A DNA stretch of 64,000 nucleotides, taken from Phyllobates terribilis. Lineage: Eukaryota. Positions 1 through 64,000 of the stretch are shown in pieces. Every line of letters begins with the position of its first letter. Within the stretch, counting starts at the first letter, position 1. The translations under genes were made by a program, and so were the position numbers. A model generated the notes under the pieces. The model was not told the DNA's origin and did no database searches. It saw only the letters and a program-made list of their open reading frames with translations. Location: positions 426,932,001-426,996,000 of the forward strand of contig NW_027362767.1 of assembly GCF_046119375.1 (NCBI RefSeq), given 5' to 3'.

Positions 1-1
1 C

Positions 2-1405
2 GGAAAGTGTTTTATCAAGCAGTCAAACTTCGAGATGCACCTGCGGCTCCACGCCGGAGAAGAGTTTTATCCCTGTACCGAATGTGAAAAACTGTTTAGC
101 TCAAAGTCAGCCTGCGATAGACACATAAGAGATCACACCAAAGAGAGACCCCATGGCTGCCCCCAGTGCGGAAAACGCTTTCTATATAATGGCTGCTTGA
201 TTAAGCACATGAGGGTGCACACCGGAGAAAGACCTTTTGTCTGCCCAGATTGTGGCAAAGGTTTCGCTCAAAGTTCTAGTCTTAATTCTCACCGGCGACT
301 TCATGAGGATGAGAAACCGTACGTCTGTCTGGAGTGCAAGAAATGCTTCACCAAGAAATTTAATTTTGATGTGCATCTGAAAATTCACGCGAAGGAGAAG
401 CTGCTGGCCGAAATCGCCCAAACGAAGAGCGGAAATGTCTCCAACCTAGTAGTAAACAGCCAAAGCAAGGACCCTGTCAAGGATAATAACAGAAATCATG
501 ATATGGATAAGCCTGGTGAGTGGCCTCTTATAGATGGCTCGCTGACAAACGGACAACATGGAGATGTCCTACTTCACGAGAGGGCTGAAGTAGACGTCTC
601 CTTTGGAGATGATCCATTTCACAAGAGGCTTTTGACAGATGACTCGCTCAATGACATGCCATGCGAAGATACCCCATTGAATGAATGCCATGTTAGAGAT
701 GTCACGATCAACGGTGGTCATTATGGAGTTGTCCCGTCTATGGAAAGGACAAGTGAAAGCTTTGCATTTAACAGTAGGCCGATTATTGATGTGTCATTCA
801 ATGGTAGACCCGTTGGAGAGGTGCCATTTAAGAAGAAGCTTCTTACAGATGTCCCTCTGAACGACTGGCCTCATGAAGACCTCTCATTTATCGAGAACCC
901 ATATTTAGATATTTCCTCTAGTGATCAGTCTTTTGGAGATGGCTCCTTCCTACAGACTTCTTATTATAACCATGATCCCGACAGTGTCTCGTTTACAGAG
1001 AGGTCCATGATAGATGTGTCGTTTTTCACCAACCCTATAAACTCTGGAGCTCAGGAGAAGCAGCACACTTGCCCGGATTGTGGGAAAGGTTTTCCATATA
1101 ATGGATGTTTGGTGAAACATCTCCGGACTCACACGGGGGAGAAGCCATATGCCTGCAATGAGTGCGGAAAGTGTTTCTCTCAGTCGTCGACCCTCAATTG
1201 TCACAAAAGGACTCATACAGGAGAGCGGCCGTACCTCTGCCCCCAGTGTGGAAAAGGCTTCACCAGTCAGTCCCACGTTGCCCGACATCAAGCAATTCAC
1301 AACAAAAGCCGGTCGTTTATATGTAACGGGTGCGGGAAAGTGTTTTTGCAGAGGTCCTACCTAATAAAGCATCAGAAGAGGATGGCTTGTTCACAGACGC
1401 TCTGA
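2..1405 (+). CDS. C2H2 zinc-finger gene 1, terminal exon, 5'-truncated by the window edge
   Basis: Frame is open from base 2 (GKCFIKQSNFEMHLRLH) to TGA at 1405. One partial plus four C2H2 fingers, an acidic spacer of about 200 aa, then three C2H2 fingers and a final C2HC-like finger. TGEKP-type linkers; AATAAA near 1849. Confidence 0.92.
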   Translation, partial: GKCFIKQSNFEMHLRLHAGEEFYPCTECEKLFSSKSACDRHIRDHTKERPHGCPQCGKRFLYNGCLIKHMRVHTGERPFVCPDCGKGFAQSSSLNSHRRLHEDEKPYVCLECKKCFTKKFNFDVHLKIHAKEKLLAEIAQTKSGNVSNLVVNSQSKDPVKDNNRNHDMDKPGEWPLIDGSLTNGQHGDVLLHERAEVDVSFGDDPFHKRLLTDDSLNDMPCEDTPLNECHVRDVTINGGHYGVVPSMERTSESFAFNSRPIIDVSFNGRPVGEVPFKKKLLTDVPLNDWPHEDLSFIENPYLDISSSDQSFGDGSFLQTSYYNHDPDSVSFTERSMIDVSFFTNPINSGAQEKQHTCPDCGKGFPYNGCLVKHLRTHTGEKPYACNECGKCFSQSSTLNCHKRTHTGERPYLCPQCGKGFTSQSHVARHQAIHNKSRSFICNGCGKVFLQRSYLIKHQKRMACSQTL

Positions 1406-1879
1406 TGGGCTGTGACTTTTATAAATATATATTATATTTACATGTTAACAGAACGGCATTTTTATACTTTATAATGAATACAAAAAAAATTATTTTGGTT
1501 TGTGTTTTGTTTTGTTTTTTTGCTGCATTTATAGGTCTACAGCTGCTATGCAGACCTATGTATCTCCATGGTAACTAACAACAAAAAGTGTAGTCTAATC
1601 TTGCTAATGTACGAAATGTATGTTAGGAAAAAGTAAGGGATAAATGAAGGGGAATATGAGTACAAGATCAAACTACAAAGAGTTTTGTTTGTCGTCCGTT
1701 ATTATAGTGATGCATATGTCTGCATGGTTGCTGTAAACTCAAAATGGTAGGACATTTTTAATTGACTGTTGCACAGTTGTTCATCCTCTAATTCTTGGTG
1801 TATTGGAGCAAAACATTTTACATAGCTTTTTATTTGGATTTAAAACCAAATAAAAAATATCCACCTAATATATACTTAA

Positions 1880-2383
1880 AGCGCACCTGTCAGCAGGATT
1901 GTGCTCAGTAAACTACATACACTGTCAGGTGGGTGACATTACACTGATTAAAATGATACCTTGGTTGGTGAAATCCATGCTGTGGTTCAGGGCGGCCTGT
2001 GGGGGGCGCTCTATCTGGTGCTCTGCTTACATATTCCGCTATATGCTCTTATGACAGCTCACTGTGCCTTCACTGACCTGCCTCCTATTTTACCTAGCCC
2101 CGCACTACTAGGTGCATTATGTAAAATAGGAGACAGGTCAGTGAAGGCACAGTGAGTTGTCATAATAGCATATAGCTGAATATGTAAGCAGAGCACCAGA
2201 TAGAGCGCCCCCCACAGGCCGCCCCGAAGCACGAGCACATCATTATCTCCAAACTGAAAGTAAAGATTACACAAGAACCACAGGATGGATTTCATCAACC
2301 AAGGTATCATTTTAAGCAGTGTAATGTGGCACACCTGACAGTGTATGTAGTTTACTGAGCACAATCCTGCTGACAGGTGTGCT
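1880..2383. mobile_element. Fold-back MITE with TTAA target site (T2/Kolobok-like)
   Basis: TTAA at 1876-1879 and 2384-2387. Termini AGCGCACCTGTCAGCAGGATTGTGCTC and their reverse complement; the internal arms are also inverted. Confidence 0.8.
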
Positions 2384-2399
2384 TTAATTCACGCTATTC

Positions 2400-2950
2400 C
2401 CCGGCCTCTCCTCTCTGTCAATCCCTTCACTGACTCCCCATTGCCCAGAGACTCCAGTTCAAAACCCTAACCATGCATACAAAGTCATTCACAACCTGTC
2501 TCCTCCATAAATCTGTGGCCTAGTCTCCCAATACATACCTGCACGCAACCTGCAATCCTCATAAGATCTCCCAGCTTATCACCTCTTCCCACAATCGCAT
2601 ACAAGACTTCTCCCGTGAATCCCCCCAACTCTGGAACTCTCTACCCAAACATATCAGACTCTTGCCTACCGTGGAAACATTCAAAAGGAACCTGAAGACC
2701 CACCTCTTCCGACAAGCCTACAACCTGCAGTAACCCTCGCCCCACCACACCGCTGCACGACCAGCTCTACCCTCACCTACTGTATCCTCACCCATCCCTT
2801 GTAGACTGTGAGCCCTCATGGGCAGGGTCCTCGCTCCTCCTGTACCAGTCACTGAATTCTATTGTCTAAGATTATTGTACTTGTTGTTTGCTATTTATAC
2901 CCCTTTTATTTCAGGAAATAAACGGCGCTATAATTATAAATAATAATAAT
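2400..2950 (+). mobile_element. L2-clade LINE 3' fragment
   Basis: ORF2 C-terminus-like peptide SPQLWNSLPKHIRLLPTVETFKRNLKTHLFRQAYNLQ* (stop 2731-2733), L2-type 3' UTR (TTGTAGACTGTGAGCCC) and an (AAT)n tail. Confidence 0.8.
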
Positions 2951-3052
2951 ACTGTGCATGTCGGGTGCAGATATATGTGGTCGGCATACCTGGCCCGTAA
3001 CATCAGCGATGGGAGCTCCAATCACAATTGTTAAACGCTTATATGAATTTAA

Positions 3053-4735
3053 CCCCTTTACGACATGTGTCGTAATAGTACGACACATGTCGATTCCCTC
3101 CTGTTGGTGCGGGCTCGTGACAGCTGCGGGTGGAATCGCGATCCACCCTCGGCTGTTAACTAGTTAAATGCCGCTGTCAATCTCTGACAGCAGCATTTAA
3201 CTCGCACGTCACTGGCTCCACCCATCGGCGACCCTGTCACATGATCACGGGTCGCCGATGGGTTGGCATGACAGCTCGTGTCTGCAGGAGACCCCTGCGG
3301 TTCTCATTACCAGATTCCTATGAGCGCCGACCAGCAAGTGAGTATTTCTGCTGCACACACGCGATCTGATAATTGCAGCTTCTAGTCTCCCATGGAGACT
3401 ATTGAAACATGCAAAAGTAAAAAAAAATGTTTTTAAAAAAATAAAGAAAATATAAAAGTTTAAATCACCCCACTTTCGCCCCATTCAAAATAAAGCAATA
3501 AAAAAATCAAATATACACATATTTGGTATCGCCGCATTCAGAATCGCCCGATCTATCGATATAAAAAAAAAAGAATCTGTTTGGTAAACTGCGTAATGAA
3601 AAAAAAATTCAAAAAGCCAAAATTACGTTTTTTTTGGTTGCCGCTACATTGCAATAAAATGCAATAACGGGCGATCAAAACATTGGATCTACCCCAAAAT
3701 GGTATCCATAAAAACGTCAGCTCAGGGCTCAAAAAAATAATCCCTCACTCATCCCCAGATGTCAAAAAATGGAGACGCTACGGGTCTCAGAAAATGGCGA
3801 CTTTTTTATTTAAAGAAGTTGCACACTACTTTATATTAGCCCCCCCAATGTATCCCCCCAGGACCCCTAAGACTTTTTGAAAATACCTTATGTTGCTGAT
3901 AATACCTGTGAGCGGCGCTATCGGTGGCCTCTCACAGGCATCACGTGACCCCGCGCTGACGTCACGACAAGTGAGGTGTGACTCAGCACTGGGGTCCCCG
4001 CGGTGGCTGCTGGGTTGTGGGCGGGGTTACCCCCCCCCTGCGTCACACCCAGCATCCACCGCGCGCTTTCCCATTGAATGGGGAGAGGGAGAGCGCGTGG
4101 TGGATGCTGGGTGTGATATGCGGGGGGTAACCCCGCCCACAGCCTGGCATCCACCTGGAACGCGGAAGACAAAGACCCCCGGCTGCTGCCAGCACTTGTC
4201 GTGACATCAGCGGATGTCAGAGCCGGCTGCAGCCGGGGGTCACATGATGCCTGTGAGCGGCCAGTGATAGCGCCACTCACAGGCATTATCAGCAACATAA
4301 GGTATTTACAAAAAGTCTTAGGGGCCCCGGGGGGATACATTAGGGAGGTAATATAAAGTAGTGAACAACCCCTTTAACAAACTTTGGATTTTTTTTCACA
4401 ACTTAAAAAAGAACCCATACATGTTTGGTATCCACGAATTGTAATGACCCGGAGAATCATAATGGCAGGTCAGTTTTAGAATTTAGTGAACATGGTAAAA
4501 AAAACAATGACTGTGGAATTGCATCTTTTCTTCAATTTCACCGCACTTGGAATTTTTTTCCTGTTTTTCAGTACATGACATGGTAAAACCAATGATGTCA
4601 CTCAAAAGTATAACTTGTTCTGCAAAAAATAAGCCCTCACATGGACATATTGACCCAAAAATAAAAAAGTTATGGCTCTGGGAAGAAGGGGAGCAAAAAA
4701 CAAAAACGGAAAATGGCCCGGTCATGAAGAGGTTG
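3053..4735. mobile_element. Non-autonomous TTAA/CCC-ended (piggyBac-like) element, degraded right end
   Basis: Starts TTAA|CCCCTTTACGAC at 3049-3060 and ends near GTCATGAAGAGGTT (4721-4734). No transposase; the internal sequence resembles the element at 11276-15327. Confidence 0.6.
3814..4373. mobile_element. Palindromic TTAA MITE nested in the 3053 element
   Basis: TTAA at 3810-3813 and 4374-4377; long inverted arms (CACTACTTTATATTA...AATGTATCCCCCC versus GGGGGATACATT...TAATATAAAGTAGTG). Confidence 0.75.
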
Positions 4736-6032
4736 GGGGTGCGCCATTTTGAACGTCAATCTGCCCCCTCCTCCACAAAACATTGTAAGCCCCCATAATG
4801 GTATAAATAAAAACATTACATTGCCACACAAAAAGCAAGCCCTCACATAACTTCATTAATGAAAAAATAAAAAAGTTGCAGGTCGTAGAAAATGGCAAAA
4901 CACAAAGCTATTTTTTCTTCTTGTGACAAATTTCTGAATTTTTTTTTAACCACTAAAATAAAAAACTAAGTTTGATATCGCAGTAATTGTACTGACCTGA
5001 TGAGCCGAGTTATCGGGTCATTTCTACCAGGCAGTGAACGCTATAAAAAAACAATGGCTGAATTGTGTGGGTTCTTTCACCATTATCACCCAAAAATGAA
5101 TGATGTCATTCACAGCTACAACTTGTCCCACAAAAAAAACCAAGCCCTAGTATAGCTATATGGATGGAAAAATAAAAAAAGTTATGGCTCTTGGAAGAAG
5201 GGGAGGAATAATCATAAGTGGTGATAGAGGAGCGCGTGACCAGACCTGTCCATCCGCCTCCGACAATAGAAAAGCAGCTTTCCCATGTGCAGCTTTATAA
5301 ATGGAGGAGGACAGACAGGTCTGGTCATGCGCTCCTCCATAAGCGGCAATCCTGAGATCAGGAGGAATTTGCAATCTGAGAAGAACCCGTGATCCTTGTA
5401 AATTAGTAAGTGTAACAACATCATCTGCCCAACATTTCTGTTAGAAAAAAAAGTAAAGCGGCCATCCCGTTTGCAAAGAGAGTACGTGCATGTTTGTTGT
5501 GTTGTACCAGTAAGGTGAAAAACCCCTGTCCCCCGCCCACAGTTTAAAATAAAAGATTTCTTCCCTCACCCTCCCCAGGTCCAGTGGTGAGTCTCTCCTG
5601 CTGCTCCAAGAGTTTGGATGCAGCGCTGCAAGCACTAACAATCAGTGGACTGAGCGGCCCGTGTCATCAACTCAGGCAGAGCCCCTGAGCTCACCTCCCT
5701 GACTGGCTGCAGCGTTGTCAATGAGACATCAGCACTGCAGACAATATAAGACACTGGGAGCAGTGGAGGAGAGTCAGAGCTGGACCCAGGGAGGGGGGAA
5801 AGCACAGTTTGTTTTTTAACCACACTGCAGCCGGCGAACGGGTTTTCAGAAACCGTAAAATCCCTTTAAGGCCGAATTCAAACTCAACAACCTCTTAAGC
5901 AATATCTAAGGCTGTCGAGTTTGGATTAGAAGACCGATGGCCGGTCCATACTTAACTGTGATATGTGATATATGGACGTATGAATTCGGCTTTATACTGG
6001 GTCCACACATTGCAGCAACATATAGTTATATA

Positions 6033-7659
6033 CAGTACAGACCAGAAGTTTGGACACACCTTCTCATTTAAAGATTTTTCCGTATTTTCATGACTTTAAA
6101 AATGGTACATTCACACTGAAGGCATCAAAACTATGAATTAACACATGTGGAATTATATCCTTAACAAAAAAGTGTGAAACTACTGAAAATATGTCTTATA
6201 TTCTAGGTTCTACAAAGTAGCCACCTTTTGCTTTGATCACTGCTTTGCACACTCTTGGCATTCTCTTGATGAGCTTCAAGAGGTAGTCACCGGAAATGGT
6301 CTTCCAACAATCTTGAAGGAGTTCCCAGAGATGCTTAGCACTTGTTGGCCCTTTTGCCTTCACTCTGCGGTCCAGCTCACCTCAAACCATCTCGATTGGG
6401 TTCAGGTCTGGTGACTGTGGAGGCCAGGTCATCTGGCGTAGCACCCCATCACTCTCCTTCTTGGTCAAATAGCCCTTACATAGCCTGGAGGTGTGTTTGG
6501 GGTCATTGTCCTGTTGAAAAATAAATGATGGTCCAACTAAACGCAAACCGGATGGAATAGCATGCTGCTGCAAGATGCTGTGGTAGCCATGCTGGTTCAG
6601 TATGCCTTCAATTTTGAATAAATCCCCAACAGTGTCACCAGCAAAGCACGCCCACACCATCACACCTCCTCCTCCATGCTTCACGGTGGGAACCAGGCAT
6701 GTAAAGTCCATCCGTTCACCTTTTCTGCGTCACACAAAGACACGGTGGTTGGAACCAAAGATCTCAAATTTGGACTCATCAGACCAAAGCACAGATTTCC
6801 ACTGGTCTAATGTCCATTCCTTGTGTTCTTTAGCCCAAACAAGTCTCTTCTGCTTGTTGCCTGTCCTTAGCAGTGGTTTACTAGCAGCTATTTTACCATG
6901 AAGGCCTGCTGCACAAAGTCTCCTCTTAACAGTTGTTGTAGAGATGTGTCTGTTGCTAGAACTCTGTGTGGCATTGACCTGGTCTCTAATCTGAGCTGCT
7001 GTTAACCTGCGATTTCTGAGGCTGGTGACTCGGATAAACATATCCTCAGAAGTAGAGGTGACTCTCGGTCTTCCTTTCCTGGGGCGGTCCTCATGTGAGC
7101 CAGTTTCTTTGTAGCGCTTGATGGTTTTTGCAACTGTACTTGAGGACACTTTCAAAGTTTTCCCAATTTTTCAGACTGACTGACCTTCATTTCTTAAGGT
7201 AATGAAGGTCACTCATTTTTCTTTACGTAGCTTTTTTCTTGCCATAATACAAATTCTAACAGTCTATTCAGTAGGACTATCAGCTGTGTATCCACCAGAC
7301 TTCTGCACAACACAACTGATGGTCCCAACCCCATTTATAAGGCAAGAAATCCCACTTATTAAACCTGACAGGTCACACCTGTGAAGTGAAAACCATTTCC
7401 GGTGACTACCTCTTGAAGCTCATCAAGAGAATGCCAAGAGTGTGCAAAGCAGTGATCAAAGCAAAAGGTGGCTACTTTGAAGAACCTAGAATATAATACA
7501 TATTTTCAGTTGTTTCACACTTTTTTGTTAAGTATATAATTCCACGTGTGTTAATTCATAGTTTTGATGCCTTCAGTGTGAATGTACAATTTTCAAAGTC
7601 ATGAAAATACGGAAAAATCTTTAAATGAGAAGGTGTGTCCAAACTTTTGGTCTGTAATG
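6033..7659 (-). mobile_element. Tc1/mariner DNA transposon, family A, defective
   Basis: TA on both sides; TIRs CAGTACAGACC(A/G)AAGTTTGGACACACC. Transposase fragments carry [14 protein letters not shown] and SPDLNPIE, with in-frame stops. Near-identical to 49313-50939. Confidence 0.92.
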
Positions 7660-7757
7660 TAGGTATGACAAAAAAATCCCAGAAACATAATGCCTGTGGG
7701 CGCACACCTCCGTCGTACCCAGCCGTGCGCCACCACAAACAAACAACTCCAAGAAAC

Positions 7758-8678
7758 ATGAGATAAACAAGGAATACGGAGTTTATTTGAGATTGATTAA
7801 CAAAATGTCAATATGACTTTATTAACACATACAACTCAACAATACATGTAAGTATAAAAAAGACATGGGCAGGAGGGAAATGGAGGATAACAGCAAGGGC
7901 GCAAACCATTACCAGGGAGATGTCTTGTATCACATGGTATAAGAGCTAAAAAAGACGCCACGTTCAGGTTTCATATAAGGCTGAGAAGCTTAGCATAACC
8001 CAGTGGTATATAAACAGTGTAATTGACATAATTCAGCCATAATGACAATAAAACCTGTAGCGGCAGTCACTATCAGCAAAGAGCCAAACGTTGTGTATGG
8101 ACAGCAACATCGCTTACCCTGGATAAGCGCAGCACCCAAAATACCGTGTGGATATATACCACTTCCCGACGCGCGTTTCGCGTGAAGTGTATACGGCTTT
8201 ATCAAGGGAAGATAAAGCGTTGATAAAGCCGTATACACTTCACGCGAAACGCATGTCGGGAAGCGGTATGTATCCACGTGGTATCTTGGGCTCTGCGCTC
8301 ATCTAGGGTAAGCGATGTTGCTGTCCATGCACAACGTTTGGCTGTCTCTTTGCTGATAGTGACCGCCGCTACAGGTTTTGTTGTTTTATTGTCATTATGA
8401 CTGAATTATGTCAATTACACTGTTTATAAACCACTGAGTTATGCTAAGCATCTCAGCCTTATATGAAACCTGAACGTGGCGTCGTTTTTAGCTCTTATAC
8501 TATGTGATACAAGACATCTCCCTGATAATGTTTGCGCCCTTGCTGCTATCCTCCATTTCCCTCCTACCCATGTCTTTTTTATACTTACATGTATTGTTGA
8601 ATTGTATGTGTTAATAAAGTCATATTGACATTTTTTTACTCAATCTCAAAAAAACTCTGTGTTCCTTGTTTATCTCAT
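7758..8678. repeat. About 920-bp palindrome (two arms of about 450 bp), possibly Penelope-like derived
   Basis: ATGAGATAAACAAGG at 7758 mirrors CCTTGTTTATCTCAT ending at 8678. The arms stay complementary up to a spacer of about 14 nt near 8206-8219. Confidence 0.85.
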
Positions 8679-9437
8679 ATAGTTATATAGGTTGAAAAAA
8701 AGACACCGGATCATCAAGGTCCACTTTTCTCCACCAGTTCTACATTCTCTAATGTTAGATTTGCCATTTGTTGTGAGGAAATCATCCAGCCCTTTTTTGA
8801 AAGTTGTTATAGTATCTGCCATCACTACCTCTTGTTGTCGGCAATACACAGTCTGACTGCTCTGACTGTAAAGAACCCTTTCCTGTTTAGGTGCCGGAAT
8901 CGCCTTTCTTCCCCCTGTAATGAGTGCCCCCTGGTTTAGTATGGTCTTTGGAAGGAATAAGTCATCGGCTAGTCCTTTGTACTGACCACACATATATTTA
9001 TACATGTAAATGAGAGATCCTCTGAGGCGTTGTTTTTCTAAGCTAAACAAGCCCAACTTTTCCAATCTCTCATCATATGAGAGGCCTCCATTCCTTGTAA
9101 TAATCTAGTTGCCACCTTTGAACTGACTCTCAACATCTGAATATTCTTTTTAAAATGTTGAGCCCAAAACTGGATCCCATATTTCAGATGTGGCCTCACC
9201 AGTGATTTATAAAGGGGTAACTACAATGGAATTGCAGGGTTTTATTTCTCTTTTTATACACCCTAAAATCTTGTTTGCTTTTGTGGCTGCTGCTTGACAT
9301 TGAGTACTGCTGCTGGGCTTACTTTTAACCAGAATACCCAAATCCTTCCCCTGTTCTGTAGTCCCGAGTATACACCCATTTAATGTATATGCAGCAATAG
9401 GATTACTCCGTCCTAGGTGCATTACTCTGCATTTATC
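8679..9437 (-). mobile_element. CR1 LINE 3' fragment
   Basis: ORF2 C-terminal peptides MHLGRSNP...GKDLGILV and LGLFSLEKQRLRGSLI; CR1-type tail TTTTTTCAACC on the minus strand; frameshifted. Confidence 0.88.
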
Positions 9438-10610
9438 AACAACGATGCGGGAAAGTTGCCGGCAATTTAAACTGGTCTAGAAATGTCCATCTGGCCGGAT
9501 GTTGTATAGTTGCTTTAGCATCTGTACCGTTCCGTGTGTAATTTTGATTCTTCGTGCCCCTTGTGACAGTATGGGCGCACAACCGCTGAAATGGAGTAAG
9601 AATGAGGCCCAGTAAACAGTAAGACATTGCCCCCGGCAACCACTCACTTTCAGTGTAGGCCTCAAAGTAAAAATAAAAGCCTGAATTAAATTGGTTGCTA
9701 TGGGAAACTGCTCTGTTTCACAACATTTTCGTAGCTTTTTTTTGTTTTTCTTTGTGCTATGGCCAGATGCTCCTTTAAATTCTTCATTCCCAGTGTTTTG
9801 GGATTTGTGGACATTTATAAGCTTTTCTAATTTTTCAGTCTCGTTTGTGTACAAATCAGCATCAGAGGCACTGATTCTTGTCCCTCAGTGATACATCCAT
9901 CATGGCGATGACAGGGGCACATAGCATCTGTGCTTGTGTAATGACCTGTGGTGATTGAAAGCCCCCTGCTGTAATAATGGCCATTAACCCTTTGGATGCT
10001 GCAATCTGTGCTAATCATGCCCCCCTATTGGGTATAAACAAACAGTGGGGGCTCTTTTTGGGGGGTTTGCTTTAATTTTGTCTTTAACCTTTTTGTGACT
10101 TTTCAGAGCAAGAAGTCGCATGTTTTGCTAAAATTACATAAAAAATTCCAGAATTGCAAAAAAAATTACTCCAGGGGGAACTAGAGTACATTAGCGCATA
10201 GAAAAATGTAACTAAAAAGTTGCAATTCATGAATCGACCACAAACATCTGGAAAATAAAAACCGCGCCCACAATGGTGAACATAAGAGAAAACAAACACA
10301 TATAATATACGTAAAAAAGACGGCAATTAAAAGAGAAATTTGGCGAAAACCACCAAAAACTTTGCAAAAATCTGAGGCAATGTAATAATGAACAGGCCCT
10401 TAGGCTGCATACAGAAGATTACAATCTAAACGCCATGTCAGGCTGGTATCTCACCTCCGGTATACACGGTCTAAGTACAGACCAACCGCGGGTCTCCTGA
10501 CCCAAACTCAATAGCTCTATAGTCATATATACAGGTGCATCTCACTAAATTAGAATATCATCAAAAAGTTAATTTATTTCAGTTCTTCAATACAAAAAGT
10601 GAAACTCCTA

Positions 10611-11154
10611 TATTATATAGAGTCATTACACACAGAGGGATCTATTATATAGAGTCATTACACACAGAGGGATTTATTATATAGAGTCATTACACACAGA
10701 GGGATCTATTATATAGAGTCATTACACACAGAGGGATCTATTATATAGAGTCATTACACACAGAATGATCTATTATATAGAGTCATTACACACAGAGGGA
10801 TCTATTATATAGAGTCATTACACACAGAGGGATCTATTATATAGAGTCATTACACACAGAGGGATCTATTATATAGAGTCATTACACACAGAATGATCTA
10901 TTATATAGAGTCATTACACACAGAGGGATCTATTATATAGAGTCATTACACACAGAGGGATCTATAATATAGAGTCATTACACACAGAGGGATCTATTAT
11001 ATAGAGTCATTACACACAGAGGGATCTATAATATAGAGTCATTACACACAGAGGGATCTATAATATAGAGTCATTACACACAGAGGGATCTATTATATAG
11101 AGTCATTACACACAGAGGAATCTATTATATAGAGTCATTACACACAGAGTGACC
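10611..11154. repeat. 32-bp minisatellite (17 units) inside the left TIR of Tc1 family B
   Basis: Unit TATTATATAGAGTCATTACACACAGAGGGATC, repeated head to tail without spacers. Confidence 0.95.
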
Positions 11155-12099
11155 TATTCCAAGTGTTTATTTCTGTTAATGTTGATGATTATGGCTTACA
11201 GCCAATGACAACACAAAAGTCATTATCTCAGTAAATTAGAATACTTTATAACAGCAGCTTGAAAAATGACTTTAACCTCTTAAGCCCCGAGGGTGGTTTG
11301 CACTTTAATGACCAGGCCAATTTTTACAATTCTGACCAATGTCAATTTATGAGGTAATTACTCTGGAACGCTTCAACGGATCCCCCTGATTCTGAGAATG
11401 TTTTTTCGTGACATATTGTACTTCATGATTATGGTAAAATTTCTTCGATATCACTTGCATTTATTTGCAAAAAAAACGGAAATTTGGTGAAAATTTTGAA
11501 AATTTTGCAATTTTCAAAATTTGAATTTTTATGCCCTTAAATCAGAGAGATATGTCACACAAAAGAGTTAATAAATAATATTTCCCACATGTCTACTTTA
11601 CATCAGCACAATTTTGGAACCAACATTTTTTTTTGTTAGGGAGCTATAAGGGTTAAAAGTTGACCAGCAATTTCTCATTTTTCCAACAAAATTTACAAAA
11701 CCATTTTTTTAGGGACCACATCACATTTGAAGTCACTTTGAGAGGTCTTTATGACAGAAAATACCCAAAAGTGACACCATTCTAAAAACTGCACCCCTCA
11801 AGGTGCTCAAAACCACATTCAAGAACTTTATTAACCCTTCAGGTGCTTCACAGGAATTTTTGGAATGTGGAAGAAAAAAATGAACATTTAACTTTTTTCA
11901 CAAAAATGTTACTTTAGACGCAATTTTTTTTATTTTCACAGGGGTAACAAGAAAAAATGGACCCCCAAATTTGTTGTGCAATTTCCCCTGGGCACGCAGA
12001 TACCCAATATGTGGGGAAAAAACACTGTTTGGGCGTACAGCAGGGCTCGGAAGGGAAGGAGCGCCATTTGACTTTTTGATTGTAAAATTTGCTTGAATA

Positions 12100-13350
12100 A
12101 TTAGCGGACGCCATGTTGTGTTTGGAGAGCCCCTGTGTGCCCAAACATTGGAGCTCCCCCACAAGTGACCCCATTTTGGAAACTAGACCCCCCAAGGCAC
12201 CTATCTAGATGCATAGTGAGCACTTGGAACCCCCAGGTGCTTCACAAATTGATTCGTAAAAATGAAAAAGTGTTTTTTTTTTCACTTTTACGAATCAATT
12301 TGTGAAGCACCTAGGGGTTCCAAGTGCTCACTATGCATCTTGATAGGTGCCTTGGGGGGTCTAGTTTCCAAAATGGGGTCACTTGTGGGGAGCTCCAATG
12401 TTTGGGCACACAGGGACTCTCTAAATGCAACATGGTATCCGCTAACAAATTGAATGGAAAATCGGCTCAAATTGTTAGCGGACACCATGTTGCGTTTGGA
12501 GAGCCCCTGTGTGCCCAAACTTTGGAGCTCCCCCACAAGTGACCCCATTTTGGAAACTAGACCCCCCAAGGCACCTATCTAGATGCATAGTGAGCACTTG
12601 GAACCCCCAGGTGCTTCACAAATTGATTCGTAAAAATGAAAAAGTGAAAAAAAAAACACTTTTTCATTTTTATGAATTAATTTGTGAAGTACCTGGGGGT
12701 TCCAAGTGCTCATTATGCATCTAGATAGGTGCCTTGGGGGGTCTAGTTTCCAAAATGGGGTCACTTGTGGGGGAGCTCCAATGTTTGGGCACACAGGGAC
12801 TCTTCAAATGCAACATGGTGTCCGCTAACAAATTGTCGGCTCAAATTGTTAGCGGACACCATGTTGCGTTTGGAGAGCCCCTGTGTGCCCAAACATTGGA
12901 GCTGCCCCACAAGTGACCCCATTTTGGTAACTAGACCCCCCAAGGCACCTATCTAGATGCATAGTGAGCACTTGGAACCCCCAGGTGCTTCACAAATTGA
13001 TTCGTAAAAATGAAAAAAAAACACTTTTTCATTTTTATGAATCAATTTGTGAAGCACCTGGGGGTTCCAAGTGCTCACTATGCATCTAGATAGGTGCCTT
13101 GGGGGGTCTAGTTTCCAAAATGGGGTCACTTGTGGGGGAGCTCCAATGTTTGGGCACACAGGGGCTCTCCAAACGCAACATGGCGTCTGCTAACAATTTG
13201 AGCCGATTTTCCATTCAATTTGTTAGCGGACACCATGTCGCGTTTGGAGAGCCCGTGATGTACCTAAACAGTGGAGCTCCCCCACAAGTGACCCCATTTT
13301 GGAAACTATACCCCTCAAGGATTTTATTAAGGTGTATAGTGAACATTTTG
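12100..13350. repeat. Array of about 185-bp units in alternating orientation (F-R-F-R-F-R-F)
   Basis: GGAGAGCCCCTGTGTGCCCAAAC...GCTTCACAAATTGATTCG appears forward near 12120, 12500, 12875 and 13245, and reverse-complemented near 12290-12450, 12660-12835 and 13025-13200. Confidence 0.88.
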
Positions 13351-13411
13351 AACCCAGAGGTACGACACAGAATTTGTTTACATTAGGTCATCATATTGAA
13401 TAAGTTGTCAT

Positions 13412-13712
13412 TAGTCTTGAGCGCAAGTGCTCACTACTTGAGTTTGCATCGGGTACTCAGGTATGCACCATGTACAGTGTGTGCTCGAGTGACATGCTCG
13501 AGTCCCTGCTCCGCATGTTTCACGGTAATTAGACACCCAAAAAAAACCATGCGGGGATCGCTCGTGCATGGCAGGCAATCCCCGTAAAGTTTTTTTGGCA
13601 GCGAAGCATATGGGGCAGAGACTCGAGCATGTCACTCAAATACCCACGATACTCAATGCATACCAGAGCACCCGATGCAAACTCAAGTAGCGAGCACTTG
13701 CGCTCAACACTA
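13412..13712. mobile_element. hAT-like MITE
   Basis: TIRs TAGTCTTGAGCGCAAGTGCTC / GAGCACTTGCGCTCAACACTA; near-identical 8-bp flanks GTTGTCAT and GTCGCCAT. Confidence 0.75.
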
Positions 13713-13759
13713 GTCGCCATATCGTCATCTTTTTTTCTTACTTTTGAAAAAAATCCCAA

Positions 13760-13885
13760 CCCCATCACAACCCTAACCCCAACCCCAGCCCTAACCCTAG
13801 CACAACCCTAACCCTAGCACATCCCTAACCCTAGCACAACCCTAACCCCAAACCCAGCCCTAACCCTAGCCCAATCCTAACCCAA
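13760..13885. repeat. Degenerate telomere-like (CCCTAA/CCCTAG/CCCCAA) tract
   Basis: Runs such as CCCTAACCCTAGCACAACCCTAACC inside the 4-kb element. Confidence 0.8.
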
Positions 13886-16439
13886 GAGTTTATTTTTGAC
13901 GCCGTTCCTCGTGCGGTATAAGTGATTAGACGACTTTATTCTTCGGGTCGGTGTGATTACAGCAATACCAGAATCATATGGGGTTTTTATGACTGACAGC
14001 TGTCACACACTAAAAGACGCATTTTTTGTAAAATCTAGTTTTTGCATTGCCATATTTTGAGAGCTATAATTTTTCCAGATGTTGGCAGACAGTCATGTGA
14101 CGGCTCGTTTTTTGTGGGATGAGTTGACGTTGTTATTGGTGCCATTTTCAGGCACGTGACATTTTTTGATCGCTTTCTATTCCGATTTTTGGGAGGCAGA
14201 ATAAACAAAAACCAACAATTCAGGAATTGTTTTTTTTGTTATTTTTTTTTCTATTCCGCGTGTGGTAAAATTGATAAGGCAGCTTTATTCTTCAGATCAG
14301 TACGTTTACAGTGGTACCACATTTATATCGTTTTTCTATGATTTGCACTTTTACATAATAAAAGCAATTTTATAGAAAAAATTATTTTTTAGCATAGCTT
14401 TATTCTGAGAGCTATAACTTTTTTATTTTTCGGCTGATGGAGCTGTATGTTGGCTTGTTTTTTGCGGGACGAAATTATGTTTTCAGCGGTACCATTTTTA
14501 TTTATATTTGTCTTTTTGATTGCGTGTCATTCCATTTTTTGTTTGGCGGTATGGTGATAAAGCATTGTTTTTTGCTTCGTTTTTTTTTTTTTTTTACCGT
14601 GTTCACTGAAGGGGTTAACTAGTGGGACAGTTTTATAGGTCAGGTTGTTCCAGACGCGGCGATACCAAATATGTGTACTTTTATTGTTTTTTTTATAATA
14701 ATATTTATTAATGGGTACATTATATTTTTATTTTTGGTGGATTATTTTTTTTTAAATATTTTTGCAATTTTTTTTTTTTTTTCACTTTCTGAAAGTTTAT
14801 ATACTTTATTACTTTGTCCCACTCTGGGACTTTCACTTTTCTTTCTCTGATCGCCTGCATGGCACAGGAATGCAGCACCATCCCTGTGCTATGCAGGCTG
14901 TCAGCGCTGGACAGGGAGAAGATAGTTTGGAGATGCACTGCGCATGTCCAAACAATCTTCCTGCTGTCTGGTGACCTGGATGTTGTCATGACGACATCGG
15001 GTCGTCATGGCAACACCCGGGAAGCCTTTGCAGACAGCGCTGGAAGCCGGAAGAGGAGGTGAGTATCTGCGATCACCTCCCCTTGCCCCCACAATGCTGC
15101 GATCTACTTCGATCGCAGCATCGCGGGGGTTAATATGCTGGGAGCGGTGCAGGACCGCTCCCTGCACATAGTATCGGGTGTCAGCTGTGACAATCAGCTG
15201 ACACCCGGCGGCGATCGCGCCCGCACAGCCTGTGTGCGCGCGCGATCGCCATGACGAACTAATACGGGTCTGGCTCTTAAGTCCCAGGGCACAGACGCGT
15301 ATTAGTATGTCAAATGTTGTTAAGGGGTTAAAATCCAGATTGTTGTCCTACTGAAATGTATGTTCAGTAAATGCACTCAATACTTGGTCGGGGCTCCTTT
15401 TGCATCAACTACTGCATCAATGCGGCAATGTGGCATGGAGGCGATCAGCCTGTGGCACTGCTGAGGGGTTATGGAAGCCCAGGTGGCTTTGATAGCAGCC
15501 TTCAGCTCGTCTGCATTGTTGGGTCTCGGGTCTCTCATCTTCCTCTTGACAATACCCCATAGATTCTCTATAATAGATTCTCTATGGGGTTAAGGTCAGG
15601 CGAGTTTGCTGCCAATCAAGCACAGTGATACTGTTGTTTGTAAACCAGGTATTGGTACTTTTTGCAGTGTGGACAGGGGCCAAGTCCTGCTGGAGAATGA
15701 CATTTCCATCTCCAAAAAGCTTGTCGGCAGAGGGAAGCATGAAGTGCTCTAAAATGTCCTGGTAGACGGCTGCGCTGACTTTGGTCTTGATAAAACACAG
15801 TGGACCTACACCAGCAGATGACATGGCTCCCCAAACCATCACTGATCGTGGAGACTTCACTCTAGACCTCAAGCAGCTTGGATTGTGGCCTGTCTACTCT
15901 TCGTCTTCCTCCAGACTCTGGGACCTTGATTTCCAATTGAAATGCAACATTTACTTTGCATTTACTTAGTGTCGATGACTGCCTTCTGGACATCTGTCAA
16001 GTCAGCAGTCTTCCCCATGATTGTGGAGCCTACTGAAACAGACTAAGGGACCTTTTTAAATGCTTAAGAAGTCTTTGCAGGTGTTTTTTGCTAATTATTG
16101 TAATTTACTGAGATAATGATTTTTGTGTCTTCATTGGCTGTAAGCCATAATCATCAACATTAACAGAAATAAACACTTGAAATAGATCACTGTTTGTAAT
16201 GACTCTATATAATAGATCCCTCTGTGTGTAATGACTCTATATAATAGATCCCTCTGTTTGTAATGACTCTATATAATATATGAGTTTCACTTTTTGTATT
16301 GAAGAACTGAAATAAATTAACTTTTTGATGATATTCTAATTTAGTGAGATGCACCTGTATCTGTATATGTGGCTGTTGCGTTTATGTCAGGAGACCCAGA
16401 GCTGCTCTGTATTTGGACCGTGTATGTCGGATATGTAAA

Positions 16440-18962
<2,523 letters not shown>

Positions 18963-19059
18963 CACTGAACTCTGCGGCGCACAGCAGGGAGCGCAGGACG
19001 CCAGCTTCCTCCCGCTCATTGGTCATTACCGGTCACATGACAGGGAGACCACCGCGGGT

Positions 19060-19160
19060 GCTTCCGGGAATTGTAGTCCTGAGGCGCGCTCCCTCCGCGT
19101 GCTCTTCACTCCGCTGAACTACAACCCCCGGAAGTCGCTGCGGCGGCCGACCAATGAGGG
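19060..19160. promoter_or_regulatory. CpG-island promoter of ZNF gene 2 with two inverted ZNF143-type/ETS modules and a CCAAT box
   Basis: CTTCCGGGAATTGTAGT (19061-19077), ACTACAACCCCCGGAAGT (19118-19135) and CCAAT (19151-19155); donor AAG|GTATGG at 19200/19201. Confidence 0.75.
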
Positions 19161-21451
19161 CGCTCTTCCTGCACGTCGTCTTTATTTGTGGCAGCAGAAG
19201 GTATGGCAGCGCCTCTTACTTGTATTGTGGGCTCGTGTGTGTTCATATTTGCGGGTGCAGCGTGTATGCAGCCTGGTACTGGTGCCGTGCGTCATCTGTG
19301 CGCCATAGTGGGCGGTCATGTGGCTCACATTTAAAGGGACCGTATAGGTGTGCACTGTAGCATGCATGCTGTGTCCTGTGCCCTGTAAAGAGTGGCCAGA
19401 GGAGGCCACAGATCAGGACTGTGCATGATAAGTATCCTTACAAGTGTGTGTTATGGCCGCCGGCCGGGTGCACTTACTAATAGCGCAAAATATTAGTGTA
19501 ACGGTCACCATAGTGCACGGTACAGCACCACGGCTCATCTGTAAGGCAGCATTCACATTGTAGTGTGAGACTATGTAATTGTGTTCTGTCCGGCGGTGAG
19601 TGCAGCTCCGGAGGATGGCAGAATTATGTATTCTTCCTCCATCAATGCAGAATGTGAGGTGCAGCGGGTTCATTCACACAAGAATCTGCTGCCAGGACCT
19701 GGACACATCCTCAGATCCCTGATGATTTGCTCACTGAGCCGCGAGCAGATCTGCCCCATTCATTAGCAATTTAGATTTTAACTTCGTGCATTACAGTAAC
19801 GGGAAAGTTTCTTCCTCTCGGACTTTCCGTGGTTTAAAAAAAAAAGATCTGAAGAATTTGGTGCGTGCCGTTCATGCAAAAAGTTTAGAACTTTTTAAAT
19901 TGGCCGCCACTTTTTTAAAAAATAAATAAATGTCCTGCAATCCATTCCCAGGAATATACGGCCACTCAGACCTGGTGCAGAAGTTATTCTCTGGCCAAGG
20001 AGGTGGCAGATGTGCTCAGAGGAGGGTCTGATCCTCTGCGCGGCCGGAATCAGAGCTGGGTCCGCTATCACAACCATCTGATCGCTGTGTAACGCTGCCG
20101 CATTTCACACCGGCGGCCGCAGAGGTCTGTCCCCGTCTGCACTTTTTGGAAGCCCGTCCAGGCTGTTTTTCTTAAGATCACATACTTTTTTGTTAAATTT
20201 GGGGCCAGTAGTAAAGGGCAAAAAGTCACAAAATGCCTCTTGTGATAAATTTTGTGACTTTTGACACCAGGGGATGATAAATTCCCCCATGATCTGAAGA
20301 TATGAATTATTGCTTTACGTCATCTCTTCTACAACACTTGCTCTACTTCTCGTCTGTCCTCTGCCCACAGAGGAGGAACCTTTCTCTTTACACTAAACTC
20401 TGCAGCGATGAGAGCCGGCGCCATGATACTTATCGCTGTCATGGTTGTAGCAGTTTAGGTCGCCGTGCTGCTCTCCATCCATTCTGGTCTCCTCCAATTC
20501 CCCATGATTGAGGTCCCAGCACCTTGTGAGCTGCAGAAAGTCCAGGACTTGTTAAGTAATTAAGTGGTGGCATCCAGCACCCTGTACATACTCGCACTAT
20601 GGAGCATGGGGCAGTTATTTCTATAGACCATGCATCTACAAACATGGCGGCATTTCTGCTTCGTGACCCGTCATACATGGAGCAATAAGCCGGCCCTACA
20701 CGTGAGCGCTCTATCGGAGCCACGCCTGGATCCTGCTCCTCTGGGATTCAGATGGAAGCCCCATAACGGCATCATTACTGGGGGACACAGACGTGATGTG
20801 ACATTATTTGGAGGACGATACACCAAATTTAATAAGAGGTGCAATTGTATATACCGAAATCCAGGAGCAAAGCAAGTGATAAATTTCCCCAAAATACTAA
20901 ATGATAACAGATGATACAATCCCTAGCAGCACAGAGTATTTTTTGTAGAGTAGTGGGTTTACGATGAATGATGATCATGTAATGCCTACCTGAAGCAAAT
21001 AGTTCCTTTTCATGGCTCGTGCATCCATCCACACGAGTTCTGGGGGTGCAGATCTGTACGGGAGGGTTCAGACACTGCAGATTTGGTGCAGAAGTTTCTG
21101 CTTCCGTCCTCACAGTAATCGTTCCCTGCATTAAATCTTCCAGAAATCGGTGGAGATCGTGTGTAATTTAAACCAGAAAGCTGCAGAGAACCAGTGATAA
21201 ACCAGCTCCAGCTTAGTAGGACTGAAGTCTGGGGCCGCGCTGCAGCTTAATTTTCTGCACCTGTTGCTGGTGGGGCGAGCGGGTCGTGATCTGGTCTCCA
21301 ATAAAATGCATCAGATAGTGTCAGGTTTCCTGTGAAATCCACAGGATCACAATGGTGGAGGTGTCGTAAGATCGGACATGGCACCCGCCTATAGGATGGA
21401 GAAGGGACCAGTTGTCCAGGGATGATAATGGATCCTTTCTCTCTTTTTCAG

Positions 21452-21566
21452 GACCCATGCGACTTTTATGATTCTACAGGTTTTTTTTCTCTGACCCTGA
21501 ATGGAGTTTATTGAAAGAGGAAGAAACGAGTCTGTATAGAGAAGTGACGGATCCGGCGCTCTGTGG
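21452..21566 (+). pseudogene. KRAB-A-like exon of ZNF gene 2 with frame disruptions
   Basis: After the acceptor TTTTTCAG: DPCDFYDSTG, then, after a shift in a T8 run, FSDPEWSLLKEEETSLYREV (cf. KRAB-A FxxEEWxLLxxxQxxLYREV). It ends in phase 2 at GTGAGC, which does not fit the next KRAB-B-like exon (22488). Confidence 0.55.
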
Positions 21567-22545
21567 GTGAGCGACCTGCACCCAAGAGGGGCCTGGTATA
21601 CATCCTGCAGGGTAACTTCATACAGGGATATTTTTGGTCCGTGAGCACAAAGGACCAATAGTGGCCAATGCATTAGGACACACGACCAACACCCAACGCT
21701 GACCTAGAGTTGAGTGGAAAACATCACAGCGTGCGCTAGTGCGGTCCGTGCGGAGCAGCCGGCAGAGCTTGCACGTTCAGCGCTCTGCTGATCTGATGCA
21801 ATATAACTCGCCTTCTTTTTATAATCTGCTGGGGGTTTATGTTGGGAGGATTTCTACCTCTGATGGACGGCCCCAATATAAGCTATTTGGTGAATCGTCG
21901 CACACGCAGTACATCGGCTGCAATGTTAATTAAAAAAAATTATGAAAAGGTCGCAACTCGTATCTTACAGCAGCGCACAATTCATCAAGACTGGAGTATG
22001 AGACACCAGTCGTAGTGAATGGAGCCAAATGTGAACTGAGTAGAGTCAGCCAGCCCCCTCCATGAATAGCGCCGGCCACGTGCCGACTCTCTCCGGTGCT
22101 CTGCACTGACTCGTCCACCTTTAGGGACATTTGTTAATAGTATTTAAGTACAAGAAAAACTTTTGGCATCAGATCAACATTGAAAATGAAAGTTTATAAT
22201 AAATTCCATGTACTTATAGCTGCTCTTGCACTTTGCACAGCGAGAAATCCCGACCTGATAGTTGATCTTCCCGTCAGCGGAGTGAAGCAGTATGGCCGCT
22301 TCCCATCACAAATTGTACTCACACAAACTGTTATTGAGATTGATGCACATGTAATGTCCCTCAGTTAATCCTCCTGGACTCCTTCTCTTGATTTTAGATG
22401 ACGATTCATTTAAGAGTCCACAGTGTTTTCTTTTGCTCCCACGTCGGCCATGATGTCGCACCCTGACATTTCTCTGATTGTTACCAGGTTGCATCATTAT
22501 AAGTCCGGACATCATTGCAAAAATCGAACAAGGTGAAGAGAAGAC

Positions 22546-25500
22546 ATGGAAGAGAGAATGGAGCACGTGGAGGAGAAGCTTCGCGGAGGTCAGTAACGGG
22601 GGAGCAACAGAAGGGTTAATGTCTTTTGTAGATCGGCTGCGATCCTGGAGCAGAGACTGCGCATGGCGATGGGATGAAATCGCAAAAGGTGCAGCGAGTT
22701 CACGTCTTAGCAGGAATATGGCGACTACAGGAGCCGGGGAATCCCGTCAGCACCAGAGGCTCTCTGCTCATCACCGATCCTGAGAGCCGGCGCTCTGACG
22801 AGGCCATTGTGGACGGAGCAGCGGTCGTTCATGTGTAATACCGCTCCATTCATATGGATGGGCGCTTCAGAGCATCGGTTCTTGGTGCCCAGTGATCGGG
22901 AAGTAAACTTTCAGACTTGAGGATACCCCTTTAAATCCTTTGTTCAGCGCCACTTTCTTCCATCTACGGAGGTCAGTGGTGCTGGAGACGTCACTTTTGC
23001 ACAGCAAGGACGCATGCAGGATCAGCAGGTGTCACACTTCTGTCCTATTCATCAGAGGTGCACAGGGATGTGCAGAACCTCCCGATGCAGAGAAGGGACC
23101 GGATATCCCCTTTATGTGGTATTGAGTTCACAGGGGAGAAATCCTTTTTTTTAAGATAAATGTGATGGGTTGTTTGCATCATTATTCTCGTCAGCCGTCC
23201 GCAGGGTGATATCAGACAGATTTACTCTTTCATTTAATAATTACAATTTATGTTATTGATAAAAAAATCTCCTTTTTCAGAATCTGTAATTGTGAAGCCG
23301 GACATCGAATCCAAGATAAAAGAAGGGAAGCCGGTGATTATAACTATTCCTATAGATGAGGAGTGCAAGTCTTCAGGTGAGCAGCCAGATAGTCATGAAC
23401 ATAAAGGAGGCTTAAGATTTAGAGATCTGCAGATGAAGAACACATGGCTGGTGTAGCGCTGCAGCCCTGCCTGATATTTCCCACGTTTTGCACAGTGGTG
23501 ATCTCGGGCTGCCACCAGTGCGGAGAACTTCAGCCGCCTCATTCACTCACACAGCTCCGCGCAGCACCGTCTCGGGCAGCTGTGAATGTGACCTCTTCAT
23601 TGCCAGGATCACTGGGGTATCCAAGCTCTTCAGTGGAGTGAAGTGGGTGCCCACCTGTCTCAGTTACTTAGACTGCCCGCCCTGTATTAGCTGCAGTCGG
23701 GGCCACCTGTGATCACCCTGATATATAGGGACGTGGTCACACAGAGCCGCTCTATAGGTCTCCATTGATGGCCTGTATTACACTGTATTACTGTACATTT
23801 GTACAATCTCCTTCACTTTTCCTTCTTTTGGATCCGCAGATGTTTATGTGATTTCCGATCCTTCAGCAGTAAAGCAAGAACCCGAATGTGAGATTAACCC
23901 TTTATCACACAGCAAGTCACCGCCAGAAGGTTTGTTATATATGGCCATCCAGTCTCCTCTCTCCTACCAAGGCCTCATTCAGACCTATGTTTTTCATGTG
24001 CGTGTTTTTCACGTCTAGAACTCAGACCCATTATAATCAGCTGCTCACGTCTGTTTTTCTGTCGACTAAGTGTCCGCAAAAAAAAAAAAAATATATATAT
24101 ATATAATCAGAAACTTCTAATTTATATGTGAGTCATGGATCAGAATCGCCTGTACAGAGCTGATATAGAGTAGCGCGGTGTACGGGTCATGTGTGATCGG
24201 CAATGTCTGCCTTTGCAGAAGTCGTGCTCACCAGGCGGTCGTTTCTGAACCCAAGACATGTGAGGTCTCCTTAGACACTTTTGCGTGCGTCTCCATTGCT
24301 GGCCAGTATCCTCTACATGTAAATTAATCCTAAAAAGAAGTGTTACAGGACGCCATAATCCTCGTTACATACTACGGATGTTCAGTGGAGAACTGCACCG
24401 AATAAACAACGTATCTGATGTCACTTAGTGGAGGTCACAAGGAACAAGATCTCATACAACCTATACCGAGCAGCGGATTTCATCATCATCATCATCATCA
24501 TCTCGTAAATAAACCTTCACAGAGATTTCTTATCTCAGGTTTTCTAATATTCAGAACCACCAAGTAAATACTAGAAAATCTCAAAAAATTAGGATCCCCT
24601 CCAAGGCCTGATCAGTCAGTCTGCTCTTTTTATTGGAAGGCTTAATAAAAAAGAAAAAAACTAAAATTTCTCTTCGAGAATGTAATGATGCCACTGGCTG
24701 TGCCCGAGAGAAGCTGCCGGCTGAACGTAACCAGCCCTGACCTATAAATGGTCGCTTTGGCTTCAACAAACTTTGTAGAAATTAATAGTACAAGTGAATA
24801 TAAGAAACTTTGTAATAAATCTTATAAGAGAAACCTGCTTCTTTCTCTGCTTACGAGCCACTGCTTCCCCCTCTACCCGCGGTCTCCTGAACTCATCATT
24901 CACTCTATAAAATAGCCAAAAATGTGGTGAGAACAAAACCCGACCAGCTGCGTGTATAAGAGAGGAAGAGAGGTTAAAAAGCAGAGATTGTGTAGCTGCT
25001 TTCTAGTAAGTAATTTATCTCATTGCAGCACTGGATTCACAGCTACACTGCTCAGTAACGCTGTGTAATGTCCTCTGTGCTGCTCTCTTTCAAGTAATTT
25101 CTCTCCCCAGTGCTGGATTCGCAGCCACATTGCTTAGTAATGCTGTATAATGTCCTCCATGATGCTGCTGCTGCTTTTGGACATGTGCTTCATAAAGACA
25201 GTAGAGCAGGAATCCCTCATGTCTGTGTGTGGTGGGTATGGGAGACTTAAAGGGGTAATCCCATCTCCAAGATCCCATCCCTATATGTAGTAGGTATAAT
25301 AATAATAATATTAGTAAATATCTTCAATTAGAAATGTAGTATAGTTCTCCTGATTCGCTAGTGGTCGTAACCATGGATACCTAAGGTCCTGCACATGAGG
25401 AAAGATACTTAGCGAATCAGAAAAACTATACTACATTTCTAATTGGAGGTATTTGCTAATATTATTATTATTACTCCCACTACATATTGGAATAGGATCT

Positions 25501-28500
25501 TAGAGATGGGAATACCCTTTTAATAACCGCCAGTTTGACCTCAAAGACAACTGGTAATTTTAGAGACTAATTCTAAAGAGGGGGAAAATTTGTGTAAAGT
25601 GCAGGATAGAAGTCACATAACGGCCAGGAATAGTGTAAATCCTCAAGTACACATGTATGGATGTGAATTTCTTGTATTTCTGTATGTTGTCTTAGTCACT
25701 TTTCCTTCTTTTGGATCCGCAGACATTTATGTGATTTCCGATAATTCAACAATAAAACAAGAACCGAAACCTGAGATTAACCCTTTACCGCACAGCAAGT
25801 CACCGTCAGAAGGTTTGTTGTAGATCTCTATCTGTTCATTACTACTTTCCCAGCCATTGGCAAGTATCGGGGCTACCCCTGTGAAAAGCGCGACCCTGGG
25901 CCTGATCTCATATTAGTTTCTCCAGACTTAAATAATAAAGCGTGCGCTCCCACTCCAACGCGTTTCCTGCCCTGTCAGGAGCTATGATAGGGCAACGAAG
26001 TGTCGGGACCATAGTGAAGCGGCAGTGACGCCTCCGCATTGTCCGTATCTTCCTTTTAAGGCGAATGCCACTCCTACTGGTGGGCTTGGTTCTATAGCTG
26101 GCCAATAAGGAGAAAGGAGGTGTGGCCATCTGATAGCGCTCACCTCCCTTAAAGCCACAGACAAAGTCTGAAGCTGAGTAAAGTTACGAAGGAAAAGAGT
26201 AAAATCATATTATAAGTGATATATGACACATCTCTAGTGATTTATGACTTACAGTGGGGCTATAATTAAAGACACTGGATAGTCGCTGCATAGGAAGGGT
26301 TCATTTTCCCCTTGTAGATGGGTAAATACAGGTGATGTCACCAGCTGTGCCTGCCCCTCCAGGAAGCAGCTGTAGTCAGGAGCCACCAGTGGTCACCCGG
26401 ACATGTAGAGCCGGACAGATGGAGCCGCTGCTATAGGATATAATTACATTTGTATAATTTCATTGAATTTTTCTTCTTTTGCCTCCTCAGATGTTTATGT
26501 GATTCCTGATACTTCACCCATAAAGCAAGAACCTGAATCTGAGATGCGCCCTTTACCGCTCAGCAAGTCACCGGCAGAAGGTTTGTTGTAGAACTACATC
26601 TGGCCACTGCTAGTGTATTTTCCCGGCCATTGGCAAATATCTGGTATGATGCTGCGAAAGGAGTGACCCTTGGCCTGACCCCACTTATAGTTTCTGCAGA
26701 CTCAAATATTGAAACCTGAGCTCCCGCTCCAACGTGTTTCCTGCCCCATCAGGAGCTGAGACAAGAGCAGCAAGGTGTCCGGACCATAGTGAACCGGCAG
26801 TGATAGCTCAGCGTTGGCCGCATCTTCCTTTTAAAGCCAAAGCCACTCCTACTGGTGGGCTGGGTTCTGCAGCTGGCCAATAAAGGAGTAAGGAGGTGTG
26901 GCCATTTGATGGCTCTCCCTTCTCTTAAAGCCACAGATGCAGGAAAAAAAGAGTAAAACCAGATTATAAGCGACACATCTACAGTAATAACTTATAGTCA
27001 GATAAGACACTGGATGGTCACGCCACACCCTGCATGGGAAGTGTTAGTTTTTCCCCACGGCTTCCCTTCCAGATGTAATGACTACATTTTTCTTTTGGAT
27101 CCGCAGAGGTTTATGTGATTCCTGATACTTCACCGATAAAGCAAGAACCTGAATCGCAGATTAACCCTTTACCGGGGAGCAAGTCACCGCAACAAGGTTT
27201 GTTACATGTGAACATCTGGTATCCAGTCCCCTCAGTACTAATTAATAAAATATAATGTGTCATTAAACGGAATGTGTCATCAGAAAATGAAAACATTTTT
27301 TTTTTTTTTCAAATCATTTTTTTGTTTTATATATATATATATATATACATTATTTATTTCATTTTAAAGTTTGGCTATTTTAAATCCTAAATCCCTGGGT
27401 TTTTTTTTTCAGGAAATCCATGTGTACATTAGCAGCAGTAGACAGACCCCGACCTTATATTTTGTATTGCTGCAGCTAATGAGCATGTGCAAAGGTCATT
27501 GTGCAGGAGAGGGAGGAGGTGATCTGTGATATCATCTATTGTGAATGGTGGATCCTGTGTTATCTACTGTATATAGAGGTGTTATCAGTCATTGTACAGG
27601 AGAAGGAGGAGGTGATCTGTGATATCATCTATTGTGAATGGTGGATCCTGTGTTATCTACTGTATATAGAGGTGTTATCAGTCATTGTACAGGAGGAGGA
27701 GGAGGTGAGCTGTGATATCAACTATTGTGAATGGTGGATCCTGTGTTATCTACTGTATATAGAGGTGTTATCAGTCATTGTACAGGAGGAGGAGGTGAGC
27801 TGTGACATCAGCTATTGTGAATGGTGGATCCTGTGTTATCTACTGTATATAGAGGTGTTATCAGTCATTGTACAGGAGGAGGAGGTGAGCTGTGACATCA
27901 GCTATTGTGAATGGTGGAGCCTGTGTTATCTACTGTGTATAGAGGTGTTATCAGTCATTGTACAGGGGGAGGAGGTGAGCTGTGTTATCTTTTGTGAATG
28001 GTAGATCCTGTGTTATCTACTGTATATAGAGGTGTTATCAGTCATTGTACAGAAGGAGGAGGTGAGCTGTGATATCACCTATTATGAATAGTGGATCCTG
28101 TGTTCACACCTGTATATACAGTAGATATCAGTCGTTGTAATCCTGCCTCTGATGATATGGAAACTCCTGTAAACTCTTCCTGTAAGGACAGGATGTATGA
28201 GTCTACATATGTAGACATCATGTAGTGAAGTCCTTGAATTCTCGGACCCTGCAGATTACAGCTCAGAGGATGAGACGATGGATTGAGGCAGATTTTGCAT
28301 AGGAATATAATAGTAATTGGACTTTTTGACATCAGTTTTGGGTTTCCAGGATGCCTTCCTTATAAATATATTATTTTTCAGAATCTGCATCTATTATAAT
28401 CAATATCGATGATGATGAAGATGAAGCCTGTTATGAAAATGTGCAACAAACGCCTAAACCGGAGAAGAATGCCGCAGGTACTGAATAGTCTCCACGTCTC

Positions 28501-29797
28501 GTGTGAAGGGCAGCTGCGGAGACGGTCTGAGTGCTGATCTTACATTACTGATGTGACCTTTCTCGAATTGTTAAAGAGGTATCCCGCCATAAATGTCTGA
28601 TAGATACCGGTCCTACCACTGGGATACGTCTGTTTCTTGATGGGACGGTTCCCAGACCTCCTGTCACTCGTGCACTCGTCCGAGCCGGTATCAGTAATGT
28701 TGACGTCACCGGCTCTGCTTGCTTCCACTACAGACATGTGTGCAGTCGGAATACCCCTTTAAGTGATAACTTTTTTTTTCCACCTGTATAAACTATATAT
28801 ACATTTCTCTTTTGCAGACTGGATCATTCAGGACGTCATCACCCCAGTGCAGTCTAAAAATGCTCAGAATCAGAAGGAACCTGTCAATGTCTGGTTCGTG
28901 AAGAGCATGAAGGTTAGCAACGAAAACCAGAACCAGTCTGGGGGGAACTCCGTAAAGAGTGAGCATAAAAGTACGGAGAAGAAACCTGGGGTAAACGTGC
29001 TGAACTCGTCTGCACCCCATCCGTCTTCCCACAATGCCGCCGGCTTTCTGGAAAATCAGGCTCTGCACAACGGGCAGGCTTCCAAGTTTGGGGCTCATCC
29101 TGGTAACATGGCCGTGGGGGGCAGCTTCATGGATGAGATGGAAGAGAAGATCCAGGTTTGCTCCCAGTGTTCGATGTGCTTCACCTCACTGTCCGATCTG
29201 GAATCGCACATGAAGGGACACAAGGAGGGAAGCTCCTGGATCTGCTCCGATTGCGGGAAATCGTATTACACCAAATCGAGTCTCGATAGACACCAGATAA
29301 CACATATAAGGGAGCAACCCCTGAAGTGTCACGATTGCGGCAAAGGTTTCGCCAAGCAAATCAATTTTGAGATGCATCTGCGGCTCCACGCCGGGGAAGT
29401 GCTGTTCCCTTGCACCGAGTGCGAAAAGCTGTTTAACTCCAAGGCCGCTTGTGACCGACACATACGAGCGCACAAGATGGAGCGGCCGCACGTCTGTCCG
29501 CAGTGCGGGAAAGGCTTTCTGTACAATGGCTGCCTCATCAGGCACATCAGGGTCCACACCGGGGAGCGGCCGTTTCCTTGTCCCGAATGCGGAAGATGCT
29601 TCCGTCAGACTTCGGCTCTCAACCGTCACGTAAAGACTCATTCTGGCGAGAAGCCGTATGACTGCGCGGAGTGCGGGAAATGTTTCTCCCATCAGTCCGA
29701 TCTGAACCGACACAAGGAGACCCACAGACGAGAGCAACACTTCGCACAGTGTGCGCCAAGCAGCGAGAGCTCCTTACCCACTTACATTGTTTTATGA
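22546..29797 (+). CDS. C2H2 zinc-finger gene 2, minimal spliced model of 524 aa
   Basis: Exons 22546-22588, 23281-23376, 23840-23929, 25723-25812, 26491-26580, 27107-27196, 28382-28477 and 28818-29797; all GT-AG, all phase 1, sum 1575 nt. Seven C2H2 fingers lie in the last exon. The start exon is uncertain; the last exon is secure. Confidence 0.75.
25251..25519. mobile_element. TTAA MITE (T2-like), palindromic
   Basis: TTAA|AGGGGTAATCCCATCTC ... GAGATGGGAATACCCTT|TTAA with inverted arms. Confidence 0.75.
27495..28135. repeat. About 90-93-bp minisatellite (about 7 units) in a ZNF gene 2 intron
   Basis: Unit GTCATTGTACAGGAGGAGGAGGTGAGCTGTGA...TGTATATAGAGGTGTTATCA. Confidence 0.92.
28575..28758. 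mobile_element. Short TTAA MITE in the last intron of ZNF gene 2
   Basis: TTAA|AGAGGTATCCCG ... CGGAATACCCCT|TTAA. Confidence 0.65.
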
Positions 29798-31488
29798 GAC
29801 GCTGGCGCACCCCGACGTCGGCGCGGTGTAAATGAGTGGATTTTAATGAATTGTATATTAGACGTTTAACATTTTTAGAGACGTTATGTCTTACTGATTA
29901 GTAAGAAAACCACCAGATCTGGTGAAACTTCCCGTATAAGAGGAAGCGACCGGAAGGCGACACAGCTTAGCTGGGGGAAGGTGGCATTTCTCAATTATGC
30001 CTTGTCTAAACCATCGTTGGGCGCATGCGGTAGAGAAGTGCCGATCCACCCCATAGGACACTCTCCTGAAATGTGACCATCATGTCATTGATCTCTCCAA
30101 ATTCGCTTTTTATGCAGTTCTTGTCATATAATCATTAGACATTCTCTCGTATATTCCGTCTTGATTTTTTTTTTTTTTTTAAAACAAAACCGCATTGGAA
30201 ATGAAATAATGAGTTGATTTATTCTCCTTTATATTCTGTAGGACTGATATATTGCTGACTAAACGGACCACTAACATTATGGACGACTAGTCGTGCCTCT
30301 CTGTTGGGGCTGTAACTTTGTCGTCTAGATCGTTACAACTGCTGTAATACTTGAACCTCAAGTGATCTAATGTCAGAGCTGCTAATGTCTGCAAAAAGGA
30401 TAAAATATATGTAAATCTAATAATGCAGGAGGCAGACTAAGCGCCCCATAGAAGTGGACGCAGTCGGGGCGCGTGTAGTCTACAAGGTCTCATTCTACAG
30501 AATGAAGATATTGCATCATGTCATGTTGGTAGCCAGGGCTAAACCGGGCAACTAGGTGGCATCTGTATAAAGTAACGTGCTCTAATGGCCGATGTAAGTA
30601 ATATTAGTGTATTTTTCAGTATTGCTATTTTTCATTTTTATCAGCATTGTCTTGTAGCCAGGACTTTGCCGTTAGATTTCCAGTTTTCCCGTTTCCGAAA
30701 GTCAGAAGTAAAATAATGTTGAAAAGCAAAGTGCACAAAATCCGATGAAGATGCACATTATTGTTCTCTTATCTTCCACTCTTCAGCTGGATGAATTAGA
30801 TCTGATTATGTACCAAAATTTAGCTTAGACCCCCGGGAGGGGAAGTTTGGGGCAATGTTTCCAAGAATAAGGATATGCAGACAGACGTGTATACAGCACA
30901 TGTCTCAGAGCCTCTTACACGGCCCGATAATCCTAAAAGAAAAGGTCACTCTCATCTACTAGTCACTAATCGTAGGTTTTAAATAGATTTTTATTATTTT
31001 TTTTTTTTTTAAAACGTGTAACTTGTTCTTAGGTAAGAACATCTCTATCCTACCGGCGTCACTAGATGGCACGTCAACTATTTGTAGAACAGTCCCGCGC
31101 TGGGACAAGTTTTCGACAAATAAACCTGACTTATCATTTATTATATATCTGGAAAGTCCTATTTTCTCAAAGTGAATAATTCAGTAGCTGTAAAAATGCC
31201 ACTTTGTAAAAAAAACGATTTGTAAAAAAATAAATGCATAAAACGTCAGGTTTGTGTCTAAAAGTCAGAAGCAAGCAGCCTGAGACCCCTTACATCTCGT
31301 ACAAATAACAGTATAAGATGCTTGCCACAAATGCTTATTTCTCCTATTCAATCCCAGTATCCCATATGAGATGTGCAACTTGTTCATATTCTTGCTTTGT
31401 AGTAAAAATAATAAAGAACCCTCCCTTAGTGTGACAAAGGACACACAGACTCTCTGACTGGCAAAGGGGGTGATGACATGAAGAAAAG

Positions 31489-32687
31489 TGTAGTGCCGGC
31501 GTCCCTGCCCTCTGTTAGGCAGGGACGCTGCTCCCCTCACCGCTCTGCCCCGTGCCCGGCGTCCCTCTCCCGCTCTGCTGTCAGCGCGCGCTCCTTCCCG
31601 GCGTCCTCCTCCCGCTCTGCTCTCAGCGCGCGCTCCTTCCCGGCCCCTGTGCTTAGGGCGCGCGCGCGCGCGCTCCCCTCCTCTTAAAGGGGCCGCGCGC
31701 GCCGTCCTAAGGAGTCCCCAGCCAATGGCCGGAGGACTTCATCATATATAAGGCACCTCCTCCAAAATGGAGGTGCCCGAGCAATGTTGTTTGCACCTGT
31801 GTCTCACCTGTGCTTCAGCCCTCAGGTCCCGTTGCCAGTTACCTGCCAGTTACCTGTCAGATTCCTGCCTGATTACTTGCTACCTGTCTGCTAGCCTGAG
31901 GTCCGACGGTCTGCCTTACTACTCCTGTCAGTCTGTCTAAGGACCAGCCTGCCCGCTCACCTGGGAGCGCACCTCAGCTACCTGCCTGCTTGCCTGAGGT
32001 CCGACGGTCTGCCTTACAACTCCGGTCAGTCTGTCTATGGACCAGCTTGCCCGCTCACCTGGGAGCGCTTCTCCGTTACCTGCCTGCTTGCCAGCCCGGA
32101 GGCTCCGCTGTCACGTGCTGTGACCACCAGCTACTCCAGACTCTTGCCCGCTCACCTGGGAGCGCTTCTCCGCTACCTGCCTGCTTGCCTGCCCGGAGGC
32201 TCCGCAGTCACGTGCTGTGACCACCAGCTACTCCAGACTCTTGCCCGCTCACCTGGGAGCGCTTCTCCGCTACCTGCCTGCTTGCCTGCCCGAAGGCTCC
32301 GCTGTCACGTGCTGTGACCACCAGCTATTCCTGAGACTCTTGCCCGCTCACCTGGGAGCGCTTCTCCGTTACCTGCCTGCTTGCCTACCTGGAGGCTCCG
32401 CCGTCACGTGCTGTGACCACCTGCTATTCCAGAGACTCTCGCTTGCTCACCTGGGAGCACACATTCTTCATCTGCCTTGCTAGCCTACCTGGAGGTTCAG
32501 CCATCACAGGTCGTACCTACCCTTTATCCAGAGACTGCCCCGATCACTTGCCGTGTCCTCCTACCCGTACACCCAGAGACTGTCCTGGTCACCTCCTGTG
32601 ACTACCTGCCTGGTCGCCACCCGCTCCTTTACAAGGACCGCCCCCTTGTATTGTAGCCCAGAGGTTCCGCCTCCCAGACCCGTTACA
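31489..32687 (+). repeat. 5' LTR (1199 bp) with TATA box and an internal array of about 97-bp units
   Basis: TGTAGTGCC...CGTTACA; CCAAT near 31721, TATATAA at 31745-31751; four units of 97-99 bp from 32046. Confidence 0.95.
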
Positions 32688-32700
32688 GTTTGCTCGGGCC

Positions 32701-33651
32701 ATGGAACCCGGTGGCACCCAAGCTCCCTCGCTCTCGGACCTCTGTCTTGAACTGTCCCGTCAGAGGTCCCAACAGGAGTCCATCCTGCGTCACCTGCGGA
32801 ATGTCAATACTCGCCTGAACACTCTGTCTGATCCACCAACAACCTCCGCCAGTGCCATATCTTGCAATCCGGCAGCTCCGCTGCCCACTAATACCATGGT
32901 ATCCTACCCCGGACCCCGGCTTTCTGCACCTCCTCGCTTCGGAGGCGACTCCGTCCAGGCTCGGGGCTTCTTAAATCAGTGCACCCTGCACTTTGAACTT
33001 TTGTCCCACCAGTTTAACTCCGACCGGGCCAAAATTGCCTTCATCATGTCCCATCTCATCGGGGAGGCCCTGGCCTGGCTAAATCCTCTATGGGAGAGAG
33101 GAGACCCCCTGGTGTCCAACTTGCCTGCTTTTCTCACGGCTTTCCGGAAAGTCTTCGACGAACCCGGACGGAAGACCTCATCTGCATCATCGTTGCTACG
33201 CCTCCGTCAGGAGAGTCTCACCGTGGGCCAATATGCCATACGGTTCCGTACCCTTGCCTCGGAGCTGGCCTGGGATAACGACGCTCTGGTTTCCGTCTTC
33301 TGGGAGGGTCTGTCCGGCCGTATTAAAGATGAACTTGCCGGTCGGGACATTCCTACCACTCTCGATGACTTAATAACTCTTGCCACCCGGATTGACCTAC
33401 GGTTCCAGGAGCGTGCCAGAGAGGTCACCCGTGAGAGGAGGTTACCACGTCTAGCTCCTACTTTTCAGAAACCCGTCACTCCTTCTGTCTCTAACCAGGT
33501 ACACCCTCCTGAGCCTATGCAGGTCGACCAGACCAAGATGGTCAAGACCCGTCAGGACTTACGCCGTGCCGAGGGGACCTGCTTCTACTGTGGCAGTAAG
33601 GAGCACCGGATCCGTGCCTGCCCGGAGAGGTCGGGAAACGCCTGTGTCTAG
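32701..33651 (+). CDS. Gag (316 aa) with CCHC zinc knuckle
   Basis: PEG10/Sushi-like capsid region (RGFLNQCTLHF...LRLRQ...QYAIRFRTLASELAWD), PEPMQVD motif and CFYCGSKEHRIRAC. Confidence 0.95.
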   Translation: MEPGGTQAPSLSDLCLELSRQRSQQESILRHLRNVNTRLNTLSDPPTTSASAISCNPAAPLPTNTMVSYPGPRLSAPPRFGGDSVQARGFLNQCTLHFELLSHQFNSDRAKIAFIMSHLIGEALAWLNPLWERGDPLVSNLPAFLTAFRKVFDEPGRKTSSASSLLRLRQESLTVGQYAIRFRTLASELAWDNDALVSVFWEGLSGRIKDELAGRDIPTTLDDLITLATRIDLRFQERAREVTRERRLPRLAPTFQKPVTPSVSNQVHPPEPMQVDQTKMVKTRQDLRRAEGTCFYCGSKEHRIRACPERSGNACV

Positions 33652-33693
33652 GTTCGCTCAGAGAGGTCCACCTAGACAAGAATAAATCCTCTC
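33633..33693 (+). promoter_or_regulatory. -1 ribosomal frameshift signal: G GGA AAC plus H-type pseudoknot
   Basis: Heptamer 33633-33639 is phased to gag codons; 5-nt spacer; stem 1 TGTCTAGGT (33645-33653)/ACCTAGACA (33670-33678); stem 2 GAGAGG (33661-33666)/CCTCTC (33688-33693). Confidence 0.85.
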
Positions 33694-36600
33694 CATCCCT
33701 GCTGTTGTCAGTTTCAATCGTCTACGGGGAGAACCGTTATTTCGAACTAGCCCAACTGGACTCTGGAGCAGCCGGGAATCTTATTTCACAGTCCCTGGTA
33801 GAGAAATACCGCATCCCCACCAAACCTCTGGCTGTACCCTTGTCTGTGGCTGCCGTGGATGGGGGGCTCTTACCACGCCCCATCCAACTCATCACCGAAT
33901 CCATTACTCTGCAGGTGGGAATGCTGCATTCTGAAAGTATCTCCTTTCATGTTCTGCCTGGACTCTCTCACGCCCTCTTGCTAGGTCTGCCTTGGCTCCA
34001 GAAACATGCACCCGTGCTTGACTGGCAAACCGGAGAAGTCCTTCGCTGGGGACAAGACTGTCATAAGACCTGCCTGGTTCCCGTCCATCCCGTCCGTCCC
34101 TCTCCTACCCCAGCTAATCTACCTGGACTTCCAATTCCTTATTGGTCTTATGCTGATGTCTTTAATAAAAAGGAGGCAGAGACATTACCCCCTCATAGAC
34201 CATACGACTGTCCCATCGACCTGTTACCCGGTACTACTCCTCCCCGTGGGCGTATTTATCCTTTATCCGCTGCTGAGACCCGGTCGATGTCCGAATATAT
34301 TGAGGAGAATCTGGCCAGGGGATTCATCCGGAAATCTACCTCCCCGGCGGGAGCAGGCTTCTTTTTCGTCAAAAAGAAGGACGGCTCTCTCCGTCCCTGT
34401 ATAGACTATAGAGGCCTAAACCAGATCACGGTGAAGAATAAGTACCCCCTTCCGCTCATTCCAGAATTATTTGATCGTCTGAGGGGGGCTAGAATCTTCA
34501 CCAAACTAGACCTCCGTGGGGCGTACAACCTGGTTCGTATCCGTCAAGGGGATGAATGGAAGACGGCATTCAACACCCGGGACGGCCACTATGAATACCT
34601 GGTAATGCCCTTTGGTCTCTGTAACGCTCCTGCCGTCTTTCAAGAGTTGGTCAATGACATCTTCCGGGACCTTCTCTACTCCTGCGTAGTGGTGTACCTG
34701 GACGACATCTTGGTCTTCTCTCCGGATCTCCAGACTCACCGGAGGGACGTTCGTCAGGTCCTGCTCAGGCTCAGGCAGAATCACCTCTTCGCTAAATACG
34801 AGAAGTGCCTCTTTGAGCAGACCTCGCTTCCGTTTTTGGGCTACATTATTTCTCAGACCGGCCTACGAATGGATCCAGAGAAACTGTCTGCCATCGAGAA
34901 ATGGCCCCGACCGGAGGGGTTGAAGGCCATTCAGCGGTTCCTGGGCTTCGCCAACTACTACCGCCTCTTCATACCACACTTCTCTTCCCGGACTGCCCCA
35001 ATTTCCGCGCTCACCCGTAAGGGTACTAATCCCAAAGAGTGGCCGCCCGAAGCAGAAGAAGCCTTTCTTTCCTTAAAACAGGCCTTCTCTTCCGCCCCGG
35101 TGCTGCATCGCCCGGACGGCAACAAGCAGTTCTTCCTGGAAGTGGACGCCTCCTCCTCTGGAGCTGGAGCGGTACTTACTCAAAAATCTTCTTCCGGGAG
35201 GATGGTAACTTGCGGCTTCTTCTCTAAACTCTTCTCCTCCTCAGAGCGCAATTATTCCATAGGAGATCGAGAGTTATTGGCCATCAAACTGGCATTGGAG
35301 GAGTGGCGTTACCTGCTTGAGGGGGCTCTTCACCCGGTAATAATTTACACTGACCACAAGAACTTGGCTTACCTCCAGCATGCCCAGAGACTTAACCCGC
35401 GCCAAGCCCGGTGGTCCTTGTTTTTTGCTCGTTTTGATTTTGTCCTTCATTTTCGCCCGGCTGACAAAAACGTCAAGGCGGACGCCTTGTCTCGATCCTT
35501 TCTGGTATCTGATCTCGAGGAAGATCCGAAACACATCATCGATCCCGCCAGAGTAATGCAGGTGGCTCCCGTGAGTCTAAATCGTCTCCCTCCCGGAAAG
35601 ACGTTCGTATCAGTACCTGATCGGGAGAAGATCCTTCACTGGGGTCACTCGTCTAAACTGGCTGGCCACGCTGGTCAGAAGAAGACCCTCCAGCTTATTT
35701 CCCGGCACTACTGGTGGCCTACCCTGCACAAGGATGTAATAGACTTTGTTTCTGCCTGTGTGTCCTGCGCCCGCAACAAGGTTCCGAGACATCTGCCAGC
35801 CGGTCGCCTCCTTCCGCTCCCAGTACCTGCTGCCCCCTGGCAGCATATTGCAATGGACTTCATAACTGACCTCCCACTCTCTGCCGGTTGTACGGTCATT
35901 TGGGTGGTCGCTGACCGCTTCTCCAAGATGGCTCATTTCGTTCCCCTGCCAGGCCTTCCGTCTGCACCCGAGCTAGCTAGAGACTTTATTCGTCACATCT
36001 TCCGTCTTCATGGCCTGCCCCTCCACATCGTGTCGGATCGTGGGGTACAGTTCACCTCACGCTTCTGGAGAGCCACTTGTAAACTACTAGACGTCACCCT
36101 GGACTTCTCTTCCGCTTACCACCCACAGTCCAATGGTCAAGTGGAGCGGATCAATCAGAACCTGACCAGTTACCTCCGGCACTTCGTTAATGCCCACCAT
36201 TCTGACTGGGTGGATCTCCTACCATGGGCCGAGTTCTCTTACAATAATCACGAGAGCGAATCCTCCTCCAAATCCCCGTTTTTTGTAGTCTTTGGTCAGC
36301 ATCCTCGGATTCCTTTTCCTGTCTCCACCTCGGTGGACAACCCGGCTGCGGAATCTCTCGTTAGCAAATTTTCCTCCATTTGGGAGAGTACCCGATCCGC
36401 ACTCCTTCAGTCGTCCGAGCGGATGAAAAGACACGCTGACAAAAAACGCCTGGATCCTCCTCAATTTCGTCCAGGAGATAAGGTCTGGCTCTCATCTAAA
36501 TATGTTCGACTCAAGATACCCTCTTACAAGTTAGGGCCTCGGTTCATCGGACCTCTGGAGGTCACCAGTCAGATCAACCCGGTGGCCTATAAATTGAAAC

Positions 36601-37166
36601 TCCCGGCCAACTTACGGATCCCTAACTCCTTCCATGTATCTCTCCTCAAACCTGTGGTACTTAACTCTTTTTCCAAGTCTACAGGTACGCCTCCTGCTCC
36701 GGTTTCTGCTGAGGACGAGTTTGAGGTAGAGAACATTCTTGCCACCAAAAGGGTAAGAGGAAAGACCTTTTTTCTGGTAGATTGGAAGGGGTTTGGTCCT
36801 GAGGAGAGAACGTGGGAGCCCCGGGAGAACATCCATGCCCCTCTCATCCTAGCTAAATTTCTGTCTGGCCTAAAAAAGGGGGGGCCTAAAGGGGGGGGTA
36901 CTGTAGTGCCGGCGTCCCTGCCCTCTGTTAGGCAGGGACGCTGCTCCCCTCACCGCTCTGCCCCGTGCCCGGCGTCCCTCTCCCGCTCTGCTGTCAGCGC
37001 GCGCTCCTTCCCGGCGTCCTCCTCCCGCTCTGCTCTCAGCGCGCGCTCCTTCCCGGCCCCTGTGCTTAGGGCGCGCGCGCGCGCGCGCTCCCCTCCTCTT
37101 AAAGGGGCCGCGCGCGCCGTCCTAAGGAGTCCCCGGCCAATGGCCGGAGGACTTCATCATATATAA
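33633..37166 (+). CDS. Pol (PR-RT-RNase H-IN-chromodomain) in the -1 frame
   Basis: The -1 frame is open from the slippery site at 33633. Motifs: LDSGA, YLDD, VDASSSGAGAVL, H-H-C-C, DFITDLP/SDRG/GQVER, GPL, and chromodomain EFEVENIL...LVDWKGFGPEERTWEP. The ORF runs into the 3' LTR. Confidence 0.95.
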   Translation, partial: GKRLCLGSLREVHLDKNKSSPSLLLSVSIVYGENRYFELAQLDSGAAGNLISQSLVEKYRIPTKPLAVPLSVAAVDGGLLPRPIQLITESITLQVGMLHSESISFHVLPGLSHALLLGLPWLQKHAPVLDWQTGEVLRWGQDCHKTCLVPVHPVRPSPTPANLPGLPIPYWSYADVFNKKEAETLPPHRPYDCPIDLLPGTTPPRGRIYPLSAAETRSMSEYIEENLARGFIRKSTSPAGAGFFFVKKKDGSLRPCIDYRGLNQITVKNKYPLPLIPELFDRLRGARIFTKLDLRGAYNLVRIRQGDEWKTAFNTRDGHYEYLVMPFGLCNAPAVFQELVNDIFRDLLYSCVVVYLDDILVFSPDLQTHRRDVRQVLLRLRQNHLFAKYEKCLFEQTSLPFLGYIISQTGLRMDPEKLSAIEKWPRPEGLKAIQRFLGFANYYRLFIPHFSSRTAPISALTRKGTNPKEWPPEAEEAFLSLKQAFSSAPVLHRPDGNKQFFLEVDASSSGAGAVLTQKSSSGRMVTCGFFSKLFSSSERNYSIGDRELLAIKLALEEWRYLLEGALHPVIIYTDHKNLAYLQHAQRLNPRQARWSLFFARFDFVLHFRPADKNVKADALSRSFLVSDLEEDPKHIIDPARVMQVAPVSLNRLPPGKTFVSVPDREKILHWGHSSKLAGHAGQKKTLQLISRHYWWPTLHKDVIDFVSACVSCARNKVPRHLPAGRLLPLPVPAAPWQHIAMDFITDLPLSAGCTVIWVVADRFSKMAHFVPLPGLPSAPELARDFIRHIFRLHGLPLHIVSDRGVQFTSRFWRATCKLLDVTLDFSSAYHPQSNGQVERINQNLTSYLRHFVNAHHSDWVDLLPWAEFSYNNHESESSSKSPFFVVFGQHPRIPFPVSTSVDNPAAESLVSKFSSIWESTRSALLQSSERMKRHADKKRLDPPQFRPGDKVWLSSKYVRLKIPSYKLGPRFIGPLEVTSQINPVAYKLKLPANLRIPNSFHVSLLKPVVLNSFSKSTGTPPAPVSAEDEFEVENILATKRVRGKTFFLVDWKGFGPEERTWEPRENIHAPLILAKFLSGLKKGGPKGGGTVVPASLPSVRQGRCSPHRSAPCPASLSRSAVSARSFPASSSRSALSARSFPAPVLRARARARSPPLKGAARAVLRSPRPMAGGLHHI

Positions 37167-38102
37167 GGCACCTCCTCCAAAATGGAGGTGCCCGAGCAAT
37201 GTTGTTTGCACCTGTGTCTCACCTGTGCTTCAGCCCTCAGGTCCCGTTGCCAGTTACCTGCCAGTTACCTGTCAGATTCCTGCCTGATTACTTGCTACCT
37301 GTCTGCTAGCCTGAGGTCCGACGGTCTGCCTTACTACTCCTGTCAGTCTGTCTAAGGACCAGCCTGCCCGCTCACCTGGGAGCGCACCTCAGCTACCTGC
37401 CTGCTTGCCTGAGGTCCGACGGTCTGCCTTACAACTCCGGTCAGTCTGTCTATGGACCAGCTTGCCCGCTCACCTGGGAGCGCTTCTCCGTTACCTGCCT
37501 GCTTGCCAGCCCGGAGGCTCCGCTGTCACGTGCTGTGACCACCAGCTACTCCAGACTCTTGCCCGCTCACCTGGGAGCGCTTCTCCGCTACCTGCCTGCT
37601 TGCCTGCCCGAAGGCTCCGCTGTCACGTGCTGTGACCACCAGCTATTCCAGACTCTTGCCCGCTCACCTGGGAGCGCTTCTCCGTTACCTGCCTGCTTGC
37701 CTACCTGGAGGCTCCGCCGTCACGTGCTGTGACCACCAGCTATTCCTGAGACTCTTGCCCGCTCACCTGGGAGCGCTTCTCCGTTACCTGCCTGCTTGCC
37801 TACCTGGAGGCTCCGCCGTCACGTGCTGTGACCACCTGCTATTCCAGAGACTCTCGCTTGCTCACCTGGGAGCACACATTCTTCATCTGCCTTGCTAGCC
37901 TACCTGGAGGTTCAGCCATCACAGGTCGTACCTACCCTTTATCCAGAGACTGCCCCGATCACTTGCCGTGTCCTCCTGCCCGTACACCCAGAGACTGTCC
38001 TGGTCACCTCCTGTGACTACCTGCCTGGTCGCCACCCGCTCCTTTACAAGGACCGCCCCCTTGTATGGTAGCCCAGAGGTTCCGCCTCCCAGACCTGTTA
38101 CA
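36902..38102 (+). repeat. 3' LTR (1201 bp)
   Basis: Copy of the 5' LTR with one extra CG dinucleotide, a few substitutions and a rearranged internal array. Confidence 0.95.
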
Positions 38103-38375
38103 AAAAGCTCCTGTATCACCCTCCAGGAATCACAGGAGGGGAAGTGACAGGAGCAGGGTGTGATCTGCTAGAGGTGGTAATTTAGGATTTGAACAGTCGC
38201 TGATGGCTGTAAGAACAGGGATAATTTGGGGGGGATAACATGAAGAAAAGTTCCTGTATCACCCTCCAGGGATCACAGGAGACTGGGGGGAGTGACAGTA
38301 GCAAGGTGTGATCTGCTAGAAGTGGTAATATAGGCTCTGAACAGAGTCACTGGTGGCAGTTTGAACAGGGATAAA
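38103..38375. repeat. 143-bp tandem duplication containing the LTR element's target site
   Basis: CTCCTGTATCACCCTCCAGG at 38108 recurs at 38251, there preceded by CATGAAGAAAAG, which is also the sequence left of the 5' LTR. Confidence 0.8.
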
Positions 38376-38929
38376 TATACTGCAGTCGTAGTCATTTGCG
38401 CTGTGCAGATACGGGAGCCACATGAAGACATTTGTCACTAAAAGTCGCCTGCTGTTCTATGTGGATGTTGCCGAGGGTTAAAGCGAGAAATTACTGTTTC
38501 TCTTTTTAACACAGATCCATCAAATTCTCTTTTCTCCACCAGTTAAATTGTGCTTTCCCTATCACTAGATTATAGTGATAGAAAATGTACAGTATAACTG
38601 GCCGAGAAAAGAGAATTTGAAATTTTAAGAAAAGCATCCGGCCCTCCTATATATAGCTGTTATAGTGTCGGCCATTACTACCTCCTGTGGTCGGTATTCC
38701 ACAGTCTGACTGCTCTAACTGTAAAGAATCCTTTCTTATTTAGCTCCTGAAGTCGCCTTCCCTCCACATATAATGAGTGCCCATGAGTGCTCTTGGTGTG
38801 GATTGCATTTTTCTTTACATTTCTCCACAAAAATAAATATATGTAGATAATCAGTAATTTATATGTATGCTAAAATGGGGACTTAGAAAAAGAAACTCAT
38901 CTCCCAAAAAACAAGCCCTCATACGTCTA

Positions 38930-42555
<3,626 letters not shown>

Positions 42556-45209
42556 TATGTGGAAAGATGAACTAAAAAAATATATGTATAAATCTTAAAA
42601 TGGGAAAATTAAAAAAAAAACCTTCTATAATAGGTATGCATTTTGGACCTATTCAGATTTAAAAAGTTTGTCTAATCTTTCTTCAGGAGCGCAGCGCTCC
42701 TCTGCCTCCCGGCTTCCTGCTGTCGGGGCGCAGAGCTCCTCTGCCTCCCGGCTTCCTGTGGTCACAAGTGCAGCGCTCCTCTGCCTCCCTGCTGTCGGGG
42801 TGCTGCGCTCCAGATGATGATTGAGTTCGGACCAGCTGAGCGCCCTGTCCTCCCTTGCTTTTAGCAGGGGTAGCTTTGTCTCTGCAGCAGTAAAGGATCA
42901 CTGATCTTGGCAGGATCTAGTGAGCTGGGAAGCTTCTGGCCTGCACTTACTAGCTCCAAAATAAAAAGATTGCAAGAATGCAATTGTGATGGCCGGTAAC
43001 TTAGCCAACAAGAAGTAAACTATGAAATTAAAAATCCCTCCTGTCTAGAGAACAGAGGATTTTTAATAAAAATGCAGAGTTGCTTTGTAATTTTTCCTAT
43101 TTAAAAAGTTGAGAAAACCCCTTTGTAAAAGGAAGATATTCTGTATGCGGATGTAAAAATATGGGGTTGTCTGATATTAGTCTGTTACTTCTTTTCTATA
43201 TTAAGAAGTCCCAATCTGTCCTGGATTACATATAAAATGTTGCATAGATTTTGTAAAAATAAATAAAAAAATAAATATTGTAAAAATAAATGAGGTCCTG
43301 AAAAAAAAAAAAGTAAAGTCTGTATCACTTTCACACCTAAAAAAATAAATGTGTCAAAAGAAAGAGAAAAAATTATTTATTGTCTGACGTTAGGAACATG
43401 AAACATGTTTTATTTTATTTTTTTACAGATTTCCACCATCAAGATAAAAAATAATTAATAACACAAAACTTTTTTCCAACTTTTTATTTTTTTTTTGTCA
43501 CATTTTCAGCAATGTAAAACCTAGAAAAACCTGAATACTGGAAAATATCAGATGTTGTATTCAGTGATAAAACAATACAGATTGAGATCAAACAGGTCAA
43601 TTATTAAAGTTGTTTCAAGGTCCTTTAGGAAATAAATACGAGGACATACACTTTTTCTTTATTGCTGGGTTCAGATATAGCAGCGGTGCCTGTGCTGCAC
43701 AAGGGATCACTGCGTGCAATATTCCTCCTGAAGGCCTCCTCAAAGTAGTGATTCTCCTTTGGGGACATTTATTTTCTTAAATGCATGTAATAGGGTCTAA
43801 TAAATAATCATTTTTGCAATTGGGGTTAATTAACACTTTTGCATAGTCTGCCTTCTATAGTCTCTGGCATCAGAAAGTCATCTGAGAATCAGTCAGTCGT
43901 CCCCTTATGACGATCGGACGGAGAGATTTTAGCTTTTTTACGTGTCTTTTTCTGCGCTTATAGACCTCATCAAAGTTGAATGTGCCAAAAAACAAAGAGC
44001 CCGTTAAAACCAAACAGTGCAATTATTTGCAAAAATTATTATTTTTTTGTATTTAAGTAAAAAAAAATTGCCCTTCAAAACCCAATCACATGGCGGGTAA
44101 TTGGCAAAAATTCATAAAAAAGCTTGTTGTAACCATCGATGTGTGTAAAGCTGATAGTTTGGATCGTTTATGTTGGCATGCAAATAATCATGGGTAATGT
44201 GGTAAAATAATCAGGATGTGCTGCCGATTATAGGCAACTGTATGGAGACAATATGGCCATGTAACCGATCATTCCACCCCGGACAGCTTGTATCGGCCCA
44301 CGTGATGGCTCACTACACGAGTGCATTGTATATAGTTCTTTTCTCTCCTCTCCCCATTGAAAACACATAAACAGTCGGCCAAGCCAAATATTCATGTGTA
44401 TGAAGGAGTCGGTAACGGCTGATCGATATCTAAGGTGTGTGGACTCCTCAAAGGGGTTATCCTGGATTGGAAGTGATCGGCACCAGTGAAGTTACGACCC
44501 GCACGCTTGCGTGGTCATCTGGGTAATGTGCACGTGTCTCCTCAGGTGCGCGGGTCGTAACGTCATCGGCACTGTTCACATGTAATGTGGGAATGAGCGG
44601 CATCGGATAACCCCTTTAAGGTTAGGGTCATAAATGTGGCTTTTGGTGCAGTTTTAGATCCAAGGCCAAGAGTGATTTCAACAGTTTGGGTAATATCAAA
44701 TACTGCAAGTGTATTTCCAGCCCAAGTTTTTGAAACTTCTCAAGAAAACTACAAATCTCTCACATTTCCTATAATATAAAAAATACACAAGGAATAATGG
44801 GGTAAAGTCATTGTATGTTAAAGAAAAGCCAAAAAGACACCCAGCAGATGGCAGGTCCAGCGTCACGAGAGCTATGTCTCTGGCGGCTCCGCATGGGAAA
44901 ATGGAATGTGTGAACGATGGTCAATGATTACGTGACGGCACATTAACAATTTATTGCACGATTCTCGTCAATGTACTGTAAATCCTTATCTGCCATCGGA
45001 TCGCTTATTTCCTTACACAATTACTGGTGTAAACGAGACCTAAGTCAAAGCTGCAGCAGGTAAAAGGAGCGGACTAACAAAGCTGGCGAAGATGGAAGAG
45101 ATGACGGTGACTTTTACATCACGTGTCACGGACATGTGCATAGTTTATGTGGCGTTGCTTCTCCGTCCTCATCTATAGAATATTTCCTCCATATTCCTCT
45201 ACTTTACTT

Positions 45210-48200
45210 TCAGTCGCCATTCTTCAGGAGTTTATAGTAAGCCCCCTCCTCGTTCTTTACCAGCTCCTTGTGATTTCCGCGTTCTACCACCCGACCTCCG
45301 TCCAGAACCAGAATCTGATCCGCATCTCGCACCGTGCGCAGCCGATGGGCGATGATCAGAAGTGAGAGGCCGGGGATATTCTGTACAGACTGCTGGATCT
45401 GCGGAGGAGACAGATGGTAATGACGGAGAGAAACAGATCACATCCCCCCAATACAGCCGGCGTCGCACCGCACCTCGTGCTCAGTCTCTACATCCAGACA
45501 ACTAGACGCTTCATCCAGGATAAGTAACTTAGGTTTCCGCGCGAGCGAGGGCGATGCGCTGCTTCTGCCCGGCCCCCATCTGAGCCCCGCTATCTCCAAC
45601 ATCTGTGGAAACAGGAAACTGCATTTCTGTATCAAATAATATAATAATAATCTGATTAAAAATGTCAGATGTAAAAATACTGCACAATATTGTATTAAAG
45701 GGGTAGAAGAGTTATGGTAAAAACCTGATGATTTTGGCCAAAAAGTTGGATCGGATAACCTAATGTACATGGGACCTCCAGATCCGAGACAACTTCCTAC
45801 CTCTAGATATGTGGCCAGTAATGTGAATGAAGTAATGTATGAAAAACAACATTTTTTTTCTCTTTATGGGTTCGTTAATTCTATATTTTGATGGACTGGA
45901 CTTTTATGAATGTGACAATGGCACCAGTGATTGACAGCAGCATGTAAATAGGTATACAGCAGTGATCGGAGGTAGCTCTGGTCGCTGCTGCTAACGGCAG
46001 ATGCCGGCTGTATATCGCAGCTCCAGAGCCTGCTCCATACATGGAGACCCAACGCAGCAAGTGCTGCTACGTCAGGAAGGTGTTTATATGCAATGTACCA
46101 TAGTAATGATAGTTTATTATAAACAGTAAAAAATAAAATGTAAAAAGTAAAAAAAAAATATATAAAAATCTTTTATCTCGGCTGTGGAATGTAATGCTGA
46201 TATCACTGACTTGTATCGTAGCCCTGGTCCAGGTCGCTGATAAAGTTTTCAGCCTTCGCGTTCCTTGCGGCCTCTGTCACTTGCTCGTTGCTTTTGCTGT
46301 TGAGTCCGTAACTAATGTTGTCTTTTATTGTTCCAGCAAATAAAACAGGATCTTGGGCGACCAGCGCCACCTAGAGGGAACATTATCAGTATATTGTTTG
46401 CAGCCACTTACAGTTAAAAATATCTCATTAACATACTTAAAGAGTAGGGATGAGGAGACCCGTGGAAGTTCGGGTTCTGGTACCCGACCCAAACTTTATA
46501 CCAAAGTTTGGTTTGGGTACCAGAACTGTACCCAAACTTGAACCAGAACCTGAACCCCATTGAAAACAATGGGGCCCAAACTTTTGAGTGGGCAAATTCT
46601 CTCCCTCTCCTTCTCTCTCACTCTCCAGACTTCCCCCGGAACTCTGAACATTGCAACAGACTTCCGGGTGAAGTCCATGTTCGAAGTTTAGCACCGGACT
46701 TCTAAGTTCGGGTTCGCTCATCTCTATTCAAGAGTAACTAAACTTTTTTGTTTTTTTAATTTCGTTATTGGTCAATTTATGATTTTTTGTAAATACTCCA
46801 TTATCTTATTTTGCTTCCTTCTGACTTTATCACCACGCTGAAAGTGCTTGTTTGTCTGCCTAGTTCTTGCAGTCTTGGTAACTGTTTTGTACTGCAGGCC
46901 TAGCAAAGATCCGTTCTCTGCTCCTTTATAGTCAGTATAATTCCTGTCTGAACATAGATGGGGGCAGCAGAGACGCTCACACAGGAGAATGGATCTTTGC
47001 TGAACCTACAGGTCAAATCAGCTTCCAAGACTGCAAGAACTAGGCAGACAAGACAGCACCTTCAGCGTGGTGATAAAGACAGAAGGAAGCAAAATAAAGT
47101 AATGGAGTAGATGAAAAAAATTCATAACTTTACAAAGACTGATCAATGATTAAATAAAAAAATAGTTTAGTTACTTTATTATTAAAGGGGATGTCCAGAA
47201 CTATGAAATTGATGATTTTTCCTTGGGACAGATCATCAATATGCGATTGACATCCCGCACCACCACCAAGCTGTTTGTCAAGCATAAAATGTTCAGAGCT
47301 GGAACAGCACAGCTCCACACACCGTGTTATGGCCGTTCACAGGTACTGCAGCTCAGATCATATTCACTTTATTGGCAGCCGAGGACGGCCATAACACATT
47401 GTACCTAGCTGTTCCGGCTCCGTACACAATGTACATCCTGTGGCTACGAGACCTACGAAGCAGGTGACACCCAGCACCGCACCGATCCGATACTGGTGAC
47501 GATGGTGGTAATGGAGCTAAGCTTCTCCTGTAGGACAATTGTAATGAATGAGCCCCAGAATTAAAGGAGCATTAAACATACAACATAGTATGAATGAAGC
47601 ATATACTAATAAGTAACATCATCCACATGTAAAAGTATGAAGGTTTCTAAATTTTCCATGAAATAAGTGGTATAAAGCAGGTGATCCTGGGAGTGGACAA
47701 TATTCTGGATTTCCGGTCACATTGAGGAACATAGCGTGAAACATTAATATATAACAATCGATGGCCGTCAGCTGCTGAAGGTTCATGTGCGCTCGATGCT
47801 CCGGATATCTGGTCCTACCTTACTGTGCAGATACTGATGGTCGTACTCGGCCAGAGGTCTCCCATCCAGAAGGATTGCCCCGCTCTGGGGCTCGTAGAAT
47901 CGCTCCAGAAGGGACACACAGGTCGTCTTACCCCCTCCTGAGAGTCCAACAAGAGCGGTGACGCTTCCCGGGGGAAGACTGAAGGATAAGTCCTGTGGGT
48001 CATAAAATAAATGATAGGGGATGAATATAATCAAGAGACAATGAAAGAGAGGACATGTATGGAAAGTATGTGAGGTGTCAAAGTGACGTATAAAATGAGA
48101 AGACTCAGAACATCAGAAAGGGGCCCGGATCTCAGATTCTGGCGGAGCTGTGTGTGAGGGGGCGACTGACTGCTCATGTGAAAGCTAAGCCGGCCCCTTT

Positions 48201-51200
48201 GTCTAACAAAGCCAACTGGCTGTTGAAATGCGCAGTCAGCTAGCCGCCTTCATACATGGCTCATTATGGGGGCCCACCTAATACTATTTCTATTCAACAT
48301 GAGCTCTATCGGTACACGCCACATTAACCGGCCAATATGATGGGAATGCCGACTCTTTATAGTGAGTGGGATCATTGGGCTCAGCTCAGTCGTAGTTTTT
48401 GGCTCTTCATTTGAAGGAGTTTTCCACCACTATTATACGACCTCAGGAGAGATCATCAATATCATATCGGTGTGCGTCCGACACTCGGCAGTCGCACCAG
48501 TCAGAAGTTATTTGCACCGGCAGCGGACGGAAGTAATCCTTGAATCGAGTTGCAATGTGTAGCAGCCGCTACTGGATACTGCAGAGCAGCCGCTAGTCAA
48601 AAGTGGCCGCTGCAGTGAATAACAGATGAGTGGTGTAGGGGTCCTGTGTGATGGACCCCCACCGATCTGATGTTAATAACCTCTCCTAAGGACACTGGTA
48701 AGAGGTCTTGTGCTAAAAGAGTCATTAGTTAGGCCTGAATACACATCAGAGAAAATTTGGAGGACTCCACAGGGACATCAGTCTGTCCAATGTGTATGGA
48801 GGCCACATAATGGCAGATGTCAGGGAAGAGATGGATTGAGTGTGTACCTGTATGGGGGGGCCAGGAGGGATAGCTGTCGTTATGTAAGGTGTAGAAAATA
48901 CAGGGTGTTGTGTGGTTTTGTGTTGTGCACACTCACCTGCACAGCCGGGGTATCTGGACGGGATGGATAATAAAATGTAACGTTCTTGAACTCAAATTCA
49001 CCATGTAAATCGTTTGGGCAAAGTGATCCCGATGTGGAGATCTGAGGCTCCCGATCCAGGTACTGAAAGATCTTGGAGGCGACTCCTGCGGAATGGGTTA
49101 TCTCACTGAGCATGTGAAAAAGGCTCTGAAAAGCAAAGGAGGAAAAAAGGTCAAGACCAGTGAAACGTGACAGTGCTCCATACCATGGGTATCCTTGCCA
49201 GTCTTGTGTACTAATGTTCAGCCCCCATTTACTTCAATAGGACCAGGGTCGCAGTACCCGAGAATGGCCACTACACAGTGTATGGAGCTGCTTATATACG
49301 TATATATACATACCGTACAGACCAAAAGTTTGGACACACCTTCTCATTTAAAGATTTTTCTGTATTTTCATGACTATGAAAATTGTACATTCACACTGAA
49401 GGCATCAAAACTATGAATTAACACATGTGGAATTATATACTTAACAAAAAAGTGTGAAACAACTGAAAATATGTCTTATATTCTAGGTTCTTCAAAGTAG
49501 CCACCTTTTGCTTTGATGACTGCTTTGCACACTCTTGGCATTCTCTTGATGAGCTTCAAGAGGTAGTCACCAGAAATGGTTTTCACTTCACAGGTGTGCC
49601 CTGTCAGGTTTAATAAGTGGGATTTCTTGCCTTATAAATGGGGTTGGGACCATCAGTTGTGTTGTGCAGAAGTCTGGTGGATACACAGCTGATAGTCCTA
49701 CTGAATAGACTGTTAGAATTTGTATTATGGCAAAAAAAAAGCAGCTAAGTAAAGAAAAATGAGTGGCCATCATTACTTTAAGAAATGAAGGTCAGTCAGT
49801 CCGAAAAATTGGGCAAACTTTGAAAGTGTCCCCAAGTGCAGTTGCAAAAACCATCAAGCGCTACAAAGCAACTGGCTCACTTGAGGACCGCCCCAGGAAA
49901 GGAAGACCAAGAGTCACCTCTGCTTCTGAGGATAAGTTTATCCGAGTCACCAGCCTCAGAAATCGCAGGTTAACAGTAGCTCAGATTAGAGACCAGGTCA
50001 ATGCCACACAGAGTTCTAGCAGCAGACACATCTCTTCAACAACTGTTAAGAGGAGACTTTGTGCAGCAGGCCTTCATGGTAAAATAGCTGCTAGGAAACC
50101 ACTGCTAAGGACAGGCAACAAGCAGAAGAGACTTGTTTTGGCTAAAGAACACAAGGAATGGACATTAAACCAGTGGAAATCTGTGCTTTGGTCTGATGAG
50201 TCCAAATTTGAGATCTTTGGTTCCAACCACCGTGTTTTTGAGCGACGCAGAAAAGGTGAACGGATGGACTCTACATGCCTGGTTCCCACCGTGAAGCATG
50301 GAGGAGGAGGTGTGATGGTGTGGGGGTGCTTTGCTGGTGACACTGTTGGGGATTTATTTAAAATTGAAGGCATACTGCACCAGCATGGCTACCACAGCAT
50401 CTTGCAGCGGCATGCTATTCCATCCGGTTTGCGTTTAGTTGGACCATCATTTATTTTTCAACAGGACAATGACCCCAAACACACCTCCAGGCTGTGTAAG
50501 GGCTATTTGACCAAGGAGGAGAGTGATGGGGTGCTACGCCAGATGACCTGGCCACCACAGTCACCAGACCTGAACCCAATCGAGATGGTTTGGGGTGAGC
50601 TGGACCGCAGAGTGAAGGCAAAAGGGCCAACAAGTGCTAAGCATCTCTGGGATCTCCTTCAAGATTGTTGGAAGACCATTTCCGGTGACTACCTCTTGAA
50701 GCTCATCAAGAGAATGCCAAGAGTGTGCAAAGCAGTCATCAAAGCAAAAGGTGGCTATTTTGAAGAACCTAGAATATAAGACATATTTTCAGTTGTTTTA
50801 CAATTTTTTGTTAAGTATATAATTCCATATGTGTTAATTCATAGTTTTGATGCCTTCAGTGTGAATGTACAATTTTCATAGTCATGAAAATACAGAAAAA
50901 TCTTTAAATGAGGTGTGTCCAAACTTTTGGTCTGTACTGTATATATATAGATAGCCTTTGGAAAACATGCACCATTGTGATTTCTTTGGCCTCGTACCCG
51001 TGTGTAGTCGCTAGACTCCATCTGGTAGATGATGAAGGACACCATCGCCCCGGTGGTCATCTCTCCTTCAAGGATTAATGTGTGTCCATAGCATAACATG
51101 GAAACCTGCGACCCCAGATTGATGATCTGAAGGGAAGAAAAGCGTCTTAATCATCAGGGCACACAGATTATCACTACTATCAACACAGATATCAGTCACA

Positions 51201-54200
51201 TTTAAGTCGTTTTTCTCTCGCTGTGGCCACGAACACATCTAATTTTGAAGATAAGGAGAACGTTACCCCCTGATTGCATTGTGCCCTCTGTACAGATGGT
51301 GGAGGATAACGCTATGGGATGTTATCAGGGGGCGGCTTCGGCCCCTTAGTTCCAGTGAACGAACATCTTAATTCTTACAGCTTTTTGGGAACAGTTTGGG
51401 AAGGCCCTTTTCTGTTCCCATGACTGTGCCCAATGCACAAGGTCCATGTAGACATGGTTGGGGGAATTTGGGGGAAGAACATGACTGGTCGCACAGAGCC
51501 CAGCCTACAACTTCATCCAAGAATAGTGATTGTGAGCCCGGCCTCTCCCCATCATCATGGTCTGACCTCACAAAGGCTCTTCTTGATGAAGGGGCAAAAA
51601 TCTCTAGTAGAAATTCGATGGTCAGGTATCGATTTCCGCTCCCGTTGTTCTGTGGATTTGCACGTCTCACTGCCGCGGATCCGCACACGGACAAGGCCAA
51701 TTATCATTCAATGGGGTCAATTCTCTACTATTCCATGTAGAACATGTATTTTCCCATGAATGGGATGTAGACTGTGGTTGGATTTCACTCGAATTCTACA
51801 GTAAACGCCAAGTCAAAATCCGTGTCCTATCCGACAAGTGTGAATATAGGCTAATAGCTTATTTGCAGCCATCTCGTCACACACAATGCAAGCACCAGGA
51901 ATAAGACATGTTTCCTCACCCTTATTAACAGGAGATACAGAGCTCTGGTCATGTCCCTCCACATCTGCAGATTGTGAGTCTTTTTCAGGGACGCTTCATA
52001 TCTCTTCACTTCTTCTTGTTCAGCGGCAAAACTCTGCACCGTTTTAACCGACTCAATAATCTCTTTTGCGAGATCACTAGACCTGGCAATCGAATCCTGC
52101 ACCTTCTTCACAAGATCCTGAGAGGAGAAATTAAAAAAATGAGTCAGTAAATTTTGTAGATTTGAAAATGCATATTTGTGCAAGGAATACTTAAAAAACA
52201 CTCAAGTAAAAACATTTTTCCATCTTCTATATTATAACTATTTGACAGGAGCCGCATAATCATCATCAGTAACTGTGATAGTACTTGGTCTCTTTTCCTG
52301 AGAATTGCCTGTGTGCTCACGACGTAGCTCAGATGACTGAAATTGTGTTAAGTAATGCAAGGGATCACTATAAACTTTTTTTCCTTTTTTCACACCAGTG
52401 GTTTTGTTGGTTGTGGTCAAAAGGGTATGTTCCAAAATACCGTCATCCAGTTGAAAACAATTCAGAACTGCGATACATTGTGGGAAGGTTCTGCTGGCAT
52501 TTGTTATGCATTCTGAGTATTTTACATGTTACTCATGGTCTTTATTGCTCTGATTATGCACCTTTATGGGAGCTTTATTCCAGCTCTGAATGATATGGAG
52601 CCCTAAAACGACTACGTGCATGAGACCTAAAAAGAGCACGTTCACACAGAGGTTTCGGTTTTTTAACATGGATTTTGAAACTGATCAACTTCAAAATCCA
52701 CATTAAAAACAACTTAGAATACTCCTTGAATACTTTTTTATGTGGATTTCGAAGCGGATCTGCTTCACAATTCACATAAAACACTCTGCGACCACACCCC
52801 AATTGTCTAAAGATGGTAACGAAAACGAAAATGAGCAGCTAAAATTAATTCAAAAAGTATGATGAAAAATGAAGGCTGTAGACTTTTTCTGTTACTGATT
52901 TTATAGCAAATCCACAATGAAATCCACATTACATGCAGATTTTGAAGCTGATTTTGATGTCAAATATGTTGTGAAAATCCACACCAAATCTACAGTTTGT
53001 CAATTTACCCTTAAACAATTAGGCATTTTTAATCTAATCAATAGTATTAGATGCAATGATTATAGACCCATAAGGAAATCGTTATTGTCTGTCCATTACA
53101 TTACGATATACAGTGAGTGATCTGTCCCCGCACATATACGCACCTCGTGATATTTGTTGTATATGCTCTGAACGATGGAAATTAGTGGCATGCTCACAAA
53201 GGTGAGGAGTGTAAGACGCCAAGACAGAGACAACATGAAGAGGTAATGACCAACGCATTTTATCAATGTCCGCAGGGTTATGTTCACATTGGCGGCAATA
53301 GAGCGACTCACAAGAGACGTGTCATTTGATAGTCGAGAGGAGACGTCACCTGTAGTGAAGAGTAAAATGTGCATTAACTTATTTCTAAAGGCTCATTCAC
53401 AGGTCTGTTTTTCACATACGAGTGCTATCTGTGTTGTTCACATATGTAATTTTGTAGTCCAGGCAAAATTGTGGAGACACGTCTGATATCGTTCTGAGTG
53501 TCGGATCAAACTGGGCAATGAAGATCTATGGTCCATGAAAATATCAAATCACATTCAGATGTCATCCAAGGGGTGTCCATTTTTTACGGACGGATAGATA
53601 AGAAAACTTTTTTCTTTTTTTCTCATCAGAGAAAAAGTGATGAAACTCTGACCAAACTCTGACCAAACACAGACCAAACTCTGACCAAACTCTGACCAAA
53701 CTCTGACAAAATTCTGACCAAAAAAACTGCTAAAAGCAAATGATGAAACTCAGTCAGTTTTTCTTCAAGATCAAAATATCTGACATCTGAACGAGGCCTA
53801 ACTTTTTGTAAAACTTAAAGTTATAATTTACTAAATTCAGTCACAAATGTTCATATAGAATATGAGCTTAAAATTGGCTGTGATCAAGGGATCGCTGTGG
53901 ATTTTCATTTGATTCATAAGCCTATGATACACGTGCCAAACTTATCTGTCCCCTACAGTCAGCATAAGTCGTAAGTGTGTGATTTTGCCATACAGTGGGT
54001 TGATATGTGTGGGCTTTCCTTATTATTTTTGCCTTTTAGGAAAGAGTAGACTGATAGGGACCCCAGAATAAAAATGGTATTTTAATAAGTCAGGCTAAAT
54101 GTTTTGTTACAATGGGATTCACTGGGCGATGTCCGCGACTCGGTGTCTATGTAGTCACATGTATCAGAGGCTTCTGTTGGAGGATATAAAATATTATTTC

Positions 54201-54371
54201 TCAAAATCTATCTCCAACAAATTAAAAAAAGCAAAATGTGAGGAAGGTCATTTTTAGTTTTACATCTGCAGTATATATGCCATGTATTTAATGCACCTAA
54301 AAAAAAACAGAAAAATGACCAGCTGACTGCATTATATACAAACAAAACTAGATAGATAGATAGATAGATAG

Positions 54372-54414
<43 letters not shown>

Positions 54415-57322
54415 TAGGATATATATTAAAATCAATAACAATAAAGAACACAAACATTCTAAATTCTAATCTCAAGCCTTTTTGAGAACATGATAGCGAA
54501 TATCATCTTACAGAGTGTTAGGCACAATGATTGCCCCCATAGCAGTGCCCATAGGACATGTGTGTATACAAGGTTCTGTGTCTCACAAGTTACAGTATCG
54601 TACTTTACCAGTTTTAGTGGTTTCAAAGAAGGCAATGTCCTGTCTAATGAACGCACGGAAAAGGAGACGTCGCAGACGTCTGGTGAGACGATACATGGAG
54701 AATATGAAGAGTCCTCCTCTGCAGCCTGCAGAAATAGTGCTAAATAAAGAGAAAGGTAAGTCTCAATATCCAGTATTACATCTGTATGAAAACACATGTA
54801 GAAATATTTATAGAATGAATGGCCACTTTATTACTGACACCCATCTAGTAGTGTGTTAGACCTTCTGCCTTCAGCAATTCCTGGTGGCAGAGATCCCACT
54901 TGTTGATGTGATCGTTCTGCAGGAATTTCGGCCATGTGGATTGGATCACTAGATGGAGGTACTGACAGGCTGTCAACGGCCCATTGTACTTTGTCCCAGA
55001 GATGCTCTACAGAATTAAGATCTGGGAAATTTAACATCCAGGAAACAAAGAAAAACTCACTGCAATATTTCTGTAAGCAACCCAAGACTATATGGCTGAT
55101 GTGGCTTGGGGCATTGTCCTTCTGCCATAGAGGAAACAGCTGCCACGAAGAGATGATCGGACACAATACTGAAGTAAGTCCTACTGTTCAAATGTCTATC
55201 CACAGGTATCAGTGGCAAATGCCAAGAAAACCTTTCCCTACCATTACTGTACCTCCACCAGCCTGACAGGAAGGCGTTATCCATCCACAGGTATCAGGGC
55301 ATCATGGTGCACCAAGAAAACCTTCCCCCACCATTACTCCACCTCAATCTGCCTGACAGGAAGCGGTCATTAATCCACAAGCATCAGTCAAATCTACATG
55401 TACTAAAAAAACCTTTGTCCATCAATACTCCACCTCAATAAGTCTGACTGAAAGGGGTTGTTCACCAAAAGGTATCAGAGGAGCCAGAGTGCGCCAAGAA
55501 AACCTTCCTCCACCATTATTCACCTCCATCAGCCTGACAGGGTGTGTTCATCCATCTACATGTATCAATGGCGCTATGGTGGACCATGAAAACCTTCTGA
55601 ACATTATTACTTCACCTCAATCACCCTGACAGGAAGAGGTCTTCATTTCAGCTCTAATCATGAAAGGACTGGTGTTTCTAATGAAGCGGCCATTCAGAGT
55701 ATATTGTATTTATGTTCAGTACAGCAATAGTAAATGTCTGTCCCAGGAATAACTCGGCAAGAATTTACCACGATGGGAACATGCATAAAACGTAGAGCTG
55801 AGCAGGAAGGATTGCTCTTCCCTGGTGTGGCGTCCAGTCTGGTCCTCCACGGCAGTCTTCACATCTGTGCCCGACATCCTGGGTACTTATTGCACTTTCA
55901 AGCACTTTCTGAGTGGCGTGATGCACGACATGACGTCGCAGGATTTAGCAGGCGACAGTGGTACCCAAATAGCTGGGCACAGAAGTGAAGACTGCAACAT
56001 AGGACTGGACTGGGTGGCCGCGCAAATCCTTCTGCCCAACACTACAAAAAATTAATACTCACAAAAAAAGTGCTTATATCAACCATTAAGAGTCAAGTCT
56101 CCACAGGAAAAATGGCAGCTGAAATTTGCCTGCTTGCTGACCTTGAATTTCAGAGTTCTCTAGTTTAATCATGAGGCCCAAGAAGTCTACATGTGCTCAC
56201 TTTGCCATATGTCTCACCCACCTGGAGATGGTCAACACAGCCATATAAAGTATAGCCTCCAGGAACTCGGCCTCCTTGTAATTGTTGGACAGGTTGTCAA
56301 TCATCCGACCCATGTAGTAAGGAACCCACATTTCAACTGTAATAAACAATAAGATACTTACTTTCCTCCATAGAAGAACAGAACTTTCCATATAACTTTT
56401 AGTCTAAACAACATATTCAACCTGTCGAAATGTTCTGACTATTTCTAACCGTTATCAGTTTCCCTCTTTACACAACTACCTCTTCACATATAAATTAGCG
56501 TTGCGTGATCGGACAACCAAAGTTCCCTTCACACGAGCCAGTAATTTGCTCGTAAGAACGCTCATTCCCGATCATCTTTCTGTGTACACATGCCATCGAT
56601 CGGCTGAAGAACGAGCAAAATGAACGAGCCTGTATTACAGAACATAGAAGAACCCATGTTTCTCTATTATTAAGGTGGAGATCAGTTACTTTCTCTTGTA
56701 AGACAAATGGCTGCAGCAGGAGCCTCTCCCCTCTGCTCTGTAAAAATTTCCACTCCCTGCCTGTTGTAGAAATTTTGCAGAAAATCAAGTTATATCTCAT
56801 AAAAAGAAAAACAGTTTTGCAAAACTTACATGTCAAAGCCAGAAAAAGGAAAACAAAAGCCGAGGACAGGTACGGCCAATCCCGCTTCGAAAGTTTGACA
56901 AGTCTGATAAAATTCTTCCTGTCTGTCTGTTCTCGTTCGTCTCTGCCGGAAGTTTCTTTTTTGTTAGTAGGAGGTAAAATCAGATCCCAGACCAGACATG
57001 ACAATGGCAGAGGCATATGATAGAGCAGAGAGCTGGAGAAAACAGAGGATAACTCGGGAGACTGAGAGGTGAGAAAGAACCTGAGGGTCTGGTATAAAGG
57101 AGGCGCGAAGCCGAGGGTTAGAGCGAAGGGCAAGCGGGAGGAGATCCAGCGTGGACGGGGCAGGAGGTTGGATATCGCTACAAGTATTGGAGCTTTAATA
57201 AGGTAGACCAGCCACACAGCGAGAAAGAGATCTACAGGATAATATCTGACAAGGCTGGAAATTATGTACGTGAGTGATGAGTCCAGCAAGACGAGAAGTG
57301 GAAGAAAACATAAGGAAATCAT
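45210..57322 (-). CDS. TAP2: TAP2 (ABCB3) peptide transporter subunit, 11 coding exons, frameshifted in exon 10
   Basis: Exons 56830-57322, 56222-56336, 54609-54739, 53144-53349, 51920-52117, 50998-51126, 48937-49125, 47819-47992, 46211-46370, 45474-45602 and 45210-45398, all GT-AG. TAP2-type motifs GCRGG, RALYLL, Walker A GLSGGGKT, degenerate signature MGAGQ, Walker B LILDE, IAHRL. The exon sum of 2113 nt is not a multiple of 3. Confidence 0.93.
46445..46726. mobile_element. hAT-like MITE in TAP2 intron 8
   Basis: TAGGGATGAG ... CTCATCTCTA; 8-bp flanks TTAAAGAG and TTCAAGAG. Confidence 0.75.
49313..50939 (+). mobile_element. Tc1 family A copy with near-intact transposase, in TAP2 intron 6
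   Basis: TA flanks and long TIRs. ATG at 49727, a single in-frame TGA at 49760-49762, then 338 open codons with a DD34E triad ending FEEPRI*. Confidence 0.93.
53643..53722. repeat. 11-bp tandem repeat (ACCAAACTCTG, about 7 units) in TAP2 intron 3
   Basis: Direct reading. Confidence 0.85.
54349..54415. repeat. (GATA)n microsatellite in TAP2 intron 3
   Basis: About 16 units with one interruption. Confidence 0.95.
54790..55640 (-). mobile_element. Old Tc1 transposase relic with degenerate tandem duplications of about 90-bp
   Basis: WQKDNAPSH, FPDLNSVEHLWD and GGGTVMVGKGF remnants; about five diverged copies of CCAAGAAAACCTT...CCATTACT...GCCTGACAGG at 55190-55640. Confidence 0.65.
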
Positions 57323-60300
57323 TGTGAAGGCTGAAGAGTAACACTGAGACCTCGACGGAAACCTACAAAGAGAAAGGTCACAAGTTAGAGGCCAAATGTA
57401 CAGTAAACTCTACTACAACTCACAGGATCAGCACAACAACAGAAAGTCCGAACCAAGGTTGTAACTCTTGGAAAACATATATGCAGACCTAAGAAGTTTG
57501 TCCAGTGATAAAAAAAAATGTAAGGGGGAAAACTCACCCTCACCGATCCACGGCAGGGCCCGTTTCGAATCATCCTGAGTCTTTGTAGGTCTTTACTCGT
57601 TTCATCCCATCTCCAGTAGTAGGGGCCAGAAAAGTCAAAGTTACAACTGACCCCTTTAAAAAATAAATTTTAGTCCCTGGAAAATCCCTGTAAATGGGTC
57701 TAAGCGCAGGATAAAGTATTGACAGAGACCCAGATTCCATCACTGGTCATTTTCTAGAGGTCTTTCAACCATGGTGCTGCAGCCTACACCCCGAACCCAT
57801 GATGATGGTGAGCGGTGGTCCACCCCATCTCCTGACAGGCAGCGTTCTCCAGTTTCAAGGACCATGCTCAGAGCAGTACACCAAGCAGCTGCAGATAACT
57901 CTGGTCAGGAGACCCAGCGGTCAGGCCAAGTATTCCTCTCCGAGCACGGTCTATGTTTCACAGACCGGACGTATAAAAGCAGCATTATACACAGTATAAG
58001 GTAAAAGCTGTCAATCAGCCGCAGCAGGATGGTGACATCCACAGCTCAGGAATATCGATGACTAAGTAACCCAAAGCTGGTATCGGGGTCCCCGTCACTA
58101 CCCTTGGATAGGGCAGCAGAACCCGCATGAAAATTTCCTTCAAAGCAATTTTCTCACCTTTTTAGGCTCATTCACATCAGAATTAGTCACAGAAATGTAC
58201 AGGACTTCTCTATATACTCAAATTGTGTTTGTAAACTTTCTCGCTCTCGCATGTGATACAGAAGCAACCTAAGATTTTTAGTTTCAGAAAAATCCTCACC
58301 GTGTAAAACCTATCCTAAAGCCCAATCTCGCAATAGTTCTCAGAAGAAACCGCCCTCATCAGTACTGGCGGCCATGAGAGGCACATTTACAAATCGACTC
58401 TGTAAATCCTGATAAGTTTTCTGGCTGGAATCCAGCATCAAATCTCAGGACGCAGATACAACTGCACGGACGCTAACGCCGGCATCAGAAACAGATGGGA
58501 GAACAGAGCTTTGAAACTCTAAAAATGAGTGTAGGAGATTTCTATAAAGCCCCTCGACGCGGCCCAATAATCGGCCAAAGGGCATTAATTGGAGCTCATT
58601 ATGGGCATAAATCGTCCTTCACTTTCTCATTAAATTGTTTTAAGCCCCATTCTGCACTTTTATTCTTAAAAGGCGCCCTGTCACTAGATCAGAAGTAGCC
58701 GGTTTTTGTTCTTATTTTATCTCCACTTCTACCTTCAGTATTCCACGGTTTGTTTGTTTTTAAATCTGCAACATGGTTCCCGAGATATGGGCCTCCTTAT
58801 TTAGTGCTGATGATTTTTATAGTCTTTAAAAGGGGAGTGGCTCACAGGTTCCTCTGGGGCGTGTCTTTAGGCTGTTCTACATAATTAGTATGTAAACCAC
58901 ACCCCCTTAGTAAAGACCATAAAAATTAGCACTTAATAAAATGGCTCATATCTCTGGAACCGTATGGCGGATTTAAATATGGAAAAAAGATGGATTACTC
59001 AGGAGAGTAGTAGGAATAAAATAAGAAAAAAAAACTAAACACTTTTCACCCTGTGATGGCACCCATGTAAAAAAAATAACAAAAATTGTTAAAAAATTTG
59101 GGGATAATAACTTTAAGCCCACAGCCTCACATGGGCATATTATAGGGTTCACATTGTAGTGTTTGATTTCATAGAGATGTATTACAGTTGAATTCAGTAC
59201 GAAAACCCTCCAGAAAAAAACATGGCTGCTTTATCGGATGCCATTGTGTGGATGGTTGTGGCAAGACTTAGCTATATACTTTAGAGTAGAGTAACGCTGT
59301 GTGTGATTTCATCCTTTAGGAACCTCTATGGGCCAATAGCTCGGTACATACTATGCCCAGCAGAGGCTGTTCGGCAGCACACAGACGCTATGCAGCACGC
59401 TACACTCTCCGTGTAACAGCGTTCGCCTGTCCGCTATCACATGTTCACGGCTGCTTAACATACTTGACAACAGTTATAGTTATTAAAGGATCATCCTAAA
59501 AGCTGGATCACAAAAATGTCAGAGTGAGTGAAAATGTGCATTACAATGGGGGATTTACGATAACCCCCCGGCGCTTATATATTTAGCGTATTGTGCTGTA
59601 TATGCATAACACAGGGGTGGCATAAGCGCAAAAGGAGTTTCCCATCATCACCAGTCGTTCAACCTCTCAGATGCTGCAACCTACACAGTCTGCTGCATCT
59701 AAGCGGTTAGATAGATGGACAATGGTCAACTAGATACCTTAAACACGCCGCTGTGATGATGGCGACCGTATCATTCATTGTCCTTAAGAGATCTCACAGA
59801 TCTGGTGTATAGGTGAGCCTGTAAGGGGGTGACAGGGGCTGCCATGTGTCTCTCCCTCTCTAAACAGTGTTTATACAAGGTGTACGGTTTTATTACATTT
59901 TGGTGACTATATTAATATATGAATCTGCATTGTTTTCATAGGTACTAATGTACACAGTTAATGTATTGTGATTAGTGTATAATGTTATTTATATATGGTG
60001 TATAGGGAAAGCATAGGACCCTGGCTGGGGTATAGTTAGTGATGGAGCCATTGGGGCTGAGGCAGTGGTGGCCTATTACTATATAGAGGATGAGGCAGAG
60101 TGTAGAGAATAGGACGTGCAGTGCACGCTATTACTGGGTGAATACCGCAGCTCATTGCTGAAGGGAGAAGTTTGCCCAGCGACCGGCGGAGACGGTTGCT
60201 GATTGGTCCAGTTAAAAAAAGGAGGAGGAGTCTGGGCCAGAGGGGAGCAACGGTTATTCCTGTCAGGAATCAGTCCTGTCAGAGCAGCAGTTGCTGTTGG

Positions 60301-60753
60301 ACGGGAGAATCAGCTGCCAGGTTATTATTATCACATATTAAACTATGTGGAATGACGTTTACTTTTCACTAAGATGGCGGCGTCTGGGGAAAATGAGAAA
60401 AAAGCTCCGGCTCTGGGAAGAAGGCGAGGAAAAGATGAAAGCTGGGAACACTAAACATGGCGTCTGATCGCCGGGGGGGTAGGTTATAAAGTGGAGGACT
60501 GATGGTACGAGGATGGCACAGGTTAGGAAGGGGTTAAAGAGTGAGATCGCATCTCTGGAAGACGCACAAAGGACCCTGCGACTGCCTGAATATTATACAG
60601 CGAGACGCAGGAACATCAGGAAATATACAAAAATAAATGAAAATAGATTTATATATATTGCTTACTTTTTTTTCATAATTGTTTATATATAAAGATATAT
60701 AGATATATGTGTCTGTAAATATTGTGCTGTGGAATATGTTGCTACTATATAAA

Positions 60754-60801
<48 letters not shown>

Positions 60802-60972
60802 AAGAGTTGTAAAAAAAAGTAAATAATATATATAAATACATTATATTTATTTTTGTATATTTTCCAATGTTCCAGCGTATCGCCGTGTTTGTTTTATTTA
60901 TTTTTTATTTCTTATTTAGTTGCTTTTTTACTATTACTTTTTGGATTATTGTAACTCACTATATATTTAGTA

Positions 60973-61020
<48 letters not shown>

Positions 61021-61379
61021 CAAGTAAATAGTCTGTATATATAGATAGATAAAATATTATTAATATATTAATAGTCATTATTGTGTATATATGTATAATA
61101 ACTATTAATATATCAATAATATTTTCTCTCTATATATACACTATTTACTTGTTTTTTTTCTCTATTTTTTTAATTAATTAATTAGTATTTTTAATTTCCC
61201 TTTTTCCTTTTTTTTTTTTTTTTCTTTGCAAATAGTAATGGAAAAAAAATAAATAGATAATCATACTAAAAAAGCCCCTCCAGCTCTGGGCAGTAAGGGG
61301 TTAAGAGGCTAAACTCTTGTGGTTATTTCGCCTCCATCGATCGTGACACAGGTAGGTGATGAGTGAATGACACAGGGTG

Positions 61380-61760
61380 ACCCTGCTGGGAGTTGTAGTG
61401 CTCACTGTCTGTACTCACTGCGCCCTCTCCGCGGAGTTTCTGCGCCCGAATCTTCAGCGCTGTCGCCCGGATGCTGCGGCTGAGCCGGGGTCCTGCGGGT
61501 GTCTGCGCCCGGGTGTCGGTGTCTGGGTGTTCGGGTGTCGGGGCTCGGGCTGTGGGGCCGCCCCGTGCTATTATTGTATTACATTAGCCGCAGCTTTCAC
61601 TTTCGATCTCCTGTTGATGCCGCGATTCCGGGAACAGCAGCCGGGGGTTTCTGTGTCCTGACAGCAGATCACATCGGATCAGAGGCGGAGAGGATCGCAC
61701 CGAGCGAGCGAGCGCCGGACATCAGCCTGGTGCCGGTTCACACTGTCTGGTGAGGCCGCA
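61380..61760. promoter_or_regulatory. Shared TAP2/TAP1 CpG-island promoter with ISRE/IRF-E, GAS and ZNF143-type motifs
   Basis: CTTTCACTTTCG (61594-61605), TTCCGGGAA (61626-61634) and GCTGGGAGTTGTAGT (61385-61399). Minus-strand donor GTGAGT at 61418-61413 and plus-strand donor GTGAGG at 61750. Confidence 0.78.
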
Positions 61761-61924
61761 TTTATGCATTTTATTTATTTTTTTGCTGTTTTTCTTTGCA
61801 CCATTTTGGGGTCCTTGAAACTTTCCCATCTCTTTATTCCATTTTTGTGGGGGGGAGTTGATCTGGTCGGTTATTATATTAATACTTTATTAGGAGGAGC
61901 TGTGGCGGTGTCAGATGTATTTGT

Positions 61925-62290
61925 GGTCCCAGAGGTCACATTGGTGGTCCCAGCGGTCACATTGGTGGTCCCAGAGGTCACGTTGGTGGTCTCAGCGGTC
62001 ACATTGGTGGTCTCAGAGGTCACATTGGTAGTCTCAGCGGTCACATTGGTGGTCCCAGAGGTCACATTGGTGGTCCCAGAGGTCATGTTGATGGTCCCAG
62101 TGATCACGTGGTGGTCCCAGCGATCACGTGGTGGTCCCAGTGGTCACATTGGTGGTCCCAGAGGTTACGTTGGTGGTCCCAGCAGTCATGTTGGTGGTCC
62201 CAGTGGTCACATTAGTGCTCTCAGCCGTCAAGTTGGTTTTCACCAGCGGTCATGTTGGTGGTCCCAGCAGTCACCTTGGTGGTCCTTAGC
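61925..62290. repeat. 21-bp minisatellite in predicted TAP1 intron 1
   Basis: Unit GGTCACATTGGTGGTCCCAG(A/C), about 17 units, degenerating rightwards. Confidence 0.9.
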
Positions 62291-62899
62291 CACCAGTTCA
62301 GTGACCTCCTGGCATCCACGGCTCCTCTGATTGATCGGCCGGAGATGTCATGACATGACGCCAAGCTCACACCAGAAAATGCGTCATGCCGGCAGGTAGT
62401 AGGAGGTACACAGGACTCGGGTCTGGTGGCCAAGGACCACCAATGTGACTGCTAGGACTGGGGTCCTGCAAATCTTTTTGCTAAAGCTCTATTTTTTTAC
62501 GTTTTGTGACATGAATGTTGATTTTTTTCATTTTTTTTTAATATTTTAGCTATTCTTTTTACATCTCTTTTTAGTACTTGTACCTGTGATCACTCAATCA
62601 CCTCAATAATCGCCTCATATGTATAATGCATCAAATGCCCTTTTTATCCCCTTTTTGTGACGTACTATCACACAGTCCTGTGACGTAATAGCGTGTCTGT
62701 GGGCTGTATTATACAGCCGGCACTGGTTTTGGACATTAAACCCCTTAGATTCTGCAGTAAGAGCTGACCGCAGCATCTAGGCGGTGAGTCAGAAGGAGAC
62801 GGCTCCCTCTGTCCCTCCATGACACCTTCGTTAACTATATTCCACTATAGTGACATAATCACAGCCTTATTTGTGCTATTTTCTCTCTGTTATCAGGCG

Positions 62900-63392
62900 A
62901 TGCATCCCGTCTACTCATTGTGCTGCCTCTTCGGGGTGGACTATGCCACTCTACACCTGCTGACCCTTCTTTTGCCCCCAAACCTCCTCCAGACATGGGC
63001 ACTGGGCCTGGTACGACTGGTCGTCTTGATGCTTGGCGTTCGTGCAGTGGGCCGAATATCAAAACTGCCCCCCTGGTTACAGGGGAATCCATTGCTGCTG
63101 TCCTCTGCCGTCCTCACCCTGCTGGTGCCATGTTGTGCGACCATCACTGCTGTTCTGTTACCACGGGCCAGCGCCGGCCTCCTGCACCGATCGGGGCACG
63201 CGGACCTGTTCTTCTACTCGTACCTGATCACGGTGACGTCCACCCTCGTCTGGCACCAGCTCTTCCTGGAGGATGAAGACGAGGAGGACGAGGCGGAGTC
63301 GTCGGCCTCAGTGTGGAGGCTACTCGACCTCCTGAGGCCCTATGGCTGGCGGTTCCTGTGGGTGTCCGTGTTTCTGGTGCTGTCTTCATGGA
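62900..63392 (+). CDS. TAP1: TAP1 (ABCB2) first coding exon; the rest lies beyond the window
   Basis: Acceptor TTATCAG at 62896, ATG at 62900, hydrophobic TMD0, acidic linker, then SVWRLLDLLRPYGWRFLWVSVFLVLSSW and a phase-1 donor GTGAGT. The LVLSSW end matches TAP1 (VVLSSL-GEM) better than TAP2 or ABCB9. Confidence 0.75.
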
Positions 63393-64000
63393 GTGAGTAT
63401 TGTTCTCTGGTGTCTACCCCTCAGTTTCTTAGGGACGCAGTCAATTTTCATTTTTGCGTTTTCGTTTTTTTTTTCCAAGAGCCAAACCTTTTTTCTTTTC
63501 TGTCCCCACAGCCACACGAGGGCTTGGTTTTTGCAGGACAAGTTCTAGTTTTGAATGACACCCTTCATTTTACCACATAATGTAGTAAAAAATGGGGAAA
63601 AAAAAGTTATTTTGGGTGGCAATCTGCAGCTTTTATTGGTGCCATACTGGGGTATTTATGATGTTTTGATCACTTTTTATTGCATTTTTAATAACAGTAA
63701 TTCTGGCTTTTAGATTTTTTTTATCTATTTTCTTTCATTTACCTAATGGGTTAAATAATGTTAGATTTTGATAGATCTGACTTTTCCTCATGTGATGATA
63801 ACAAATATTTTTATTTTTTTAGTTTCTTTATTTTTAATTGAGGAAAGTGGGCGATATAAAGTTTTATGTTTTATTTTTATTTCTTTACTATTTTCAAATA
63901 CTTTTTTCTTACTTTATTTTCTAGTCCGCTTAGTGGAATTGAACCTGTGGCATTGTTGGATCACTTGTACAATATAGTGTATAGTGAAAATAATGGTCTC

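Follow-up and report, generated by a model that had tools for sequence, protein, structure and literature searches.

In the SUMO-site repression domains of GR, AR, Nurr1, SP3 (IKEE) and MGA (IKEE), proline-flanked [IV]KxE sequences, the synergy control (SC) motifs, occur in disordered sequence of a transcription factor that binds DNA, and short motifs of this kind are required, and in some cases enough, to repress or to limit synergy. The spacing of the synergy control motif can be written as P-x(0-4)-[IV]KxE-x(0-3)-P. It has been described as a SUMO motif with Pro or Gly flanks (PMC3554661). In human repression domains, psi-K-x-E motifs were needed in 149 of 166 cases, and SIM mutation weakened 81 of 113 tiles (bioRxiv 10.1101/2022.08.26.505496). 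A SIM has a core of four residues, three or more of them V, L or I, and acidic or Ser/Thr flanks, and SIMs present in cis boost substrate SUMOylation in TDG, DAXX, USP25 and BLM (PMC12751080). In these substrates the hydrophobic core and its flank are located on the same chain as the lysine, each is single, and the two are often far apart. A SIM occupies the groove of SUMO as an added beta-strand. Multi-SIM and poly-SUMO scaffolds (RNF4, ZNF451, PML bodies) combine several SIM-like motifs with SUMO sites. In KRAB zinc-finger proteins, which repress via TRIM28 (KAP1), the KRAB-A and KRAB-B exons precede a single exon that encodes a C-terminal C2H2 array. Finally, tandem duplication of symmetrical exons places copies of an exon and its flanking intron head to tail, with phase 1/1 keeping the frame and copy number depending on the species.

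Here we describe a locus that bears a likeness to all of these systems. It lies in a 64,000-nucleotide stretch of Phyllobates terribilis DNA (the window) and is a frog-specific, MHC-linked C2H2 zinc-finger gene derived from a KRAB zinc-finger gene (Table 1). The P. terribilis gene is the ortholog of the uncharacterised Ranitomeya variabilis gene LOC143806148, with exon-by-exon identity of 86-94%. Its model runs from the ATG at 22546 to the stop at 29797, comprises 524 open codons, and aligns colinearly with the RefSeq protein of R. variabilis, whose start Met corresponds to the Met at 22546. When 1.84 billion proteins were searched with a profile, the only relatives came from neobatrachian frogs. 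The gene is annotated as 'uncharacterized LOC' in every frog genome; its 5' exons are KRAB relics. The MHC gene TAP2 adjoins the poison-frog gene, and MHC linkage was found in three species. The place of the gene beside TAP2 and MHC class I is conserved, and a KRAB-ZNF paralog is a further neighbour.

Table 1. Features of the zinc-finger gene in the P. terribilis window (window positions)
Feature	Start	End	Strand	Content
Vestigial KRAB-A exon	21452	21566	+	...FFFSDPEWSLLKEEETSLYREVTDPALCG in KRAB frame; now 5' UTR or non-coding
Exon with vestigial KRAB-B box	22488	22588	+	Box 22488-22540 = GCIIISPDIIAKIEQGEE; start codon 22546 (MEERMEHVEEKLRG)
96-nt phase-1/1 exon, KRAB-B-like duplicate	23281	23376	+	SVIVKPDIESKIKEGKPVIITIPIDEECKSS; VKPD, IITI core then acidic tail
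Repeat unit 1	23840	23929	+	(D)VYVISDPSAVKQEPECEINPLSHSKSPPE
Repeat unit 2	25723	25812	+	(D)IYVISDNSTIKQEPKPEINPLPHSKSPSE; best match R. variabilis unit 1
Duplicated intron segment	25813	26161	+	Copy at 26581-26937; repeat families D3, D4, D5, D7
Repeat unit 3	26491	26580	+	(D)VYVIPDTSPIKQEPESEMRPLPLSKSPAE; best match R. variabilis unit 2
Repeat unit 4	27107	27196	+	(E)VYVIPDTSPIKQEPESQINPLPGSKSPQQ; best match R. variabilis unit 3
96-nt phase-1/1 acidic exon	28382	28477	+	SASIIINIDDDEDEACYENVQQTPKPEKNAA; IINI core then DDDEDE
Terminal exon	28818	29797	+	DWIIQDVITP...VNVWFVKSMKV stretch (conserved), VKSE, seven C2H2 zinc fingers, stop codon

The central part of the gene contains four 90-nt exons that are 79-86% identical to each other. 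Each is preceded by a polypyrimidine tract and AG and followed by GTTTGT, so that all eight splice sites are intact, and each has a single open frame with stops in both other frames. The first residue of each unit (D, D, D and E) comes from a split codon made of G and two exon bases, and therefore all introns are in phase 1; since every linker exon is symmetrical (phase 1/1), any number of exons preserves the reading frame. Homologous units are present in the RefSeq models of six frogs and in the spliced transcript contig L001 from another frog, which contains two units whose junctions match the exon ends of the window. The original prediction of duplicated phase-1/1 coding exons is thus borne out in position, splice sites and frame, and we conclude from the sequence that the four are genuine coding exons of the P. 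terribilis gene, with their inclusion in the mRNA predicted.

The four units are products of tandem duplication that took in exon and intron alike. Neighbouring exons are equal in length and phase, similar in sequence and flanked by homologous intron. The intron sequence that two of the units had been said to share is real: a local blastn alignment of 25700-26161 (unit 2) with 26468-26937 (unit 3) spans 470 columns at 80% identity and covers the 90-nt exon with 23 nt of sequence before it and about 350 nt of the intron after it, and therefore exon and intron were duplicated together. In the other unit pairs, shared sequence extends over only 114-146 nt around the exon. While the duplication mechanism is ordinary, what is unusual here is that every copy carries a functional-looking pair of motifs and that the copy number ranges from 1 to 18.

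The number of units varies between frog species and is 1, 2, 3, 4 or 18. The suggestion that valency could be adjusted by exon skipping fits the annotated models of a relative, Pseudophryne corroboree, whose 15 RefSeq isoforms differ by a deleted 24-residue piece or by 1, 2 or 3 whole 57-residue units.

The units contain two conserved cores. The first to be recognised was the psi-K-x-E motif, which reads VKQE, IKQE, IKQE and IKQE in units 1-4 of the window. It is present in all four window units and in 17 of 18 units across seven species, against an expectation of 0.05 per unit from the composition of the non-finger peptides, and therefore chance is no explanation. Among these 18 units the Y, the K and the downstream P (P21) never vary, D, Q and E are each kept in 17, and several columns next to KQE are conserved at 50% or less; KQE is thus better conserved than its neighbours. 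When the last units of five orthologs are compared, Y, D, K, Q, E and P show no change, and among the 18 units of Pseudophryne [IV]KQE is kept in 14, with IKQD in one further unit. Three of the four window units fit the full SC form; unit 2 has no upstream Pro. The non-finger region of the ortholog is predicted to be disordered (AlphaFold2 mean pLDDT 34, with 273 of 276 residues below 50).

The other core, which was absent from the original account, is located at the beginning of each 90-nt exon and has the SIM-like form [VI]YVI[SP]D, or [VI]YV[IV]xD across the family. It precedes the IKQE-type motif by four to five residues. At least three of four core residues are V, L or I in VYVI or IYVI of each unit and also in IITI and IINI of the flanking 96-nt exons. 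Within the units the core is preceded by D or E and followed by [SP]D[x][ST], and DDDEDE follows IINI; the five-residue flanks of the cores hold 3-7 D, E, S or T residues. The most conserved residue of the core is Tyr, which occupies a free position of the SIM pattern, and this hints at a more specific partner.

Both flanking exons and the VKSE of the terminal exon exist as originally claimed, and the SIM-like pattern is present in each of the two exons. The first is a KRAB-B-like duplicate, which is 94% identical to protein P0001 and resembles KPDIIAKIEQGEE of the KRAB-B relic; this exon type was amplified four times in Mixophyes, and its acidic tail is missing in myobatrachoid frogs. Its VKPD, which the original account had listed, ends in Asp and is unconserved (EKPD, TKPD and EEPD in orthologs). 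Within the acidic exon, five hyloid orthologs keep NIDDD unchanged, and Mixophyes has it too; the exon as a whole is unconserved in myobatrachoid frogs, with no counterpart in Pseudophryne proteins. The lack of the acidic tail and of the acidic exon in these frogs weighs against the SUMO-based reading. The terminal exon is 91% identical to P0001 and matches Pfam zf-C2H2 in 7 stretches (E 1e-34), and the orthologs keep psi-K-x-E at the VKSE position (VKNE, IKSE, IKVE, VKDE).

The C2H2 array of the P. terribilis gene is C-terminal and contained in one exon, as in KRAB zinc-finger genes, but, in contrast to these, its KRAB exons are disrupted and precede the start codon. The KRAB-A relic scores 20.3 bits against Pfam PF01352, under the cut-off of 20.4 (E 4.4e-4, profile positions 11-31), and its frame is interrupted by a stop at 21469-71; it also lacks 14 nt that are present in transcript L001, whose homologous stretch scores 42.8 bits. 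The KRAB-B box is shifted by -1 from the frame of the start codon, and tblastn of P0001 and P0002 on this exon gives two HSPs in different frames. No KRAB-A box was found in the hyloid models starting at the conserved Met or in any Pseudophryne model. The proposal that the units replace KRAB agrees with this decay, but an origin of the module as a KRAB replacement is ruled out because the Mixophyes ortholog combines a full KRAB (PF01352) with one unit.

How could such an array function? Each unit is a stretch of about 30 residues in a disordered chain with two conserved cores: a SIM-like hydrophobic strand, [VI]-Y-V-[IV]-x-D, with an acidic or phosphorylatable flank, and a mostly proline-flanked [IV]-K-Q-E, which is the 'synergy control' version of the SUMO acceptor consensus. 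In the likely mechanism, the SIM-like core would help to draw SUMO-charged UBC9 to the nearby lysine, as in cis, SIM-dependent SUMOylation; the resulting SUMO array, together with the flanking hydrophobic-acidic exons, would recruit SIM-bearing co-repressors; and the protein, its KRAB having decayed in this lineage, would then repress the genomic sites bound by its seven fingers without the help of that domain. That the protein is conjugated to SUMO, binds SUMO and represses is what we infer from the motifs. That the duplicated exons, which are genuine, encode a SIM-like core with a SUMO-acceptor-type motif and that a SUMO array would repress the finger targets without KRAB is a reading to which we give an even chance. 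The more elaborate possibility of a self-priming SUMOylation cassette, i.e., an exon-sized, copy-number-tunable repression module that replaces KRAB in this neobatrachian MHC-linked gene, its valency being set in evolution and perhaps by exon skipping, is in our opinion unlikely. The original prediction is therefore confirmed as an observation and partly supported in its interpretation.

The same conservation may be accounted for in other ways. It is possible, if somewhat unlikely, that the YV[IV]xD and IKQE cores bind another partner or serve another lysine modification, the SUMO/SIM match being incidental. The Tyr, invariant in a place where the SIM pattern does not call for it, speaks for such a partner, as does the fact that the unit matches none of the Pfam families; moreover, the SIM is a 'loose' motif (PMC12751080), and 12.3% of non-repressing human tiles also contain psi-K-x-E (bioRxiv 10.1101/2022.08.26.505496). 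However, an incidental match fits poorly with the joint retention of psi, K and E in all but one of the 18 units, with the synergy-control-type proline flanks of three of the four window units, with a hydrophobic-acidic core placed immediately upstream as in SIM-dependent substrates, and with the additional hydrophobic-acidic stretches and the conserved VKSE-type site in the same disordered region.

Selection may also have acted mainly on RNA. With pN/pS at only 0.64-0.93 between the four window exons, constraint is limited to a few codons. In these codons KQE (AAG CAA GAA) and TAT GTG ATT might serve as splicing enhancers for very short exons between long introns, with the peptide as a spacer, which we consider distinctly unlikely as the main cause. 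Across four species the motif codons are nearly fixed (TAT for Tyr in 9/9, CAA for Gln in 9/10, GAA for Glu in 9/9), and cross-species synonymous differences amount to 0.17 in motif codons versus 0.38 in other unit codons. The terminal exon behaves differently: CAG, the gene's preference, outnumbers CAA by 55 to 20, and 25-46% of its conserved Y/D/K/Q/E codons differ synonymously between species. Since motif codons are conserved at synonymous sites, the AAGCAAGAA stretch could be kept as a splicing enhancer. Yet few units were sampled and all share ancestry, the amino-acid pattern survives changes of letters (AAA or AAG for Lys; ATA, ATC, ATT, GTA or GTG for psi), and the deviating MKEE of E. 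coqui and IKQD of Pseudophryne still fit psi-K-x-[ED] at the protein level; furthermore, RNA-level and protein-level constraint are able to coexist. Very improbable, finally, is the view that the four exons lie outside the mature mRNA of P. terribilis as decaying pseudo-exons or parts of a pseudogene. The gene's KRAB portion has decayed already, and among the listed runs that contain the last exon none is recorded as RNA. Against this stand the intact splice sites and frames of all four exons, the open model colinear with the R. variabilis protein, and the units in transcripts and gene models of relatives; in addition, the whole terminal exon occurs in four runs of only 119-164 million letters, sizes that genomic coverage of a multi-gigabase genome would poorly explain.

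We read the frog cassette array as a variant of the known SUMO-motif repression modules. It differs from SC motifs in that its putative SUMO site is part of a 30-residue cassette with an exon of its own, in 4 copies (1-18 in relatives), and always follows a YV[IV]xD core. In comparison with cis-SIM substrates, its motif pair is iterated and closely spaced, and the invariant Tyr goes beyond the needs of the SIM pattern. The likeness to multi-SIM and poly-SUMO scaffolds, which is one of sequence pattern only, consists in several such motifs on one disordered chain, which would make for multivalent SUMO-SIM contacts, but the frog protein is without a RING or other ligase domain, its motifs are joined to a sequence-specific DNA-binding array, and its valency would be set by exon number.

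If SUMO is uninvolved, this would be a zinc-finger gene of the ordinary, lineage-specific kind whose linker has been duplicated. If the SUMO-based reading is true, the gene family would be a natural experiment on the finding in human cells that repression domains are made by short motifs of the SUMO-site and SIM types, with the same 30-residue cassette present in different numbers in otherwise orthologous DNA-binding proteins, and with a KRAB that is complete in Mixophyes but has decayed in poison frogs and others. The family would then allow testing of SUMO/SIM valency against repression strength, and of a SUMO-based module as a stand-in for KRAB-TRIM28.

The four duplicated 90-nt exons of the C2H2 zinc-finger gene, hereafter called units, are present at the places proposed in the original prediction, each with splice signals and exactly one open frame. 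On the 5' side of each exon stand a polypyrimidine tract and CAG, on the 3' side GTTTGT; the codon for the first residue of each unit (D, D, D, E) is interrupted by the intron, which places all introns in phase 1. The sequence common to all four units extends over 114-146 nt around the exon. In a self-alignment of the window, units 2 and 3 match over 470 aligned nt with 80% identity (25700-26161 vs 26468-26937) and, because the alignment takes in about 350 nt of downstream intron, exon and intron must have been copied together, as had been proposed. The inverted repeat at 25247-25523 resembles a MITE-type insertion; lying in the 1.8-kb intron that separates unit 1 from unit 2, it would explain why this intron is longer than the others. 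The tandem repeat at 27495-28139, located in the intron upstream of the acidic exon, was considered as kin of the 90-nt exons and rejected: the sequences are unrelated, and thus the agreement of its 90-nt period with the exon length is a coincidence. Pfam returned no family, neither for any short exon searched singly nor for two orthologs searched over their entire non-finger region.

Features of the window that belong to the gene or surround it
Feature	Position	Strand	Remarks
Finger exon of paralogous neighbour	35-1405		Terminal exon of adjacent zinc-finger gene; degenerate internal repeat between two finger clusters, recurring (I)DVSF motifs
Tc1/mariner-like transposase ORF or fragment	6730-7155	-	
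Vestigial KRAB-A exon	21452-21566	+	Upstream of start codon; Pfam KRAB 20.3 bits, cut-off 20.4
Vestigial KRAB-B-like stretch	22488-22540	+	GCIIISPDIIAKIEQGEE; upstream of start codon, frame shifted -1 relative to ATG
KRAB-B-like flanking exon	23281-23376	+	96 nt, phase 1/1
Unit 1 exon	23840-23929	+	90 nt, encodes VYVISDPSAVKQEPECEINPLSHSKSPPE
Inverted repeat	25247-25523		114 nt, 88% complementary, 49-nt loop
Unit 2 exon	25723-25812	+	90 nt, encodes IYVISDNSTIKQEPKPEINPLPHSKSPSE
Unit 3 exon	26491-26580	+	90 nt, encodes VYVIPDTSPIKQEPESEMRPLPLSKSPAE
Unit 4 exon	27107-27196	+	90 nt, encodes VYVIPDTSPIKQEPESQINPLPGSKSPQQ
Low-complexity T-run and TA-run	27281-27326		Intron after unit 4
Tandem repeat	27495-28139		7.1 copies, 90-nt period, spurious 167-codon ORF
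Acidic flanking exon	28382-28477	+	96 nt, phase 1/1
Terminal exon	28818-29797	+	Seven C2H2 fingers
Ty3/Gypsy-type LTR retrotransposon	31879-37166		Just downstream of the gene; open gag 32701-33651 and open pol 33705-37166 (1153 codons)
Tandem repeats, 97-98 nt	31879-32536		Ahead of Ty3/Gypsy-type gag
Tc1/mariner-like transposase ORF or fragment	40116-40622	-	
Tc1/mariner-like transposase ORF or fragment	41207-41806	+	
Tc1/mariner-like transposase ORF	49763-50779	+	Open, 338 codons

Two conserved cores are found in each unit, a SIM-like [VI]YV[IV]xD (SIM, SUMO-interacting motif) and, 4-5 residues further on, [IV]KQE, which follows the psi-K-x-E consensus of SUMO acceptor sites; the second had been recognized in the original prediction and the first had been missed. 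We aligned 18 units from seven species: four from the window gene, three each from Ranitomeya variabilis, R. imitator and Leptodactylus, two each from E. coqui and the SRR32581850 transcript, and one from Rhinoderma. The Tyr, Lys and downstream Pro columns are kept in all 18 units, the Asp, Gln and Glu columns in 17, the core Val in 16 and the core Ile in 15; columns between and after the cores are kept in 33-56%. At the protein level KQE is thus more conserved than its neighbours, as the original prediction required, and psi-K-x-E is kept in 17 of the 18 units, the expectation from composition being 0.05 per unit. In the last unit, an alignment of five orthologs leaves precisely six residues invariant: Y, D, K, Q, E and P. 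The window units differ from the best-matching R. variabilis units at 13 positions, one of them a change of the core Asp to Asn and none of them in Y, the V-I core, K, Q, E or the Pro-Leu pair. In Pseudophryne, [IV]KQE is present in 14 of that gene's 18 units, and one more unit carries IKQD.

The pN/pS of 0.64-0.93 among the four window exons shows that most of each unit exon is weakly constrained, as would be expected if short motifs are set in a disordered linker. At synonymous sites, too, the motif codons are near-constant in four species, Tyr being TAT in 9 of 9 cases, Gln CAA in 9 of 10 and Glu GAA in 9 of 9. For the terminal exon, CAG vs CAA usage at Gln codons is 55 vs 20, and synonymous differences between species affect 25-46% of the conserved Y/D/K/Q/E codons. 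Within the units, which are non-independent samples, cross-species synonymous differences amount to 0.17 for motif codons and 0.38 for other codons. Since the synonymous sites of the motif codons are steadier than those elsewhere in the units or in the terminal exon, a role in enhancing the splicing of so short an exon may also have helped to keep the purine-rich AAGCAAGAA. Such a possible RNA-level constraint weakens the protein-level argument but does not remove it. The psi codon varies freely (ATA, ATC, ATT, GTA, GTG) while the residue stays Ile or Val.

A mean pLDDT of 34 predicts disorder for the non-finger region, and SIMs and SUMO sites usually lie in disordered regions. By a loose definition, a SIM has a four-residue core with at least three V/L/I and acidic or Ser/Thr flanks (PMC12751080); this core definition is fitted by the unit [VI]YV[IV] and by IITI-PIDEE and IINI-DDDEDE of the flanking exons. 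In the window, proline flanks at three of the four IKQE sites make these resemble synergy control motifs, i.e., SUMO motifs with Pro or Gly flanks (PMC3554661). SIMs in cis were shown to raise SUMOylation of the same chain (PMC12751080) and, among human repression domains, psi-K-x-E was required in 149 of 166, and 81 of 113 repressing tiles became weaker when their SIM was mutated (bioRxiv 10.1101/2022.08.26.505496). Because of this fit and these published findings, we favour the reading that the units are self-priming cassettes which make up a SUMO-dependent repression module, and put its chance at about even. The SIM-like core of each unit would enhance in cis the SUMOylation of the unit's own IKQE lysine, and the array of such cassettes would act in repression. 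A cassette of this kind would explain why every copy has kept the two cores as a pair with constant spacing. A serious rival is that the conserved cores may bind a partner other than SUMO, for which the invariant Tyr, not required by a plain SIM, would speak.

There is good indirect evidence that the four exons are included in mRNA. The splice sites and frames of all exons are intact, and units are present in the RefSeq models of R. variabilis, Rhinoderma, Leptodactylus, E. coqui, Mixophyes and Pseudophryne. An intron-less Logan contig of SRR32581850 from another frog (L001) contains, in this order, a KRAB relic, the start, the KRAB-B-like exon, two units, the acidic exon and the finger exon, with junctions exactly at the exon ends of the window. 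The entire terminal exon is present in four very small sequencing runs of the same organism (119-164 million letters), which low-coverage genomic DNA would hardly account for.

The number of units varies from one in Rhinoderma and Mixophyes, through two in E. coqui and the SRR32581850 transcript, three in Leptodactylus and in each of the two Ranitomeya species, and four in the window gene, to 18 in Pseudophryne. Window unit 1 is without a counterpart in the Ranitomeya protein models compared. The Pseudophryne gene spans 215 kb, and its unit is 57 residues long, consisting of a 24-residue motif part and a 33-residue second part, the exon structure being deduced from isoform differences alone. 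Compared with X1, the first of 15 RefSeq isoforms, X3 is without exactly one unit's 24-residue motif piece, X4-X9 are each without a different 57-residue unit, X10-X13 are without two units and X14 without three. This is the appearance expected of valency control by exon skipping, but it is a lead and not proof, since ambiguous read mapping in near-identical repeats can yield such models.

The start codon is located at 22546 (MEERMEHVEEKLRG) in an exon ending at 22588, the same start as in the R. variabilis protein (LOC143806148, isoform X2), which matches the window by 87-94%, exon by exon. The exon lengths by themselves (43+96+4x90+96+980 nt) give a model of 524 codons and a stop; the searches used single exons or ortholog proteins as queries. 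The KRAB-A relic upstream of the start is interrupted in the KRAB frame by a stop at 21469-71 and has lost 14 nt by comparison with L001, whose counterpart scores 42.8 bits as KRAB (Pfam) and is without an upstream in-frame ATG. The Leptodactylus KRAB-B relic contains a stop, Rhinoderma isoform X1 has kept KRAB-B and nothing else of KRAB, and the KRAB-A box is absent from the hyloid protein models that start at the conserved Met and from all Pseudophryne models. The Mixophyes fleayi ortholog has KRAB-A and KRAB-B complete and in frame. It was proposed that the module may replace KRAB: the gene does derive from a KRAB-ZNF gene whose KRAB has decayed here, but KRAB and the unit coexist in Mixophyes, and the unit was therefore not born as a KRAB replacement. 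The flanking exon that contains VKPDIESKIKEGKP has the appearance of a duplicated KRAB-B exon. Its VKPD, previously read as a SUMO site, was rejected as a conserved one because orthologs differ in its hydrophobic residue and even in its Lys, and it resembles the KPD of a KRAB-B box. Mixophyes has this KRAB-B-like exon type, and not the SUMO-motif exon, in four tandem copies (locus L003, 14944-16941), each with VKPE, VKTE or VKSE, so that different linker exons were amplified in different frog lineages.

The best protein matches of the window gene are from Ranitomeya, and a word-indexed protein search found five orthologs, all in hyloid frogs. The N-terminal 168 residues of the ortholog matched only themselves in such a search, and a further one was dominated by generic zinc-finger matches. 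A profile search with the non-finger region against 1.84 billion cluster representatives gave three matches: the hyloid cluster, Pseudophryne corroboree LOC134949554 and Mixophyes fleayi LOC142101988. The latter two frogs belong to Myobatrachoidea and poison frogs to Hyloidea; as matches were found only in these groups, the family appears, among the annotated proteins searched, to be confined to neobatrachian frogs. Every member is annotated as 'uncharacterized'. Gene order is conserved between frogs, the gene being placed between a KRAB-ZNF gene and a TAP-like ABC transporter in Leptodactylus and between a KRAB-ZNF gene and an MHC class I gene in Mixophyes. The paralogous neighbour in the window has Leptodactylus and Mixophyes counterparts with KRAB. 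In all orthologs, including those of Pseudophryne and Mixophyes, few stretches outside the fingers are as well conserved as the start of the terminal exon (28818-28920, DWIIQDVITP ... VNVWFVKSMKV).

Repression motifs made of SUMO sites and SIMs, SIM-dependent SUMOylation in cis and tandem exon duplication have all been described before; the novelty lies in their union in one iterated cassette of exon size, within a frog gene family that is still uncharacterised. At the level of motifs, the hypothesis that this gene family may encode an exon-tunable multivalent SUMO/SIM module is reasonable and now stands on firmer ground.

Follow-up and report, generated by a model that had tools for sequence, protein, structure and literature searches.

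A probable young null allele of the antigen-peptide transporter gene TAP2 in the reference assembly of the frog Phyllobates terribilis

Introduction

The consensus ATPase site of the antigen-peptide transporter is formed by the Walker A and Walker B motifs of TAP2 together with the signature motif of TAP1; the catalytic residue, E631, lies in Walker B, and the gamma-phosphate is contacted by the H-loop of TAP2 (PMC12422388). In humans, TAP2 deficiency is recessive and surface MHC class I is strongly lowered, with some homozygotes being symptomless (PMC13177779). The sequence described here resembles the human TAP2 loss-of-function alleles of bare lymphocyte syndrome type I (MHC class I deficiency) in that it carries a truncating TAP2 mutation; it differs from those null alleles in that the break comes late in the protein, after the signature motif and ahead of Walker B, and in that it is known from a reference genome sequence. 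In anurans the usual gene order is Tap2-Tap1-Psmb8-Psmb9-MHCI, and the family to which this frog belongs has been reported with a single core class I gene (PMC10210626).

The analysis covered a window, i.e., the whole stretch of 64,000 nucleotides from positions 426,932,001 to 426,996,000 (forward strand) of contig NW_027362767.1, in the assembly GCF_046119375.1 of Phyllobates terribilis. All coordinates given below are those of the window. A preliminary description, made from the letters of this stretch, had proposed that a TAP2 gene in it lacks 8 nt of exon 10.

Structure of the gene

Open frames and splice sites define a gene of 11 coding exons on the minus strand, from 57322 to 45213, in which every splice site is canonical (AG/GT). 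Apart from exon 10 the exons are all open, as had been noted previously.

TAP2 coding region, 45213..57322, minus strand: exons 57322-56830, 56336-56222, 54739-54609, 53349-53144, 52117-51920 and 51126-50998
TAP2 coding region, rest, minus strand: exons 49125-48937, 47992-47819, 46370-46211, 45602-45474 and 45398-45213
TAP2 exon 11, 45213..45398, minus strand: H-loop IAHRL and C-terminus; intact, and unreachable in the window allele

The coding lengths of exons 1 to 11 are 493, 115, 131, 206, 198, 129, 189, 174, 160, 129 and 186 nt, and those of exons 2 to 9 presumably match the lengths of their human TAP2 counterparts. The coding sequence adds up to 2110 nt (1 mod 3) and its first stop is codon 623. 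The junctions of exons 8 to 11 were confirmed by spliced contigs from two sequencing runs, so that the last of them, 45474/45398 between exons 10 and 11, is present in transcripts; exon 11 strongly matches ABC nucleotide-binding domains at their ends. Immediately upstream of the start codon, at 57323-57345, there is a good acceptor (ctttgtag), which suggests that a separate 5'-UTR exon lies further upstream, possibly at the putative shared promoter at 61380-61760.

Identity as TAP2

Judged by its sequence the gene is TAP2 (ABCB3), the antigen-peptide transporter subunit, and its product is predicted to transport peptides into the ER as a heterodimer with TAP1. The nearest database protein is a fragment of 330 residues (P0001) from the poison frog Ranitomeya imitator, 88% identical across exons 1 to 4, which marks the gene as that of a dendrobatid-like frog, and the relatives that carry a name are solely called antigen peptide transporter 2; these include the coelacanth protein (54% over 481 residues, collinear) and that of Labeo rohita (45%). 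The frog gene is thus a collinear half-transporter, 45-54% identical to these vertebrate orthologues. The half-transporter architecture is seen in the match of exon 8 to PF00005 and in the PF00664 domain carried by the 88%-identical fragment; in addition, the 622-residue piece and the C-terminal piece of the frog gene are collinear with TAP2 proteins that bear both PF00664 and PF00005.

Frog exons 3 to 8 match residues 205-546 of human TAP2 (chain 5u1d_B) in order. When exons 3 to 7 were compared with human solved chains, the summed scores were approximately 197 bits for TAP2, 173 for ABCB9 and 54 for TAP1; TAP2 was the best chain for exons 3, 5 and 7, ABCB9 was slightly ahead for exons 4 and 6, and TAP1 was far behind. 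By these scores TAP2 appears to be the closest of the three, far ahead of TAP1 and, by a modest margin, ahead of ABCB9 (TAPL). Two regions depart from what is common among the relatives. The TMD0 of the frog protein is lineage-specific, with five matches, one of them close, among 1.8 billion representative proteins; and the signature motif is degenerate (MGAGQ, 45560-45574), whereas the TAP2 of the coelacanth and of two fishes has the canonical LSGGQ. The human motif, which we take to be LAAGQ, is degenerate like that of the frog.

In Ranitomeya imitator (GCA_958301615.1) the orthologue is found on a contig of 369,855 nt as two adjacent models, one of 330 aa (ABC_membrane) and one of 317 aa (ABC_tran), which probably represent one gene that the annotation has split. 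Genomic data from this species were left out of an earlier study for suspected rat contamination (PMC10210626).

The lesion in exon 10

Exon 10 has a good acceptor (ctgtttccacag) and a GT donor, and its features in the window are the following:

TAP2 exon 10, 45474..45602, minus strand: 129 nt in the window versus 137 nt in other individuals
Exon 10 motifs, minus strand: signature motif MGAGQ and Walker B LLILDE
Premature TAA, 45529..45531, minus strand: codon 623, made by the frameshift, 55 nt ahead of the final exon junction
Rest of exon 10, out of frame, 45474..45537, minus strand: RKPKLLILDEASSCLDVETEHE, comprising Walker B, its catalytic Glu and the D-loop region
In-exon AG, 45590..45591, minus strand: 13 nt into exon 10, a hypothetical acceptor that would restore the downstream frame and lose the signature motif

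In the phase set by exon 9 the exon reads N-VGDSGAQMGAGQKQRIALARAET-stop, and a second frame (...LARKPKLLILDEASSCLDVETEHE) continues stop-free into exon 11. The preliminary description had reported an exon of 129 nt, a TAA at 45531-45529 and a Walker B motif in another frame, and our reading of the exon agrees on each of these; likewise, the gene model gives the product of 622 aa without Walker B, D-loop and H-loop that had been deduced, and both the exon reading and the gene model place the stop 55 nt before the last junction.

The size of the gap was obtained from alignments to PDB chains and TAP2 orthologues, Pfam being too weak on the short pieces of exon 10 for this purpose. The out-of-frame remainder matches the Walker B region in ABCB proteins and in TAP2 orthologues and directly abuts the upstream piece: on human ABCB4 the two pieces cover residues 529-549 and 550-571 with no gap or overlap, and they abut likewise on the TAP2 of the coelacanth (483/484) and of two fishes. 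In the window DNA, 8 nucleotides are common to both pieces and are read in two frames. Since the pieces abut without a gap and 8 nucleotides are read twice, exactly 8 nt are absent and nothing else is disturbed. The spacing from the signature motif to Walker B in vertebrate TAP2 orthologues is the same as in the intact frog alleles described below, and the window allele is 8 nt short of it.

As a result, Walker A, the Q-loop, the signature motif, Walker B with its catalytic glutamate, the D-loop and the H-loop do not share one frame in the window, where the frame is lost after the signature motif and ahead of Walker B; in the alleles of three other samples all these motifs lie in one frame. 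From this difference it follows that the window holds a broken allele of the TAP2 gene and not a working TAP2.

Intact alleles in other individuals

Contigs of four public runs were compared with positions 45100-48200 of the window. These runs were read as Logan contigs, in which minor variants are dropped, bubbles are popped and depth is a mean per contig. In an independent DNA sample (X10), a contig of 475 nt that covers intron 10, exon 10 and part of intron 9 has eight additional letters behind 45538. Two further runs with the same species label (X8 and X5) gave long contigs in which three introns are skipped at GT..AG boundaries, and which are therefore transcripts; these contain the same eight letters, so that exon 10 is 137 nt long. 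The additional letters are GCGCGAGA on the plus strand, with depths of 5.4/5.4 in X10, 46.2/46.2 in X8 and 30.6/30.6 in X5. The intact exon of 137 nt reads ...IALARALARKPKLLILDE and the protein has 705 aa.

These observations demonstrate that the species has an intact TAP2 gene which is transcribed in other animals. They also bear out, at 45538/45539, the earlier proposal that 8 nt are missing. The letters that had been put forward, GCCCTCGC, were not the right ones, the real ones being TCTCGCGC on the minus strand or any of eight equivalent rotations; nevertheless, the peptide predicted from them, ALARALARKPK, agrees exactly with the translation of the intact allele (...GAGQKQRIALARALARKPKLLILDEASS...). 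It had further been stated that reads or cDNA with the extra 8 nt would speak against the deletion. Such sequences exist, in other individuals only; they document a working gene in the species and do not make the deletion unreal.

Among the individuals there are allelic differences at 45530, 45156-45160, 45285, 45324, 45327 and 45450, which indicate that TAP2 is polymorphic in Phyllobates terribilis. An insertion of CTC behind 45160 is common to X10 and X5, as are SNPs at 45156 and at 45285, and X10 has further SNPs; in X5, a T>G change at 45530 replaces Lys by Gln just before Walker B, as read in the intact frame.

An alternative is that the window holds a young duplicated pseudogene of TAP2, as the preliminary description had also considered, and that the intact sequences in the other runs come from a second, functional locus. 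Duplications of TAP2 are indeed reported for a newt and, among anurans, for some Megophryidae (PMC10210626). On the other hand, a second TAP2 was found neither within the window nor among the source-sample contigs at a likeness of at least 85%, where the deleted form appears with no intact twin. Moreover, the intact contig of X10 has the same flanking introns at approximately 99% identity, as expected of an allele, and the gene appears to sit at the place expected for TAP2 in anurans (PMC10210626), the adjoining TAP1-like frame being putative. A pseudogene copy is thus very improbable.

Origin and age of the deletion

On the minus strand the intact sequence is CTCGCGC-T-CTCGCGC, i.e., a direct repeat of 7 bp with a period of 8, and the deletion leaves a single copy:

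Retained CTCGCGC copy, 45539..45545, minus strand: the junction can be placed anywhere across the copy, 45538/45539 being the choice of the aligner

Eight equivalent deletions of 8 nt all yield the window sequence, and the microhomology is 7 bp. The deleted segment comprises one copy of the direct repeat and the spacer, as replication slippage would leave it. In the intact DNA a GC hairpin of 5 bp is possible across the repeat, with -7.0 kcal/mol versus -2.4 after the deletion. In its sequence pattern the deletion is the standard signature of slipped-strand mispairing; known small deletions of this kind (microhomology-mediated) show the same loss of a repeat unit plus spacer and the same hairpin joining the repeats, and in this respect the frog allele is a textbook case with nothing unusual. 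The proposed course of events is that slippage between the two 7-bp copies, held together by the short GC hairpin, would have given rise to an 8-bp germline deletion in exon 10, and that the resulting frameshift would stop translation after the signature motif.

The deleted form itself is found in runs of the presumed source sample (S1). In one of them (X1), a contig of 1912 nt shows no differences from the window and is without the eight letters. The deleted junction was also looked for in a run index, with a 60-mer chosen so that all of its 31-letter words cross the junction. In this search, which drew on two sampled words only, the 60-mer occurred in four runs, all from sample S1, whereas the 15 other runs listed under the species label were without it. 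A slip of the assembler was discarded as an explanation, given that the junction is present in read-derived contigs of these four runs and so was not made by the assembler. The support for the deletion is independent of the assembler, though not of the sample S1 or its sequencing chemistry (probably a single one).

A systematic artefact must also be considered, in which a polymerase slipped at the hairpin and repeat during amplification or sequencing of the long-read library of the source sample, the gene of the animal being intact. The confinement of the deletion to the S1 runs would agree with such an event, as would the haplotype of X8, which is otherwise identical and has the 8 nt; in addition, a site of this kind, with a direct repeat on a GC hairpin, is prone to slippage both in vitro and in vivo. 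Against it, the identical junction occurs in four separate runs, and the X1 contig combines zero mismatches over 1.9 kb with a depth of 5.7, which is like that of the neighbouring unique contigs (5.5-7.6). The errors of accurate long reads occur mainly in homopolymers and are not clean losses of 8 bp in all molecules. Likewise, a short-read DNA library and two RNA libraries based on RT-PCR cross the site without trouble. For these reasons the artefact is considered distinctly unlikely.

The reading that we favour, with a probability of about 0.8, is that a real germline slippage deletion of 8 bp has left the reference animal with a young TAP2-null allele that is private or rare. Of the three readings offered previously, it is the null haplotype that finds support, and the run contigs speak against both the young pseudogene copy and the assembly error. 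The recent age that had been suggested for the lesion also stands: across exons 8 to 11 and the 3' end, the X8 transcript differs from the window by the 8 nt only, so that the deletion sits on a haplotype which still circulates intact and the lesion is young. By comparison, X10 and X5 differ from the window by several SNPs and a 3-nt indel.

Zygosity was sought from contig depth and run size, an approach that was rejected: the 'million letters' given for a run are the size of its contig set, and the popping of bubbles together with a depth averaged per contig would make an intact second allele of the source animal invisible, so that zygosity is unreadable in these contigs.

Predicted consequences for the protein

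The product of 622 aa would retain TMD0, the transmembrane core, Walker A, the Q-loop and the signature motif, and would be devoid of Walker B with the catalytic glutamate, the D-loop and the H-loop. Because it ends before Walker B, such a product could not form the consensus ATPase site jointly with TAP1, and a nucleotide-binding domain truncated at this point is unlikely to fold; the deletion allele should be null. The premature stop is 55 nt upstream of the junction between exons 10 and 11, and the threshold for nonsense-mediated decay is approximately 50-55 nt; since the stop falls exactly at this limit, the mRNA is a borderline candidate for decay.

A way in which the allele could escape being null is the use of the AG located 13 nt into exon 10, which would give a nearly full-length protein that keeps Walker B and the H-loop and has a scrambled signature region. 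The arithmetic works, as had been pointed out before, and holds as arithmetic on the sequence only; the alternative frame is open across exon 10, and the TAP2 signature belongs to the degenerate, non-hydrolysing site of the transporter (PMC12422388). Nevertheless, a good polypyrimidine tract accompanies the normal acceptor; the two transcripts seen (both being from the intact allele) splice to that acceptor and neither uses the inner AG, and approximately 15 residues would be replaced, the signature helix included. Rescue by this acceptor is hardly to be expected, and a null allele continues to be the preferred interpretation.

Implications

One practical consequence is a trap for annotation, as the reference assembly will give a truncated, 'low quality' or pseudogene TAP2 despite a working and transcribed gene in the species; comparative MHC studies that score the presence of genes from the reference assembly would be misled. 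The allele would also be a natural null of the subunit that bears the only hydrolytic ATP site of TAP and, if homozygotes exist, class I-dependent immunity could be studied in an amphibian. It is rather unlikely that the reference frog is homozygous, or that the population or captive line from which it comes has the allele at high frequency, which would mean a viable, naturally TAP2-deficient amphibian; if this were true, it would be a natural knockout testing the dependence of anuran immunity on classical MHC class I presentation. Otherwise, this is an ordinary private loss-of-function variant such as every individual genome carries, with no lost gene and no new kind of biology.

Neighbourhood and other features of the window

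An open reading frame on the plus strand at 62900-63412, in divergent orientation to TAP2, resembles the first exon of TAP1; it gave no match among solved structures. In the interval between TAP2 and this frame, at 61919-62285, there is a tandem array with a 21-bp unit, 17.5 copies and 83% matches; several of its frames are open and read as GHIGGP-like repeats.

Intron 8 of TAP2 contains, at 46445-46700, a very high-copy short interspersed repeat. In the source DNA run its summed depth reaches approximately 125,000, when unique sequence is at about 6. This repeat is abundant in the transcript runs too, shows many rearranged and inverted joints, and looks like a SINE- or MITE-like element. Downstream of TAP2, on the minus strand at 39628-40625, lies the remnant of a Tc1/mariner-type transposase (HTH_Tnp_Tc3_2, E 1e-10), with a weak match to DDE_3 in an adjacent, shifted frame. 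Finally, (TA)n arrays are located at 60746-60798 and 60960-61019.

Follow-up and report, generated by a model that had tools for sequence, protein, structure and literature searches.

The window analysed here, the whole 64-kb stretch of Phyllobates terribilis DNA, holds two genes of antigen processing that are transcribed away from each other: a minus-strand gene, whose exons extend down to about 45.2 kb, and a plus-strand gene, of which the first coding exon alone lies within the window. The first coding exon of the minus-strand gene (its exon 2) occupies 56830-57362, with the ATG at 57322; that of the plus-strand gene (also exon 2) occupies 62897-63392, with the ATG at 62900, and the window ends within the intron that follows, intron 2. 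The two start codons are 5578 bases apart, which bears out the preliminary description of this DNA, where divergent ATGs separated by 5.6 kb had been noted. Measured from ATG to donor, the two coding stretches (56830-57322 and 62900-63392) are each exactly 493 bases long, or 164 codons plus one base, ending in the same phase; in a region where the two proteins can barely be aligned, this equality is a trace of the common origin of TAP1 and TAP2.

The identity of the two genes was established from exons searched one by one, with no joined protein model. Both exons with a start codon align with the N-terminal portion of TIGR00958, the TAP family model of NCBIfam, which is general and cannot tell TAP1 from TAP2. 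For the minus-strand gene, the bit score of one transmembrane exon is 57.6 with human TAP2 and 24.2 with TAP1, another reaches 52 bits with human TAP2, TAP1 not being among the matches listed, and the exons of this gene are closer to turtle TAP2 than to turtle TAP1; in addition, its first coding exon is 44% identical to a TAP2-like exon 1 of Xenopus tropicalis. By these similarities the minus-strand gene is identified as TAP2 (ABCB3). A signature-like MGAGQKQR and a Walker B motif with LILDEAS were recognized by eye in the nucleotide-binding domain of the TAP2 open reading frames, and are presumably counterparts of the human TAP2 motifs. The TAP2 reading frame is not intact: one exon, 45438-45770, carries the signature motif and the Walker B motif in separate frames, and the allele of the reference animal appears from its sequence to be frameshifted near 45.5 kb, a feature of which the promoter finding described below is independent. 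The plus-strand exon is 100% identical, over all of its 164 residues, to the RefSeq TAP1 (antigen peptide transporter 1) of Phyllobates terribilis, which was retrieved by a word search with the X. laevis TAP1b protein, and its best HMMER matches are proteins of Engystomops, Xenopus and Ascaphus named TAP1 by their sources. Two of these relatives, P0001 and P0006, score 392 and 756 bits, respectively, against human TAP1 versus 233 and 460 against TAP2, and the plus-strand gene is identified on this basis as TAP1 (ABCB2). The same N-terminal exon found no match in the PDB and none in a word-based protein search, because its TMD0 is too divergent and the word search is limited to proteins of similar length. 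Both gene names thus stand as the preliminary description had given them.

A search by tblastx with turtle proteasome regions revealed no PSMB-like coding sequence between the two ATGs, where the absence of PSMB8 had been claimed, nor elsewhere in the 64-kb window. Matches of the turtle PSMB8 region at 8852-9446 were considered as a possible proteasome gene and rejected; they are read as a shared repeat, since turtle TAP2 introns match the same place. Two long plus-strand open reading frames with features of Tc1/mariner-like transposases, as judged by eye, are found at 49763-50779 and 41207-42156, in TAP2 introns or downstream.

Between the two coding exons lies a CpG-rich block of 331 bp, 61419-61749, delimited by two splice donors that point in opposite directions. 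Its GC content is 0.64 and its CpG observed/expected ratio 1.01, the values for the entire window being 0.45 and 0.59. On the minus strand, the donor of a noncoding exon 1 of TAP2 occupies 61417-61418, with 61419 as the last exon base, and is followed by an intron 1 that runs from 61418 down to 57363; on the plus strand, the donor of a noncoding exon 1 of TAP1 occupies 61750-61751, with 61749 as the last exon base, and its intron 1 spans 61750-62896. The first introns are 4.06 kb (TAP2) and 1.15 kb (TAP1) long, and the divergent first exons of these two antigen-processing genes are less than 1 kb apart, their donors being separated by 331 bp. The donors are those that had been proposed to bracket a CpG island, with GT dinucleotides at 61418/61417 and 61750/61751.

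Near the centre of the block lie the consensus IRF site and the GAS that had been described there as 20 bp apart; both are present, at a distance of 21 bases. The candidate ISRE / IRF site, GAAAGTGAAAG, is found on the minus strand at 61594-61604 and is the sole exact copy within the 64-kb window, and the candidate GAS (STAT site), TTCCGGGAA, is at 61626-61634. The combined pattern TTTCNNTTTC-N15-30-TTCNNNGAA has one match in the 64-kb window, where shuffled sequences give an expectation of 0.03. Next to the GAS, on the plus strand at 61640-61652, a GCCGGGG motif is joined to a kappaB-like decamer, GGGGGTTTCT (61643-61652), which has one mismatch to the consensus GGGRNNYYCC. A motif scan of 61280-61800 yielded a single GC box, CCGCCC (minus strand, 61558-61563), and neither a TATA box nor a CCAAT box.

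Between the TAP2 donor and the GC box, 61490-61560 consists of repeated GGGTGTC/GGGCT units with at least six plus-strand G-runs, from which a G-quadruplex is possible. On the TAP2 side the block adjoins a very AT-rich tract (60600-61230, GC 0.13-0.20) with two (TA)n arrays, which RNA contigs skip, and on the TAP1 side, just past the block within TAP1 intron 1, a minisatellite with a 21-bp unit occupies 61919-62285 (17.5 copies, 83% matches).

Of the public runs of P. terribilis, eight include portions of the stretch, and transcript evidence was obtained by placing four of these, which belong to two studies, on 57300-63299. These runs are stored as contigs and labelled 'RNA?', and the canonical spliced joints in the contigs identify them as cDNA. 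In all four runs, and hence in both studies, spliced contigs carry the TAP2 junction 61419>57362, which reads CT..AC on the plus strand and is therefore GT..AG for a minus-strand transcript, as well as the TAP1 junction 61749>62897, with GT..AG ends. The second had been predicted exactly; the first had been predicted to lead from 61419 to acceptors at 57575 and 57362, of which the latter is used in 4/4 runs and the former was not seen. Both first exons hence lie, as had been proposed, in one block around the ISRE and GAS. The leaders were checked in a script by joining exon 1 to the beginning of exon 2 (43 bases for TAP2, 6 for TAP1). That of TAP2 is noncoding: a stop at 61456 is in frame, and no upstream ATG is; in that of TAP1 the one ATG within or downstream of the estimated start range, at 61617, is out of frame, and an in-frame ATG at 61471 lies upstream of that range and reaches a stop inside the block.

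The position of the starts within the block can be approached through the same contigs, which cover it entirely in the four runs, and reads tile it with no gap of 31 bases, so that the first exons overlap or abut, or else minor read-through transcripts fill the space between them. In three runs a single contig spans the TAP2 mRNA, the whole block and the TAP1 mRNA (for instance record 17 of run X5, 6887 nt), which is an assembly merger of two unstranded transcript sets. The graph of run X2 splits at a minor acceptor, 61638, located between the GAS and the kappaB-like site, and its two parts differ in mean depth: 10.9 for 61417-61663 together with the TAP2 exons, and 107.5 for 61634-61748 together with the TAP1 junction, the latter being near the depth of 100.5 of the TAP1 mRNA body. 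From these mean contig depths, which are crude, the main TAP1 start is estimated at about 61563-61640. The ISRE and GAS may consequently sit at the TAP1 start or within a few tens of bases of it, and probably fall inside the TAP2 leader rather than cleanly upstream of both genes; the coverage of the whole block by contigs itself leaves room for the motifs to coincide with, or follow, the start of one gene or of both.

Plus-strand transcripts also make use of two minor upstream exons, both of which fall inside TAP2 intron 1. The donor of the first (61234-61351) joins 61351 to 62897 in run X1 and to 61638 in run X2, with GT..AG ends, at low depth and in one run each. The second (60292-60478) joins 60478 to 62897 in one run, at a depth of 10.6, and consists of repeat-like sequence; contigs at 59.8-60.6 kb carry many variant letters, which suggests a repeat family, and this upstream start may derive from a repeat. 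The block is therefore not the only promoter of TAP1. Elsewhere in TAP2 intron 1, at 58700-59100, contig depth is in the hundreds, with inverted joints and loose ends running into poly(A), and this segment looks like an abundantly expressed short interspersed repeat.

The arrangement of ISRE, GAS and GCCGGGG/kappaB-like elements recurs upstream of TAP1 in other tetrapods, in the form TTTCACTTTC-N21/22-TTCNNNGAA followed by the third element: it is found in X. tropicalis, in the frog Nanorana parkeri and in a sea turtle, the olive ridley. When the three comparison loci were searched with the structured pattern TTTCACTTTC-N19-24-TTCNNNGAA, exactly one match was returned from each, in the same orientation relative to TAP1, against an estimated chance rate of about 3e-5 per 10-kb flank. 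From the start of the ISRE core TTTCACTTTC to the GAS TTCNNNGAA there are 31, 31, 32 and 31 bases in the four species. GCCGGGG is invariant in a three-way alignment, and kappaB consensus decamers occur at the homologous place in X. tropicalis, Nanorana and the turtle. The sequence around the cassette is unalignable between species, and blastn of the whole intergenic regions of the frog against those of Xenopus and the turtle gives short matches only; the case for conservation rests on the pattern search and not on BLAST, because the ISRE ties in score with chance 13-mers. Taken together, the order, orientation and spacing of these elements mark the cassette, at the level of sequence, as a phylogenetic footprint across the amphibian-amniote split.

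In X. tropicalis, the cassette is carried by the unplaced contig AAMC04000021.1, where the first coding exons of a TAP2-like gene (minus strand, 1180-701) and of a TAP1-like gene (plus strand, 10001-10510) stand head-to-head, TAP2(-)/TAP1(+), as in Phyllobates. Its elements, TTTCACTTTCGCTTTC (5149-5164), TTCTGGGAA (5180) and GGGGAATCCC (5193), lie between these two exons and are flanked by donor-like sites on the minus strand (exon end 4853) and on the plus strand (exon end 5311). Another TAP1 of this species, encoded on a 147-Mb contig, has 85% identity with X. laevis TAP1b across residues 1-420. In a large search, the TAP1-like protein of AAMC04000021.1 was clustered apart from TAP1b at the 50% identity level; AAMC04000021.1 may represent an alternative MHC haplotype of an old allelic lineage. 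The Nanorana cassette, 3 kb upstream of the TAP1 ATG, consists of TTTCACTTTC at 6956 and TTCCCGGAA at 6988, then GCCGGGGACTTCC, with a minus-strand donor-like site 218 bases to its left. In the turtle, TTTCACTTTC at 9556 and TTCCCAGAA at 9587, then GCCGGGGGCTTCCC, lie 445 bases upstream of the TAP1 ATG. The turtle genes follow the order PSMB(-), TAP1(+), PSMB(+), TAP2(+), which is the amniote layout, and the divergent partner of TAP1 is here a proteasome gene. Separate ISRE-like motifs are found in the turtle locus at 23931 and 29340, where the downstream proteasome gene and TAP2 begin, and it seems from these motifs that each gene in the amniote layout has an element of its own. Tandem repeats unrelated to those of Phyllobates lie beside the same cassette in X. 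tropicalis (approximately 4948-5075) and in the turtle (approximately 8043-8372).

The human promoter shared by TAP1 and LMP2 (PSMB9) is the best-characterized system with which the frog block can be compared. It is a TATA-less, GC-box-rich region of 593 bp with multiple start sites, where transcription both ways depends on an NF-kappaB site together with an Sp1 GC box, proximal to TAP1 (Wright et al. 1995, PMC2191963), and its ICS-2 and GAS sites are bound by IRF1 and STAT1 (PMC6504791); the preliminary description was thus right in naming a bidirectional promoter with IRF and GAS sites common to human TAP1 and PSMB9. Like it, the frog block is short, TATA-less and GC-rich, lies between divergent antigen-processing genes, and carries, as far as its letters can tell, an IRF site and a GAS next to TAP1, in addition to a GC box; its kappaB-like decamer, with one mismatch to the consensus, may be a counterpart of the NF-kappaB site. 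The turtle PSMB/TAP1 locus, with the same cassette, links the frog and amniote versions, and the best-supported reading of these likenesses is that the cassette and the ICS-2/GAS/NF-kappaB core of the TAP1/PSMB9 promoter in amniotes are orthologous. The differences lie elsewhere: the partner of TAP1 in the frog is TAP2 and not PSMB9; neither frog first exon is coding, and introns of 1.1 and 4.1 kb separate these exons from the ATGs, which are consequently 5.6 kb apart as compared with 593 bp in human; there is one GC box in place of many; and the transcripts from the two sides may overlap in the frog, whereas the human ones do not. On this reading, an old TAP1 promoter would be shared with TAP2 in the frog and with a proteasome gene in mammals. 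The interpretation given in the preliminary description largely holds: its structural part is borne out, and its single interferon switch for both subunits would follow by analogy.

These observations make it likely that the two genes share 61419-61749 as their main promoter and as the site of their first exons, a TATA-less bidirectional promoter of the CpG-island type from which TAP2 would be transcribed leftwards and TAP1 rightwards, and whose cassette would co-induce both. Each gene would begin with a short noncoding exon in the block and then splice across a long intron 1 to the exon that bears its ATG. By analogy with the human promoter, IRF1/ISGF3 and STAT1, perhaps with NF-kappaB, would bind the near-central cassette in response to interferon, and their binding would raise transcription in both directions, so that the cassette would act on TAP2 as well as on TAP1 and the two genes would be induced together.

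The cassette could instead serve TAP1 exclusively, exon 1 of TAP2 being the product of generic divergent initiation at a CpG island and the level and induction of TAP2 being set elsewhere. The cassette indeed tracks TAP1 whatever its partner, be it TAP2 in frogs or a proteasome gene in the turtle, the TAP1 side in run X2 is about tenfold deeper than the contig with the TAP2 junction, and the ISRE-like motifs at the starts of the downstream turtle genes suggest that the proteasome gene and TAP2 each have an element of their own there. Against this, the donor of TAP2 exon 1 is just 176 bases from the ISRE, a minus-strand donor at 200-300 bases from the ISRE is retained in X. tropicalis and Nanorana, the TAP1-proximal elements of the human promoter drive both directions (PMC2191963), and contig depths do not permit the ranking of genes; this explanation is accordingly judged unlikely, if clearly the strongest of the alternatives. 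A second one would have TAP2 transcribed mainly from a promoter of its own near its ATG, at 57.4-60.5 kb, with the exon in the block as a minor upstream leader. Unspliced contigs at 57483-57619 and 57675-57940, with a depth of about 2, and an ISRE with one mismatch at 58616-58626 speak in its favour, but the contig of the TAP2 mRNA enters exon 2 through 61419>57362 in 4/4 runs and no other junction into 57362 or 57575 occurs in the four runs, so that a TAP2 start in that interval, the outcome named beforehand as fatal to a shared promoter, did not materialize and the explanation is very improbable. That a housekeeping-type CpG island should match the ISRE and GAS by chance, these being short motifs picked by eye after the sequence was read, is scarcely credible in view of the 0.03 matches expected in the window and of the same cassette order, orientation and spacing in three other tetrapods despite unalignable flanks.

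The shared promoter of TAP1 and TAP2, as favoured here, raises the question of the age of the layout, which had been called older or convergent on the strength of its likeness to birds. The order Tap2-Tap1-Psmb8-Psmb9-MHCI is given for a caecilian, a pipid and toads by He et al. 2023, where a Tap2-Tap1 scaffold of the dendrobatid Oophaga pumilio is listed apart from MHCI-Psmb9-Psmb8 (PMC10210626). TAP2 beside TAP1 with no PSMB between them is thus the common order in amphibians; orientation, first exons and promoter elements are not treated in the text of that paper, and Phyllobates is not among the species in the part of its table considered here (PMC10210626). Since the Tap2-Tap1 order is already published for many amphibians, the layout itself is not new (PMC10210626); what is added is the head-to-head orientation, observed here in a dendrobatid and a pipid. 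In the gene tables of Bufo bufo, Lithobates pipiens and Microcaecilia, the 10 kb upstream of TAP1 contain no called gene, so that spacing as compact as that of Phyllobates is not universal; the available Ascaphus contig begins at the TAP1 coding exon.

The layout was compared among Phyllobates, X. tropicalis, the sterlet and the turtle. In the sterlet, a gene for a 730-residue ABC transporter on the minus strand, with its ATG at 1544, stands head-to-head with TAP1, whose ATG is at 10001. Exon 1 of this minus-strand gene scores 47.8 and 39.7 bits against frog TAP2 exon 1, at most 35 against any TAP1 N-terminus and 18 against its own neighbour, and in the PDB its first exon finds a marginal match to ABCB9 only; it is a probable TAP2, identified through the weak similarity of its N-terminal exon alone. 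An ISRE core, TTTCACTTTC, is present in the sterlet locus at 1711-1720, 167 bases upstream of the probable TAP2's start codon and 8.3 kb from that of TAP1, with no GAS near it.

Birds offer a further case. The chicken MHC is not known to contain PSMB8 or PSMB9. Chicken TAP1 and TAP2 are adjacent and of opposite transcriptional orientation (PMC10514180), and since the deletion in chicken BF1 ends in the 3'UTR of TAP1, the 5' ends of the TAP genes face each other (PMC10514180), which upholds the head-to-head arrangement that had been stated for this species. As in the chicken BF-BL pair, TAP1 and TAP2 of the frog are adjacent, with facing 5' ends and no gene between them; unlike the frog pair, that of chicken is flanked by two class I genes. 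The TAP orientation flips between bird species (PMC10514180). Of the two options left by the earlier inference, older or convergent, the data lean to the former, because the head-to-head layout is common to Xenopus and probably to sturgeon, although this leaning depends on one weakly identified outgroup gene. It can be proposed, tentatively and with somewhat less than even confidence, that the ISRE-GAS-kappaB cassette is a promoter core of TAP1 at least as old as tetrapods, that its original divergent partner was TAP2, so that a single interferon switch served both subunits, as it would in anurans and probably in sturgeon, and that a later rearrangement put PSMB9 in that place on the same cassette in amniotes. 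If TAP2 was the ancestral partner, the head-to-head TAP pair of birds would be a retained or re-created ancestral state.

No paper on the promoter of frog TAP1 and TAP2 came up in the literature search, which did not extend to Ohta et al. 2006 on the Xenopus MHC. In kind, the finding holds little surprise, given that the promoter of mammals and the gene order of amphibians were both known before; what is new is the pairing of an ancient TAP1 cassette, whose interferon function would follow by analogy, with TAP2 instead of PSMB9. For annotation, it means that each of the frog's TAP genes begins with a noncoding exon a long way from its ATG. The position of the cassette opposite a proteasome gene in the turtle offers a testable account of the origin of the human TAP1/PSMB9 promoter, and the cassette could serve as a dated regulatory landmark when rearrangements of the MHC class I region are reconstructed. 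TAP1 and TAP2 together form the peptide pump that supplies MHC class I, and function only as a heterodimer; in non-mammals, the TAP genes co-evolve with the class I gene in tight haplotypes. If the present reading is true, a single conserved interferon-responsive promoter would serve both subunits and provide a built-in means of stoichiometric co-induction, and the sharing of this promoter would be a further reason for the TAP pair to stay together.
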